From Botryllus schlosseri (lineage: Eukaryota): DNA of 64,000 nucleotides. Position numbers and translations under genes: made by a program. Location: assembly GCA_051294905.1 (NCBI GenBank), contig CM119372.1, forward strand, positions 15,812,001 through 15,876,000. The letters are read 5' to 3'. Positions 1-64,000 of the stretch are shown here, piece by piece. Within the stretch, counting starts at the first letter, position 1; each line of letters begins with the position of its first letter. Under the pieces are notes generated by a model. It searched no databases, was not told the origin of the DNA, and saw nothing but the letters and a program-made list of their open reading frames with translations.

Positions 1-1149
1 ACCGGTTTCGTCCGCTTATAAGCGAAAGACAACGTGGACCTACGTAATATAAAACTGAAATTTATAGCATAGCGACATATGCAGTGCATTTAATCCATTG
101 AATTATAATATACTCTATACTGCACGGCTGGACAAGGGCGGGCGTAGAACAGAAATAATGCAGTCGTCCATACACAAAATTAATTTAGCTAGTGCTGGTG
201 GCGTCAAAATGCAATTTCAATCAAAGAATTGGATTCCGAATTTTGGAGAAAATTTTTAATGCAACCTTAAATCTATCTTGGCGCTTCGCGCGATTGACGT
301 GGGGGAGGGGGTTCGACGTTTCGTTTTTAATATAGTAGTGTCGTTGAAATCTGAGACCCACCGTAAAAATGAGAACAGCAGAGGAAAAGTACGTGCCCCA
401 GAACCAATGTGGTATCGCGTGTGCCTCACGAATGAATATTTTTCTGTTATGTTTGGACTATTACAATAAATGTTCTGACTACACCGAAAATACTTACGGA
501 AGTTCAAGAAATAGCGACGTGCAGCAAAGTGATTAACAGTAACCCGAAGATGCATCACCATTAATTGTGTACTCACAATTTCAACTCTACCGGTAAATTT
601 AATACCAATTACGTAGGCTGCGAAAGGATAAATAAATGATAGTAATATGCGCAACTAACAATATTATCGATAAAATTAATTCCCAGAGTTGTTGAATTGA
701 AGGGCTATCGAGGTACAAATTCCTTCAGCAGCCAATTTAACATGAATATTTGGTGTGGGCTGTTATGACTGTCCGCTGGAATGCGGCAGTGCGCAATATA
801 TGCAATCGAAATGCGGCAATGAATTCTTGGCTAATGGTAGGCTACACTGCAAAATCCATAAATAAATTTATGAACTCGTCGTTCGTGTTCGTTCGAGGTT
901 GTTGTTGTTGTTACTACTGTTATTGCTTAAACGGAAAAATGCGGCGATCAGTGGCGAATGTTTACCAAGGCATTGCGGCCCCTCGTCGTCATCCTGGTCC
1001 GTACCGGATTTCTACACGTGTGACAAATAAATGAATCTGAGTAAAAACGATCAAATAACAGAATAGCCTATAACACTGAAGTTACAAATAGCGGTTATAC
1101 GATAAAACAAATTCAAATACATACGAAACTATGCGAGAATCAATGAGTA

Positions 1150-1480
1150 AATCAGCACTACAGAAATTCACTTTCAATTAGGCATATTTATCGATAAGAT
1201 ATTTTCGATGATAATCATATCTCGGACGACTAATTATAAAATGGTCTAGGGTTTCTGGTTAGCGACTGTAGCTACAAAAAGGAGAGTCAGTCATTTCAAT
1301 TTTAAACAAATTCATATTCAGACGACAGTGGCCGGACTGCAGACGAAAAACAATACTTACATCTAGGCAATTTCTACGTACAGGAGGTTTATTCGAACTG
1401 GAAGAATTGAAATTTTCATAATCATGACCGTTGTCGGACGTTCGGAATTCTTGGTCCCAAGCAGTGTTATACAAGGTGCA
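1150..1480 (-). mobile_element. Decayed non-LTR retrotransposon (I/Nimb-like) ORF2 C-terminus
   Basis: FRLQSGHCRLNMNLFKI...SPFC...ETLDHFII.RPRY, resembling the C-terminal CCHC region of I-group LINEs. Confidence 0.6.
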
Positions 1481-1587
1481 TTCAATAGAAAATCGTCACC
1501 AACGTTCACCGCCTATTTTCACTGCAACGCAAAATTTAGTTTTCGGAATGATCGAACAATCAATTAAACAACGAATAGATTACTTGT

Positions 1588-1860
1588 GTGGTAAGATTGG
1601 AATGGTGATATATCCACAGCTGCAACACCAATGCGTTGCTAGTTCGAGTACGAACGAGGTTGACTCCAGAATTCCTACCTAAGTGTTGGTGGTTGATCTA
1701 GACTTCTCCCAATCAAAAGATCCTTGTAAGCGCTGTCTCATAAAATCTTGGAAGTGTGTCGCGCTACAAGTCGACAGCTGCGAAATAAGAATGAAACAGA
1801 TTGGCCTGGTGTAAATGACCACAGTGCAGTCTACAAACACTGCGAATACCGCAAACAACA
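1588..1860 (+). mobile_element. tRNA-derived SINE family 1, diverged copy
   Basis: Homologous to 4868 and 35544 copies; aacaacgaataga repeated on both flanks. Confidence 0.8.
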
Positions 1861-2961
1861 ACAACGAATAGACTAATTATTCAGTGACAGTGATTGTAAG
1901 ATTGTTTTCACACATTGTGTCTGTCCGGTAATTCGTACAAATGTGACTCTGGCATAGCGTATAGTTATCATATACATTAATATATTACTTTACGGAAATG
2001 TAGGGTTAGAATTAGCAATATAACGTCGCTTAACGTCATAGGTTCGTGGTCACGTTCGCGCTCACACAGAGCCTTTCAGGGGTTCGCCTCATCCCTGATG
2101 TTTAGTAGGGACGGCGTGAATGTGGGATTCACGTTCGCGTTGTGCGTGTGTGAACCTCCGAAATTTGGGAATTCGCGATCGCAAACGAAATTGGTATGTT
2201 CTGTACTGTGAACCTTTCCCATTTATCACAATGTTTTCATTTCAATATCACATTTTTCGTTGAAATTCTCTACATTTCAACTTTTGGCCACCCTCCGCAT
2301 GGCGTTGAAGAGAAATTAAACACTAAACGAGTATGCACATTGCCCCTTTCGAAATTGTTGTTGGTTCTGTTCAAAAAGTTTGCTCGAATTATTCAGCTTA
2401 ACGTTCCTGAATATTTGTGACTCTCTGCTGTGAGCTTGGCCCGAAATAACAATTATAATCATTGAAGGCTTAAATGTATGTTCCGCTGTATAGTGACCAT
2501 GTCTGGCTCCACCTGTACGCAGGGTTGCCATACCGTCCTTATTTTTAAGATTGTCCTTATTTTGAAGGGTCAGGTCTTAGAAAACTCAACCGTCCTTTTT
2601 TCGATTTGCGTCCTTATTTAGTCTTATTTTCAACAACACAAAACTGCGATGGTTTTCCTCTGGTATCGGCGTGGTATAATATTCTAAAGATATGCTTTTG
2701 CGTCGACATTCTATGACATCATAAATGAAAGGAGCACCCTAGGCGTACGTACACACCTCAGGATTTGAATTCGAAGTGGTGAGATAGCTAGGGCAGTGAT
2801 GGGTATAGCAGTTTCGGCTGTACCAAGCTATTAAGGCCGACCTCATTCTCGCTGTAAATCGCAGTACCAGGTTTCTGCTGTAAAAAGTAGTAAAGCTATA
2901 AATCATTGATAAATTTATCTAAACTATATGGCACATATGTATAGTTTTGGCTACTAATAAG

Positions 2962-3891
2962 CAGTGTTGGGATGACTCGAGTCATGACGTGACTCGAGTC
3001 AGACTCGAGTCACCTTTTTTGAATGACTTGACTTGACTCGAGTCACTTTGCTAAAATGACTTGACTTGACTTGACTCGGCGTATCAGAAACATGGATTGA
3101 CTCGTGACTCGGAGCAAAATTCACGAGTCAATTTCAAGTCATCAAGTAATCGATGTCGATAACAATCACTGAATCTTGCATATATTCGGATTGTTCGCGA
3201 AACGCTGGTGTAACTGTGAGAGCAATTAATCGCTCGACCAATCATTTAATGATCGTGCGTTTTACTGAGCCTCCATTGTTCCCTCACAAATAAATTGACC
3301 GCAATCAAAGTGATCGAAGCTCACAGTTTACGTTGTCGTAAACTAGTACAGTAAAGTAATTAATCTCTGTTTTTACCTTAACCAAACTTCTTGTTTTATT
3401 GAAATTGAATTCGAATATAATTTATATTGTCCTCAACCTCAACCATTGGCGCAGGCTCGAATTGTATCATATCGATTTGCAGATGGGTAATGCATTGCTT
3501 CCTATGAATTCGTATCTATTCTATATTTTGGCTGGTAACTATAAACTGTGGTTTAGCGATATAGCGCCTTCTTATGTGTAAATTTAACTTTTTATTCGTT
3601 CATCGGTTCAAAATCAATGACCACTCAATCTGTATTTCAGACAGCTAGCAAAATGCAATGACGTTATCATGCCCCATACTTTGAAAAAGCAACTTGACTT
3701 GAATTGTGACTTGACTCGTGTCTTGACTTGACTTGACTCGATTTGACTCGAGTCACATTCAAAAATCGAGTGACTTGACTTGACTCGAGTCACCTTTGAA
3801 AATCGATTGACTTAACTTGATTCTAGTCAAAATGTGCAATGACTCGAAATGACTCGTGACTCGATGGTATAGTAACTTGATCCCAACACTG
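2962..3891. mobile_element. hAT MITE, GACTC/GACTT-repeat family
   Basis: 12-bp TIR cagtgttgggat; perfect TSD ctaataag; subterminal gactcgagtc arrays. Confidence 0.9.
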
Positions 3892-4867
3892 CTAATAAGG
3901 CTACATCTGATTAAAATGAGGAAGCATAAAAACGTTTTTCGTGACCTTTATTAGAGAGAATTCAAAGGTAGGCCTATAAAACGAAGCTTGAAGGGCCAGT
4001 GTTTCACACATATCAATATCTGCAATTGTGACATCACCCTGGAAGCCATAGGAAAGACCGCTATTTCAACTAGCATTAATACCCAAAAACACAAGAAGCC
4101 AGTCGTTGAATATTTTTCACAAGTCAATCAGCACCAACGACCAGCACAGACTATAAGACAGCCGCTGCTGAGGGTACCTGGGTATTCCATACTGTCAAAC
4201 ACCAGCACTTTCAGCAATCATTCCTCACCAACGATTACACATCGCAATTTTTCAAAGCAATATTCCCGATTCCAACATCACAAAGAAGTTTGTTTCGGCC
4301 AGGACCAAGACTACAAAGATTGTTGCTGCAGTTCTTGCTCTATACGCTCAAAAATGAATTTGTCTGAACTTAGTGTAGGCTACAGCCTTTTTCCATCTCG
4401 GCCGACGCCTCTAATCACAACAAGGTAAAGTTATTTCATCTAGTCATCAGGTTCTCCAACGCCAAAGTTGGATCGCGCGTGCGTCTTCTTGACCTGAGAT
4501 CGATGCCAGCCGAGACCTCGGCACAGATGACGAACTTTATTCTCTTCTTTATTCAAGAGAATGGCTTAGACATGAGGCAGCTGCCATCCTTTTTTGCCAA
4601 TAATGCACCAGTTAATTTTGGAGGATTACAGCATAGTGGTACAACCAACGTCTTCTCTCGCCTCAAAGAGTAATCATTTCATCTGATCCCTGTCGCCTGC
4701 CCTACTCATATTTTGCAGAACGCAGCAGAGACGGGGTCTGAGAGCCTCGCACTTGACATAAAAACAATCGTATTGAAGATTGCTCGCCAAACAAGACAAG
4801 GAAAGGATTTAGTGAAATCACAGTCAAATCCCAGCTACAAGTGAAGATAAACTTACACCTGACTTGT

Positions 4868-5149
4868 GTGGCGAGATAACGCAGTGGTATAATCCGCGGC
4901 TGCAACACCAATGGGTGCGGGTTCGAGTCCGACCGAGGTCGACTTCCGAATTCCGACACGTAAGTGTTGGAGGTTTACCTAGGCTCCTCCTCGCCACCTC
5001 ATCCGCGTCAGCGGTGTGTTACAAAAAGCCTAGAGGTGGACCGTGCTATAAGTCGGCAGTTACGGAAAATAAGAAGAATATCGGCCTGGTGTAAATGACG
5101 ATAGCAGTCGACAAACACCATGAATACCCCAAAACAAACAAACAAACAA
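4868..5149 (+). mobile_element. tRNA-derived SINE family 1, full length
   Basis: A-box-like taacgcagtgg, B-box ggttcgagtcc, (caaa)n tail, TSD acacct(g/t)acttgt. Confidence 0.9.
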
Positions 5150-6300
5150 ACACCTTACTTGTCGTGAGATCTATGAAGCACCTTCTAAAGGAGTTGCTGG
5201 AGCACATTGTTTCTGGAAAAAAGTATGGAATGTGATATGACACGGCTCTTATGAATACAATGCCCGTACAAATGCTAATCAAATTTTTCGACTGTCCTTA
5301 TTTTTGGGTCCATGTCAATGGCAACCCTGCCTAAACGCACGTGAGCAGAGAAAATATGGCGCACAAAACGAATTCCTTGTATTAGTGCTACCAATACGTC
5401 ACAAAATTTCAATTGTAACGTAACAGTTGATTGACATAATGATTCTTTGGGAGCTACATTTGAAAATACCGGGTCAATATGACTCTTCGGCCGAAAATGG
5501 TTCGCGGCCTTTAGTATGGGGTGTTTGAACACCTCAATCACCGAGCCCATATATTCTCGATAGGTTTACTATATGATATATACTCAGTGACGTGCGGTCC
5601 AATGAGGCAGTGTCTCACCTGCAGTCAGGGTGAGTAAGTGAAAATTGTGAAAACCCTCCATGAGTCGATGATTATATTGATCTTTTACATCGATGTTTAT
5701 AAATAACGAAATTTGAACATTTGTTCACATAACACCATCAATTTGCATAAATATTATTCAAGAATACAGCGCCAAAGGAGAGGTGAGGCACAGGTGAGGC
5801 ACGGACGGGGCGTGCCTCACCTAAGACAATGCAATTCATCATAAATAGTTCGGAATTCATAATAACTGGTATCAATCAAATGCTATCGTCACACTGATTC
5901 CAAAAATCCAAATATTAACAGTATCAGAGCTCCAGAACCCCTCCAAAATCGCCAAGGAAGGTGACACTAGGATTTATTACAGACAATGCGGTCGCAGAGA
6001 AACGATAGCCTGGTGAGGCACAAACGAATCTGTCTCGTGCACTATTCGCTAACAATTGGATAATCGCAGCACAGTGAAACGCGCTGTCGATTTCGGAATC
6101 GGAATACAACAGTCATGTAGGAATTACATAGTAGTGACGGCCAATACGTAATGCGGGCAAATACATTCCCTTACTGATGTAGCTGTTATGTATTTTCCAT
6201 CCACAGCTACGTTAAATTGTGGTATGTGACAGCTACTTGCATAGGCTTCATTGTCGTTGTTTGTGGCCTTTATGCTGTGTTCAACTGCAATACCTATAAC

Positions 6301-7640
6301 CAGGCCGTGTTATTTTTGGCATTTCGGAAGCCAGATGCCAAAACTGCCAAAAATAAAAATTTGAAAATGCCAAAAATAACTAATTTTTGGCATATGCCAA
6401 AAATAACACAGCCTGCCAATAGTGTATTTCTTTCATGGTGTTGTGTTAACAGGACCGCATTACAAGTGTGAAGGGCAGGTTTTTTACTCTATGGGTCCAG
6501 CCCACCCATTAGGGGAAAAAGCATGGTGTCCTAAAAGGTGTGGGCACAGCGAGATTGAACGGCTGACTGCATTTGGTTTACGTCACACTTTCCATTTGTC
6601 CAAAGGCAATTTTACGGCCATTTTTAACCGGCTTGCTGAGCGCTAAATTTGATAAAACGGGTATTAATGGAAAGCTGCCGCTGTACTGATTACTAAAATA
6701 TAAATTGTATTCTGCTCATGGATCTGGAACCCCCAAACTCCACTAAGATTTTTGCATTGTGATCAAGTTGAGCATTGTGACACAACAAACAGTCCGGCTA
6801 TTTCTGAGCTGCAGTCTCGTTTTGCCAAACAGTTTTGTTGCGTTAATGTTCTTAAACAAGGTAACCTTCCCAGGACTTTTCCATGTGAGTTGGTTATTTT
6901 TAAGCCATCTTACGTGACAAAAGTCCTGCTAAAATATATCGGTAGACTGATGCAGATGGGATGGTCGCGCTACAAAATAGAATGTGTTAAGAGACAACAC
7001 AGGGAACTCCTGGAAAGTATCGGGAAGAAAATTCTTTTCGCGATGAGATCGATGGCACTAGCCCAGTGATCTCTTTTCATGATGCTTGGAAGCCGGTTCT
7101 GCCCTCCGAAATTTTGAAGCTCTGAAAACCTTTTGTGGGGGATTGGCAACATTCTTTCCCTCAACGGCTACTGTTGAAGCCGATATTTCCCACATTCGTT
7201 GGGCGAAAAATTAATTCAGGAGAAACTTTGCTGACCTGAGTTTGGAAGCACTGTTACAGTGCAGACAATTTAAGTCTATTCAAAAGCTGTAACAATCAGG
7301 AGTTGAGCGTGTTTGTTAGGCTTCTCATTCTTTTTGCTTATTGGCACCGATTCCGAATGGATACTGCACATTTTGTGGTTTTGTTTGATAATATTAACCT
7401 ATGTAATCGCTAGGTTTTTTCTTCTTATTATTGTTTGTTGGTACTTATTATAAGTGGAAGCTGCACATTTTCTGGTCTCTATTGATAAACTGACCCAAAT
7501 AAGGCGTTTTTATGACTAATTCGAGTCTGAAAATATCTATTTAGAGGTCGATGCCAAAACTGCCAAAAATAAAAATTGAAAAATGCCAAAAATAAGCTAT
7601 TTTTGGCAGTTTTGGCATATGCCAAAAATAACACGGCCTG
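6301..7640 (+). mobile_element. hAT-like element with transposase C-terminal remnant
   Basis: 22-bp TIR caggccgtgttatttttggcat; perfect TSD cctataac; FCGGLATFFPSTATVEADISHIRWAK...LSLEALLQCRQF at about 7120-7290. Confidence 0.85.
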
Positions 7641-8168
7641 CCTATAACCCTTAATTGTGGCATGTGATGGCTATACTTACATAGCCTGCGTTGTTGTTGT
7701 TTGTGGTCGGTGGTGCCGCTCCTAGTGGTTTTTACACTAGAATGACTAGATCCAGAGTATTTTGACTTGACCCAGTAGTGTCCTAGTGTATTTTCCATAG
7801 AAATTCGGCAAATCTAGTTTGTAAATAAGGATGCTATTTTCATGTCTTTCGGATAATTTATACCGGTACTTGAAGAGATAGTAATTATTATCCGTCTAAA
7901 CTTGCCCATTTAGCACAATAGACACAGGAGTGACACTATGCTGAAGAATCGATTGCCACTTATTACTGTGGCGAGCCCAATATTAATATGAAAAGGAGCA
8001 TCTCGTTTGTTGCACTTCCTCTTTATCGAGTTTTAATCCGTCATTCTTGAGTATTCCGAAGATGTAGATATGGTATGCTAATCTACAATGGGTATATATA
8101 GCTGTGTACTGCCCGATTGAAAAATTGCTCACCTTGCCCAACTCGTGTAAGCGATATTTACCATAGAA

Positions 8169-10074
8169 CAGGGGTTCTTAACCTTGCCCCCAGCGCCCCC
8201 CAGGGGGCACTGACGATTTTGGAGGGGGCGGAAACGCTCACGGGGCAAAATGGGGGGCGCCGGGCTCAGGGGGGCGGTATGGGCGGCGCTGGAGAAAAAT
8301 GGCTTCGCAGTAGATGATGTGGTGATATCCGTAATGAGTATTCAGAGCAAATTATCACCGAACTCTTCGTTATATATAGCCTTCAAAATACATATAGGTT
8401 TAATTGTCCTTGGACGCCTAAATGACTGGCACGGAATGTTCCTGTCTTGGCAATTTGAACCCCAGAAGACGAATTCCATCTGTCAGTGAAAAATTATATG
8501 CCAGTGAAGAAAACCAATTTGAAATCGTGTACGTCTTTTAGTTCAGTACGATTGGGCGACAGGGATATTCCTGTTGGGCGATGTCCCTGTTGGGCGATTC
8601 TATATTTTTTGATATTGCAGACAGGAAGTCACGAAATAACATCATGCAACGAAGTCATACCACTAACGGGTTCGCCGGCCCGAATATGTTTAATTATTAG
8701 TTACGCGCCCTGCAGTTTTCAAGACAACTCGCAATGTTCGCTTCAAGTTTTGATAAGTCTGCGCACACTCAACAACTCACTGCGCTGACCCTTGAACAAC
8801 AGTGCGTAACGACTAAAAAAAGGTCATAACTTCGGATTTGTTGTGCGCAACGTAGATTTTCTGTGCGCAGAGACCGTGTCAGCATTGCGCACGTGCGCAG
8901 CTTAGAGGGACCATTGCACCTCACTCAGCTCTACAGGTAAATCTGGTAACGTGAGCAGAGAGAGGACAAGAAATTGATAGCAATATATATGCAATCACCG
9001 ATCTTACTGACCGATTTTAGCATGCATTATCGAAATTTTTCGCGCTTCCCACTGGATCGCTAAACAGTACAGCTGATTCCGTGGCAGAAGCGAACAACGT
9101 GATGGGGGGCGGCCGGTTTATCACCATATGGGAGCCCAAGACCCAAGTTTTTTCGGGGGCCTGACGAAGTGACGTTTTGTTCCTGCCAACGGGTATACGC
9201 CCGAAGATGTATAATTATTAGGGCTATTGAGGGGTCCTACTTTTTCAATCGCACATCACTCAGCTTTACCGGTAAATCTGTTTACGTGAGCAGAGAGAGG
9301 ATAAAAATTGAACTCAATCTACATGCAATTCCCGATCATATTGACAAATTCAATCATTAATTAGTGAAATTTATCGCGCTTCGCGCGTCTAAGCGAGAAT
9401 AGCTGCCTCAGTAAATAAACACCCAATGTAGATACCTAGTATCAGCAAAAAGCGGACAGCCGAATGGGGGTCTGGGGGTGAAGTACCCCGGAAGTTTGGT
9501 TTATCACCCGATGGGGGCCCAGGACCAACGTTCTTTTGTTTGGGGGGGGGGCTGACGAAGTGCTGTTACGGCCCTGGTAACGAATAATTGTACCTACGGG
9601 CACGCCCGAATATGTTTAATTATTAATTACGTGCCCTTTATTTTCCTATACAACAGCTCACTCAGCGCTACTGGTAAATCTGATTACGTGGGCTGAGAGG
9701 ATAAAAAGTTTATAGCGACTTATTTATGTAATTACCACCTATTCATGCATGCATTATAGAAAATTTTGGTACCTAGGGCCAGGGATATCTAGACTAGTCT
9801 AAATATCCCTGCCTAGGGCGACCAGGCCACACAAACTTTGCTGACCATCGAAATAACGCTATGGGGTTCGCGGGGGCGACGCCCTCAGAAGTTTGGTTTA
9901 TCACGCTATTGGTGCGCAAGGCAATCGTTTTTAGGGGGGTTGACGAAGTGCTGTTACGGCCCTCCCTCTTACTCATTGTCTTTATTACATTCCTTACAAT
10001 AGGAAGTTGGGGGGCGCTGGAGCACGATAATGTTTGAAAGGGGGCGCTGGAGGAAAAAAGGTTAAGAACCACTG
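8169..10074. mobile_element. hAT (Charlie/Buster-type) MITE with nested repeats, including about three tandem-like units (near 8920, 9260, 9660)
   Basis: TIR cagg/tggttcttaacctt; TSD ccatagaa/ccacagaa. Confidence 0.8.
9780..9811. mobile_element. 32-bp TIR-only micro-MITE
   Basis: Palindrome cagggatatctagact|agtctaaatatccctg (15/16); perfect TSD cctagggc. Confidence 0.75.
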
Positions 10075-12382
10075 CCACAGAACGTACGCCACAGGTAGGA
10101 CTGTAGGCTATCTGTATGAAATTCAGAGGTGAAAGCTAATTTGGACCACCGGTATAGAGATAGTAACTTCTCTATACATGGTGGGAAGAACAAAGGTCGA
10201 AAAGTACACTTTTTCTTTGCTTCAATCGAATTTCATTTCGACGAAATTGCGACCATAAAGCGCATATGGTTTGCTTCGGTTGCATGAAATCTCATATCCC
10301 ATGGGCGTTGCGCAGAGCACGTATGAGATTTATATCGACGAGAGTCCAGAGTTCAATCGTTGTTCCTCATTTTCCCCACTTGTCAGTGCAAACATACAGA
10401 TGCATCAAAAACATCACCTTATCGCAGAGATTTTACAAACAATCGGAATAGGATACGAAGTCGACATCCTGAATTAAACCAGTCTTGTCATCATCAATGT
10501 CAACGGAATGAAAATGCAGATCAATTGGTCTTGTAAAGAATCAGTTAACCAGCTATTCCATGAGATACTGACTCGGATACATATATCAAGGGTGTGAAAC
10601 ATCCAGCACGCAGGACGATTTCATCCGGCCCACGAAGCAATTTTGTTAAACCTCATAGATCTCATTATAACCATCCGACAGCTTTGTTCAGCTGTCATTC
10701 TATTCATCATTAGAAACAAGTGCCGACATTAACACCCAATTCTAGGAAGGTCTAAAAGTGCACCCGGAGTTCAGACTTTTCGTTAAAACTTGATGAAAAC
10801 GTATAGTTATTCACAGAAACGAAAACGCCAATGCGAAAACGTTTTATGCGGATTCCATGGTAAATATATTAGTTACACAAAAATATACTTCAAATATCTG
10901 TGGTCGCAATGCTGTATCAGTTCTGACTGCTGACATAGATTCCTGGCCACCTTCAATCAGTTTATAACTTTATTCAACCGGTCAAGTCAATCATCGTATT
11001 TTTGCCAATTCCATTGCTTGCGAGTAAGGGTGTTCATAAAATAAAACCCTGTGATACGTAATATAATTTAATATATTATTGTACATGCAGGCTTCATAAT
11101 AAAGTATACAAGTGCTAAACAAGTGCACAGATTTTGGGGCAACATTTTGTAATCATTTGACTGGTCCGGCCCGCGAGCGATCTGAAGGTTTAAATCCGGC
11201 CCGCCACGCCAGTTGAGTTGGACATCCCTGATTCAAATTACCGTATGTGACGTCGGCGCTTTTCTGCAAATAACGTACTTCCGAATGCGGCTTACTTGCT
11301 GCGCAGGCTCGAACCAATCGCAATGATATATTGGGAATGTTTCCCAACCGCTCACGACAGCAGATGTCAATTTGCTCTACAATGTGTAATAATTGATCTT
11401 GTTCCGATTATACAAACTGGACATTGCGGCACTGCAGATTGAGCGAATTCCACAATGGACCGGTATAAGATGCAGTTTGTCAAAGTAGCATGGTTGAAGA
11501 GAAAGCGGATGGGTCTCTTTGGTAAGTATTAACACAAATCGGTAAGTCTCCTAATATATAATAGAAAATAGCGATATTGTGAAGTTATTTACTGCTTACT
11601 CTGGCGGAAAGCGCGCTTATCTATACCATGAACTCGCAGGCAGGGGAAATTTGCTCGCGGAATGAAATACTGATTTCAACACGCACTCAAATCAATTGCG
11701 CATGGACCCCCAGCGATCAAGCAGCCGAGACGCGCTAAGGTGAGATGAAATTGACGTTCACGATCCTGCTATTCGCTGCACATCTGATGCGTGCGGAAGG
11801 TGAAGTGTTATATGTGGGTAATGCCGCTATGGCGTATTTACTAGAATATTATAATGGGTTCGGTATAAGTTACAAAGTAGTGAACAAGGCAGTATAATTT
11901 GATACAACGACGAGTTCGAGGATGTCGAAGACTTCCATTCAGATGTAGATTGATTCTGATTTCCAAATCGTATTCCATTGCGACCAACTATCCAGTTGGT
12001 TATTCTAACATCGCAAATGATTTTTGCTATGGAAAGAAGAAGCAATCGATCGGCAGTGCTATTACGTCACAATTGTAGCAGGCGGTATATATCTGGCACT
12101 TGAGAAATCACTTTCTTTTGTTGCACTAAAATCGCGAGAAAGTTGCACTTAATTTTAACAAAAGTTGCAGTAAAAAGTTTCATTTATAATTTTTATTGAA
12201 TTATTAGGGTATGAGGTACTCGATAGGTTCCGCTGTATAACCTAGTTCCCGCAGTGCTGTCAAATTTGTTACTTTGTCATAACGAACGGTCTGACGAAAC
12301 CATAAAAAACTACATTTTTTCCAGGCACACAGCAAGCTAATTACGCAATGAGGGAACGATTTTGTCGCGGTCATTAGCCCGC

Positions 12383-12600
12383 GACGATCGAGGTCGACTT
12401 CAGAATTCCTATATCTAAGTGTTGGAGGTTTATCTAGACTCCTCATTGCCACATCATCCGCGTAAGCGGTGTCTTACAAAAAGCCTAGAAGTGGGCCGTG
12501 CTATAAGTCGGCAGCTACGGAATGAAAATGAAGAATATCGACCTGGTGTAAATGACCATAGTAGTCGACAATCACCATGAATATCTCAAAACCAACCAAC
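12383..12600 (+). mobile_element. 5'-truncated SINE family 1
   Basis: Matches body and tail of the 4868 copy. Confidence 0.85.
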
Positions 12601-13145
12601 GGCGAGTAACCAAGCACCGGTTGTCTTGTCTGTATCAAATTCATATTCATGTGTTTATATCGGTATTTGTATTGACGATTTTCTTACTGATTGCCCTATA
12701 TCTCCGTATGTCGTTGAATTTTTGTATCGTTAAACCGCAATTTGTAACCGGAGTATATTATTCTATTCTCTAATTTGATCGTCAGTTCGTACATGCATCA
12801 ATATGTGTTATTCTGTAGCAGCCATTTATGTCCTGGTTGTTTTCTATACTGCATGATGTTTTTGATCGTTATTTCGCATTACCTCCTATCGTTGTATACA
12901 ATGTAAACAGTAATGACTTGTCGAGAATCAAGGAAGGCTCTCACGTGGGACCTATATTGATCTATTCAGTCGAAGAAAAACGTTCCTGAATTATTAATTT
13001 TGCGCCAATTTAACGTTTTTCTACGTGACGAAGCTACTATTTTTGTCTCAGCATATGCTGCATAAAGTACACGGACATTGTATTATATCGCAATACCAGA
13101 GCTCATAACGAATAGAAGAATACGTTTACATGTTGATATTTGCAG

Positions 13146-13326
13146 GATGTACCTCCCAGGGTTGCAGACGAAGAAAGAGATCTCTACATGATTCCCTAAC
13201 GGAAGAAGAAATATCTGGTCAGCTTGATGATTTTATTAAATCATGTATGGGTCTTACTGTCGAGATAAGAACAAACTGGGATGTTCTCGTCAACTGGTGG
13301 AGAGATACCCTGACTACATGTGATGA
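13146..13326 (+). CDS. Exon A of Cys-rich TSP1/trefoil-like secreted protein gene (CTSQGCRRRKRSLHDSL...TTCDE)
   Basis: Acceptor tttgcag|, open frame with furin-type RRRKR, donor GA|gtacga in phase 2, matching the next exon. Confidence 0.7.
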
Positions 13327-13917
13327 GTACGAATATTGTTTTAGATAATCGCATAACGTCCGGAGTTACATTTGTCATTTATGCCAGTTGGACCAATTAT
13401 GTAAATATTACGCTGCCGATTACGATCCAAGTGATTGCTGCCTCGAGGCTTTTTCTTGGTATGAAATACACGCGAAATGTCACAGCAAAAAGTTTATTTA
13501 TATGTCATCACAAAATCTGACTTGTTGCTTGTATTTGCTCTATAATTAGTGTAAATGCCTACACTGCTTTTACCTCGGGAAGGAATATAATGAGAGTTAC
13601 GTTTGCGCTGTGAAACGGTATTCCTATTACTGAGAAAGCCTCTAGTGGGCGTGTCTTATAGCATGTTGCTTAGCCTCCATTTTTCCCCCAGTGGCCCATA
13701 CCAAACACATTATAGCAATTGTTGCTAGCGTCGTTGAACTGAAGGATCACAATTCACGGCCGTTATTGCTTTCGTTCATTACACTCTATTTTTTTAGCGT
13801 TCATTACACTCCAGCCTGATACATGATAATGTGCGTTTCGAAATGATGTAGGCAAACTTGTGACACTGACGTTGTAGTTTAAAATGATATAAAAAGATTG
13901 CGGATATTACTCTAATC

Positions 13918-14685
13918 CCGGGTCCGGCAACACACGGCTCGCGGGCCGGATCCGGCATGCGACGGGATTTTGAGCCGCCCGCAGAGAGTATCCGGTCGTA
14001 CATGATAATCTGGCCCGCGATTACAGTCTGCCTCAATCCACCATTGCTGGCTTATCACGTCAAATTATAGTGACTGTAGGTTATTGCTTAGCGTAAGTGT
14101 GTGGGTAGCTTGCGAGAGCAGATCTTAGGCGTAAGTTCGTCAACACGAGAAGGCTTGTATGACCGGCATTCACGCATGTACTCAGCTCTAATGAATTGAT
14201 ATCATGTTAAATTTGAACAAAATCCCAATCCCTCATTCGTATACAATAGAATGTGCCAGGAGCGCGCAACATACTGCCCGCGGTCATAGTCTGCTGAAAT
14301 TCCCCACTATTACTTTAATTTCTCTCTACGTGAAATCGTATAATAACTGAAGGTTATTCATTTTTCGGACGCAAATAATAGTGTTTTTTAGTTCTTCTTT
14401 AGTTTTTTGTTGTCTTTGTGCGCGACATGCAGCCATACTTCGAAGAACCTGATTACAACTTTGATCAACCACAGATTTCTCATTGACTTCAACAGCTATC
14501 GAAATACTTTGAATATAGTTTTGGTTTCCATGCTTCACACTTAAAGTTTACGTTAAATACGATTAATCCTAGCATAGGTGAATATACACGCGTTTAAAGT
14601 ATCGATTCAGGAATCCGGTCCGCCGAGTAGGCCTACTTCACTTCCGCATATCCGGCCCGCCGACTGGAGATGTTGCCCACCCCTG
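13918..14685. mobile_element. hAT MITE (homolog of 45291-48698 without the insert)
   Basis: Ends ...gttgcccacccctg; shared interior; TSD ctctaatc/atctaacc. Confidence 0.75.
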
Positions 14686-14992
14686 ATCTAACCGAACTGA
14701 ATTTTACTTGATCATCTGTGGTTTTAACCATGGCGCCAGCCCACCAAAAAAGATGATTCATGATAAAATATGCCAACTTGTAGGGAGACGTGGGGAAGGG
14801 GGGCGCTGGGATGCCTTGGGTGCGCGAAGGGAAAATTGTGTAGCAGTACTACAATCTAGTTCTCACCCGGATATATAAAGCTATAATTTGGACGTGTAGA
14901 ACCAAATAGCTCCATTACATTATTCTACAAATGCATCACATTGTACTCATTGCAAATGTATTTAAATTGTTTCCTCAATCCGCATGTAATCA

Positions 14993-17297
14993 TTACCGGC
15001 TAAAACCAGAAATGGACCGAGAATACTATTCTCGAGAAAGACCCGACCGAGAATGGACATTTCTGAGAGTTGACTTTACCGAGAATGTACATTACGGAGA
15101 ATTGACAATAGCGGGATTACATACCACCGATAACGAACATTACCGAGAATGTATTTTACCGAGAATACCATAATTGCCTGCTGATAATGAGTGAGCCATA
15201 TCAACTGAAAATGTAGGCGATCATTCGCCTGGATATTGGTTTAACAAGCTTTGATCTTTTTGAGTAGTGATGCCATCGCTTCTAACTAGACTAAGATAGC
15301 AATCACAACAGCTTGTTGGGTTATTGCAGATATCCTTACCAGAGATGCGAATTAAGTCATTCTTATGCTATCGTTCGCACTTTTATCATACGAATGTGAA
15401 GTGTTCGATATATTCTGCAGGTGTTGTTAAGCTGCTTCAAAACCGCAGCCCTGCTAATTAATTAGGACTAAAGTCATAGAGCGTGGTGGTCAGCAAAGAG
15501 ACGTGGATGGCGTCGTAGAAGGAATAGTACGTTTTTAGTTTTCTTCTTGATATTCTTTCGGCATATAGCCTACTTTGCGCAGGCCGAAACTGCACTTCGT
15601 CACCCCTGCCATAAACGTTGGCCTTTGCAACCATATGGTGTTAAACCGAGCTTCTTAGGACTTTGCCCAATAGACCCCTCATCGGGCTATACGTTTTTAC
15701 CGCCACTTGTGGGCGAGATTTGCTATATTGAGAACCGAGTCACATTGTATCGCGTAAAGCCGTAAAGCGTGAGGCGCGATAAAATTCTATATCATGATTG
15801 AATCGCCTAATAATATCGGGAATTACATATATAGGCTATTTCTAGACCTTTTATCCTCTCTATACCCATGTAATCAGATTTACCGGTAGAGCTGAGTGAG
15901 GTGTGTCTTGGAAAATGTAGGGCCGGTAAATAATAATTGTACATATTTGGGCAAGCCCGTTCGTATAATGACATCGTTACATGATGTTACTTCGTGAATT
16001 CCTGTCTGCTATATGTCAAAAGATACTGAAATCGTCCATAGGTAATAAACTAAAAGACGCACTCGATTGCAAATGGGTATTTCTTCACTGGCAAATTAGT
16101 TTTCTCTGCGGGATGGGATTTGTCTTGTGCGGTTCAGATTGTAAGGACGGGCACATTCGGCGCCAACAATGTATGTAGTTATATCGAAGATTTCGGTCAG
16201 CATGATGGCGTCTTTTTCGGCCAAGGGTTTCTCGCTACCAATCAATCTGGCACACAACTCAGAGTCGCATGTGAAATTCATATGTCTTGGTGCATCGTGG
16301 CGCGGTGTTGGACGATGCCAAAATGCCGATTTCTATAAATATCTCTAGGGGCAAAGGTATCCCATGATGAAAAGATATGGCAATTGTAAATAAAAAATTG
16401 AAAACAGATGCTTGAATTTAAAAAAAGTATATAAATTATGTTCATTCACGAAATAGTTTTGGACAGCCTTCGAGCTCACCCCTCACAATAGGGCGATTTG
16501 GGGATCGGCAGTTACGATCCTGGCTGTACGTGTACACCGGCTCATGCAGCCTAGTAACGCATGATATACACACGATATGTACACATGCATACGATGCGTT
16601 CACCATGTGAATATGCGTCTGAAAAAAACAGAGTGCAGAAATAGCCTGTCACTCTTGTACCACTCATCCATGCTATACCGGAAACGCTGAGCGCCAAGCG
16701 CGGAAGTTCAGGATACGAGTTCTGCTGATCAGGTCTTTGGTCCGACCCGGCGGGGTATTGAACCCACGATACACATATCAAGACGCTGGATGCTCTAACA
16801 TTGCGTAATCTCGTCTGGAGACGCTTCAAGCCAGCAAGGAAGTAGAGTCCAGAAAATAATATATAGCCCGAAATTTAGCAATACTCTAATCAAAAACGGA
16901 AATTCGATTCTGAGAACAATATCGGTCCTATTCCCAACAATATGTTAAATTTTGGCAACGCGAAGTCCCAGTCGTTATAATTCGACACTGAATCACGACA
17001 CTGTGTACATTATGTGCCAATTCACAGGTATAGATCTCTCAGCAACATCCGTTATCAGAAAGTTTTATTCTTGGAATTTTCCATTCTCAGTAATGTCCGC
17101 GTGCTCGGTGGTGTAATGTCCATTCTCGATAACACACATACTATGTAATGTCAACTCTTGGTAATGTCCATTTTCGGCAGATGCCAATTCTCGAAATTGT
17201 CGATTGTCGGTAATAATCATTCTCGGTAATATACATCTCCGGTACTTTCCTTTCTTGAGGACATACGTTCTCAGTAATTGGTGTTTTCAGTGGTGTT
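14993..17297. mobile_element. Foldback/MULE-like element with about 15-bp tandem repeats in inverted arms
   Basis: (cattaccgagaat..)n at 15010-15170 and its reverse complement at 17065-17290; possible 9-bp TSD atgtaatca/atgcaatca. Confidence 0.5.
16622..16816 (-). mobile_element. tRNA-derived SINE family 2, Meta-domain-like
   Basis: Minus strand: B-box ggttcaatacc, then ccgggtcggaccaaagac...cttccgcgcttggcgctcagc. Confidence 0.55.
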
Positions 17298-17367
17298 ATG
17301 CAATCACTGCATTCGTATCCTTCGATATAATTGAATCCTAATCCAATATTGTTTTGTATTTTGATAG

Positions 17368-17504
17368 GAGCCTGAGCTGCTGGATCAATCAAGTGGGCCT
17401 ACTTGGAAGCAATTGGAACGACAGTGAAAAGACTAACGTGGAGTATTGCGTTAAAAGTCGGTTCGATTCAATCAATTCTCAATATTGCACTCATGGGAGA
17501 TCAT
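17368..17504 (+). CDS. Exon B of same gene (SLSCWINQVGLLGSNW...YCTHGRS)
   Basis: Polypyrimidine acceptor tgttttgtattttgatag| (phase 2), donor T|gtacgt (phase 1), Cys/Trp-rich open frame. Confidence 0.7.
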
Positions 17505-17695
17505 GTACGTGGGTCACATTACATATAATTCGTTTAAAGTCTTTCGATTTGCAGTGACCGTATGGTCGCTGAATTCGTTTGAACAATTTCACAAACTTGC
17601 TGAACGGATGTATAAAAATAACCTCTGAACGATCGATGCGTCCTCACAATTACATGTACTCGTAAAATCTATAACGCATATACCTCTCTATGTAG

Positions 17696-19352
17696 CAGGG
17701 TTGCAATGACTCGAGTCAGACTCGAGTCAAGGATTTTTGGTGACTCGACTTGACTCCAGTCATTTTCTTGAAAAGGGAAAATGACTCGACTCGACTCGAG
17801 TCAATATTTGGATTGACTCGACTTGTACTCGAGTCTTTACGCATGACTCGACCCAAGTTATTGACTCGGCATATTTTATATGACTTGCAGATGAAGAAAT
17901 TTGCAAATCGTACTGGCTAGATCAACGCATATGAGGAATTCTGCCGATATCGCTATTTGTCGCCACTGCTTTCTTTGCACTCGTCTGATATCAGATATGC
18001 CGCCGTAAAAACAACAGACAATGTCACATATAGTAGCGATGCATTGTACAAAATCATTCTGTGATGAAGAGGTAATAGATCCTCCGCAATCAAAGTACTC
18101 GAGACTTTTCAATTATGCAAGCAAACGATCGAAGCAAAGTTCAATTAGAGGCAATGAAATGACTCAGATGGTCAAGTACTTGGAAGAGACTGATAAGCTC
18201 ATGTCTAGATTTGAAGGCGATGATTCTCTGCATTATTTGGCGACCAGAAATAATGAGTATCCAATGGTCTTCAATGTGGTTCAAAAATGCTTGTCAATTC
18301 CTGTATCTTGGTGCACCAGTGGAACGTGTTTCAGTAGATGTGGATTTATTCTAAGGCCATGCCGCTATAACATATATGAGGATCTCCTTTCCACTTTAGT
18401 ATTTCTGAATTGTAACTCATCATTGATTTGATCTGCTGTCAGTGAAAACACACAATACACTCCGTCCATTTGACGTTTTGTTATGTATGTGCATTGTGCA
18501 CGTGAGTATAATAATGAATGGCTAATGTTGTGTGATGTTTGTACAATAGGGTTGTTCAAGAATAACATATTTATTTTACTGGGTGGCTACTTGGTAAGAT
18601 TGTTATGTTGCATAAAAAAAAACTGAATCTGACTTAATTTTAAAAAGTAGAATCAATGATATGAGAGGAGAAAATTTTATATTTGAAAATAAAGGGAGTG
18701 TTTTTGGTGAGAAATTATTTTATATAATTTAATTACATGCTAGTAGTAAGCCGACTATTTCTTCATATCCGAAATATTCCACTCTAATAAATTCGCTTTT
18801 TCTAGTTGGAATTGAGCCAAATTTGCTATAAATCATATTTTTACACAATATAACAATACCATGAGGTGGCCGGTAAAATTCGAAAATCTCTATTTGTAGT
18901 TAATCCAAAATTTCCTCTCATATTAGTAACGCGCCAGCGGCTATTTCGGGAGCTGAGAAGGAAAGCTGACCTTTTTTTAGTCAACCACCTGATAATGTGA
19001 AAGAAAAACTATACATCTACATAAACATGCATCTGTTGATTCTCTATCAGCTGGTATCTAGACGTGAATTCGTTGGCTCTATATCAGATAGCATGTAGAA
19101 TGAATTCGTTGATTCTCTATAAGCTATAAGCTAATTCAGGATTGAAAACATGAGTTGAACATGATTTCAATACTGTGACTTGGACTCGACTCGAGTCATC
19201 ACACTATGACTCGGACTTGAGCCTTTAAAGGGTGACTTGGACTCGGACTCGACTCGGTGATGAATTGAAAATGACTCGACTTGACTCGAGTCAAAACCAC
19301 AAAAGTAAGATTGACTCGTGACTCGGAACAATGTGACTTGGTTACAACCCAG
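17696..19352 (+). mobile_element. GACTC-family hAT deletion derivative with hATC dimerisation-domain remnant (18021-18431)
   Basis: TIR cagggttgcaa/ttacaacccag; YPMVFNVVQKCLSIPVS/APVERV/FSRCGFILRP...LVFLNCN (frameshifted). Confidence 0.85.
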
Positions 19353-19779
19353 CTATAGTAGTATATAAATCACATGCATATACTAGTTTGAGTAATGCAA
19401 TTTCCTGACAGAACAGAGCAAGCATATAGAGCAAAGGCCGGATCCGTTCGAAATGTTACTTGCGGTACAAACAACCTCTTCACATCTCCCTCACTCTACA
19501 GTGAGGCGTGTTGGCTAGGTTCGGCGGCTACAGAACTTTTCTCTCTGACCTGAAATCTTGTTCGTGTAAACCAAAGCTGGGATCAAGTCATTACCTAAGA
19601 GTCACAGCTCACTTATATTCGGGCCTTCTCACGGCAATACAAAAAATGGAAATTGGCCTAATGTAAATGACCATGGTAGTCGACAAACATCCTGAATACT
19701 GCAAACAAAAACAACAAAGGCATTACAAAAATTTTCAAGTCAAGCTGCGAGTCGATTCATACCAATGTTTAAAGCGACT

Positions 19780-20290
19780 CAAGTGAAATCATTGTGAACG
19801 TTTCGATTTCGAATCAATTTCGAACCTCCGAATTTCATCAGCTTATTGCTTCCAGCTTTTTGTGCATCGCCGGACGTGACAAACTTGGTGACATATCTTT
19901 GCTGAAATACAATCTGCAATGCTAAATATCTCGGTATGACCGCATGTGTCTGGGTTGTGATATTGAAAATAAGATTTACGAGCACAAATAGTACGCGATA
20001 GTTCTGGACAAAACGAATTTGCGCAATGTTTCGGAAGTTAGTCGACGGTCTAAGAATAGTAGTCGTAGGTATCATAGGCAAGTATCGTACGCCCCGGTCG
20101 GCGTATATTCGAATCCACACTGAAGGCTTTAATGGATTTTTGAGAAAGGGCTGCATAGGTTGGGTCCCGCATTGCGTGTTAAACCTGGATTGATGAAAAC
20201 GTTGACATGGTCCGTGCTTTGAATTAAGCTTCATGCCTTGACTTCCTTCTGCGGAAGTCGTTCACGATGGACACACGTATTTATGGATTG
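19780..20290 (-). mobile_element. Decayed Buster/Charlie-type hAT transposase fragment
   Basis: TCVHRERLPQK resembles the CxxH motif (HCxxHRE); heavily frameshifted. Confidence 0.35.
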
Positions 20291-21334
20291 TACCAATAAG
20301 TTCGCTTATCAAATTAAGATTCGTTCGTTCTTACAATCTATCTAGATTTAACATTGCTTATCATTAGGGTTACATTTGAAACAAAATTCAATGTTAAACA
20401 ATGATGATTTGGGAATTCCAATTGACAGTATAGGGCCACAGCACCCGGTTATCATCATCAGAACACATAACTTCTGCTCCAGGCAGCGTGCGTGTCATAA
20501 CTATTACTGAACCGACGAAAATGATGTCTAAGGTTCCTATAGATCCGTATACCTTGTACTGGTTTTCGACTATTTGTATTGAAAGTTTCCGAATGCTCAG
20601 ACTGCAGGTTTTTTTTTCGAAAATATTTAGACATCTCTATCATCATGACACAATGTTTTATTTTTGAAATTGCATGTTTAAAAAGTACTATTTATCATAT
20701 GGTTATAAACCAAGTGTTTTAAAACAGTGCTTTCCAACCTTTTTCAGTTCGGGACCCACTTTTCATCCGAATTTCATCACGCGATCCCCCGGACGCCTTT
20801 TCGCGACTTACGTTTAAACCACTGCTCGTGGGCGCCAGTTTTAATGTTTTCAGTGCATTGCAGTTATCGGGTCGCGCCTAAAGTGAATATTTTACCGAAT
20901 TCATTATGGCATTCGGTCAATGATATTGGAAATTGCATACACTATACTACGAATTTTTCGCGACAGCAATATATGGAGACAGGCGCCTATCGTCAATGGA
21001 AGATTAGGCATATATATACCGAAGGTTTCGATCCTTTTCGGCAGAGGTTTTCTCACTGTGGATCTTTTTGCAGCACAGTTCGCGGAGTCGCATTTTGGCC
21101 GAAACTTCATATGTCTTGGTATGTCGTGGCGCGGTAATCGCTGACACCGAAGGGCCTATTTCCATAAATTGTTCGCATAATTTAATTACGGACATGGGTA
21201 TACCCCTATTAAAACCAAGACAGCGAACGATGTGAAATCGCGCGCGGTGCGCAGAAAATTTAAAAAGTTCAATATATCTCCAAACGAATACTCCATAATT
21301 TATGTTGATAATTTTGGCCCCTCGTTGAGCTCGA

Positions 21335-21570
21335 TGTCCAAGTCATTGAGGTGAAGTGTCTCAGTTAACCTCCTGCATGTAGCAGTTGGTTACAGATGTG
21401 ACATGGCTTATTAAGGCTCCTCGCCATCAGGTCTGCTTAAGCAGTGTTTTAAAAAAGTCTGGAAGTGGACCGTGCTCCAAGTCGGCAGATGCGCAATCAT
21501 AATAAAGATATCGGCCTGGTGTAAATGACGGTTGCAGTAGAAAAATATCATGAATACCCAAACAACAGCA
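21335..21570 (+). mobile_element. SINE family 1-related 3' part
   Basis: Shared ccgtgct..aagtcggcag and ggcctggtgtaaatgac tail. Confidence 0.7.
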
Positions 21571-22094
21571 GACAAGAAAGCGCGTATCCAATCAGCAATT
21601 CGTCTATTACATCGAACACAAAGGGCTTATGAAGAGCTTGAGTTGCGGCAATTGTTTGCCGATTATAACAACTCGGGCTGGATTGCGGCATTTCCCGATC
21701 AACAATCGCAGAGCCGTTGAAAGAAAGAATGAATTTCTATCTCACGCATACACAATGACGCACTGTCGGATTTCACGCTCCAATCAATATGACTGTGACG
21801 AAAATCTGGCTCACCAATTATATTGAGCACGGCAACGTGGCTTGTGACGCTAATGTGCGCAAAACAAATGTCATTTGGAGGAGAATGTGCATTTACTATT
21901 GTAATATTGAGAATATAAAGTGTTTGGAAGATTTGAAAAATTGAATACGAAAGTGTAACATTTAAAACGTCGTCGCGACCCATCTGAAATAGCTTCGCTA
22001 CCCACCGGTTGCATGGGAAGCACTGTCTTAGAGCACGTCTTGTTTTAAATACAACCTACTTACAATATCTGTGAATTAATTGTATTATTTTCAG

Positions 22095-22129
22095 TACCAG
22101 CAAAGCCTGCAGACTGTATCAAGAAAATT
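22095..22129 (+). CDS. Exon C of same gene (LPAKPADCIKKI)
   Basis: Acceptor tattattttcag| (phase 1), donor ATT|gtacgt (phase 0); an alternative donor gtaagt follows 22133. Confidence 0.6.
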
Positions 22130-22577
22130 GTACGTAAGTACGGACCAGCCACGCGGTACTAAAGCGATGATGATTTAGTGCGTATTCAGATGAACGTGGT
22201 TGTTGGGATATCGATAACAGAGGCTACGTGTTTCAAATAAAAAGCAGGAGTGAATGCCAATCGAGCAAATACAGCCACCGCTGCTGTTTCCGGAAAGGAT
22301 CTTGTGAAGCCTGTGAATGCCTAGGTGAGTGATATAGTCATCGTGCGAAACCCTAAAAGGTTCCGCTTCGTGTGAACGCGAAGATCTATGGAATGTTGAC
22401 AGCGTACAAGAACATGTCGAGTCATGTTCCTGCCAGTATAAATAAGATACTGTCGCAGAAATATTCAATCTATTCAGAATACGCTTGGTGGACCCAATAT
22501 TCGACAGCTCTCGCATATGACGGTGTGACTGGATCGAAATGTCCTATCATTATCTTATAACAACTTGATCTTCGAAA

Positions 22578-22960
22578 AGAGCTTCTTGGAGGTACAGAAC
22601 TTCAACATACAATGGAACAATATATTCATATTGAAATAAACTCGAATATTTACGGCTGACATTCGTCGGCGCTGATCGGCAGCAACTGAGAAGAGGAATG
22701 AACATTGTATATCAACGATCGTATCATCAAATATGATGTCACGGGCATCAAATTTCAAATGATCGAGACGAAGAGATTGCTTGAGCCTTCTTTTGTTGCC
22801 ACAAACTATAGGTTGGCGTAATTTGGGAAAAGACGACTCCAAGGCACGCAAATAAGCGTATGAACTGCCTCTCTCCCGATTTCGTGAAATCTGACGTCTT
22901 GATAATTTTTCGAAAAAATATATTCTGTTTCATCAGTAATGGCTGACTCTCGCATTGTGC
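22578..22960 (-). mobile_element. Penelope-like element 3' end, diverged, with degenerate hammerhead
   Basis: RALESSFPKLRQPIVC; homologous to 37742-38389. Confidence 0.7.
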
Positions 22961-22989
22961 TGGAGTATAATAAGCTCAACTAAACACGT

Positions 22990-23560
22990 AGCAGTGACGG
23001 AGATGAGTCATATTGTTTACAATCAACATCAACATAGTGTGATATGAAATTTTGTGCAACTATTTTGCAAAACTATACTAGATTTATCTTAAGTTTGTGT
23101 TCACGTTCATTTCTTGGAGTCTCCGTCATACAGAGAGTGATAGGAAGAGTACTTCAAGAAATAAATATTGAAGATGGTAACATTAGTGTAATTTCTGCTA
23201 TTTCTCCAGGTAGTTCCAAAGGTAGTACTGTCCAACTTCGTTTGCGAACACAAACCTCTGAAATATCCAGGTTCGCATGTACCGAACACGAACGTGAACA
23301 GAATGTTCAAAACGATAGTGATATAGCCTATATTGTAGTATATGCAATTTTATGTAAGCGTTGAATGAAACAAAATTCTCGATTACTGAAAAAGCGATGG
23401 GAAACGATCATAAAAGAGAAATAAACAATTAATCAAGTTTTTGAGGTATTGGTTATCAGGTTCCAAAAAAGAAAGTAAAGAGGAACTCAAAAATGCTCTG
23501 CTGAAGGAAACCACGGGCATAATTTCCATGTCGGCCACCATTGGCGCGAAACCACTCCGA
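22990..23560 (+). mobile_element. Possible highly decayed Ty3/gypsy RT remnant
   Basis: Motif order LQEINI...LRLR..SEI...IAYIVVYA...IKFLRY resembles RT domains 3-7; catalytic DD not intact. Confidence 0.3.
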
Positions 23561-24523
23561 AATCTTACCCCCTATCTGCAGAATCTTCCACTTCAATGCA
23601 TACCGCCCGTTCCATTTCCTGGAAACTGCAAGCCGCAAAGAGACGAGCCTTACGTCATGAGTCCACCGAATGACGTACCGTACTGCGTCAGGTACTAAAT
23701 CGTATTTCTTTAAGATTTATCCAACTCGTGATCCCCATAATCTATCTTCAGGATTCCGTGCGAATCAGGATCTAACTTCAAGTATGACCGGAACCACAGG
23801 GCATGCGGCTTGCAACCCGGCTGTTACTTCGATGTTTCGTTGTTTGAATTGCGGGAAGCCTTCGGGCCGAATGTTTTACCTGGCGTTCCAGTTTGTCATT
23901 TAGCTATTCGAAATAAGGTGTTTCGTAACAACGCAGATAAGGTTGTTGCCGAGGTGAATGAGTTAAATTCGGCGTCAGGTTCTTATGCATGTTCAATGTC
24001 CAACGTCCAATATCTAAAAAGGTATAGCGATTTCCGAATACCAGATTCGTAAGATGAATACTCTCAGATATCAAATTCTGCTTTCACTTTCAATGGGTGA
24101 AAAACACACTAGCCGTTATCCATATTTACACGAAAACATCACCCACAACACCGATGGGCCATATATCTCTATCATAATTGTTGTAATGGACTCATTCACA
24201 CCAGTTGACAAGGGTGTAAAAAGCACAATGTGGAAGCTGAATACGCCGTTTACCCTTTATACATTACAACCCACGCTATGGTGGAAATCTGATAAATATA
24301 TATATGTATGTATATAAATATTCTCCCATGGGTTAGGTTAGTTTATAGTTCATAGCTGGTGGCTTTTACTGTGTTTGTGATTGAAATGATTACATGTAAT
24401 CCCAATGCATTCTGGTTTCATGCTATAACAACAGTCGGCTTATATACTCACGAAATGATATTGCTATCATGTTTCATATGTATATTCCTATATGGAATTG
24501 ACTGGATTTTAATGTCATTTCAG

Positions 24524-24662
24524 TTTGGACTCTGGAATCCATATTTCACGAACTGTCTATTAAAAGAGTACAATAATGAGATACGCAATGGACCGGTCGG
24601 ATGTGAGCTTATTCATGTGATCGAAACATTTCACGTAACACCGAAAATGGCAGGCTGGATTG
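24524..24662 (+). CDS. Exon D of same gene (FGLWNPYFTNC...MAGWIG)
   Basis: Acceptor tcatttcag| (phase 0), donor G|gtaagc (phase 1); joins exon E to give AGWIGINIYSCALIEACW. Confidence 0.75.
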
Positions 24663-24686
24663 GTAAGCAACGACATCAGTGTCAAC

Positions 24687-27224
24687 CAGACATGGGGTGA
24701 TTACTTTATGAATGTAATCGATTGCGATTACGATTACTTCGGAATCACGCGATTACGATTACGATTACGATTACAGCAAAATCAGGAAGTAGTCGATTAC
24801 GATTACGATTACATTGGAAAAGTAATCACGATTACTCACGATTACATTTGTTTTGCTTCTTAGGACTATAATCTCAAATGATATATTGGAAGACAATACA
24901 AGGATTGCGATGAAAAGGCTTAATGAGATATCAACTCTCTTCATACATCACGAGGCATTTGCTTATTACGTCATAATATACCAATTGCCCAACTTTATAG
25001 TGGATGATTTATCGCATCCAACGATTTGCATTATTGCCAGGTCTTTACCTGCCGCACCCCAAATTCCTTAATAGGGTGGGGAGCGTGCTCGAAGGGGACT
25101 CAAAAGTTTTTCGTAAACCAACATAAATTATAGAGTATTTTCGAGAATTTAGTTAATTCTTAAAAATGTTTCTCGAGCTTTGCGATTCAAATGTCTCTAG
25201 TACAGGGGTCACCAACGCGGACCAAATGAGTCGCCCGCGGTCGCTGTAGCGAATACCCAAATGAGAGATTTGAAAGTTGAAGCTGGTTTCATATGAGCAG
25301 CAGTTGAACATGGGTCGGCCGACCCCAAGGAAGATACGAACGCAGTCGCTCGGGGCATTGCTTGTCTTCGCCCACGCGGCGGCTCAACGGGAATCTATAG
25401 ATTGGAGATCGGAAATTTGCGCTTCGGCACGCACTGCAGCAACGCAGCTGAGCTGGTGTGAGTCCCGGCGAGTGAGCGTTTTTTGTTCTTAGTAAGGGGC
25501 GGAAACCCGGCCCAGTGCTCTGATTGTCTTACTCTAAGTGGAGAAATCCAACTTAACATGGATAAACGGCGGGAGTAAGTGGCAACCCGTCGGTCGTCGC
25601 AATAATCAGTACACACTACACAAGAAGTAGCTTTTTGTTTCAAAACGGTTGGTGACCCCTGCTCCAGTGGATAGCTGGGTTTGAGATGCATACCTCTTCC
25701 CCTCAAGAAAAAACATGCATAGGCTATTTTATGGGAACAGGCATTTCGGAGCCGGTCATTACCGCGCCACGATCCCACAACACACCAAAAGACATATGCG
25801 GTTTCGGCCAACACGCAACTCCGCGGGATGTGATACCAAAGAAATACCATGGCCGAAACTTAGGGTATTCGTCCATTGTCAATAGCCGCGCTGGGTGGGC
25901 GTGACTAATAACTCCTGTCCTTCCAATCTGGGCCCACAATGCAAATGCCACCCGGCGCATCCACAAAGGAATAAAGCCATGATAATTTGTGTGTGCGTTT
26001 CACAAAAGATATTCTTTTAGACTGCTACGTTTGGGCGAGTACAATATCTTTTGATTATACAACAGATTTGAGGTCGCGAATTAACAATATACAGTAAAGT
26101 AATTATAACAACATATCAGATGCTATGATTATGAATTACGGGCCCCAGCTCTACAGGTAAATCTGACACTCGGGGCTGAGAGAGGTTATAAATGAATAGT
26201 AACATATTGCAATTACCGATATTATTGATTAAATTCAGTTTTGAAAATTGACCAACGGTTGGACAGGGGAACGAATTGTCGTTTTGGCTGAATTGCTGAT
26301 TCTAGCTACAACCCACGCTAACATGTCAGGCTATATAAGCGGATGGTTATGGCGGCAGGTCCAAATGCTAAGTAACGAACTGTGAAATAACGATTGACGC
26401 CCGTTTCAAGTAAAGTTATATGAGAATAAGATATAGTGAACATAAAAATTCTGCCTTCAACTTAATACATATACTGCGAGCTGCTGTTACCAGAAACGGC
26501 TAAGCACGGCTCGGTTACGATTAGGGCTGGGCACAATGATGCGAGTACTCGAATCTGAATCGAGTATTAATTTTAATGATTCGAGTCGAGTACTAAAATA
26601 CGTTTTTTTCGAGTACTGAAATTATACGCTTCTCGCCACTGAAAGTTAATTTATCAACGAGAATTATAATTTCGATACTACTTTTCACTGTTGTAGCATT
26701 GAAACCTTGATTGGAGGTATCGTAGCATACGAAAAATATGGTACGAAGCTACGATGGTTATTGGACGTAGCACATTTTCGAAGTCATGATTATCCCACAA
26801 CATTGTCACCAAGTGGAATGAAATCGGTATGGCCGAAAAAATACCAAAGTATCATTTATGAGATGGATAAAAGGCATTATATTCTGTACTATTTGTGGAC
26901 ACTTCTTACGCAATGACGAGCGGAGCTAATACTTCTGACGTAATAATGAGTCAGTGGCGTTTGAAAACAGACGTTTGTGCTACCGCTAACGTGGTATATT
27001 ATCTCATTCTTGTTCACGAATATTCAGTTAATGTCATAGTCCTTGTACAAACAAAAAGTAATCGTTCTTTCACAAAAGAATCGATTAAATATGGGAAGTA
27101 GTCGATTACGATTACGATTACTTTGGATTTTTTTCGAATGTAATCGATTGCGATTACGATTACTTCAAAATGCTGTAATCGTCGTAATCGATTACGATTA
27201 CTAATCGCGATTACCCCATGTCTG
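24687..27224. mobile_element. hAT MITE, GATTAC-repeat family, with nested elements
   Basis: TIR cagacatggggt; perfect TSD gtgtcaac; (gattac)n subterminal arrays. Confidence 0.9.
25203..25661 (+). mobile_element. hAT MITE carrying 28S rRNA-derived fragments (25239-25578)
   Basis: 14-bp TIR caggggtcaccaac; TSD ctctagta/ctccagtg; interior matches LSU rRNA motifs. Confidence 0.8.
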
Positions 27225-27654
27225 GTGTCAACCTGCTTGTCCTACCAAGAATAATTCAAGTGTACCCGGTGCCCATGTCAAAAAACCTTGATATTTGGAA
27301 TAGAGTATATATTCAAAAGACAGACGTAGTTATTGGTAACTCCATAAGGCCTAAAAGTGACGGAAAGAAACAGGAGGAAAAAACATATCGGTAGAAACTA
27401 TACCATCGCACGGACGTGACTGGCTAAGTGGCATTACTGTATATAAGTATATACCTTAGGTCAGGGGTCATCAAAGCGGTGACCGCGGGCCCCAGGTAGC
27501 TCGCGGTGACCAGATGAGTAGCCCGTGAGCCTGTTCTAATATTAGATCGAACAAGCAGCATTTACCAATATTCGTCAGATTATTACCAGTGAGCTTTTAA
27601 ATATATGAATTGATTTATTTAGCTATTCTTGTTTAAATCACACTGACATGTAGA

Positions 27655-28050
27655 GAGACGCCTAGGAGTACAGAACATTAATCGATAGAAGCTTTTCGGC
27701 TGACCCTTGTCAGGGGATATCGTCAGCAGTAATGCAAGAATTCGAATAACTATGTTTAACTACAATATATATCGATAATTATGACGTCACACATAAATAT
27801 ACAGAGTTAGACATACGAGAGAACTGTAGCGTTGGCACGGAGATAGCGGAGCAAAACAAGTTAATGCGCGATTTTCAAATGATACACAAATTCTTTCTGT
27901 TGGCATAGACTAGGTTTACTCATAGTGATGATGGTGGACTCAAGAACGGAAAAAATAAATAAATTGCGACCCTTAGCCAATAAAGAGAGCATGTCCTCAT
28001 GATAATTAGCAGCACATGTATGATTTTCGAGTAAATGTTTGCCTATAGAA
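27655..28050 (-). mobile_element. Penelope-like element 3' end (second subfamily) with degenerate hammerhead
   Basis: SSIGKHLLENHTCAANY...LESTIITMSKPSLCQQKEFVYHLKI; ctgacaa-gg-gtcag-cc-gaaa-agct-tc on minus strand. Confidence 0.8.
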
Positions 28051-28283
28051 GACTTTTTACCCCTGGCCTGGTTATGTTCGAGAACAAGCGGATTGTTATG
28101 CTCTGATTTCGAAATATAAGATTTGACAGACGGTTGTTCTCGAGCATAACCAGGCCACGCATACCATTCCCATGGAATTAATTGTAGCAGTTTTAGATAA
28201 TTCGAGGTCGAATCCGATATATTCACCTTTTAAAATCTAAATGGACTGTTTCGAGCAAAGCGTTTTCTGTATTGTTGTTACAG

Positions 28284-29321
28284 GTATCAATATCTATAGC
28301 TGCGCCCTGATTGAAGCATGCTGGTTGCCGGGAAGGGGGTGTTTCTACCCAGTTGACATTTTGAACGTGAGAGTAAATTCGGGGGAAAGAACTATTTACG
28401 CCGTTCGGGACGAAATTGCATATGGACGACCAAGATGCCAAACCTTCGACAGCAGTTCTCCAATCGACACTCTCAAGAGTTATCACAAATGTTTAAGCGC
28501 GGGTTGTTCTGTAGACCAGTCTGTCACGCAATTATATTATTCGCATCTGTTCAGTATTGGTGAACAGCTACGAGTTCAGAATCATTGGGATTACTGGGAC
28601 GACGTGGCAAAGGGTCTTGTGGGGTCGTTCAACATCCCAGACGTGCTTGGAGAGTACGGATACTCAGGTGTCAACGATGCGAAACCAATCACCACTGCAC
28701 CGGCGTCAACTACCCTTCTCGACACGTATTGGTTTGTTCCTGGACCAGCTCCCGTGTCTTCGAGTGATAAATTTATTATCCCACCTTCGTCAGGTGGTAG
28801 TTTGGCGTGTGGTTTAGGAAATAAATTGGATGGCGGAAGGCCCTGCCCGCCGAAATTCCGTCCAATCGGCGAGAAGAGAGGCTGGTGTCCGTACAAACCG
28901 TTTTTTATACCACGCTTCAAAAACCTGGAGGGTAGCTTCGTTGGTTGTTGCGATATCAACCTTTGCTACTTACCCAAAAAGGAAATTTCCAACACGCACT
29001 CCGGTGTAGCCCATTACTACACCGAATGGACCTTGTTCTCGCCGTGCTCCGTTACATGTGGGCAAGGCGTGAAGCGACGGCACACAAAATGCGTGAGTGG
29101 AGACAGAAAGTTTTGCCTTGGTAACATCATCGACGAGCAACCCTGTACCGGTAAATTCATTGTGTGCGGCACATGGTCACAATGGAGCACCTGGATTCCT
29201 TGTCCTCGTACCTGTTACCCAGGTGGCTACCAAGCAAGAACACGCACGTGCTTGCCACGTTATTCAAAGTGCGATGGTAGCAACGAAGAGGCGAGATCGT
29301 GCAATAAACACTCCTGTGGTG
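28284..29321 (+). CDS. Exon E: large exon with trefoil-like Cys motifs and two thrombospondin type-1 repeats
   Basis: Lies within the 373-aa ORF 28241-29362; TSP1 motifs WTLFSPCSVTCGQGVKRRHTKC and WSQWSTWIPCPRTC...RTRTC; acceptor ttgttacag|, donor G|gtaaga (phase 1/1). Confidence 0.9.
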
Positions 29322-29749
29322 GTAAGAGAGGAAACGTGTTCGTTTTTGAAGGCGCAACGTGAACGTCGAACGGGCGCGCTATATATGCTACTGAATGTAT
29401 TAAGGTAGGTTCACTGGGAATTCAAATAGCCCTTCTACCCAGAGCTAGCTGTACGCTTGCACATGATTTTGAATCATGTTTTTTTGGCATCAAGACAGAA
29501 TTCATTGCGATGTTGAGGGACTATTTAAAGGGGCGCTGAGCTCTAAACATGCCGTGTTCTCAAAGTAAATATGCAAGTGTGAAATGTTTTTAGCAGCAGC
29601 AATTTTCTTCGGAACGCCACCGTATTCGGACTGCAATTATTCGAAGCATACAACATATTATAACCATGTTGCCGAGCCCTGAATTGAGTTAACCCGTGGC
29701 CATGGTTAACCATTGTCAAGTTATCTCGGCGTTTAACTAACTATTACAG

Positions 29750-29788
29750 CCAATTTGCAGAATCCAGATGCGTTCTTTCTTCGCCCCG
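29750..29788 (+). CDS. Possible next small exon (ANLQNPDAFFLRP)
   Basis: Branch-point-like ctaac, acceptor tattacag|, phase 1/1, donor gtaaat; no homology support. Confidence 0.3.
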
Positions 29789-29899
29789 GTAAATGCCTTC
29801 AACTATTTTAGTGTAATGAGGTTTTAATGATGCGGTATGGAACAGTGAATCAATAGTTGATTCAACCAGTGCCGTGTAGTCGGTAAATTTTTTTACCGT

Positions 29900-30989
29900 C
29901 TCAACTCCGACTTCGACTCCAGTCATTTTAAACAGACCGAGTCCGACTCCGACTCCGACTCTTACTCCGACTCCGACTCCGGCTCTGGCTCCGGCTCCGA
30001 TTCCAACAGTACTACAAATTTACCTCGAAAATTATATGCCACAGTGACGGTTGAATGACTTTCATGTAACCATTAAACATATGCAAACATATTCTTGACG
30101 ATGGCATGCGGCAACGGCTTACGCCGAAATGCCCATTTCTATAAATCATGCGTATTTCTTGGAGGAAGGGTACCCAATAATCAAGATATTTGGCAACGTT
30201 AAATCTCTCAAAGCGCGAGAAAACTTTTAAAAAGTTGCGTATATTTTCCAAAAAAATGCTCTGTAATTTACGTTAATTCATGAAATAATTTTAGGCCCCT
30301 TCGAGCTCGCCTTGCACCAATTAGGGGGTTTGGTGTTCGGCGTTTACGGTTCTGGCTCTAGTCAGTCAAGCTAGTGTATGAGTCGACAACTAATACAGAG
30401 ATGTACAAATTCTCTCACGACACTCTATATACTAATGGCAAGCAAACGTTCTCTTACTACTAATAAACGGTGATCAAAATGGAAATTTAGGTAGCAGTAA
30501 AATAGCATATAATATACTTGTACTCTTTATTAAACATTTGTTCGACCCAAGCGGCTGAGCTACTAACTAAAAACATTTTTGATTTTGTCAAGGGGGATGC
30601 ACCATTTGGCTATATTTTGCATCGACTATACAGGGGACGTTGTCTTTTACAAAACCAGACGTTGTATTTATTCTTTCATGATATCATGGTATAATTCCAA
30701 AAATTGCACCGATTTGAGACTGTGTCAGTAATTTTGAGTTGGTCGCAATTTGGTTGAAATTTTCTTCCTGCAATAAATGTATAATTTTATAAATTTCGTT
30801 ACTAATAACAATGATTGCTGATACATACAAATCCTATTTTATTTATTATTGCTAATTTTAAGAGATGATTGAAAGCAATTGTTTTCATGATAAAGAAGTT
30901 AGAAGCCGAGCATTTTCACAGACTCCGACTCCGACTACAGCCAATTACGGGAAAATGAGTGAAACTCCGGCTCCGACTCCACAGCCCTG
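29900..30989 (-). mobile_element. Partial hAT MITE, CTCCGA-repeat family
   Basis: (ctccga)n arrays; terminus ctccacagccctg; related CTCCGG arrays at 31500-31590 and 33340-33491. Confidence 0.6.
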
Positions 30990-32617
30990 GATTAAACACA
31001 GACTAACAAGGCGCACAGTCATCTGCAGCACCGAGTAGGATCACTCGTATTGAGTGTCGACCCGAGCTGAAAATTTATAGTAACGTCTTACAATCGAATG
31101 CTATTGTCGTATCTGATTTCGAAATTCCAAATAAAAACAATGTCAGAACACCGAAACACTTGTACATCTCCAAGGAATGTGAAATTTAGCTGTATTACGT
31201 ACAATGCCAGGGCAGTGAAACAATACGAAGTAAAATCGCATACTATTTCGCCGTACCGATCGTTGGACTACAATCCGACAACCGTGATGCAAAGTAACAA
31301 TGTGCTACATACTTGAGACGACTTCGTGAACCGACGTTGCATGCAATATGAATTATGAAGTTGCGGCGACCTGCGTGTGCTTCCACCACAATGTCTTACT
31401 GAACCTCAATGTCTTTATCAACTGTCTTACTGATCTTCCATTGCAATTCTCAAAGAGCAATGCACCCAGGACTTTGGAGCAGTCGAAAATTTCAAACTTC
31501 TCCAGCTCCGACTCCGGAACTTTCTTCTATGATGAATTATCTCCGGCTCCAATCTCCGGAGCTCATTGATACCACTGCTACTGCTCCGGCCACTATATGG
31601 TTCAGTTGGAGCCGTCGCAAGGATCCATAATTTTGTGGGGTATGCAAAGTCCTTTGACGTGATAATTGCTTCGTGTCGTCTGTCGACGACGTCATATCCG
31701 CACGAGAACGCAATTTACTCCATGCCATTGTATGTACATTGTACACATGATACAGCATTAAAACAGTGACGTGATGTTTTAATTGAACTACTGCGATCGG
31801 TAATATCAAGCCATACACTCCATTTAATCTTGAAATGGTGCGATTTGTTCAGATGTAACTGCAGAAATGAGCGCATGTCGCGACCTTATCAGCAGAAATC
31901 CACTTTTTACCAAGTATACCCAATGGCTTCAAATTCGATATTTGTGCGCTCGTTACCAGTCCGTCAGTCGTCGATCAAGTTTAATGGTGTATATAAGGTT
32001 CGCCTTCAAACGAATCGAATAAATTCAAAATCAGTGCCACTGATAATCTTGTGGTGCAATAATATTTGAGAACTTAATTCAACGTCGTGCACTTTACAAG
32101 TCAGTAACCAATTTTACTGCAAGCTCGCAAGTGATATCACGTGACAATTGGAGAATACGAGTGTATCAAGCAGACAAGAATGAATACACAAAATTGATGG
32201 TTAGAAATTGGAAAGCGCGCATCCAATCACTAATTACCCTCTTACATTCAACAAAAGGGCAGGCTTCGGTCACCGCATTGACTAGCTCGCATCATGGCAA
32301 TTGTAGGCCATACGGACTATAATAGCGATCTTGGGCTCTTTTGATGCATTTCCCTATCTACGTTCGCAAATCGATATTGGACTAAACGTTCGTGCGCTAG
32401 AATGAATTTCAATTCATATGCAAAAACGACAACACACTATCCAATTTGGCGCTACGATTAAAAAACTATTAACGAAGAACGTGCATTTGGTAGTCCAATC
32501 CAGAAAGGAGACAATGTTTCTCGGCGTTTGCCATGCGCGCCTCTAAATCAACATGTGCACCAAGGTCATGGTTATATCCTATGTCATCGCTTATATATTC
32601 GTCTCATTATGAATTGG

Positions 32618-33033
32618 TTGGGCGATTTTTTTACCCATAAAACGGAAGATTTAGAACTAAAAAATAAAATTTTGACATTTTTTGACCATAACAAACTTAA
32701 TTTTGACCAAATTGTGACCTAGCGCATGCAAATTAGGTATTTTCTCACTGAATGTTAGAATTGTACTAATTATCTTCATTTCTGGTTGGAACTGTCTGTA
32801 TTTACGAAGTAGTTTGGCTTGAAAAAACTTTTTTGACTCAAAAATTGACAAACGGTAGGTCTATGAAGTAGGCTAAAATCTGTAAAATGTCAAATGATAA
32901 GTTCACCGACAGTGCGAAATCTACGATACAAACGGAATGTAGGTTGCAAAAAAATATTGACTCTGTAAACAATTTTGACATTTTAGTCAAAGTCAAAATT
33001 TTGTCAAAATGACATGTCAAAAAAATCGCCCTA
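32618..33033. mobile_element. TAGGG-terminal MITE (longer homolog at about 58940-60560)
   Basis: TIR gggcgattttt; shared interior. Confidence 0.65.
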
Positions 33034-33616
33034 CTAATTAGGTATATTGCTCATCTCACATAAGCATCAATCCCGTTTTGTGACATGCATGGTTTTCATT
33101 ATCTTTTGAACCTCACAATTGGCCATCGGTGTTGTGCTGGTTACGAATTTGAGGGTATACCTATAATGCAGTTATACTTCGAAGTAAGCGCGGCAAATCC
33201 AGTCTACCCAGGTTTCGCTCCTATGTATAAACAGGGTTACTGATTAGTTAGAAAAGGTGGTGCCAACGAGGCAACAATTCTTAATTTTTTGAACGATTAT
33301 CCTAAAATTATGTGAATTCGGCCATCAGTAAATACATCGGAGCCGGAGCTACTGTTCATAGGACCGGCTCCAGCTCCGGCTCCGGCTATTTTTGAAATAT
33401 ATGTAGAGCTCCGGATCCAGCTCTGGCTCCGCTGTAAATGCACCGCTCCGGGGCTCCGGCTCCTTGCTCCGGCTCCCGCTCCAAAGCCCTGCATACAACG
33501 ATGCCAAGCAAATGTTTCGTCACACTTGACTCTTCGTTATGTGGTGGTCGCACGAAATGGAAGTTAGCTGCATAGGATTCGCTATATGATGTTATAACTT
33601 ATAACACCCTCAATAT

Positions 33617-35432
33617 GAGGGTTACCATATTTTGGAATCAAGAAAGGAAGACACTTTTCAAAATTTCAGACTTACAATACTGGAGTGAAATCCGGATAAA
33701 AGGTAAATTTTTCCCGACTTTGTGGTTAGTTGACTAAATAAAGGTCGTCACTTTAGATCAGCGGTTCTTAACCGGGGGTCCGCGAGACCTCTAAATTTTT
33801 AGTATGGTTGATATTCTAATTTTCTTTTTTTATATATATTTGGGAAAGCATGAGGCAGTTTTGCACAACAACTACTAAACCTCATGACTCATATCATTGT
33901 AATAATCGTCCGAAATGAACTATCGTAGTGTGGAAATTCATTTTCATTGCCAATTTTCCATTAACCTGTTGATACGAACATATTGCTGTTTGGAGACGTT
34001 TTGTTGGAGTTTGTGGAAAAAATAAAAATATGAAGATGGTAACGTCAATCAGGGTGACTTCGTAATGTCTGCGAAACCTTCTCGATTTGAAGTTGTCAGT
34101 CTCATCAAATTAGTGAACAGTCGTTTGAAATGAAAATTTCCGGATTATTTCCCTAATTTGTCCCGATGCAGGGATTGAAACCTCGCCACGAAATCCATTT
34201 TATCCTGTGATATACATAACCACTATTTGAACAGCTTCTTGGAGGTACAGAGCTTCAATATACAATTGAATAGTATATTCATATTGAAATGAACCCGAAT
34301 ATTTTTGGCTCACACCCGTCATAAATCGGACAATGATATACCTGCTTCTAAAGCTCGGCTATCAGATTTGGCGCATTCTTATTGCGGATGCCCTATCAAC
34401 AAGGCTGTTTTTTGATGAACAAGGAGTGTTTCGTTGCTATCAAAGTATTACGCTCCAACCCTGAAATTCATATCACCAGTTATATTGGTATGGAGCTTTG
34501 TCTTGTTAATGTTCAATTGTCCATGGTCGAAAATGTTTGCTCGTAAATATATATGTAAACCCGAACAGATCAAGTAGTTTCATGACAGTCTTTCTCAGGT
34601 TGACAAGCTTGGATCCATTCTTTGGCGCATAAAATTTGTCTATATACTTATAGATTAAGATTTTACCTTGACGGCAGAAACTCTCTGCGGGCCGGTCAAA
34701 ATCCCGTCGCGGTCCGAATCCGGCCCGTGGTCTGTTGGCCGTCCCTGCGCTAGATGCTGGAGTGATATGTTCATAAAATATATGTTTCTTCATTTTGGTG
34801 CCATAAATGTTGCGATCACACCAAAAGTATCGTCAGAAGCGTTATGCGTTAATATTGCATTAGCCCCCATCTATTTTTGCGGAAATGGTTTTCGGCACTT
34901 CTCGTTCATATCAAAACGAAGACCCGGATTTTCAAAACCCGACCACGTACTTCAAGAAATACAGCAGCAAAATTAGCTTTGAAATAATATAAGTCTACCA
35001 ATTTATACATAAATAGTATGATATTATTTGCATGAAAAATCAGTATTTTGCTATTTATCACAAGCCTTCAGTTCATATTTGCACAAGACAGATATAAAAG
35101 TTGCACCATAATAGAGCTAAATTTGAACTAAAACTTATGGGGGTCCGCGAGAGTCCTTGACGGCCAAAAGGGGTCCGCGAATCTAAAAAGGTTGAGAACC
35201 ACTGCTTTAGAACGAACCACAAATATCCCGCTCAAACCTCCGTCTTAGCTATTTAGCGTCATTTATTCCCATTTTCACTCGAATCTGCCCATTACCATAG
35301 CTGGAAAAGCTGTAAAGGGGGACGAATTGCCAAAAAGGAGGACATCTAGCCGTCCTCGGAGGACATTCTTAAAAACCTGAAAAAGGAGGACAAATCCTCC
35401 TAAAGGAGAACGTATGGTAAGTGGTAACCCTG
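33617..35432. mobile_element. hAT element (agggttacca termini) hosting 33759-35204
   Basis: TSD ctcaatat/ctcactat; aggagga subterminal repeats. Confidence 0.75.
33759..35204. mobile_element. Charlie/Buster-type MITE, containing a short PLE end (34233-34322)
   Basis: TIR cagcggttcttaacc/ggttgagaaccactg; TSD ctttagat/ctttagaa. Confidence 0.8.
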
Positions 35433-35543
35433 CTCACTATACAGTCAAGCCGGTAGCGCGAAATTTGATTCCTCGACACTTCGGCTTAGCTACAAGGGTC
35501 CGAAACCTTTTGCAAGCTACGTATTTTCAACTGTATTTCCTTG

Positions 35544-35815
35544 TGGCGAGATAGCGCAGTGGTATAATCCGCGGCTGCAACACCAATGGGTGCGGGTTCG
35601 AGTCCGACCGAGGTCGACTTCCGAATTCCCATACCTAAGTGTTGGAGGTTTACCTAGGCTCCTCCTCGTCACCCCATCCGTGTACGCGGTGTCTTACAAA
35701 AGCCTAGAGGTGGGCCGTGCTATAAGTCGGCAGTTACGGAAAATAAAAAGAATATCGGCCTGGTGTAAATGACCATAGTAGTCGACAAACACCATGAATA
35801 CCCAAAAAACAAACA
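35544..35815 (+). mobile_element. tRNA-derived SINE family 1, young full-length copy
   Basis: A and B boxes; perfect 15-bp TSD aactgtatttccttg. Confidence 0.92.
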
Positions 35816-35872
35816 AACTGTATTTCCTTGAGATGCATGCGGTGTTTTTCGAAACTTAAGGTAAATAACATA

Positions 35873-37124
35873 CAGAGGTGGTCAAAGTAGTCAATAAAGC
35901 TACTCAAGTAGAAGTAGCGATGCACAAATCTACTCAAGTACGAGTAGAAGTCCTTATTTTAAAAGCAATCTAAAACTACTTGAAGTAGAAGTAGAATTCA
36001 CTGACATTAAATCTACTCAAAAAAGTAAGTAGTTATGAAAACGGTCGTGATTCGTTCGCATGGACTCTCAAAAGCTGCAAATTGAGCTATGCGGAAGGTG
36101 TAGAGAGCTTGATTCATAATGATGCATCCCAGGAGGTATTAATTTTTGACAGAATAACCATCCGCCCGCATCATGTGATGCCAATGATCGTGTTGATATG
36201 GAAATGCGATACTTATCCTTTGCTTACTCGAACACCCTGTTTCAGAACATATCATGGCATGGCTCCCTCCCCCATATTATAAGGCCCGCGTAGTTTAGTC
36301 GAAGAGCAATACGGAGAGAAGTTGTATCGGATACGGTGTTAACACTTTGAGCGATTAGCATACGTTAATATAAAATATATCGTATCATAAAATGTCATAT
36401 AGTGTAGCTATATTTTCGGAAAATAGAGGCATTGGTACACATGCTTTTATACTTCATCATGTATGATCTCCAGAAAAAAGAACTGAAACTAATTAGAACT
36501 TAAAGTATGATGCTGGGAATTGATAATACTTCCAAAAAGCGGAAAATACATTTTGTCTTTTGTCCAGAAAGTTTCACTGGTGTTCTGCTATAAAACAAGT
36601 CTAATGCACAAAAAAGTCAGAGTTCACTTTCCCAGATTAGGACACACGCCGTGGGCTGCTAGATTACGATGTGATAAATAATTGCTAGATTGTGATACGG
36701 TAGTTTTAAACGTATGGGCCATATTAACTGTGATGGGTGACAATGTGGCGTGACCGGAACCACACAACTCGCTACCTAAAGTATATTCACCGATACTTTC
36801 GTGAAAACATATTTGTCACTCCATATATGTACCGTGCGCGAAGGGTGACGAAAATTCTGATCTTTACTTAACTGTTACGAAAATTAAATCTTGGTAGTCC
36901 GTGACAACAGCCCCAAAATTCGTAAGGCTATCTTCCTAGTAGGATTACACTACTTCTACTTGTCAAACTGAAAATAGCGAGAAGTAAGTAAGTAGATCAC
37001 AAAATTTTACGAAGTAGAAGTAGAAACAGCGGAAATCAGATTTACTTGAGTAGGTACCGGAAGTAGCGGAAAACTACTTGAGTACTTCGAAAAAGTAGAA
37101 GTACTTCGTTACTGACCACCTCTG
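35873..37124. mobile_element. hAT MITE, GAAGTA-repeat family
   Basis: Perfect 12-bp TIR cagaggtggtca; no TSD seen. Confidence 0.8.
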
Positions 37125-37270
37125 CCGCTTACACGAATAAGATGGCGAGGAGGAGCCTAGATAACCCTCCAAAACTTAAGTAAGAATTCTGGAGTGGACC
37201 GTGATCGGACTTGAACCCGCAACCCATTAGTGTTGCAGCTGTGGATTATACCACTACGCTATCCTGCCAC
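37125..37270 (-). mobile_element. SINE family 1, 5' half
   Basis: Reverse complement of the tRNA head and body. Confidence 0.8.
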
Positions 37271-37741
37271 GGTAATATCATTTCATGGAGGAAGAATTTA
37301 CTGATATAAATGGGCATATTGCCTTGACATGCAATGGCCCGCCACAGCCAAGGTGGAGATGCTCAGAAAACAGCTTCGGTTTCCCCAAAAGATCAAGCCT
37401 TACGATGAGATAGTTTTGGTCTTCTCCTCATCACGAAGGAAATTTATTCCTGGTAGGCTCATACACTTGTGCGAATCCAATATATTTCCACTCTCATACC
37501 GACAATCCTGAGGGGATGTCAAGAAATAACAGCATGCAACAAAGGGGACTAATACCAATAGGTCCAGTCAAAGATGCAGCACAGAAATAATGATGCGTAT
37601 CCATGTCTCATTCTATATGCTATCGAGAAAATAATGTCCACGACTCTGTAGTAAGCTCACAGGAGAATCATTAAGATTTGGCTAAAACTGTTTTAAAGTA
37701 GCTGCCGTAGAGTGGCCGAGCCTGCGATCATAGAACGGCGA

Positions 37742-38389
37742 AGAGCTTCTTGGAGGTACAGAACTTCAATATACAATTAAATAGTATATTCATATTGAAA
37801 TGAACCCGAATATTTTCGGCTGACACTCGTCAGGGGTAATCGTCAGCAACTAGTAGAGAATTGGAAAGAACATTGTATATCAACAATCGTATCACAAAAT
37901 ATGACGTCACCAGCATGAAATTTCGAATGAGAGAGCGTTCAATGTACTATTTTTAGGTGATACACGAACTCCTATTGTTGACAGAGTTTTGGTTGGTGTA
38001 TTTTGATAAAAGTTGATTCCAAGGCACACAAATGGAATTGTGAACGGCCTCGACTTACGATTCGAAATCGGTCGTATAATTATTCGCACAAATCGGATTA
38101 TCCAACAGATGTTTGCCGATGGCAGAATTAATGGCCTTTGATCGATCAGCATCAATCTTAAGTGGATGAGTTAAGGGTGAGCTTTTCACATCGCGTGACG
38201 CACGTGTTCTGATAAATCTGGGGACATGTTGGTTTATGCGGTCCTGCAGACGTCTTGACGTTCTTCCCACGTAGCCACAATCACAGTGGCACCTATATTC
38301 GTACACTACATTACTTTGTTGAAGTGCATGAAGCACGTCTTTGCGTGTTGAAGGGAGCAGTTGTGTTGTTGTAAAAATCACATTGGTTT
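37742..38389 (-). mobile_element. 5'-truncated Penelope-like element: GIY-YIG endonuclease plus 3' region with hammerhead
   Basis: SNVVYEYRCHCDCGYVGRTSRRLQDRINQH...SAIGKHLLDN; 11-bp TSD tagaacggcga. Confidence 0.9.
37804..37847 (-). ncRNA. Minimal type I hammerhead ribozyme motif
   Basis: ACCC-CUGACGA-G(UGUCAGC)C-GAA-AAUAUU-C-GGGU. Confidence 0.75.
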
Positions 38390-38626
38390 TAGAACGGCGA
38401 GAAGACTATAGTAATCACAAAATCACAGCTACTGATTGTTTAATCAGCCATGCTGAAATGATCACGACCGCAGCGGCTTGCTGATTATGTGCTTCCTCTA
38501 GTTCAAGATATTTAGCTGACGGCGATCATTCTGTAAGCGCATTGTTCGTTGGCGATTTTATGATAAAATCTAACACCTGGTCATTGAATGATTTAGTATC
38601 AAAAGTTGGTTACGATAGGTTTAGAG

Positions 38627-39709
38627 CAGTGGCTCTTGAAAAAGGCACCAGTGCCCCCTGGGGTCATTCGCGAGCGTGTTCTGCAGATTCTCACAGAACG
38701 CGTTGTTCATTGAGTGCTGTGATAACTACGAAGTATTTCAGCAGTTATTGCTAACCGCAAGGTGTGTTGGCATTTCAGGATAAACTGCCTTGCGTGATTT
38801 TTATCTCTGTTTCAAACGACCAATAGACTTATGGCAGTGCTGCGACCGTGACCTTCGACACGGCGTTCTGGTTGAAAGAAACAATATTGCTTTTACTTGA
38901 CGGGAATATTTTCCAAACTCGATCAGTAGAATATATCCGTTCTTAGTAATGATGAAACCTGATAAAGGTGAAAAAGACTCTGTCCGGATTCAGTGATAAG
39001 CTCGTGATATTTCACCGCAATTTTGTGAGACGTGAACTGTTCCAATTCTCAAGCTTGCATAACCAACCGGTCCAGCTCGAATACCCGATTTCGATTAAGA
39101 AACAGAAATCAATCATCGCAGAAAAGTACACGAGGATATGTTGATTTGATTCTAGGATATATCCCAATTACAAATTTATTGCCGGATAATCAATCCATTC
39201 TGTAAAGTTTCCAGGCATGAAATGATTAAGGAGCTGATTATATTGTGGAAGAACTTTGAGTTCAACCTAAAGTTGAACCCTAAGTCTCCAATCAATCGTT
39301 CAGGATGCACAATAAATCCAAATATAAATTATCTCAATGGAGTCGGGTTGAATTTTTCGTCGTTTCCCATCCCCGCTCATATTTGATAGAACGTGTTTTC
39401 AGTGCCGTGACCAAGTTTATACTTACAGCAGAAGCCAACTGGACAGTAGGCCTACTGGACGTGGAGACTGGAGATTTTCGAATGATATAGCCCTTATTGA
39501 AACTCAGAGCCAATATGACGAGGATGATGATAATAGTGCACCAGCATCAGCCGTCTCATTATTAGCTGTAGCAAATGCAGAATAACTTTCGTTTTTTGAT
39601 TTAGACGTGGTGAGGGGGGTCGGGGGGCGCTGGCATTATATTCGTTGTCCGGGGGGCGGCAGCGCGAAAAAATCGGGAAACATCGCGGGCCGTGTGTTTG
39701 AGACCTCTG
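38627..39709 (+). mobile_element. Composite Buster-type insertion with transposase C-terminal remnant (39305-39560)
   Basis: SYLIERVFSAV...GDFRM...HQHQPSH; TSD gtttagag/gtttaaag; two different termini. Confidence 0.7.
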
Positions 39710-39891
39710 GTTTAAAGCAACAATAGCCTATTGCAGGCATGGCGGAGGTGAAACAGCGAATGATTTTCAACTTATGCCTATCTGACATGCTTGCGATTAC
39801 GCCGAGTGCTCCCGCTTTTCTGTGTGCAGGTAAAGTATATTAGTCATCGCGAAACTGGTGCACCACACCATGTGAGATTGATGCTGGACAC

Positions 39892-40866
39892 TAGGGATGG
39901 TGTGAACGTGAGGTTCACGTTCGCGTTCTGTGTGTGAACCTCGGAAATTTTGAGGTTCGCGTTCACAACAGAACCTTGGTAGGTTCTGTACTGTGAACCT
40001 TTTTCATATATATTTCAATTTTCTCTTCATTATAACTAATTAGGTTCAAATTCATTGCATTTCAACTGCGGACCACTCTATGCATGGCACTGGCAGCATA
40101 AACAATCAACACCTTGACAATTTCAAAAATTCATTTGCTCTCCAACAAAAGTTTGCTCGAAATATCCAGCTTTCCGTTTGTGAACATTTAGTGACTCTCT
40201 GCTATGAGCTTGACCGGCAATCACACTACATCAATAGCGAAATACACTACATGTAGATAGCGAATGATGCTTATTCAATTGATATCGTTTTCTGATGTAA
40301 AAATCTAGCTAGCTTACGTGGTCAATCTTGTCTTCATATGTTTACTGTATCATAAAAACGACATCCGTGCGATTGGGGTGTTGGCTATTGCTGTGTAACT
40401 TGGTAATGGAATAATATCGGTAGCAAGTATAGAAATCCGTTTTTACACTCTGCTCAATATCCGTGTAGCAATAGCCTACTCAGACGCCGAATACATTTTC
40501 CGGTCTGGCCTGGACCGTTAAGCCGTAAGCTTATATTCCCTGGCAAGTCCTCGTCGAAATTGTCGGCAAAGCGACGAAAGATATTGATTTATGCGATTAT
40601 TATATCATTTGATCGCCTCAGTTGGTACATTTAGCGACGATTAAAATGTCAATATGTACTTCAGCATTGTGCCATTATGTGGCCCGAGTCGTCGCTATGT
40701 ATCGTGTACATTAATATAGGCTATCACTTCATTCAAATATAGGGCTGGAATTAGCAATATGACGCCACGTGACGTCATGAGGTTCACGTTCGCGTTCACA
40801 CAGAACCTTTCAAAAAGGTTCGCGTTCACACGAACCTGAACCTTTCAGAGGTTCACACCATCCCTA
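39892..40866. mobile_element. hAT MITE, GTTCAC/GTTCGC family (other pieces at about 1995-2440 and 62965-63080)
   Basis: 16-bp TIR tagggatggtgtgaac; perfect TSD ctggacac. Confidence 0.9.
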
Positions 40867-42574
40867 CTGGACACAATCATGTATGCTCGGAAGATACAAG
40901 TGGGCCGACCAGGTAGCTTACATTGGAACTCTGAAGAAGTGTAACTGCCGTACCACTTTAATGCATTATTTTTAATAATATAACTGGTTCGACTCAAGCA
41001 TTAGTCTTGATGCAGTGGGAAATCATCGAATATTCATTAGGAACATGCTAAGCTATATATTCAAGTGAACTGTCTTTTTGCTGGTCGTACCAGAATAGTC
41101 TGCACTTACCTTTAGACCCCTTTCTGTGGCATCATTGAGGACTTTGACAGCATTTACTGGTAGATCATTATGCTGCAAGAATCTGAAAACGGCCAAGCAT
41201 AAACGGCTGATTCATCGAGAAAGTTGCTCATAAAATACAATTCATGTGCTATGCCTATTTACACGAACATATATGCCTGAAATGAGGTTAGGGTTGGTGG
41301 TGGGGGGTGTAAAACAGCGTTTAAAATTGGGACATTTCTTCACTAAATGAGCTATCCTTCTGCAAAAAGATTGACTCGTTACTTCTCAATGGACTCAACT
41401 ACCCCATCTAAAGTTGTGAGCAACAAATCTTGGAAATGACTAATTCAGTGCAGTAGAAGTCCAGGCCATGAGCTCACGTAATTTTTTGCTTATGCGTTGA
41501 TTCATTAGGAGCGTGAAACGGATTAAAGACTTTATTCGACCTTTAGCGGCCCAATTATGACGTGAGAATTAGCCAATTGTAGGCATAATGTCATGACTGG
41601 TTCCATTGCAATGATGCAATGTGCTTAGTTATCAGCTGGGAAGCAGTTAGAGCACTTTCAAGTCGCACATGTTAGCTTGCCTGCCCTATTTAAAAACGTA
41701 TGAATTTATTTTCCAAAATCACTAAAAGATTCGCGGTCCACTTGAGAATCTGTGGCGGCAGACTAATGTGCTGCGGCACTCATTTTGGGAATCACTGCCT
41801 TGGAGCATTCAAGACTTCAATTATATACCACGACAAGAGCCTAATGAGATCAGGCAAAGTAGTGTTATTGTTAGGCTTTATATTTGTATTCAATGATTGG
41901 TACATCCCTCTGAAACTAGAAATTCGTTCGCCACTTCCATAAGCGCATATGGGTGGCTTTTAGGGTGGGCGAGGTCGGCGGTCACCCACAGCCCACGGCG
42001 GACGGTCGAAGTCCCCCTCTTTGGTTTATGCGCTTTTATCAAGGATAATAGCGAATAAACGTGGAAATCAGTGCAACAATCAAGAAGATGATTCCGTACA
42101 GATGGGTCAATCAGCAAATCTCAGCATTTGTTAGAAAAGTCCCATATATCCCGACAACCACCAAGTCGCTGCATGCGGCATGGCTAGCCTACTTAGTTTT
42201 AATGTAGTTTATCCATGCAACCAAGCGATGATAGATAGCCTATGTCCCAATCCAGCGCCTGGCTCGAATCTTAATCTAGTAGTTCAATCTGACATCTCCA
42301 TTAGGTCATGGATTGGTTCTTGCTCTGGGCTTTTTATTGTAAAGACGCTCTGAGCACAGCAACGTGCAGAAGGGCGGATAATCTAATAAATCAGCGACGC
42401 TTTGTAACTTGCTACTGCACTGCCATGAATCAAACTGGAGCCTCCACCGTCAAAGGGTGTGATACGCTAATTTTCCCACCCATAGTATAGCATTTAGGAC
42501 GGTGATAACTAGTCTATGGCAATTAATCCGTGATATTTAGGTGTGGCCGAAGTGTTCACCTTTTATCTGTCACC

Positions 42575-43147
42575 CAGGGTTGTAATGACTCGAGTCATGA
42601 CTCGACTCGAGTCAGACTCGAGTCACGATTTTCGGATGACTCGACTCCACTCGAGTCATTTTCTCAAAATACGGAAATGACTCGACTCGACTCGAGTCAA
42701 TCTGTGTATTGACTCGACTTGGACTCGAGTCATTGCCCATGACTCGAAGCAAGTCATTGACTCGAGATTCAGACGGCGAAGACCGGCATTTCATTGTAAT
42801 TTCGCTATTAGGATTTCGTTTGTAGGTGCTGGTGCTTGAAAATGCCACCAGAAACTGCTAAAAGTGAGGAAAATTGATATACTATAAATGCGAACCATTC
42901 AATGTCACCAAACAGAGTTAAAAAAGTGCATTTAGGAAGACTTTAACTGGAAACTGAGCAGTCAACACAATGACTTGGACTCGGACTCGAGTCATAATAC
43001 CATGACTCGGACTCGATCCTCTGTTCGCTGACTTGGACTCGGACTTGACTCGGTCAGAATTGAAAATGACTCGACTTGACTCGAGTCAAAAATATAAAAG
43101 TGATATTGACTTGTGACTCGGAGCCTTGTGACTTGATTACAACCCTG
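42575..43147. mobile_element. hAT MITE, GACTC family
   Basis: TIR cagggttgtaat; perfect TSD ctgtcacc. Confidence 0.92.
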
Positions 43148-43799
43148 CTGTCACCCCCATCAGAACCGGAGGCAAAACAGGGACATGACGCAGGTTGATG
43201 ACCTTCTTCTGGTTATATTTGTAGTCGTATTCTTGCCATCTCTTCGTCATCGATGATCATTTTACACCATACCGATATTACTTATTTTGATTCGTGAGAT
43301 GTCAACTTATACCACGGGACACTGCTTTTACAGTAGGAACCTACATAAGCCTCCAATACATAGGAAGGCATTCTCACCATCAAGAAATGAACTCATTTGG
43401 AAGAGATGTTCACGTTTACAAATTAGAGTTGCCTACATAGCCAGTCATTCATATTTCGATTGTTATGTAGCGTGCCAGCACTGCGGGTAAAATGTAGGCA
43501 CAGGGTGAAACGTTATGTTGCAGGCGGCAAACTCGAGAATTGAGAAGTAAAGTTGATAAAATAATATCAGTTACAAATTTCCCCGCCGTTGAGGTTTATT
43601 AGTTAGCGCGGTTTGTTGGAACTTTAACTGCGGGTGGCTGTCAGTAACACTATTGAGGTATACTATCCGCACAGGTGCTATTACACGATCTGCGCGGAAA
43701 TGCGTTTGGCATCCATGCATGATACACCTCTACGCATCTGCGTTTGTTAGTGGCAATCGGATTTGGACTCTTCGATGCGACGGTTAATTACATCGACAA

Positions 43800-44268
43800 T
43801 GCGGTAGTGAGCAGACTTTATTGTCCAGCCAATCTTATGAAATTAAGCTCAGCCTGGAGTTTAAACAAGATCTCAGCAGGCCAGTTATGTGGTAATAGAT
43901 GATAATTCAAAACCTCACACTGAAGCGGAGAATGTTCTTCTTCCGGCCTGCCATAAAATTGTAAAGAAATGTTTGGGAAGAATTGAAAACGATCCCCATG
44001 TCAAATAATACCATTCATAGACGTATTTGTGAGATGTCCGCAGAGATGAAAGAAAACTCAAGCAGAGAAAAGCCTACTGAGTGCTCCGAAAAGGTAGGAG
44101 TACATCGTCAGTGACCATACCTCTGTAAGACTATGGTTGCTGCTATACTCATCCTGGTAGTTTCCTGTGCCGTAAGCTAAAAGAGTCCAGAACCACTGTT
44201 CTAGTGTGCCGCGAACCATTTTTCATTTTGAAAGTGTGCCGCGAGGTCAAAAAGGTTGAGAGCCACTG
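43800..44268 (+). mobile_element. Buster/Charlie hAT remnant
   Basis: KPHTEAENVLLPAC...IPMSNNTIHRRICEMS; right end aaggttgagagccactg. Confidence 0.7.
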
Positions 44269-44886
44269 AGCTAGACCAATGCAACATTTCAGCCTACTTC
44301 AAAGCCGCGTTATAGTGTCATATACACATCACATAATTCCGTTCCGTATATGGCGCACCACTATTAAGTTGGTAATAATAAATGCGAAAGGGGGTCTAGG
44401 GGGCCACCAGTAGGGCTACCACTGCATAAGCGCCATTGTAACATTTCTTGGCGTGTTTTTGTGCTTTCCCTCGACAAAAACAAGGCATGCAGGCTACAAT
44501 GGTTACCGTCACAATAACCCAGTCATGTTTTAAACGTTTTTGTGAAGCAGTTGTTTTTGGTCCATCATGTATTTCGTAACTCAACATGTCCGGAAATAAT
44601 CTTAAATCATTATCTGCTGACCAACCCACATTGCGCTTAAGACCCATTCACGCATGCACGGTTCCCGCCAACGACTTTTGCCGCGCGGTTTTCCATCGTA
44701 CGGTTAACAAGCCGTCTTGCCGTGGAAATGTTCACACATGCACGATTCGTTCACGGCGGCTGTCGCTACGGCTATTGTACGGTCGATTTCTTCGCTTTTT
44801 TGTTGCCGTACTGAAAGTTGGATCAAACGAACTTTCCGTGGGCATCGTTGCTGCCGTGAGCTCAGTCGAAAGTGTGCTCCTATGAG

Positions 44887-44903
44887 ATAAATACATACAT
44901 ACA

Positions 44904-44937
<34 letters not shown>

Positions 44938-45020
44938 CATACATGAATAAATAAATAAATAAATAAATAAATATATAAATACATGCATACACAGGCTACA
45001 TACATACATACATACATACA
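44887..45020. repeat. (ATAC)n/(ATAA)n microsatellite
   Basis: Read directly from the sequence. Confidence 0.95.
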
Positions 45021-45854
45021 TCATATTTCCTTGTTATGTAAAGAATCGTGCCACCATCTATTATATTGCCAGGTTCCCGAATATATCAATAATATAGCAT
45101 GTTTTAATCCATTGATTCTCAAACTTTTTACCTCATCACCCCCTATTCTGCTCGAATTTCATTTCCATAGCATTCAAGTAGGTTTTATCTACTTGTGTTG
45201 CTTACTCAAATAATTTGATTTGTATGCTATTCAACCGTCTGTTGAAGTTGAAATACGCAGCATACTGTACACTGACAAGTAGTTTTAGGACAGGGACGGG
45301 CGACATATCATCCGCGACGTGATTTTGAGCGGCCCGCAGAGAGTTTTCGGTCGTACTTGATAATGCGGCCCGCAATCCCCAACTGCTTACGCGAAAGCTC
45401 GTCAGCACGAAGAAGCTTGCATTACCGACATCTACGCATGTAGTCAACCGTACTAAATTGATATTTTGGTAAATTTGGAAACAAATCCCAACCCCCTCGT
45501 TCGTATACAATACATAGCCTAATACCGTGGGCGCGTAACATACGGCCCGCGCTCACAGTCTTCCACAATTCTCCACTACTTGCTCACTACGTCAAATTAT
45601 AGCAACTGTACGTTGTTCATGATTTTTTCGGACACAAATAACAGTGCTTTCTAGTTCTTCTTTAGTTCTTTGTTTTCTTGTGTGCGGCATGCAGCCAGAG
45701 TTCAGAGAACCTGTTCGCAACACTGATCGACCACAGATGTCTCGTTGACTGCAACAGCTATTGAATTACAACATTAACAAATTCATTGAATACTGTTTTG
45801 GTTTCTATGCTTCAAACATAAAATTTACATTCCATACGATTAATTCATGTATAT

Positions 45855-48588
45855 CAGGGTTGTCCATAAATTGGAAAACCTCAAAAACGATGCGTATTCA
45901 TGTCTCATCCTATAGATTATTGATAAAAAAAACCGTCAATGAGTCTGCTATAAGCTCACATGGAAGTCGTTAAGATACGTCTAAATGTGTTTGAAAGTAG
46001 TTGCCGTACAGTGGGCGTGTCAGCGACCATAGAACGACGAGAAGTCTAATAATGACGACATCACGGCTCTTGATCGGCTAATCAACTATGCCTCAGTGAT
46101 CACGATGGTGGCGGCTTGCTCATAGTGATCAGCTGTTCAAGGAGTCTGCTAACGGCGGTGATTATGTAACCGCATTGTAGGTTGGCCCGCAGATAATGAT
46201 TTAAGATTAATTCAGAATATGTTAAGTTACGAAATGGATGATGAACACAAAAACATGGCTGGCTTACTGTGAAGGTAACTTTTGTAGCCTGCATGGCTTG
46301 TATTCATTGAGAGAAAGAACAAGAACGCGCGAATAAATATTGCAAAAGCGCTTATGCAAGTGGCGAAGGAATTTCTAGTTTGAAAAGAGATCATTGAATA
46401 CAAATATAAAGCTTAACAATGACACTACTTTAGCTGATCTTATTAGACTCTTGTCATGGTATATAATTGAAGTCTTGAATGCTGTAAGGGTTGGATGAAT
46501 CAGTCATTTACGCTTGGCACTTATCAGATTCTTACAGCATAATGTATCTACCCGTAAATGCTGTCAAAGCCCCCAATGATGCCGCGGAAAGAGGTCCAAT
46601 GGTAAGCACAGACTATGCTGGTAGGACCAGCAAAAAGACGGTTTGCTTGTATACTTAGCATGTCCCTGATGAATATTAGATCATTACCGGCTGCATCAAC
46701 AAGACATGGATATAGAAAAAGAATGTAATGAAGCGGTGCGGTAGTTACACTTCTTCAGAGTTCCAACGTAAGCTGCCTGGTCGGCCTACATATCTTTTGA
46801 GGATACAGCATAGTGTCCAGCATCCATCTCGCATGGTGTGCTGCACCAGTCTGGCGATGACTAATATACTTTACCTGCACTCAGAAAAGCAGAAGCACTC
46901 GGCGAAATCTCAAGCATATACCAGACATGTATTATTTCTAGGATTCATACTTAGTTCTATAAGTTCACAATCATTCGCTGTTTCACCTCCGCCATGCCTG
47001 CAATAGGCTATATTGTTGCTCTAAACCAGAGGTCTCAAACACGCGGCCCGCCAGAGCATTTTGTGCGGCCCGCGACGACGTTTTAGATTTTTATGAATTT
47101 GACAATATTCAAGTGTCGCATACATCGTTTCAGGTTTTAAAGTGAAAATTCCCTCATAAATTGCTCCGCAAGCCTGAAACTATTCATCGAACTTCACTAT
47201 CACATCAATTGTAAACGCTACCAATACCATGCAGTGGAAGATTCACTATTTCGCCACAGTTCCAATTCATGATGACAAAACGTGACCCTTAGACGATTCA
47301 TGACTGAAATTTGTGAGTTGGAATTGGACGCGACCTCTCTTTGACTTACTCAGACTCGGGTTATCTCGATGGCAAAAGGAAAATGACTCGAGTGGACTGG
47401 GAGTGACTCGGAATGCCGTGAATTCTTTAGAACCATGGACGCAGCGAACTAATCGCGTATTAGGGGAATAGTAGTAGATCAGAAGGTCGCAGCTTGGTAT
47501 TTCGCTAACTAAGCAAGTAGTTATGGCAACCATTGGCAATCTGTTAGTTACATCTTTGGTCGCTAAACCATGTTATTAAGGCCACTTAAAGGTATAGAGT
47601 ACCGTAGTGGTACGTTCCAACGATTTAACAACAATTGGCCGTTCGGCGTTCTGACATTTCAATCACTAGGACACGTTCATTAATATAGTTACATTATATT
47701 TATATTTTTTCTGCTCCTGTATTTGAAGATATTTGGCTATGAGATTAATAGCCTACTTATCAGACGTATACCCGAATCCTGGATTGGGAATACAATGTCC
47801 ATCCTAAAAATGTTTTGATTTCAGATCTGTCTCTATTATCAATCTGTTAAATTCAAAATATTCATAGTAGCTGCAAAATTAAAACCCGATAGCTTTTATG
47901 ATGGCATCATACATTTGTCCGACCATATGATGTCTATATCTTATAATTAATATATATCAAGTACAACAACAATTATATTCTAATAGTTATAAATGCGATG
48001 ATTCTTTTCGTGCCAGGCCTAAATTGATACAAGAGTAGATCGCAGTTTGACGGTGTGTGTTTACTGTCAGTCAGCTTGATCGACTCACTTTCAATAGGAC
48101 AATTCATTCCCGCCAAATAAGGCCTATTTGGAAAGACATAGAATACCCATATAGCCTAAATGCTGCGGCCCGCGGCGTCGTCAAAACTAGAAAACTGGCC
48201 TGCGAGCCCAATTGAGTTTGAGACCTCTGCTCTAAACCTATCGTTACCTAGTTTTAACGCTGAAACATTCAACGACCAGGTGTCACTTGTTATTTTTAAA
48301 TCACCAACGTACAACGCGCTTACAGAATAATTGCCGTTAGCGAACTTCTTGAACTAGTAGAAGTACATGATCAGCAAGGCGCTGCGGCCATGATCATTCA
48401 AACATAGCCGATTCATCAAACAAGAGACGTGATTTCGTGATTAGCAGTCTTCTTGCCGTTCTATGGTCACTGATACGCCCACTCAACGGCAGCTACTTTC
48501 AAACGCTTCTAGACAAACGACTTTCCTGTGAGCTTATTGCATGCTCATTGCTCATTGACGTTTTTATCAATAATTATGGACAACCCTA
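45855..48588 (+). mobile_element. hATm-like element copy 2 with long TIRs
   Basis: agggttgtccataa termini; TSD atgtatat/ttgtatat; PVNAVKAPNDAAERG at 46551-46595. Confidence 0.8.
47027..48229. mobile_element. Charlie-type MITE (another copy starts at 63775)
   Basis: TIR cagaggtctcaaac; perfect TSD ctctaaac. Confidence 0.9.
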
Positions 48589-49214
48589 TTGTATATATGG
48601 ATGAATACGCATTTAATATATCGATTCGGGAATCCGGCCCGCCGAGTACTTCATTTTCCCATATCCGACCCGCCGATTGAATAAGTTGCCCGTCCCTGTT
48701 TTAGGATGTACTAACGACGCATTGCTACGAAGTTGTCAAATAAGTGTTCGAATTTTTTTCGTCATTCAGAAGAACTGGGAAAAATATGTACATAAAAAGT
48801 GAGTAGCTGTTTAACAAATATATCGCAACATATGGGACAATTGCCTGGAAACTTGCAACGAGCCTTTTCTACTTTACTAATATTCTAATGAAAATGTATG
48901 TCAAATGGGTGAGCTTTTCGCGGGTGGTTGTAGGTGAGTCACGCACAACATCATTTCGTACATTTGCGCAATGGTCTATCTCTGGTCCCAGCAATGTAAC
49001 GAAACTGGAACCAATAGTCCAATATGCGAGTCAATAGTGATTTTAGGCTCTATGTGAGTCAAATACACTGAGAAGATTGGCAGCATTGGACATTGTCTGT
49101 ATGTTGAACCTGTCGGTATGATTTCGGAAATGTTGCTCTAAATATACCCTGAGGAGCTTCTTGGAGGTACAGAACTTCAATATACAATTGAATAGTATAT
49201 TCATATTGAAATGA

Positions 49215-49258
49215 ACCCGAATATTTTCGGCTGACACTCGTCAGGGGTAATCGTCAGC
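49215..49258 (-). ncRNA. Minimal type I hammerhead ribozyme motif
   Basis: Identical to 37804-37847. Confidence 0.75.
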
Positions 49259-49566
49259 AACTAGTAGGGAATTGGAAAGAACATTGTATATCAACAATCG
49301 TATCACAAAATATGACGTCACCAGCATGAAATTTCGTGAATGAGAGAGCGTTCAATGTACTATTTTTAGGTGGTACACGAACTCCTTTTGTAGACAGAGT
49401 CGACTTTTATCAAAATACACCAACCAAAACTCTGTCAACAAAAGGAGTTCGTGTACCACCTAAAAATAGTACATTGAACGCTCTCTCATTCACGAAATTT
49501 CATGCTGGTGACGTCATATTTTGTGATACGATTGTTGATATACAATGTTCTTTCCAATTCTCTACC

Positions 49567-49610
49567 GCTGACGATTACCCCTGACGAGTGTCAGCCGAAA
49601 ACATTCGGGT
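49567..49610 (+). ncRNA. Minimal type I hammerhead motif (helix III variant AACAUU)
   Basis: gctgacgattaccc-ctgacga-gtgtcagcc-gaa-aacatt-c-gggt. Confidence 0.65.
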
Positions 49611-50760
49611 TCATTTCAATATGAATATACTATTCAATTGTATAAATATACCCTATATACAGAAAAACAATTCTACAACTGGATACGAAAATGAAGTTTC
49701 GGAAATCATGTCGTCTTCGCTTGATAATATCGTATTAAAAATAAATTATGTCTGGGATTGCTACATCATTCGCGCAGTACATGGCTAAAAACAAAAACAT
49801 GAAACTAATTCGACTTGTACTTACACAGTTTGTGCAAGCAATAATGCTTTTTGCAATACCTGTAAGTGCCTGCTCTTGAAAGACCACGTCAAAGAGTACC
49901 TGATGTTCACAAAAAATGCATTTGGTAATTGTATTTATATATACATTACCATGCCGCAAGTCCTCAAAATCTCTCACGCAAGAAATACCTAGGGAATGGT
50001 AGAATACGGTCATGAGTGACAGCTGTATTTTTTATAAATGAAGTCTACCTTGAAACGTGTTTAACGTCTAGGGTTTGTCATTAAAGTGAAGTCAATTAAC
50101 TCACGAGTTTTTCAAGTGTCAGGCAATCCATAAATGTCGTCTCCCACTGATGTTGCCGACAAATATCTCTTTGTCTATTACAGATTCGAAAATGTAAGTA
50201 AAATGATTAAAGCGTGAGAGCGATTAGCATGGATATGTTTAGTGTCAAATTTATGGTGTTGATACACATAATTATCGCTTAAAAGTGAAATTTAATCTTA
50301 CTGATAATTTGTAAGAAACATTCCTCACAATCTTTTGTCTCCTTTATTGTTTTTCTTTTTCATTTAACATCGCTTACTTTACTAAAAACATTGTGCAAAG
50401 TATGGGCAGACCAATGTCGCCAATATTCGACTGGTCACAATAATTATAGATTAAACTATATAGGCTACTATCTGAATGATCGTAAATAGGATTGAGAACG
50501 TTTTCCGGCAAAGGAGGCATGTTGCGGATATTTCAATTATAATTCCCACGGAACCATAAAATAATGTCAAACACCGGTGACGTCACAATTGTAGATTCGT
50601 GACATCATGGAATTTAAGATTACTACACAGTATTCTTCGCGTTCGCCATATTTCCTGTATTAAAAGCAGATATGATGATATAACACATGTATAGTGGTAT
50701 CTGGGCGCGGCCAGTATACAGGAGGCGACAAATCCACTTTCCATTCAAACAGTTAGAAAT

Positions 50761-50826
50761 ATGATTCTTGTGCTCGCGTTACTCGTAACAATGATCTCGA
50801 CAGTAATTCGTGCTTCCACTAAAGAG
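50761..50826 (+). CDS. Possible first coding exon (signal peptide MILVLALLVTMISTVIRASTKE) of a second gene
   Basis: ATG, hydrophobic core, AxA-like cleavage region, donor GAG|gtaaat; downstream exons not identified. Confidence 0.35.
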
Positions 50827-51453
50827 GTAAATAGGAATATCGACGGTACCGATATCGTTAAACATATTCAGAATATATGCGTCTCATCGCTCAATCTTAC
50901 AAATTATTTCAAAGAAGACCACTCCCCGCCCCCACACACACATACACACACACATCCTTGGACCTGGTTGGAAAATAGACCAAAGACAAACTATAACTTG
51001 AGAAAACGATGAGAGATTAATTTAGGACTTATTATAATTGGACAATTTTTTCCGATAGTTTCGCGGTGTTGTTTTGTTATGTCCCAATGTATTTGTATGG
51101 CCGCGCGTGATTGGCTCCTCGGTTGTCCCGTGAGCTGGTTCAATTGTGAAACTAACCGGAATCTTGACGGGGCAGTCACATTCCCATATCATCTACAATG
51201 CAGTGTCTGTGGTCCATATTTCACTATGATCTTATTCCTTTTTTGATTCGACACCAGGAGTTTGCATGAGTTGTGTACATATACGCTCAGGGTTGCATAG
51301 ATAACAAAAATCAATTCAAAACAAACATGTTTTAAACGAGGCCCTTGTTCATAACATGTTTTTTGTTATATTTAAAGCCGTGATGTCCCGAATATTCGAT
51401 TGCGACGTCATAGTGGGATAAGACTGACAATTGAAAATATAGGGTGAATAAGG

Positions 51454-52592
51454 CAGACTTGGACAACTATTGATAATTCTAATTGTCTAATTTCACTAAA
51501 TTAGAGCGAAATGCCAGGAATCTAATTCTAATCTAATTTGTGAAATGTTTCGATACTCTAATTCTAATTCTAATCTAATTTGATGTTTTCCTGAAAATGC
51601 ATCTTTGTCTGAGCCATTTTGCAGCGAGTTAACAAGAATATCCCTATCGCACAGGGAAATCCACTGCAAAGCCTCCATCGCCCTACTTACACCGTACCGT
51701 CATAGTAGCTATTGTGACGAGTAATAGCCAGCTAGCATAGTAGCTGGTAGTCTGCGAACAACATTCTAGTTTTCAAAACATTACGTTAGTACAACGCAGT
51801 GCTGACTAACATGGGCGATTGTCATGGTTACGACAAAAGAAGGAATATTTTTTAAATTAGTACAACTACAACAAGAAATATCATGATCATAAACGTCATT
51901 TTATTGTGAACTAGGAGCTGTGCATGATACCCCACAACGCTTTCCAGCAACTAATGAATCGATATTGGGGATTCCAGACATGTTGTTAGCTGAAAGGCTA
52001 TATCTCATCCCAAACATTGATCTCGTGGGACGTCCTAAGCCGTTTTCTAAGCGTCTCGGTCTTGGCAATGTCTGGGCCGTTGTACGTCAATACAATAGGC
52101 TTATTGATAACAGCTGACTGTCCATCGATGGGATGCTATTGCTATCGCCGCAGCCGTTTCAGCTAGTGGGGAATAGTGTTGCTGGGCACTGGCGAATAGC
52201 TTATTTTGAAACAACAACAATAATTTGAAACTGATATGAATTTTAGAATGTCAAAATGCATTATTTCGTGTGTTTCCTAAATACGAATTAGTTTGCAGGC
52301 CGCAATATATGACCTCGCGGCATGCGTGTTGGTGACCCTGGTATAATGCAAAATGAGCCAAGTTTGGTGTACAGACGTTTACCATTTTTTACTCATGCTT
52401 TTGGAAATGCACTATGATTTGATATGAATTGATTTTTGCTGTATTTATTTCCCATTCACAATTTCATTCAATTTCCAAGTTTTTGCGAATTCAGTAATTC
52501 TAATTCTAATCTAATTTTGAAAAAGCTGTGTAGCTCTAATTCTAATTCTAATCTAATTCGGATAAGCTGAAAATTTTCTAGTTTTCCGTCTG
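51454..52592. mobile_element. hAT MITE, CTAATT family, copy 1
   Basis: cagacttggacaacta terminus; colinear with 57168-58757. Confidence 0.8.
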
Positions 52593-53049
52593 AAATATAG
52601 ATACTTTGACGAAATAGGCTTCCGAACGCTGTCATATACAGACCTAAAATATCTTTAAGCAGGACTACATCGTCATGCAGCATTTTTACGGTAGCTGGCC
52701 ATCATCATCCGGACATTCATTCCATACCAATGATCTATATCTACGTATAAAAGCTGTTGAACCGACTATTTCGAGGGTACCAACCATCTCATATCGTATA
52801 CGTCGGCCATATCGGGTGGTAATCGTTCGCATAGCCTTAAACGGCATGTTTTTTGAAATGTTTTACACAATCATGGCATAATTATACAACTTAAAAAAAT
52901 GTAATTTTTTTTAATAATGCCTTTGTTCAAAAAACTGTTTAAAACATGTTTTAAACAATCATTTGTTCAAAAGGCAAAACTAGATAGGACACGCTGCTGC
53001 TTATAAACTTCGTCGATTGACGTCTGTTAACGGACTGGTTTGCCCAACG

Positions 53050-54800
53050 TACCAGGACGGCCCGTGTGGTCGACATAGACAACAATTCTATGCTCTGATT
53101 TTGTTATTCACCGTCCCCACAAAGTTTTCTGCTTGACTGAACCAATTTCAAATTCGCCCATGTTTACGTTAATTTGGAACAACGCATGCATATTTCATAC
53201 AAACACGAGAGTAATCACCACGTAGCACCTCTTATTTAGATTTGTCCCAGTAAGAAAGCACCCGGCATCGTGAAGATTCTATTAGGTGTTCTTGGAACTG
53301 GCTTATGTTTCGAGGGAATGTTTGAGAATTAGTTTACTGGTACAATTGCTTCGTCAGTCTTAGGGCTTTACTGAGTACACAAAATGTCACCAACACTGCG
53401 TCACCGTCACTTCGTTGAATATGTGTTCTTAACAGAGAGACAACTGTAATGGAGTAGGCTAGTCGAACTCTTAGGTTTGGCACACAAGGTCATTGTTGCT
53501 AAGCACAGGAATCCCATGTATACTTTCATAAATCACTTCGTCGAAGATGATCAGGATATATTCCGTTAAATCACCGTATTCCTCCCTACGAATGACGGAA
53601 ATCGATCCCTACACCAGACTTCCTCACATTGTATTGATGCTGGAATACAAATTTAATAAAATTTTAATACGATTCATGGTTGTGTCATTGAATTTAAGGG
53701 TCCGCTCAGATGTTGTCGAATTGGTTACCATGAAGACATCGAGTTGCAGGCTATATAAGAAGCTGTTAATGATTAATGCTACGTAATAAAATCACCATCG
53801 AATACAATTCTTTCGGAATTTCACAAGTATGGTAAAATGTAAACTCAGTCTCCTGATTTCTCATCCATATTCTCGTTTTACATTACCGTACTTCATTTCG
53901 TGTTTCAAAAGCCCGCAAAATACAACGTTTTACAGGTGCATCTTAAGGACAATTTAACCCTAACTAATGCTCGGTGTTACGTCCGTCCACTCTGTTCATA
54001 AAAATAATTTTTCGTTGAACATATCAATTCAACTTTGAAAAATTGATCTCGAATACTTATACCTTGGTTCTTATGTGGTCAAAATTGAGCGAAGTGCCCC
54101 ACACAATGTAATGAAAGAATTGATCGTTCTAGGTGAGGTCAGGTGCACTACTGTAGATAATTCGGTGTCCTAGTAAAATGATATATTCATATTGGTGCCT
54201 TCTTGTTATGGTTCTTGTCACGACTAGGGGAGTTACGGAAAACGGTGATTGTTACAATGCTGAACGCTTGAGCAAGTCCGTGTGTGCCTGAGATGTCTAA
54301 TTAAGTCGTTGTTGAATGTGTCATTTTTGTTGTTTGTTTCACGGTCGGGTTGCTGACTGACGCCACGAAACCTTTCATCGGCCTAATTCCACTTTAAGAT
54401 TTCATTCAGACACGTGCGTTTCGGATTGATGAAGTAAATTCGCTGTGTATGTTCTGTAGCTGGTGGTCTGTCGTTTACTCGAGGCAACGGGTGTGAACAT
54501 TCTTGCACGGTAATTTCGTTCTTAGCTTGATACGTTGAGTGAAATGGAGTAGTATATTGTTCATAAATTAGAGCCTCACTTTTGATCCGATAGAAGCTGT
54601 GATTTTCATTTTTCTCTCGGCAATTTCACCTATATGTTATGACATATGGCGAACTACTTTGTTACTCTATCCAGTTTGCTAAATTCCCCACATTATCGTA
54701 CTACAATCCGGCTTTCCGGTGACGTTCTTCGTAACTTTTTGAGTGACCAACTGACCGTGTTCCTTCTTGTTCCGTGGCGGTAATCCCTTGATACATCTTT
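53050..54800 (-). mobile_element. Highly decayed LINE RT remnant
   Basis: Degenerate YRPISL-like, GI..FL..R..RVDG and PQGS-like motif order across frameshifts. Confidence 0.35.
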
Positions 54801-55585
54801 GTACATGTTTAACGGTGCACCGGTATATATAGTATATTGTATGGAATGTTAGCAGCATTTACAATTAAAATTGCGCTCGTTCAAGGTGTGACGTAATGGT
54901 CATGTCCACTTACGATTTCCGAGCGCATAGTAAGCCGTGTGGTGTTGCGATATTAACGGAGCAAAGTGAAGAGTATGAACGGTTGAAATTTCAGTATCAA
55001 GGGCTAAAACTGACTTATATCACTATATGAATGTATTTAATGACTGCCAGGTTCCAGTTTGGCAGCTATCTCATAAAAATTTGAGTGCAATTTAGAACCT
55101 GGGTTTTTCTGGATTTATTTAACGTCCACATATGGATTTTTCCGAAACATCCCAGTGGCATCCCTGCTCTGATAGATTGATTAGCATTCCAATTGATTGA
55201 TTGATTGATTGATATAAAGATATTGATTAACGAATCTGAATTAAATTGCAGATATCTTGGCGACACCATGTGTTATCTTCTGATAAGGCAAATTCGTGGC
55301 GAACTTGAGGTGAAATTCAGATGCGTCTGAAATACGAGTCCTGCGCACACTGCACTATCAGCAATTATGACAATGACCTGCCATCCTCGGAAAAAATCAT
55401 TATTTCATATCGCATTGATGCCCAAAGCCCAAGAATTGTTAACCATAATGATTTTATCAAGCCAGTCACAGGAGTTGCTCGAGTGACCTATGTAATGAAA
55501 TGACTTATGACACGGTCCGTAGATATATATGTGGTAATTCAAAAATTAGCTCTATTTATGCTAAGCTAATCTGTTCTGTTTATGG

Positions 55586-56271
55586 CAGGGGCGACCAACC
55601 CGTGACCCACGCGCCATATATGGCCGGCGAGACGGTTTTGGGTAGCCCGCGAATAAATTTTGGATTGTGAACCTGCAAGTCCAATTAAAAATTTGATTAG
55701 TCGGGCCGCAACACTTATTGATGACTAAAATATCAGTTCCGACACACTGACAGATCCACGGGACGGTCACATTTTTGGTAAATCTTCGTACATTGAAATG
55801 AAGTAGAATATTTGCGGTAGATTTATCTCGAGTAAATATTTCTTACACGCTTTGCGCAATAATTTTCACTCGATTTCTGGATTTTAATATTGTTACCCCT
55901 CATGAAAATGAAAGAACGCCTAATGTACCAGATTGCGTCTGACTATATTCGCAATTACGAGAGAAAGTGTCGTCCAGCATGCGACCTTGCGTTTGCGCTC
56001 GCAGAAAGACCGTTGACGATGAAACCTTGGGCACTAAATGATAGACGCATGTCGGCCGAAGTTTTCGATATCGATATGTCCTGGCGCCGAATAGTCCTGT
56101 CCTTGCAAACTGAGCCCAGTGATATCCAGTCGACCCGCAATATACTCAAGTAACAATATTATTGACCAATCTTTAAACTTTCCTAAACAAAAATCGCGCT
56201 TCGCGCGGCTAGTTGCCCTCGCATTGGTCAATTGCACGTGGCCCTTTGGCCGAAAAGGTTGGCCACCCCTG
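55586..56271. mobile_element. Charlie-type MITE
   Basis: TIR caggggcgaccaacc/ggttggccacccctg; perfect TSD gtttatgg. Confidence 0.88.
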
Positions 56272-57167
56272 GTTTATGGGGTCTAATGTATTGTTTGTTG
56301 GGTCGTTGTCGGTGGCTGAGAAACGAAGCCACGGCGTGTTTATATCGTTGGTTATTAATATTGAGTTGCAATAACATATTCGCGTGTAAGGTATAAATTT
56401 GCGCTTTCAGAAACACTAACGAAGCTAAAAATACCGAATAATCTTAGCCGTTAATCAAATTTCAAATATTCAATACAGAAACTTATTGAAAGTGCGCTAA
56501 TATCACTTTCAAGATCACTACATAATTACGACATGATTCTATAATGATCACCTTAAAATATCTAAATCTTTTATTCGAGTTCGATACCTAAAGTTCACTT
56601 ATATAAAGCAACGTGAGTAGGCCTACTTCATGAAACTAAGCTCGAGTCTGCTGGATACTTATGGGGATTTCAATTATAGAGGTGAGATCGAGTTTTCAAG
56701 TATAAGAAACGGACGAACTGTATCAGTAACGGCTAGTGTCGAAATCCACTTTGACTCTCACTGGGCTTCGTTCCGGTAGTTACTGTAATCTGTAAATATA
56801 TTTGCGAAATCGGCACTAAAGCCGAAGAGATTAAGTATATAGAGTTGACAATATTTAAATAAATTAGAATGCGGATTTATCTTCATTTATTTTGTTTGCA
56901 TGGCACAAAACTGTTTACTGATGTCAATTCTTAACTGCATGGAACAGATGTAGCGATTTCATTCAGCGGAGAAGTACACGACTACGGTATAGGCCTACCC
57001 ATAATCGTACATCAGTGATTTTTATTTGGTCTTATATAGAACAATAGGGGTTCCACGAGTTAGTCTAATGCGTTCCTTGGAGTTCAAGACCCGCACTCAT
57101 CTCATACATATAATTTGTGATAAAACGCCCGTCTTGGCCATCATTATTAGGGCCGATCAGTATGTGA

Positions 57168-58757
57168 CAGACTTGGACAACTAGATTATTCTAGTTCTCT
57201 ATAATTTCACTAAATTAGAGCGAAATGCAAGTAATCTAATTCTAATCTAATTTGTGAAATGTTCTTATGCTCTAATTCTAGTTTTATTGTATTCTGTGAA
57301 ATGTTCGTATGCTCTAATTTTAATTCTTATCTAATTTATTGTTTTCCTGAAAAAGCCATAGTCCGAGGCATTTTGCAGCGGGTTAACAAAAATATCCATC
57401 TTGCGTAGGGAAATCCAGTACCAACCCGCCATCTCCTTACTTACATAGTAGTTATTGTGACAGATAATAGCCTGCTAGCATGTTAGCTTGTAGCCTGCGA
57501 ACAACATTCTAGGTTTAAATACTTTATGTTAGTACAACGCCGTGCTGACTAACATGGGCGATGCTCATGGTAGGCAAAAAAGAAGTAATATTAAAGTAGT
57601 AAATACTAAAAAAACGTCATTTTATTTTGAACCATGAGCTGCGCGCGATACCCGACAACGCTTTCCAGTGACAAATAAATAGATATTGGGGCCAACCAGA
57701 CGTGATACTAGCTCAGTAGTTCTTAAACTGGAGGGGCGTGAAAGTAACTGAAGGGGGGCGCAAAACTACGGTCAACTGAGAATTTTTTAGCGCTCCGAGC
57801 GAATAACCTCCCATTCAGAGTTATTGCTTTTTGTGCAGTCCTAGTTTCATATTTGACGATTGTCTCATCAACAGTCATAACCTTCCACGCCATCAAACTA
57901 TCCGTTGGGATTGCTAGGATTCCGATTGCATTATGTGATATGACGATAAGGGCGCGCGCGATTTTTTCACTATCATAGAGGGGGGGGGGCGTCCAAAAAA
58001 GTTTGAGCACCACTGTACTAGCAGAAAGACTATCTCATCTTAAAGATTGATCTTGTGGAGACGTCTTATGCCGTTTTCGAAGCGTCTCGGACTTGGTAGT
58101 GTCTGGGCTATTGCACGTCAAGGCAATATGCTTATTGATATCAGCTGACTCTCCATCGAAGGAATGCTGTTGCCATCGCCGAAGCCGTTTCACCAGATGT
58201 TGGATAGTGTTGTTATGGGCACAGGCGATTAGCTTATTTTGAAACAACAACAATAATTTGAAACTGAAATCAATTTTAGCATTTTAAATGCTATGCTTCG
58301 CGCTCTTTCTTCCAGATCGCCGGCCGTGATTGCGGTGACCCCTGGAATAGCACAAAACGGGCCAAGATTGGTGTACAGACGTTCACCATTCTCATGAATA
58401 TGGGAATGCACTGTAAATTGATCAGAACTGAAGTTTGCTGTATTTCTTCCACATTCACAATTTCATTCAATTTCCAAAGTTTTCGCGAATTCAATAATTT
58501 TAATTCTAACCTAGTTACTAAAAAACCGTGTAGCTCTAATTCTACTCTAATTTGCAAAAAACTGTGTAGCTCTATAAATTCTAATTTTCATCTAATTTGG
58601 AATAACTGCGTAGTTCTAATTCTAATTCTAATCCAATTTGGAAAAACTGTGTAGCTCTAATTCTAATTCCAATCTAGTTCGGAAAAAACTGTGCAGCGCT
58701 AATTCTAATTCCAATCTAATTCGAAAACGCTGAAAATTTTCTAGTTGCCCAAGTCTG
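57168..58757. mobile_element. hAT MITE, CTAATT family, copy 2, with nested MITE 57714-58015
   Basis: Perfect TSD gtatgtga; nested TSD tactagct/tactagca; empty site present in copy 1. Confidence 0.9.
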
Positions 58758-59319
58758 GTATGTGACTTGTGACAATCGTTGTGGTACGTATATACATTAT
58801 ACAATGACGTACGTGAGGTGGATTGACTTCGAAATCGGAACTCATTCCTTCTGAAATGCCAATTCTATATCCGATATTTATAAGCGCATGTGTTATTGGT
58901 ATCATGCTGGTGGGTTTCGATCCAACTATAAGATGACCAGGAATATTTTTTACCTAAAAAACGGAAGATTTTAACCGGAAATAAATTTAAAAAAATTGAC
59001 ATATCTTTGATCTTAAAAAGCCTAATTTTGACCAAGTTTTGACCTCATGTATGTAAATAAGGTGTTTCACCACATAATGTTAGAATTGTATTACATATCT
59101 TCATTTCTGGTTGGAACCGTCTGTCGTTACGAAGTAGCTTGGCCTCAAAAAATTGTTTTGACTTAAAAACTGACAAATTTTTACACGAAAAAACTTTGTT
59201 TTATTGAAATATGGACCTCTGTAGAATTCCAGTAGTTACATCACTCATTATGGTAGAAATAATTTTGATGTAGTGCTACGAAAGATACTTTCCTACATTC
59301 TCGGGTAGAAAGTGTACAT

Positions 59320-59982
59320 TAGGGCTCTTCAAAAATGACTTTTTTTCTCAAATCGTACTGGCTACTTGATAAAATTGTTAGGTTACCTAATTTAAGCCTA
59401 CACACAAAATTTGGTTCAATTCCAGTCAGTAACCGCTTTGCTACAGGAGAAGAAAGTTTCTAATTATTATATAAAAATAAATAATACAAAATTTGAAAAT
59501 TTTCTGTTCACCCCATGAAAGTGTTAGGCTGTCTATAGAAACGATCCTCACCAAATTTGGTTCAATTCCAACCAGTGGATGCGGAGTTATTGCCGTCGAA
59601 AAATTTGGATTCGAATAAAATAGTATTTACGGTGAGCACAACTATAATAAATAAACAAAGAATCGGTCACCGTAAATACTATTTTATTCAAATCCAAATT
59701 TTTCGACGCCAATATCTCCGCTTCCACTGGTTGGAATTGAACCAAATTTGGTGAGCATCGTTTCTATAGACAGCCTAACACTTTCATGGGGTGAACAGAA
59801 ATTTTTCAAATTTTTTATTGTTTATTTTTATATAATAAATATAAACTTTCTTCTCCTGTAGCAAAGCGGTTACTGGCTGGAATTGAACCAAATTTTGTGT
59901 GTAGGCTTAAATTAGGTAACCTAAGAATTTTATCAAGTAGCCAGTACGATTTGAGAAAAAAAATCATTTTTGAAGAGCCCTA
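59320..59982. mobile_element. Near-perfect palindromic MITE (arms about 317 bp)
   Basis: TAGGGCTCTTCAAAA termini; perfect TSD gtgtacat; loop about 30 nt. Confidence 0.92.
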
Positions 59983-62900
59983 GTGTACATCCTTACTAAG
60001 TAGCTATTAGCCAAGAATGGTGAAAGAACGCTCAACAGAAGCAGTGGTTGGCTGGCAACACTGAAGTTGTGCGTACACTGATGGTGACTCACGGTCTTGC
60101 TTCATTCTGACAATGTTGTCTTCATCACAATTTTTCATCATGCGCTTCTTGATATAAGAACCATTGCCTTGCCTCAGTTAGGATATTGCGGTACGTTGAC
60201 CATATCACCATGCCAACCTATTTGTTTCATTTGACCGTTTATGATTCCTAATGAGCAGACAATTAAGGGGCCGGCTACCACGGTAGGCCTATAAAGTAGG
60301 CCACAAGCTGTAAAATGTCAAACGATAAGTTCGCCGACAGTGCAAAATCTACGATACAAACGAAATGCAGAGGTAAATTTTTTTTTGACTATATGTAAAG
60401 GCTATGAATCATCGACAGTGCAAACATCTACGCTACAAACGAAATGCAGGTTGCAAAGAAATTTGGACTTTGTAAACAATTTTGACAATTTTTTGACCTA
60501 ACGGTACAATTTTGACTAAATTTTAACTTATTTTGCCATTTAAATAAAATCGCCTTAATGATGACATGCACTCTCCAATATGAAGACTCGCGCTTCTGAC
60601 CTGTTATTCCGAAAGGGAACAGCAGAAGTCGCGCTGATTAGCAATAAATATGAGGTTTTCGTTTGTTATTTCAACATCCTGCTGATGCACATTGTTCATA
60701 TTGATCACTAGTAATCTTCATTAATGTATAAGATATGTGATAAGTTGTGTAGATTGGGAGATTCTTTTTTATTTTTACGACTCAACGAAAAATTGGGGTT
60801 CCGCGAAGGCTTGAAGATTAGTGTAAGTGATTCGCAGGTTAGTAAAGGTCAAATACCACTGTCGTACATACTTGATCATAATCGCGCCTGGAAAATCAGA
60901 AACAGATGATTTCCGCATGTCCTGATTTATCGACATGGCGACAAGCTTAGCATCAGCACATACCTGGCCTTTAGTGTCTACGTGCTACATGCGTTAGAAA
61001 TTTCCGTATACCTTCCTGGATTCGTGTTATTGTGAGATTTCGAACGTGCCGTGTACGAGCCCTGAATATTTCGATACAACACCAATGAGTCAAGCACTAC
61101 GGTTGAGAGTCGAGGCATGGTCGTTATCAATCAATATTTTCGAAGGTAAAATTTGTTCCCGTTCAATCACAGTCAATTCCCGGAGATAATGAGATTATTA
61201 TGAGGATATTTTGGTTTAAGGTGGTAAACAGTAATGATATTCGAGAATCTAATTCAAAGCACACCATCACTGCTCATCGCATGGCGTTACCAGGACGCAG
61301 AGCAGGCTGTTTTTATTGTTTTAATATTTATGGTATTTCGACCTATGGCCGTTTTACAACAGGTAAATATTTCTTATTATGATTCCTGAGCTGTTGACTT
61401 ATAGCACAGCCCACTGTCCTTGTAGGCTCTTCGTAAGACTCCTCTAGTGCGGATCGGATGGCGTTGACCTCAAATTGACTCGAACCAGCAGCATAATTAA
61501 AACAGTACAAGAAATCCACTCGACTAACAGGCTCCATCAAGTTTTAACACTTCAAGACTTATTAATACTCATGTTTTGAAGAACAACCTAAATACAAACT
61601 ATACGAAATTCGATATAATGTTCATAGTAAGTGAATATCTTCAACACTATAGAAATTTTATACCGCATCGATTGTATACCGGTATGGTGTCGAGGAAGAA
61701 CCGAGCATCACTTCGCTGTGAAATCAAAGTGACTTATCTCCATTTTACACATTTTGAGAAAATTAACTTCAAGTAAAGTCGTCATTGAAACAAGGATAAA
61801 CGAGGCGAAAATATGAAAATATTACAAAAACTTCATTTTCTATCAATTTGATAAAGGAAACTCATAATTTGAAAGATTGGCATAGACCACTTTGATTCCA
61901 CCATGGCGATATAAGTGTCTTCAAATTTCATGAATGCATGTGTGTTAAAAATCAGTAAAGCGTATCGCGGAGAAGGTCATACCATTGCTCGCCTTTTGAC
62001 AAACGGGAAAAGCGATTGAGGTCATTTCGCTACTCAAGGTAGTTGACGTGATGCCGCATTTAGCAACACGCGACTGAGCACGAGCTCGACAATAAAATTC
62101 ATTGTAACAAGTGACCTAATATCTTAGTGGGTGTTAACAGGAACTTTCAGCTTACCATTCCAGCGCATCAACTCTGCACGGCTGGCAATTAACTTCATAC
62201 TTGTAGACCAGACACGCCGCAGTTCGTGATCTCAATTCACGTGTGCGCGACAATTAAATGTCCAGATTACGCCGAATTTTAAAAAAATGCACTCCAATCA
62301 TATGGTCTTGTGTGGTACATATAGTCATGAAAAATTCAAGCGCAAGAGCTTTTCATTAGTCTACTTAGGTTTACGACCGGCAGTATGATGTAAAACCTAA
62401 GATAATATACACTTGCAACAACTTAACAAAGTATAATACTGTTGTAACGTACAAGTGGCGTTATAGTTTGCGGGATATTTCATTTCTCATTATTTAGCGA
62501 AAAGTAGCCTGTTGACACTGTTGCAAAACCGCCACGGAGTGAACAGAAAGATATTTTTATTGGAGTAAGATCGTCGGTGGAGTGTGACTAATCCCCATTT
62601 TACTATTAGAAATATACTTATTCGTTAAGCTGTATCTGGATACGTTTCGTGGATATAATCTTCTTATATAGCGACGTTTCAAGCCTAATATATATATATA
62701 TTGGAAATGACATATTGCGCTACGCATGTCATGATAAATGCCCATACTTGAATCAAATTCGTCACGCATTAATCCTTTATAAAAGTGGAATTTCCCCTAG
62801 TCAGCATATTGCAATTCCGAAAATGCACTTATCATGGCTTGACCAATATCTGGTGGGTACTTGACTGCGTATGTTGTAATTTTGACGACATCTACATCTT

Positions 62901-64000
62901 CGAGTGGTGAATAAATGTGGAAGCTTGGCACGTGCCGTAACTGCTTAGATATAAACGACACGTACTAGGGATGGCGAGAACCCCTAAAAGGTTCTGGTTC
63001 GCATGAAAACAACCTTTACAAATGATTCGTAGTGAACATGAACGTGCACGTGACCATATGGCGCGACGTGACGTCACTGGAAAAACAGATCACATTTTCG
63101 TCTTTGTGCCAGCAGTCTGTAAAATATATAACTGGGGTACGTTAATTAATTAATGAGAGTGCGATTCGTGATGTCATCGGAGAGTAACAGTCATGACGAT
63201 GTTAACGGAGGAAAATGTGGTATCCTCGTCTGAAAATATCTTATTGGTAAAATTTTATTACGATTCGAGGTTGACCTTCGGCAATTATTCGTACCCAGTA
63301 TAACTGAGCATCTCAGAAAATCGTTTGAGTCCAGGGCCAATTTGGCACACTGCGGGGAATAGAAAGCTCATGATATCATTGCAGCAAGCATTGTGGTAAA
63401 GAGGGTGTCATATTATTCAAAACCGTAAGCAGTATATAAACGCTCCATCCCATCTAATTTTCAGGACCACGACAGTCTGTTTGAGATTTAAATACTAACT
63501 TTTATTTTACTGTTTATAACATTCGTACGTCCACATAATTCTGTAACGCAAAAGGTTTTTTTTCTGCAATATAGAGGCATAATGTTTGAATTTGAAATAT
63601 TCTAACGTTACTATTCTAGTGTTACTGTCTCTCTCTCGATAAGGGAGCTATACTCCGAAAGCTCTTGTTACCAAATGAACTTAATCATTTGTAAGTATAG
63701 GTGTAGGATAAGTGTTGGAAGCTACTGAGGTATATCGTCTGATATCGGCTAAACGAAGTTATCAATAGTTATAGCAGAGGTCTCAAACACGCGGCCCGCG
63801 AGAGGATTTTGTGCAGCCCGCGACGGCATTTTGGAATTTCTAGTATTCAACAATATATTCAAGTGCCATATATAGATACAAGATCTTAAAGTTCACTCTA
63901 AAACTACTATCAAAGTCACTGAAATCTCGAAAGATTTCACAATCACATCACTTTTAAAAGCTACTATGTAGTAGAAGATCTGCTAACGTCACATTTCTAA

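What the first reader, a model, noticed from the sequence alone, without database searches (positions are those of the whole stretch)
25203..25661. hAT MITE whose cargo is a compressed mosaic of 28S rRNA fragments, ending just before the R2/Pokey target region
Seen: between 14-bp TIRs, 25239-25578 contains, in rRNA order, gtagcgaatacccaaatgagagatttgaa, cagcagttgaacatgggtc, gagtcccggcgag...ttgttcttagtaagggg, and then gcccagtgctctgattgtc...aagtggagaaatccaa...taaacggcgggagtaa. Established (recalled consensus): these correspond to conserved eukaryotic LSU segments GTAGCAAATATTCAAA, CAGCAGTTGAACATGGGTC, GCCCAGTGCTCTGAATGTC and TAAACGGCGGGAGTAA. The junction at about 25510 skips several hundred nt of 28S, and the last block lies just upstream of the R2 insertion site. 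A related MITE end at 27462 has a different interior. Inference: Pack-type capture or gap-repair filler from rDNA or rRNA. If amplified, this would be a DNA-transposon family spreading rRNA-homologous sequence, a possible source of rRNA-matching small RNAs.
Basis: partly seen in the sequence, partly recalled or inferred. Interest (0 to 1): 0.7.

Follow-up and report, generated by a model that had tools for sequence, protein, structure and literature searches.

The report
28S-carrying MITE amplified as nested passenger
A small non-coding jumping element in a sea-squirt-like genome holds two decayed pieces of the 28S ribosomal RNA gene, and sequencing depth suggests it was copied hundreds to a few thousand times, likely as a passenger inside a larger element and with no function shown.

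Summary
The sequence is real. 25203-25661 has a perfect 14-bp TIR and a 6/8 8-bp duplication. Its interior is two collinear 28S segments, not a four-piece mosaic: 25239-25508 and 25510-25578 (nhmmer E 1.5e-20 and 5.2e-8), joined across about 515 nt of 28S. About 20% of conserved rRNA columns are substituted, so it is a dead copy. It is amplified: summed contig depth is about 2,100 times single-copy depth in two runs (rough and inflated). Depth runs on through both TIRs, no leading loose ends lie at the TIRs, and an empty site exists. Most copies therefore likely spread as cargo of a larger repeat, best candidate a 2,538-bp hAT-type element (24687-27224, TSD 8/8). A minor layer (1.4-3.9% of depth) keeps ancestral 28S letters and a 3-nt microhomology at the junction. 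An R2/Pokey link was not supported. RNA signal is weak and on both strands; small RNAs are untested. It is a Pack-TIR/filler-type hAT with rRNA cargo, not found in my literature searches or in earlier findings of this scan.

The parts
25203..25661 (+). Non-autonomous hAT-type element (MITE), 459 bp, carrying 28S-derived filler
25203..25216 (+). Left TIR, 14 bp
   Evidence: I21, 100% complementary
25648..25661 (-). Right TIR, 14 bp
25195..25202 (.). Left copy of the 8-bp target duplication
25662..25669 (.). Right copy of the duplication; 6/8 in this copy, 7/8 with the majority letter at 25669
   Evidence: table 3
25217..25245 (+). Shortened hAT head; lacks about 29-33 nt that the related end at 27462 and low-depth read copies have
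   Evidence: table 5c
25239..25508 (+). 28S segment A, sense, collinear with about 305 nt of 28S; this copy lacks about 23 nt near 25400 that other copies keep
   Evidence: tables 7, 8
25510..25578 (+). 28S segment B, sense, with a 6-nt insertion; ends 11 nt before the TTAA of the Pokey/R2 region
25507..25511 (+). A/B junction, about 515 nt of 28S skipped; the minor-layer letter at 25509 gives a 3-nt microhomology shared by both 28S breakpoints
25579..25647 (+). Right subterminal region, no 28S homology
24687..27224 (+). Candidate carrier: 2,538-bp non-autonomous hAT-type element, TIR 13/14, perfect 8-bp TSD, about 295-bp imperfect inverted arms with hexamer repeats
   Evidence: only 24900-26100 of it was laid with reads
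25036..26250 (+). Repeat module into which the MITE inserted; older MITE-free relatives at 16524-15809, 30356-30206 and 21168-21066 on the minus strand
27462..27560 (+). Related hAT left end with a full head and a non-rRNA interior

Best explanation
This is a non-coding hAT-type MITE holding two decayed, collinear pieces of 28S rDNA, which it likely captured once as repair filler and which were likely copied to high number when one copy rode as a passenger inside a larger non-autonomous element. Steps: (1) inferred: a gap in a hAT element was repaired by template switch to rDNA, copying up to about 0.9 kb of 28S; (2) shown as a shared junction, mechanism inferred: about 515 nt were lost between 3-nt microhomologies, during or after capture; (3) shown as a diverged layer, mobility inferred: an older set of copies (83-90% alike) exists at low depth; (4) shown by the duplication and the empty site: one copy with a shortened head inserted into a repeat module; (5) shown by depth, carrier inferred: the composite was amplified hundreds- to thousands-fold, most likely as the 2,538-bp hAT-type element 24687-27224. 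The rRNA cargo is neutral and decaying.
For: Two collinear LSU hits only. In a run holding only consensus-like contigs (X14), this copy differs at 3 of 180 nt inside the MITE and 4 of 217 nt in the left flank (table 8), against 23 of 110 and 6 of 34 substituted conserved 28S columns: the capture is much older than the last burst. Family-majority letters match the commonest 28S letter at 4 of 7 listed sites, the window letter at 0 of 7; minor-layer letters match at 4 of 5. Junction base 25509 has depth 38,770 (X1) and 282,705 (X5), and records 5 and 17 span it at single-copy depth with 23 and 17 differences. Depth across the right TIR is flat (X5: 292,802 at 25632, 281,810 at 25669); the bin across the left TIR is 60,047 and 330,687 against 37,606 and 213,612 expected for a low flank. 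X5 record 18 spans 25567-25836 with 17 differences at depth 403, about six times single-copy. None of the 24 listed loose ends lies at 25203 or 25661. Empty site: X1 joint 25200-25680 and the X14 loose end at 25680. Among candidate pairs enclosing the MITE, 24687-27224 is the best TIR plus perfect 8-bp duplication outside the hexamer repeats, and X14 record 9 links its left arm to the interior at depth 16, like the MITE contig (14.8). The 28S part folds no better than shuffles (z -0.17).
Against: No genome was available, so no second full copy was read and no flanks were counted. Read laying states that summed contig depth is no copy number; 1,132 loose ends, 76 joints and 148 variant rows were not shown, so independent insertions may be hidden. 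Only 24900-26100 was laid; the link to the carrier's right arm is untested, and depth falls in the last two bins (39,146 and 6,475 in X1), which may be an edge effect or a real end. The host's own 28S was not seen, so microhomology and ancestral letters rest on 35 other eukaryotes. Some minor-layer DNA contigs could be rDNA; only the RNA reads and records 5 and 17 show the junction in that layer. Full-headed copies exist at low depth, so the MITE may also have moved alone.
Confidence: 0.62

Rival explanations
1. The 459-bp MITE is itself the mobile, amplified family, and this copy merely sits in other repeats.
For: Intact TIRs and an 8-bp duplication; full-headed copies at single-copy depth in DNA and a diverged full-headed copy in 8-9 RNA reads (tables 5c, 7); many loose ends were not displayed.
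Against: Flat depth through both TIRs, no listed loose end at either TIR, share running on into unlike sequence 0 (X1) and 0.01 (X5), and a multi-copy contig spanning TIR and flank.
Confidence: 0.15
2. The composite was amplified by another carrier (a rolling-circle element, an unseen larger element) or as tandem or segmental arrays, not by the 2,538-bp hAT-type element.
Against: The outer element has a perfect duplication, and a consensus-like contig joins its left arm to the interior at 98%; no backward joints are among the 15 listed.
Confidence: 0.15
3. The cargo entered by reverse transcription of 28S rRNA (LINE or R2 machinery) into an existing MITE, which would explain the end near the R2 site.
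For: Sense orientation; rRNA-coding sequence only; the end lies in the zone upstream of the R2 site where ribozyme cleavage (9-36 nt upstream) and variable junctions occur, also in sea squirts (PMC3774820 passages).
Against: No poly(A) tail or flanking duplication around the cargo; no homology past 25578; by my count the end is 17 nt from the R2 insertion point (position recalled), not at the -13 or -28 sites named in the paper; later deletions could have set the end anywhere.
Confidence: 0.06
4. The read depth comes from the host's rDNA, and the element is a single or low-copy filler event.
For: rDNA is multicopy and the likeness threshold was 80%.
Against: Depth is as high on the non-28S parts (73,657 and 336,753 at 25597-25637) and on the junction; 28S-state letters make up only 1.4-3.9% of depth at the five minor sites.
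Confidence: 0.02

Closest known systems
Pack-TIRs of animals (Tan et al. 2021, PMC8277862; passages and methods section 14 seen)
   Same: Host sequence held between the TIRs of a hAT element; gap-filling with template switch and microhomology is the proposed route; 208 of 370 cases are hAT.
   Different: Cargo is rRNA gene sequence (0 occurrences of rRNA or ribosomal in that main text); about 20% diverged from its source; far more copies than their multicopy cases (4 cases, 1.4%). Their pipeline needed a unique parent at 90% identity or more, so it could not have found rDNA cargo.
SINE28 (seen only in Table 2 and text of the review PMC10946416, section 11)
   Same: Repeat family built from 28S sequence.
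   Different: SINE28 is a mammalian retrotransposon; this has TIRs, an 8-bp duplication and no poly(A) tail.
Pokey and mPok of Daphnia (PMC3849761, passages)
   Same: DNA transposon and MITEs that carry rDNA-derived sequence.
   Different: piggyBac with TTAA duplications, inserts into 28S, carries IGS/ITS2 repeats that evolve in concert with rDNA; here a hAT outside rDNA carries decayed 28S coding sequence.
Nested MITE composites and Ds-like filler elements (general knowledge, recalled)
   Same: A MITE inserted into another non-autonomous element and was copied with it.
   Different: The passenger holds rRNA sequence.

Membership tests
Non-autonomous hAT element (MITE) | Short terminal inverted repeats | tested here: met
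   14 bp, 100%; related ends at 27462 and 55586
Non-autonomous hAT element (MITE) | 8-bp target-site duplication and an empty site | tested here: met
   6/8 here, 7/8 with the majority letter at 25669; empty-site joint 25200-25680
Non-autonomous hAT element (MITE) | Many independent insertions of the element itself with distinct duplications | tested here: inconclusive
   No listed loose end at the TIRs and flat depth argue against it for most copies; 1,132 loose ends not shown
Non-autonomous hAT element (MITE) | An autonomous partner with the same TIRs and a hAT transposase | not testable with these tools
   No genome held; the Charlie/Buster label is recalled from TIR and target style, not tested
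Pack-TIR / filler-carrying TIR element | Non-TE host sequence between the TIRs | tested here: met
   LSU hits
Pack-TIR / filler-carrying TIR element | Microhomology at the TE-filler breakpoints | tested here: inconclusive
   Internal junction shows 3 nt in the minor layer; the 5' junction shares 4 nt with a sibling head by eye (table 7); the parental right arm and the host 28S were not seen
Pack-TIR / filler-carrying TIR element | Identifiable parental locus in the same genome | not testable with these tools
   No genome held; rDNA is the inferred parent
SINE28 / rRNA retropseudogene | Retrotransposed form: poly(A) or simple-repeat tail, no TIRs | tested here: not met
   TIRs present, no tail
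Pokey / mPok | TTAA duplication and insertion into the 28S gene | tested here: not met
   8-bp duplication; only the two internal LSU hits are significant in the window for the modelled 28S region
Functional LSU rRNA gene | Full length, conserved core, Rfam gathering score | tested here: not met
   22.9 bits against 50; 23 of 110 and 6 of 34 conserved columns substituted

The most novel reading that the evidence does not exclude
A DNA-transposon lineage has scattered 28S-derived sequence over about a thousand loci of an ascidian genome, and TE-directed piRNAs or siRNAs from these copies, including antisense ones, pair with the conserved 28S blocks and affect rRNA or rDNA silencing, or the copies act as ectopic pairing partners of rDNA.
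Probability: 0.08. Interest if true: 0.7.

Novelty: new variant of a known kind. Interest (0 to 1): 0.4.

Why it matters
A 2024 review table of rDNA-derived TE sequence (PMC10946416, Table 2) lists 5S-promoter SINEs and TRIMs, SINE28, and only Pokey/mPok (spacer DNA) among DNA transposons. A hAT-type element with 28S coding sequence at high copy number adds a missing category and shows how neutral cargo reaches high copy by nesting. In practice such copies can confound rDNA copy estimates, low-stringency FISH, rRNA filtering and repeat annotation. It also offers a testable case for whether TE silencing spills over onto rRNA. No function is shown.

Tried and rejected
Rfam on 4 kb found no LSU; the hit needs the narrow query. 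No own genome. The viral-contig hit L001 is a chance 19-mer. No match in plasmids or phages. The junction 18-mer gave 0 viral hits and 14 bacterial hits that I took as chance and did not examine. Two more end patterns gave 0 viral hits. No second copy of the element in the 64-kb window. Extension of 28S homology to the R2/Pokey site rejected. The fold of the whole element (z -3.72) vanishes without the ends (z -0.17), so retained rRNA structure is rejected. A separate TIR element at 24862/27043 rejected: it is part of the outer element's inverted arms. X14 (other organism label) may hold only a trace of the host; not used for species range. Literature searches (listings only) and term look-ups in two Botryllus genome papers (0 occurrences of 28S in either main text; supplements not read) found no description of this element. 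Repbase and Dfam could not be searched. Earlier-findings look-ups by sequence, words and place returned nothing on this element (other topics).

Full report
Observation. The element 25203-25661 has a perfect 14-bp TIR and an 8-bp duplication that matches at 6 of 8. The TIR alone is weak (0.41 expected per window); the duplication has p about 0.005. Rfam gives LSU_rRNA_eukarya at E 0.0018, 22.9 bits, under its gathering score, for the element alone and nothing for 4 kb. I fetched 98 metagenome loci by a 19-mer of the element; 3 of 3 tested are LSU genes, and 97 of 98 gave a BLASTN hit, one of them little more than the 19-mer. Against L027 the element aligns at 62% over positions 37-306 and 75% over 308-376. 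A profile from 35 distinct references (41 long enough, of 98) finds exactly two significant hits in the window: 25239-25508 (E 1.5e-20) and 25510-25578 (E 5.2e-8). With the selecting 19-mer masked, B stays at 6.7e-8, the 3' part of A is at 3e-4 and the 5' part of A drops to E 3. The skip is a median of 515 nt. So the cargo is two pieces of one gene in order, not a mosaic.

Host. The ORF at 28241-29362 has its best named hit in Styela clava (39%), so the host is likely an ascidian.

Decay. At columns conserved in at least 95% of references, and leaving out the 19-mer, segment A has 87 matches, 23 substitutions and 9 deletions (60 references); segment B has 28 matches and 6 substitutions (36 references). 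The 28S part folds like its shuffles (z -0.17). The longest exact matches to any reference are 22, 16 and 14 nt, the first containing the selecting 19-mer. It is not a working rRNA.

Amplification. 20 of 24 listed runs, from 10 studies, hold part of 24900-26400. I laid 4 of them on 24900-26100 at 80% likeness: 19,885 contigs in X1, 4,045 in X5, 122 in X14, 152 reads in X24. X1 may be the source sample; X5 is another sample and study. Median summed depth at 12 listed sites in the 28S part is 22,378 (X1) and 138,143 (X5), against medians of 10.5 and 65.9 for the 8 long records listed per run: ratios 2,141 and 2,098, range about 470-4,600. The tool warns that this is no copy number, and overlapping short contigs inflate it, so I read it as hundreds to a few thousand. 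It is not rDNA: depth is as high on the non-28S parts and on the junction base, and 28S-state letters are only 1.4-3.9% of depth at five sites.

What moves. Depth does not drop at either TIR. None of the 24 listed loose ends lies at 25203 or 25661, though 1,132 were not shown. One X5 contig spans segment B, the right TIR and 175 nt of flank with 17 differences at about six times single-copy depth. An empty site appears as a joint 25200-25680 in X1 and as a loose end in X14, and older MITE-free relatives of the flanking module lie elsewhere in the window. The common form lacks 29-33 nt of the hAT head; copies with it are at single-copy depth. I infer that one copy inserted into the module and the composite was then amplified. 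The best carrier is 24687-27224: TIR 13/14, perfect 8-bp duplication, about 295-bp imperfect inverted arms. A consensus-like X14 contig links its left arm to the interior (4 differences in 217 nt, depth 16; the MITE contig has 3 in 180, depth 14.8).

History of the cargo. At 7 listed sites where the family majority differs from this copy, the majority letter is the commonest 28S letter at 4 and the window letter at none. At 5 minor-layer sites the minor letter is the 28S letter at 4, including 25509, where it matches the base after segment A and the base before segment B and so gives a 3-nt microhomology. Eight to ten RNA read starts carry these letters on both sides of the junction, and two diverged single-copy contigs span it. 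Other copies also keep about 23 nt near 25400 that this copy lost. This fits one capture, one deletion, an older layer and a recent burst. The host's own 28S was not available, so this rests on other eukaryotes.

R2/Pokey. Segment B ends 11 nt before a TTAA in the references, which I take to be the Pokey site from the preferred bases in PMC3849761; that paper says R2 inserts within a few bases of it (passages). The sequence after 25578 has no likeness to the downstream 28S (1932 of 2000 shuffles score as well). R2 ribozymes cleave 9-36 nt upstream of the insertion site, with -13 and -28 named (PMC3774820 passages). By my count, with the insertion point recalled, the end is 17 nt upstream, at neither site. 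The closeness is real but unexplained, and coincidence or later trimming is the likelier reading.

Expression. In X24 (about 6% of the run read) 152 of 12.9 million reads were laid, none at 99% or better, 98% running on into unlike sequence, at most about 8 deep per strand over the cargo, on both strands. This looks like read-through of diverged copies. Human-like reads are filtered by the tool, which may remove 28S-like reads, and no small-RNA library was tested.

Comparison. It works like a Pack-TIR or filler-carrying hAT (PMC8277862, passages and methods section); that survey never mentions rRNA, but its filters excluded multicopy parents. It is not SINE28 and not mPok. The review PMC10946416 (outline and section 11) lists no DNA transposon with rRNA-coding cargo. 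Seven search listings and term look-ups in two Botryllus genome papers (supplements not read) showed no description; Repbase and Dfam were not searchable, so prior naming cannot be excluded. Earlier findings of this scan held no look-alike.

Verdict. Real, amplified, mechanistically ordinary, with an unusual cargo: a new variant of a known kind. Interest 0.4. The regulatory reading stays open at about 8%.

Noticed in passing
window 24687-27224: 2,538-bp hAT-type element with a perfect 8-bp duplication and long imperfect inverted arms rich in a hexamer repeat; encloses the finding.
   Followed up: partly
loose ends at 25249 (X5, X14): A sibling element shares the MITE head up to 25249 and then has a different interior; it may be the parental, 28S-free form.
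   Followed up: no
loose ends at 25221 and 25255 (X24): 8-9 RNA reads come from a diverged copy with a full hAT head and the start of segment A; what follows looks 28S-like by eye and may keep 6 nt that the common form lost.
   Followed up: no
window 8169-10074 and 55586-56271: Two other hAT-type elements (duplications 7/8 by eye and 8/8) carry pieces of the same repeat module that surrounds the MITE; the first holds it in tandem units.
   Followed up: partly
window-wide: Several other TIR elements with perfect 8-bp duplications, such as 2962-3891, 6301-7640, 39892-40866, 42575-43147, 45291-48698, 47027-48229, 57168-58757 and 59320-59982.
   Followed up: no
window 28241-29362 (+): 373-codon open frame with thrombospondin type 1 repeats; only 3 relatives found, best named one in Styela clava at 39%.
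   Followed up: partly
window 49150-49650 and 59320-59982: Near-perfect foldback elements; the first has relatives at 22577, 34230 and 37740.
   Followed up: no
window 18009-18431 (+) and 38055-38405 (-): Open frames that by eye resemble a hAT transposase C-terminal piece and a GIY-YIG endonuclease piece; not searched.
   Followed up: no
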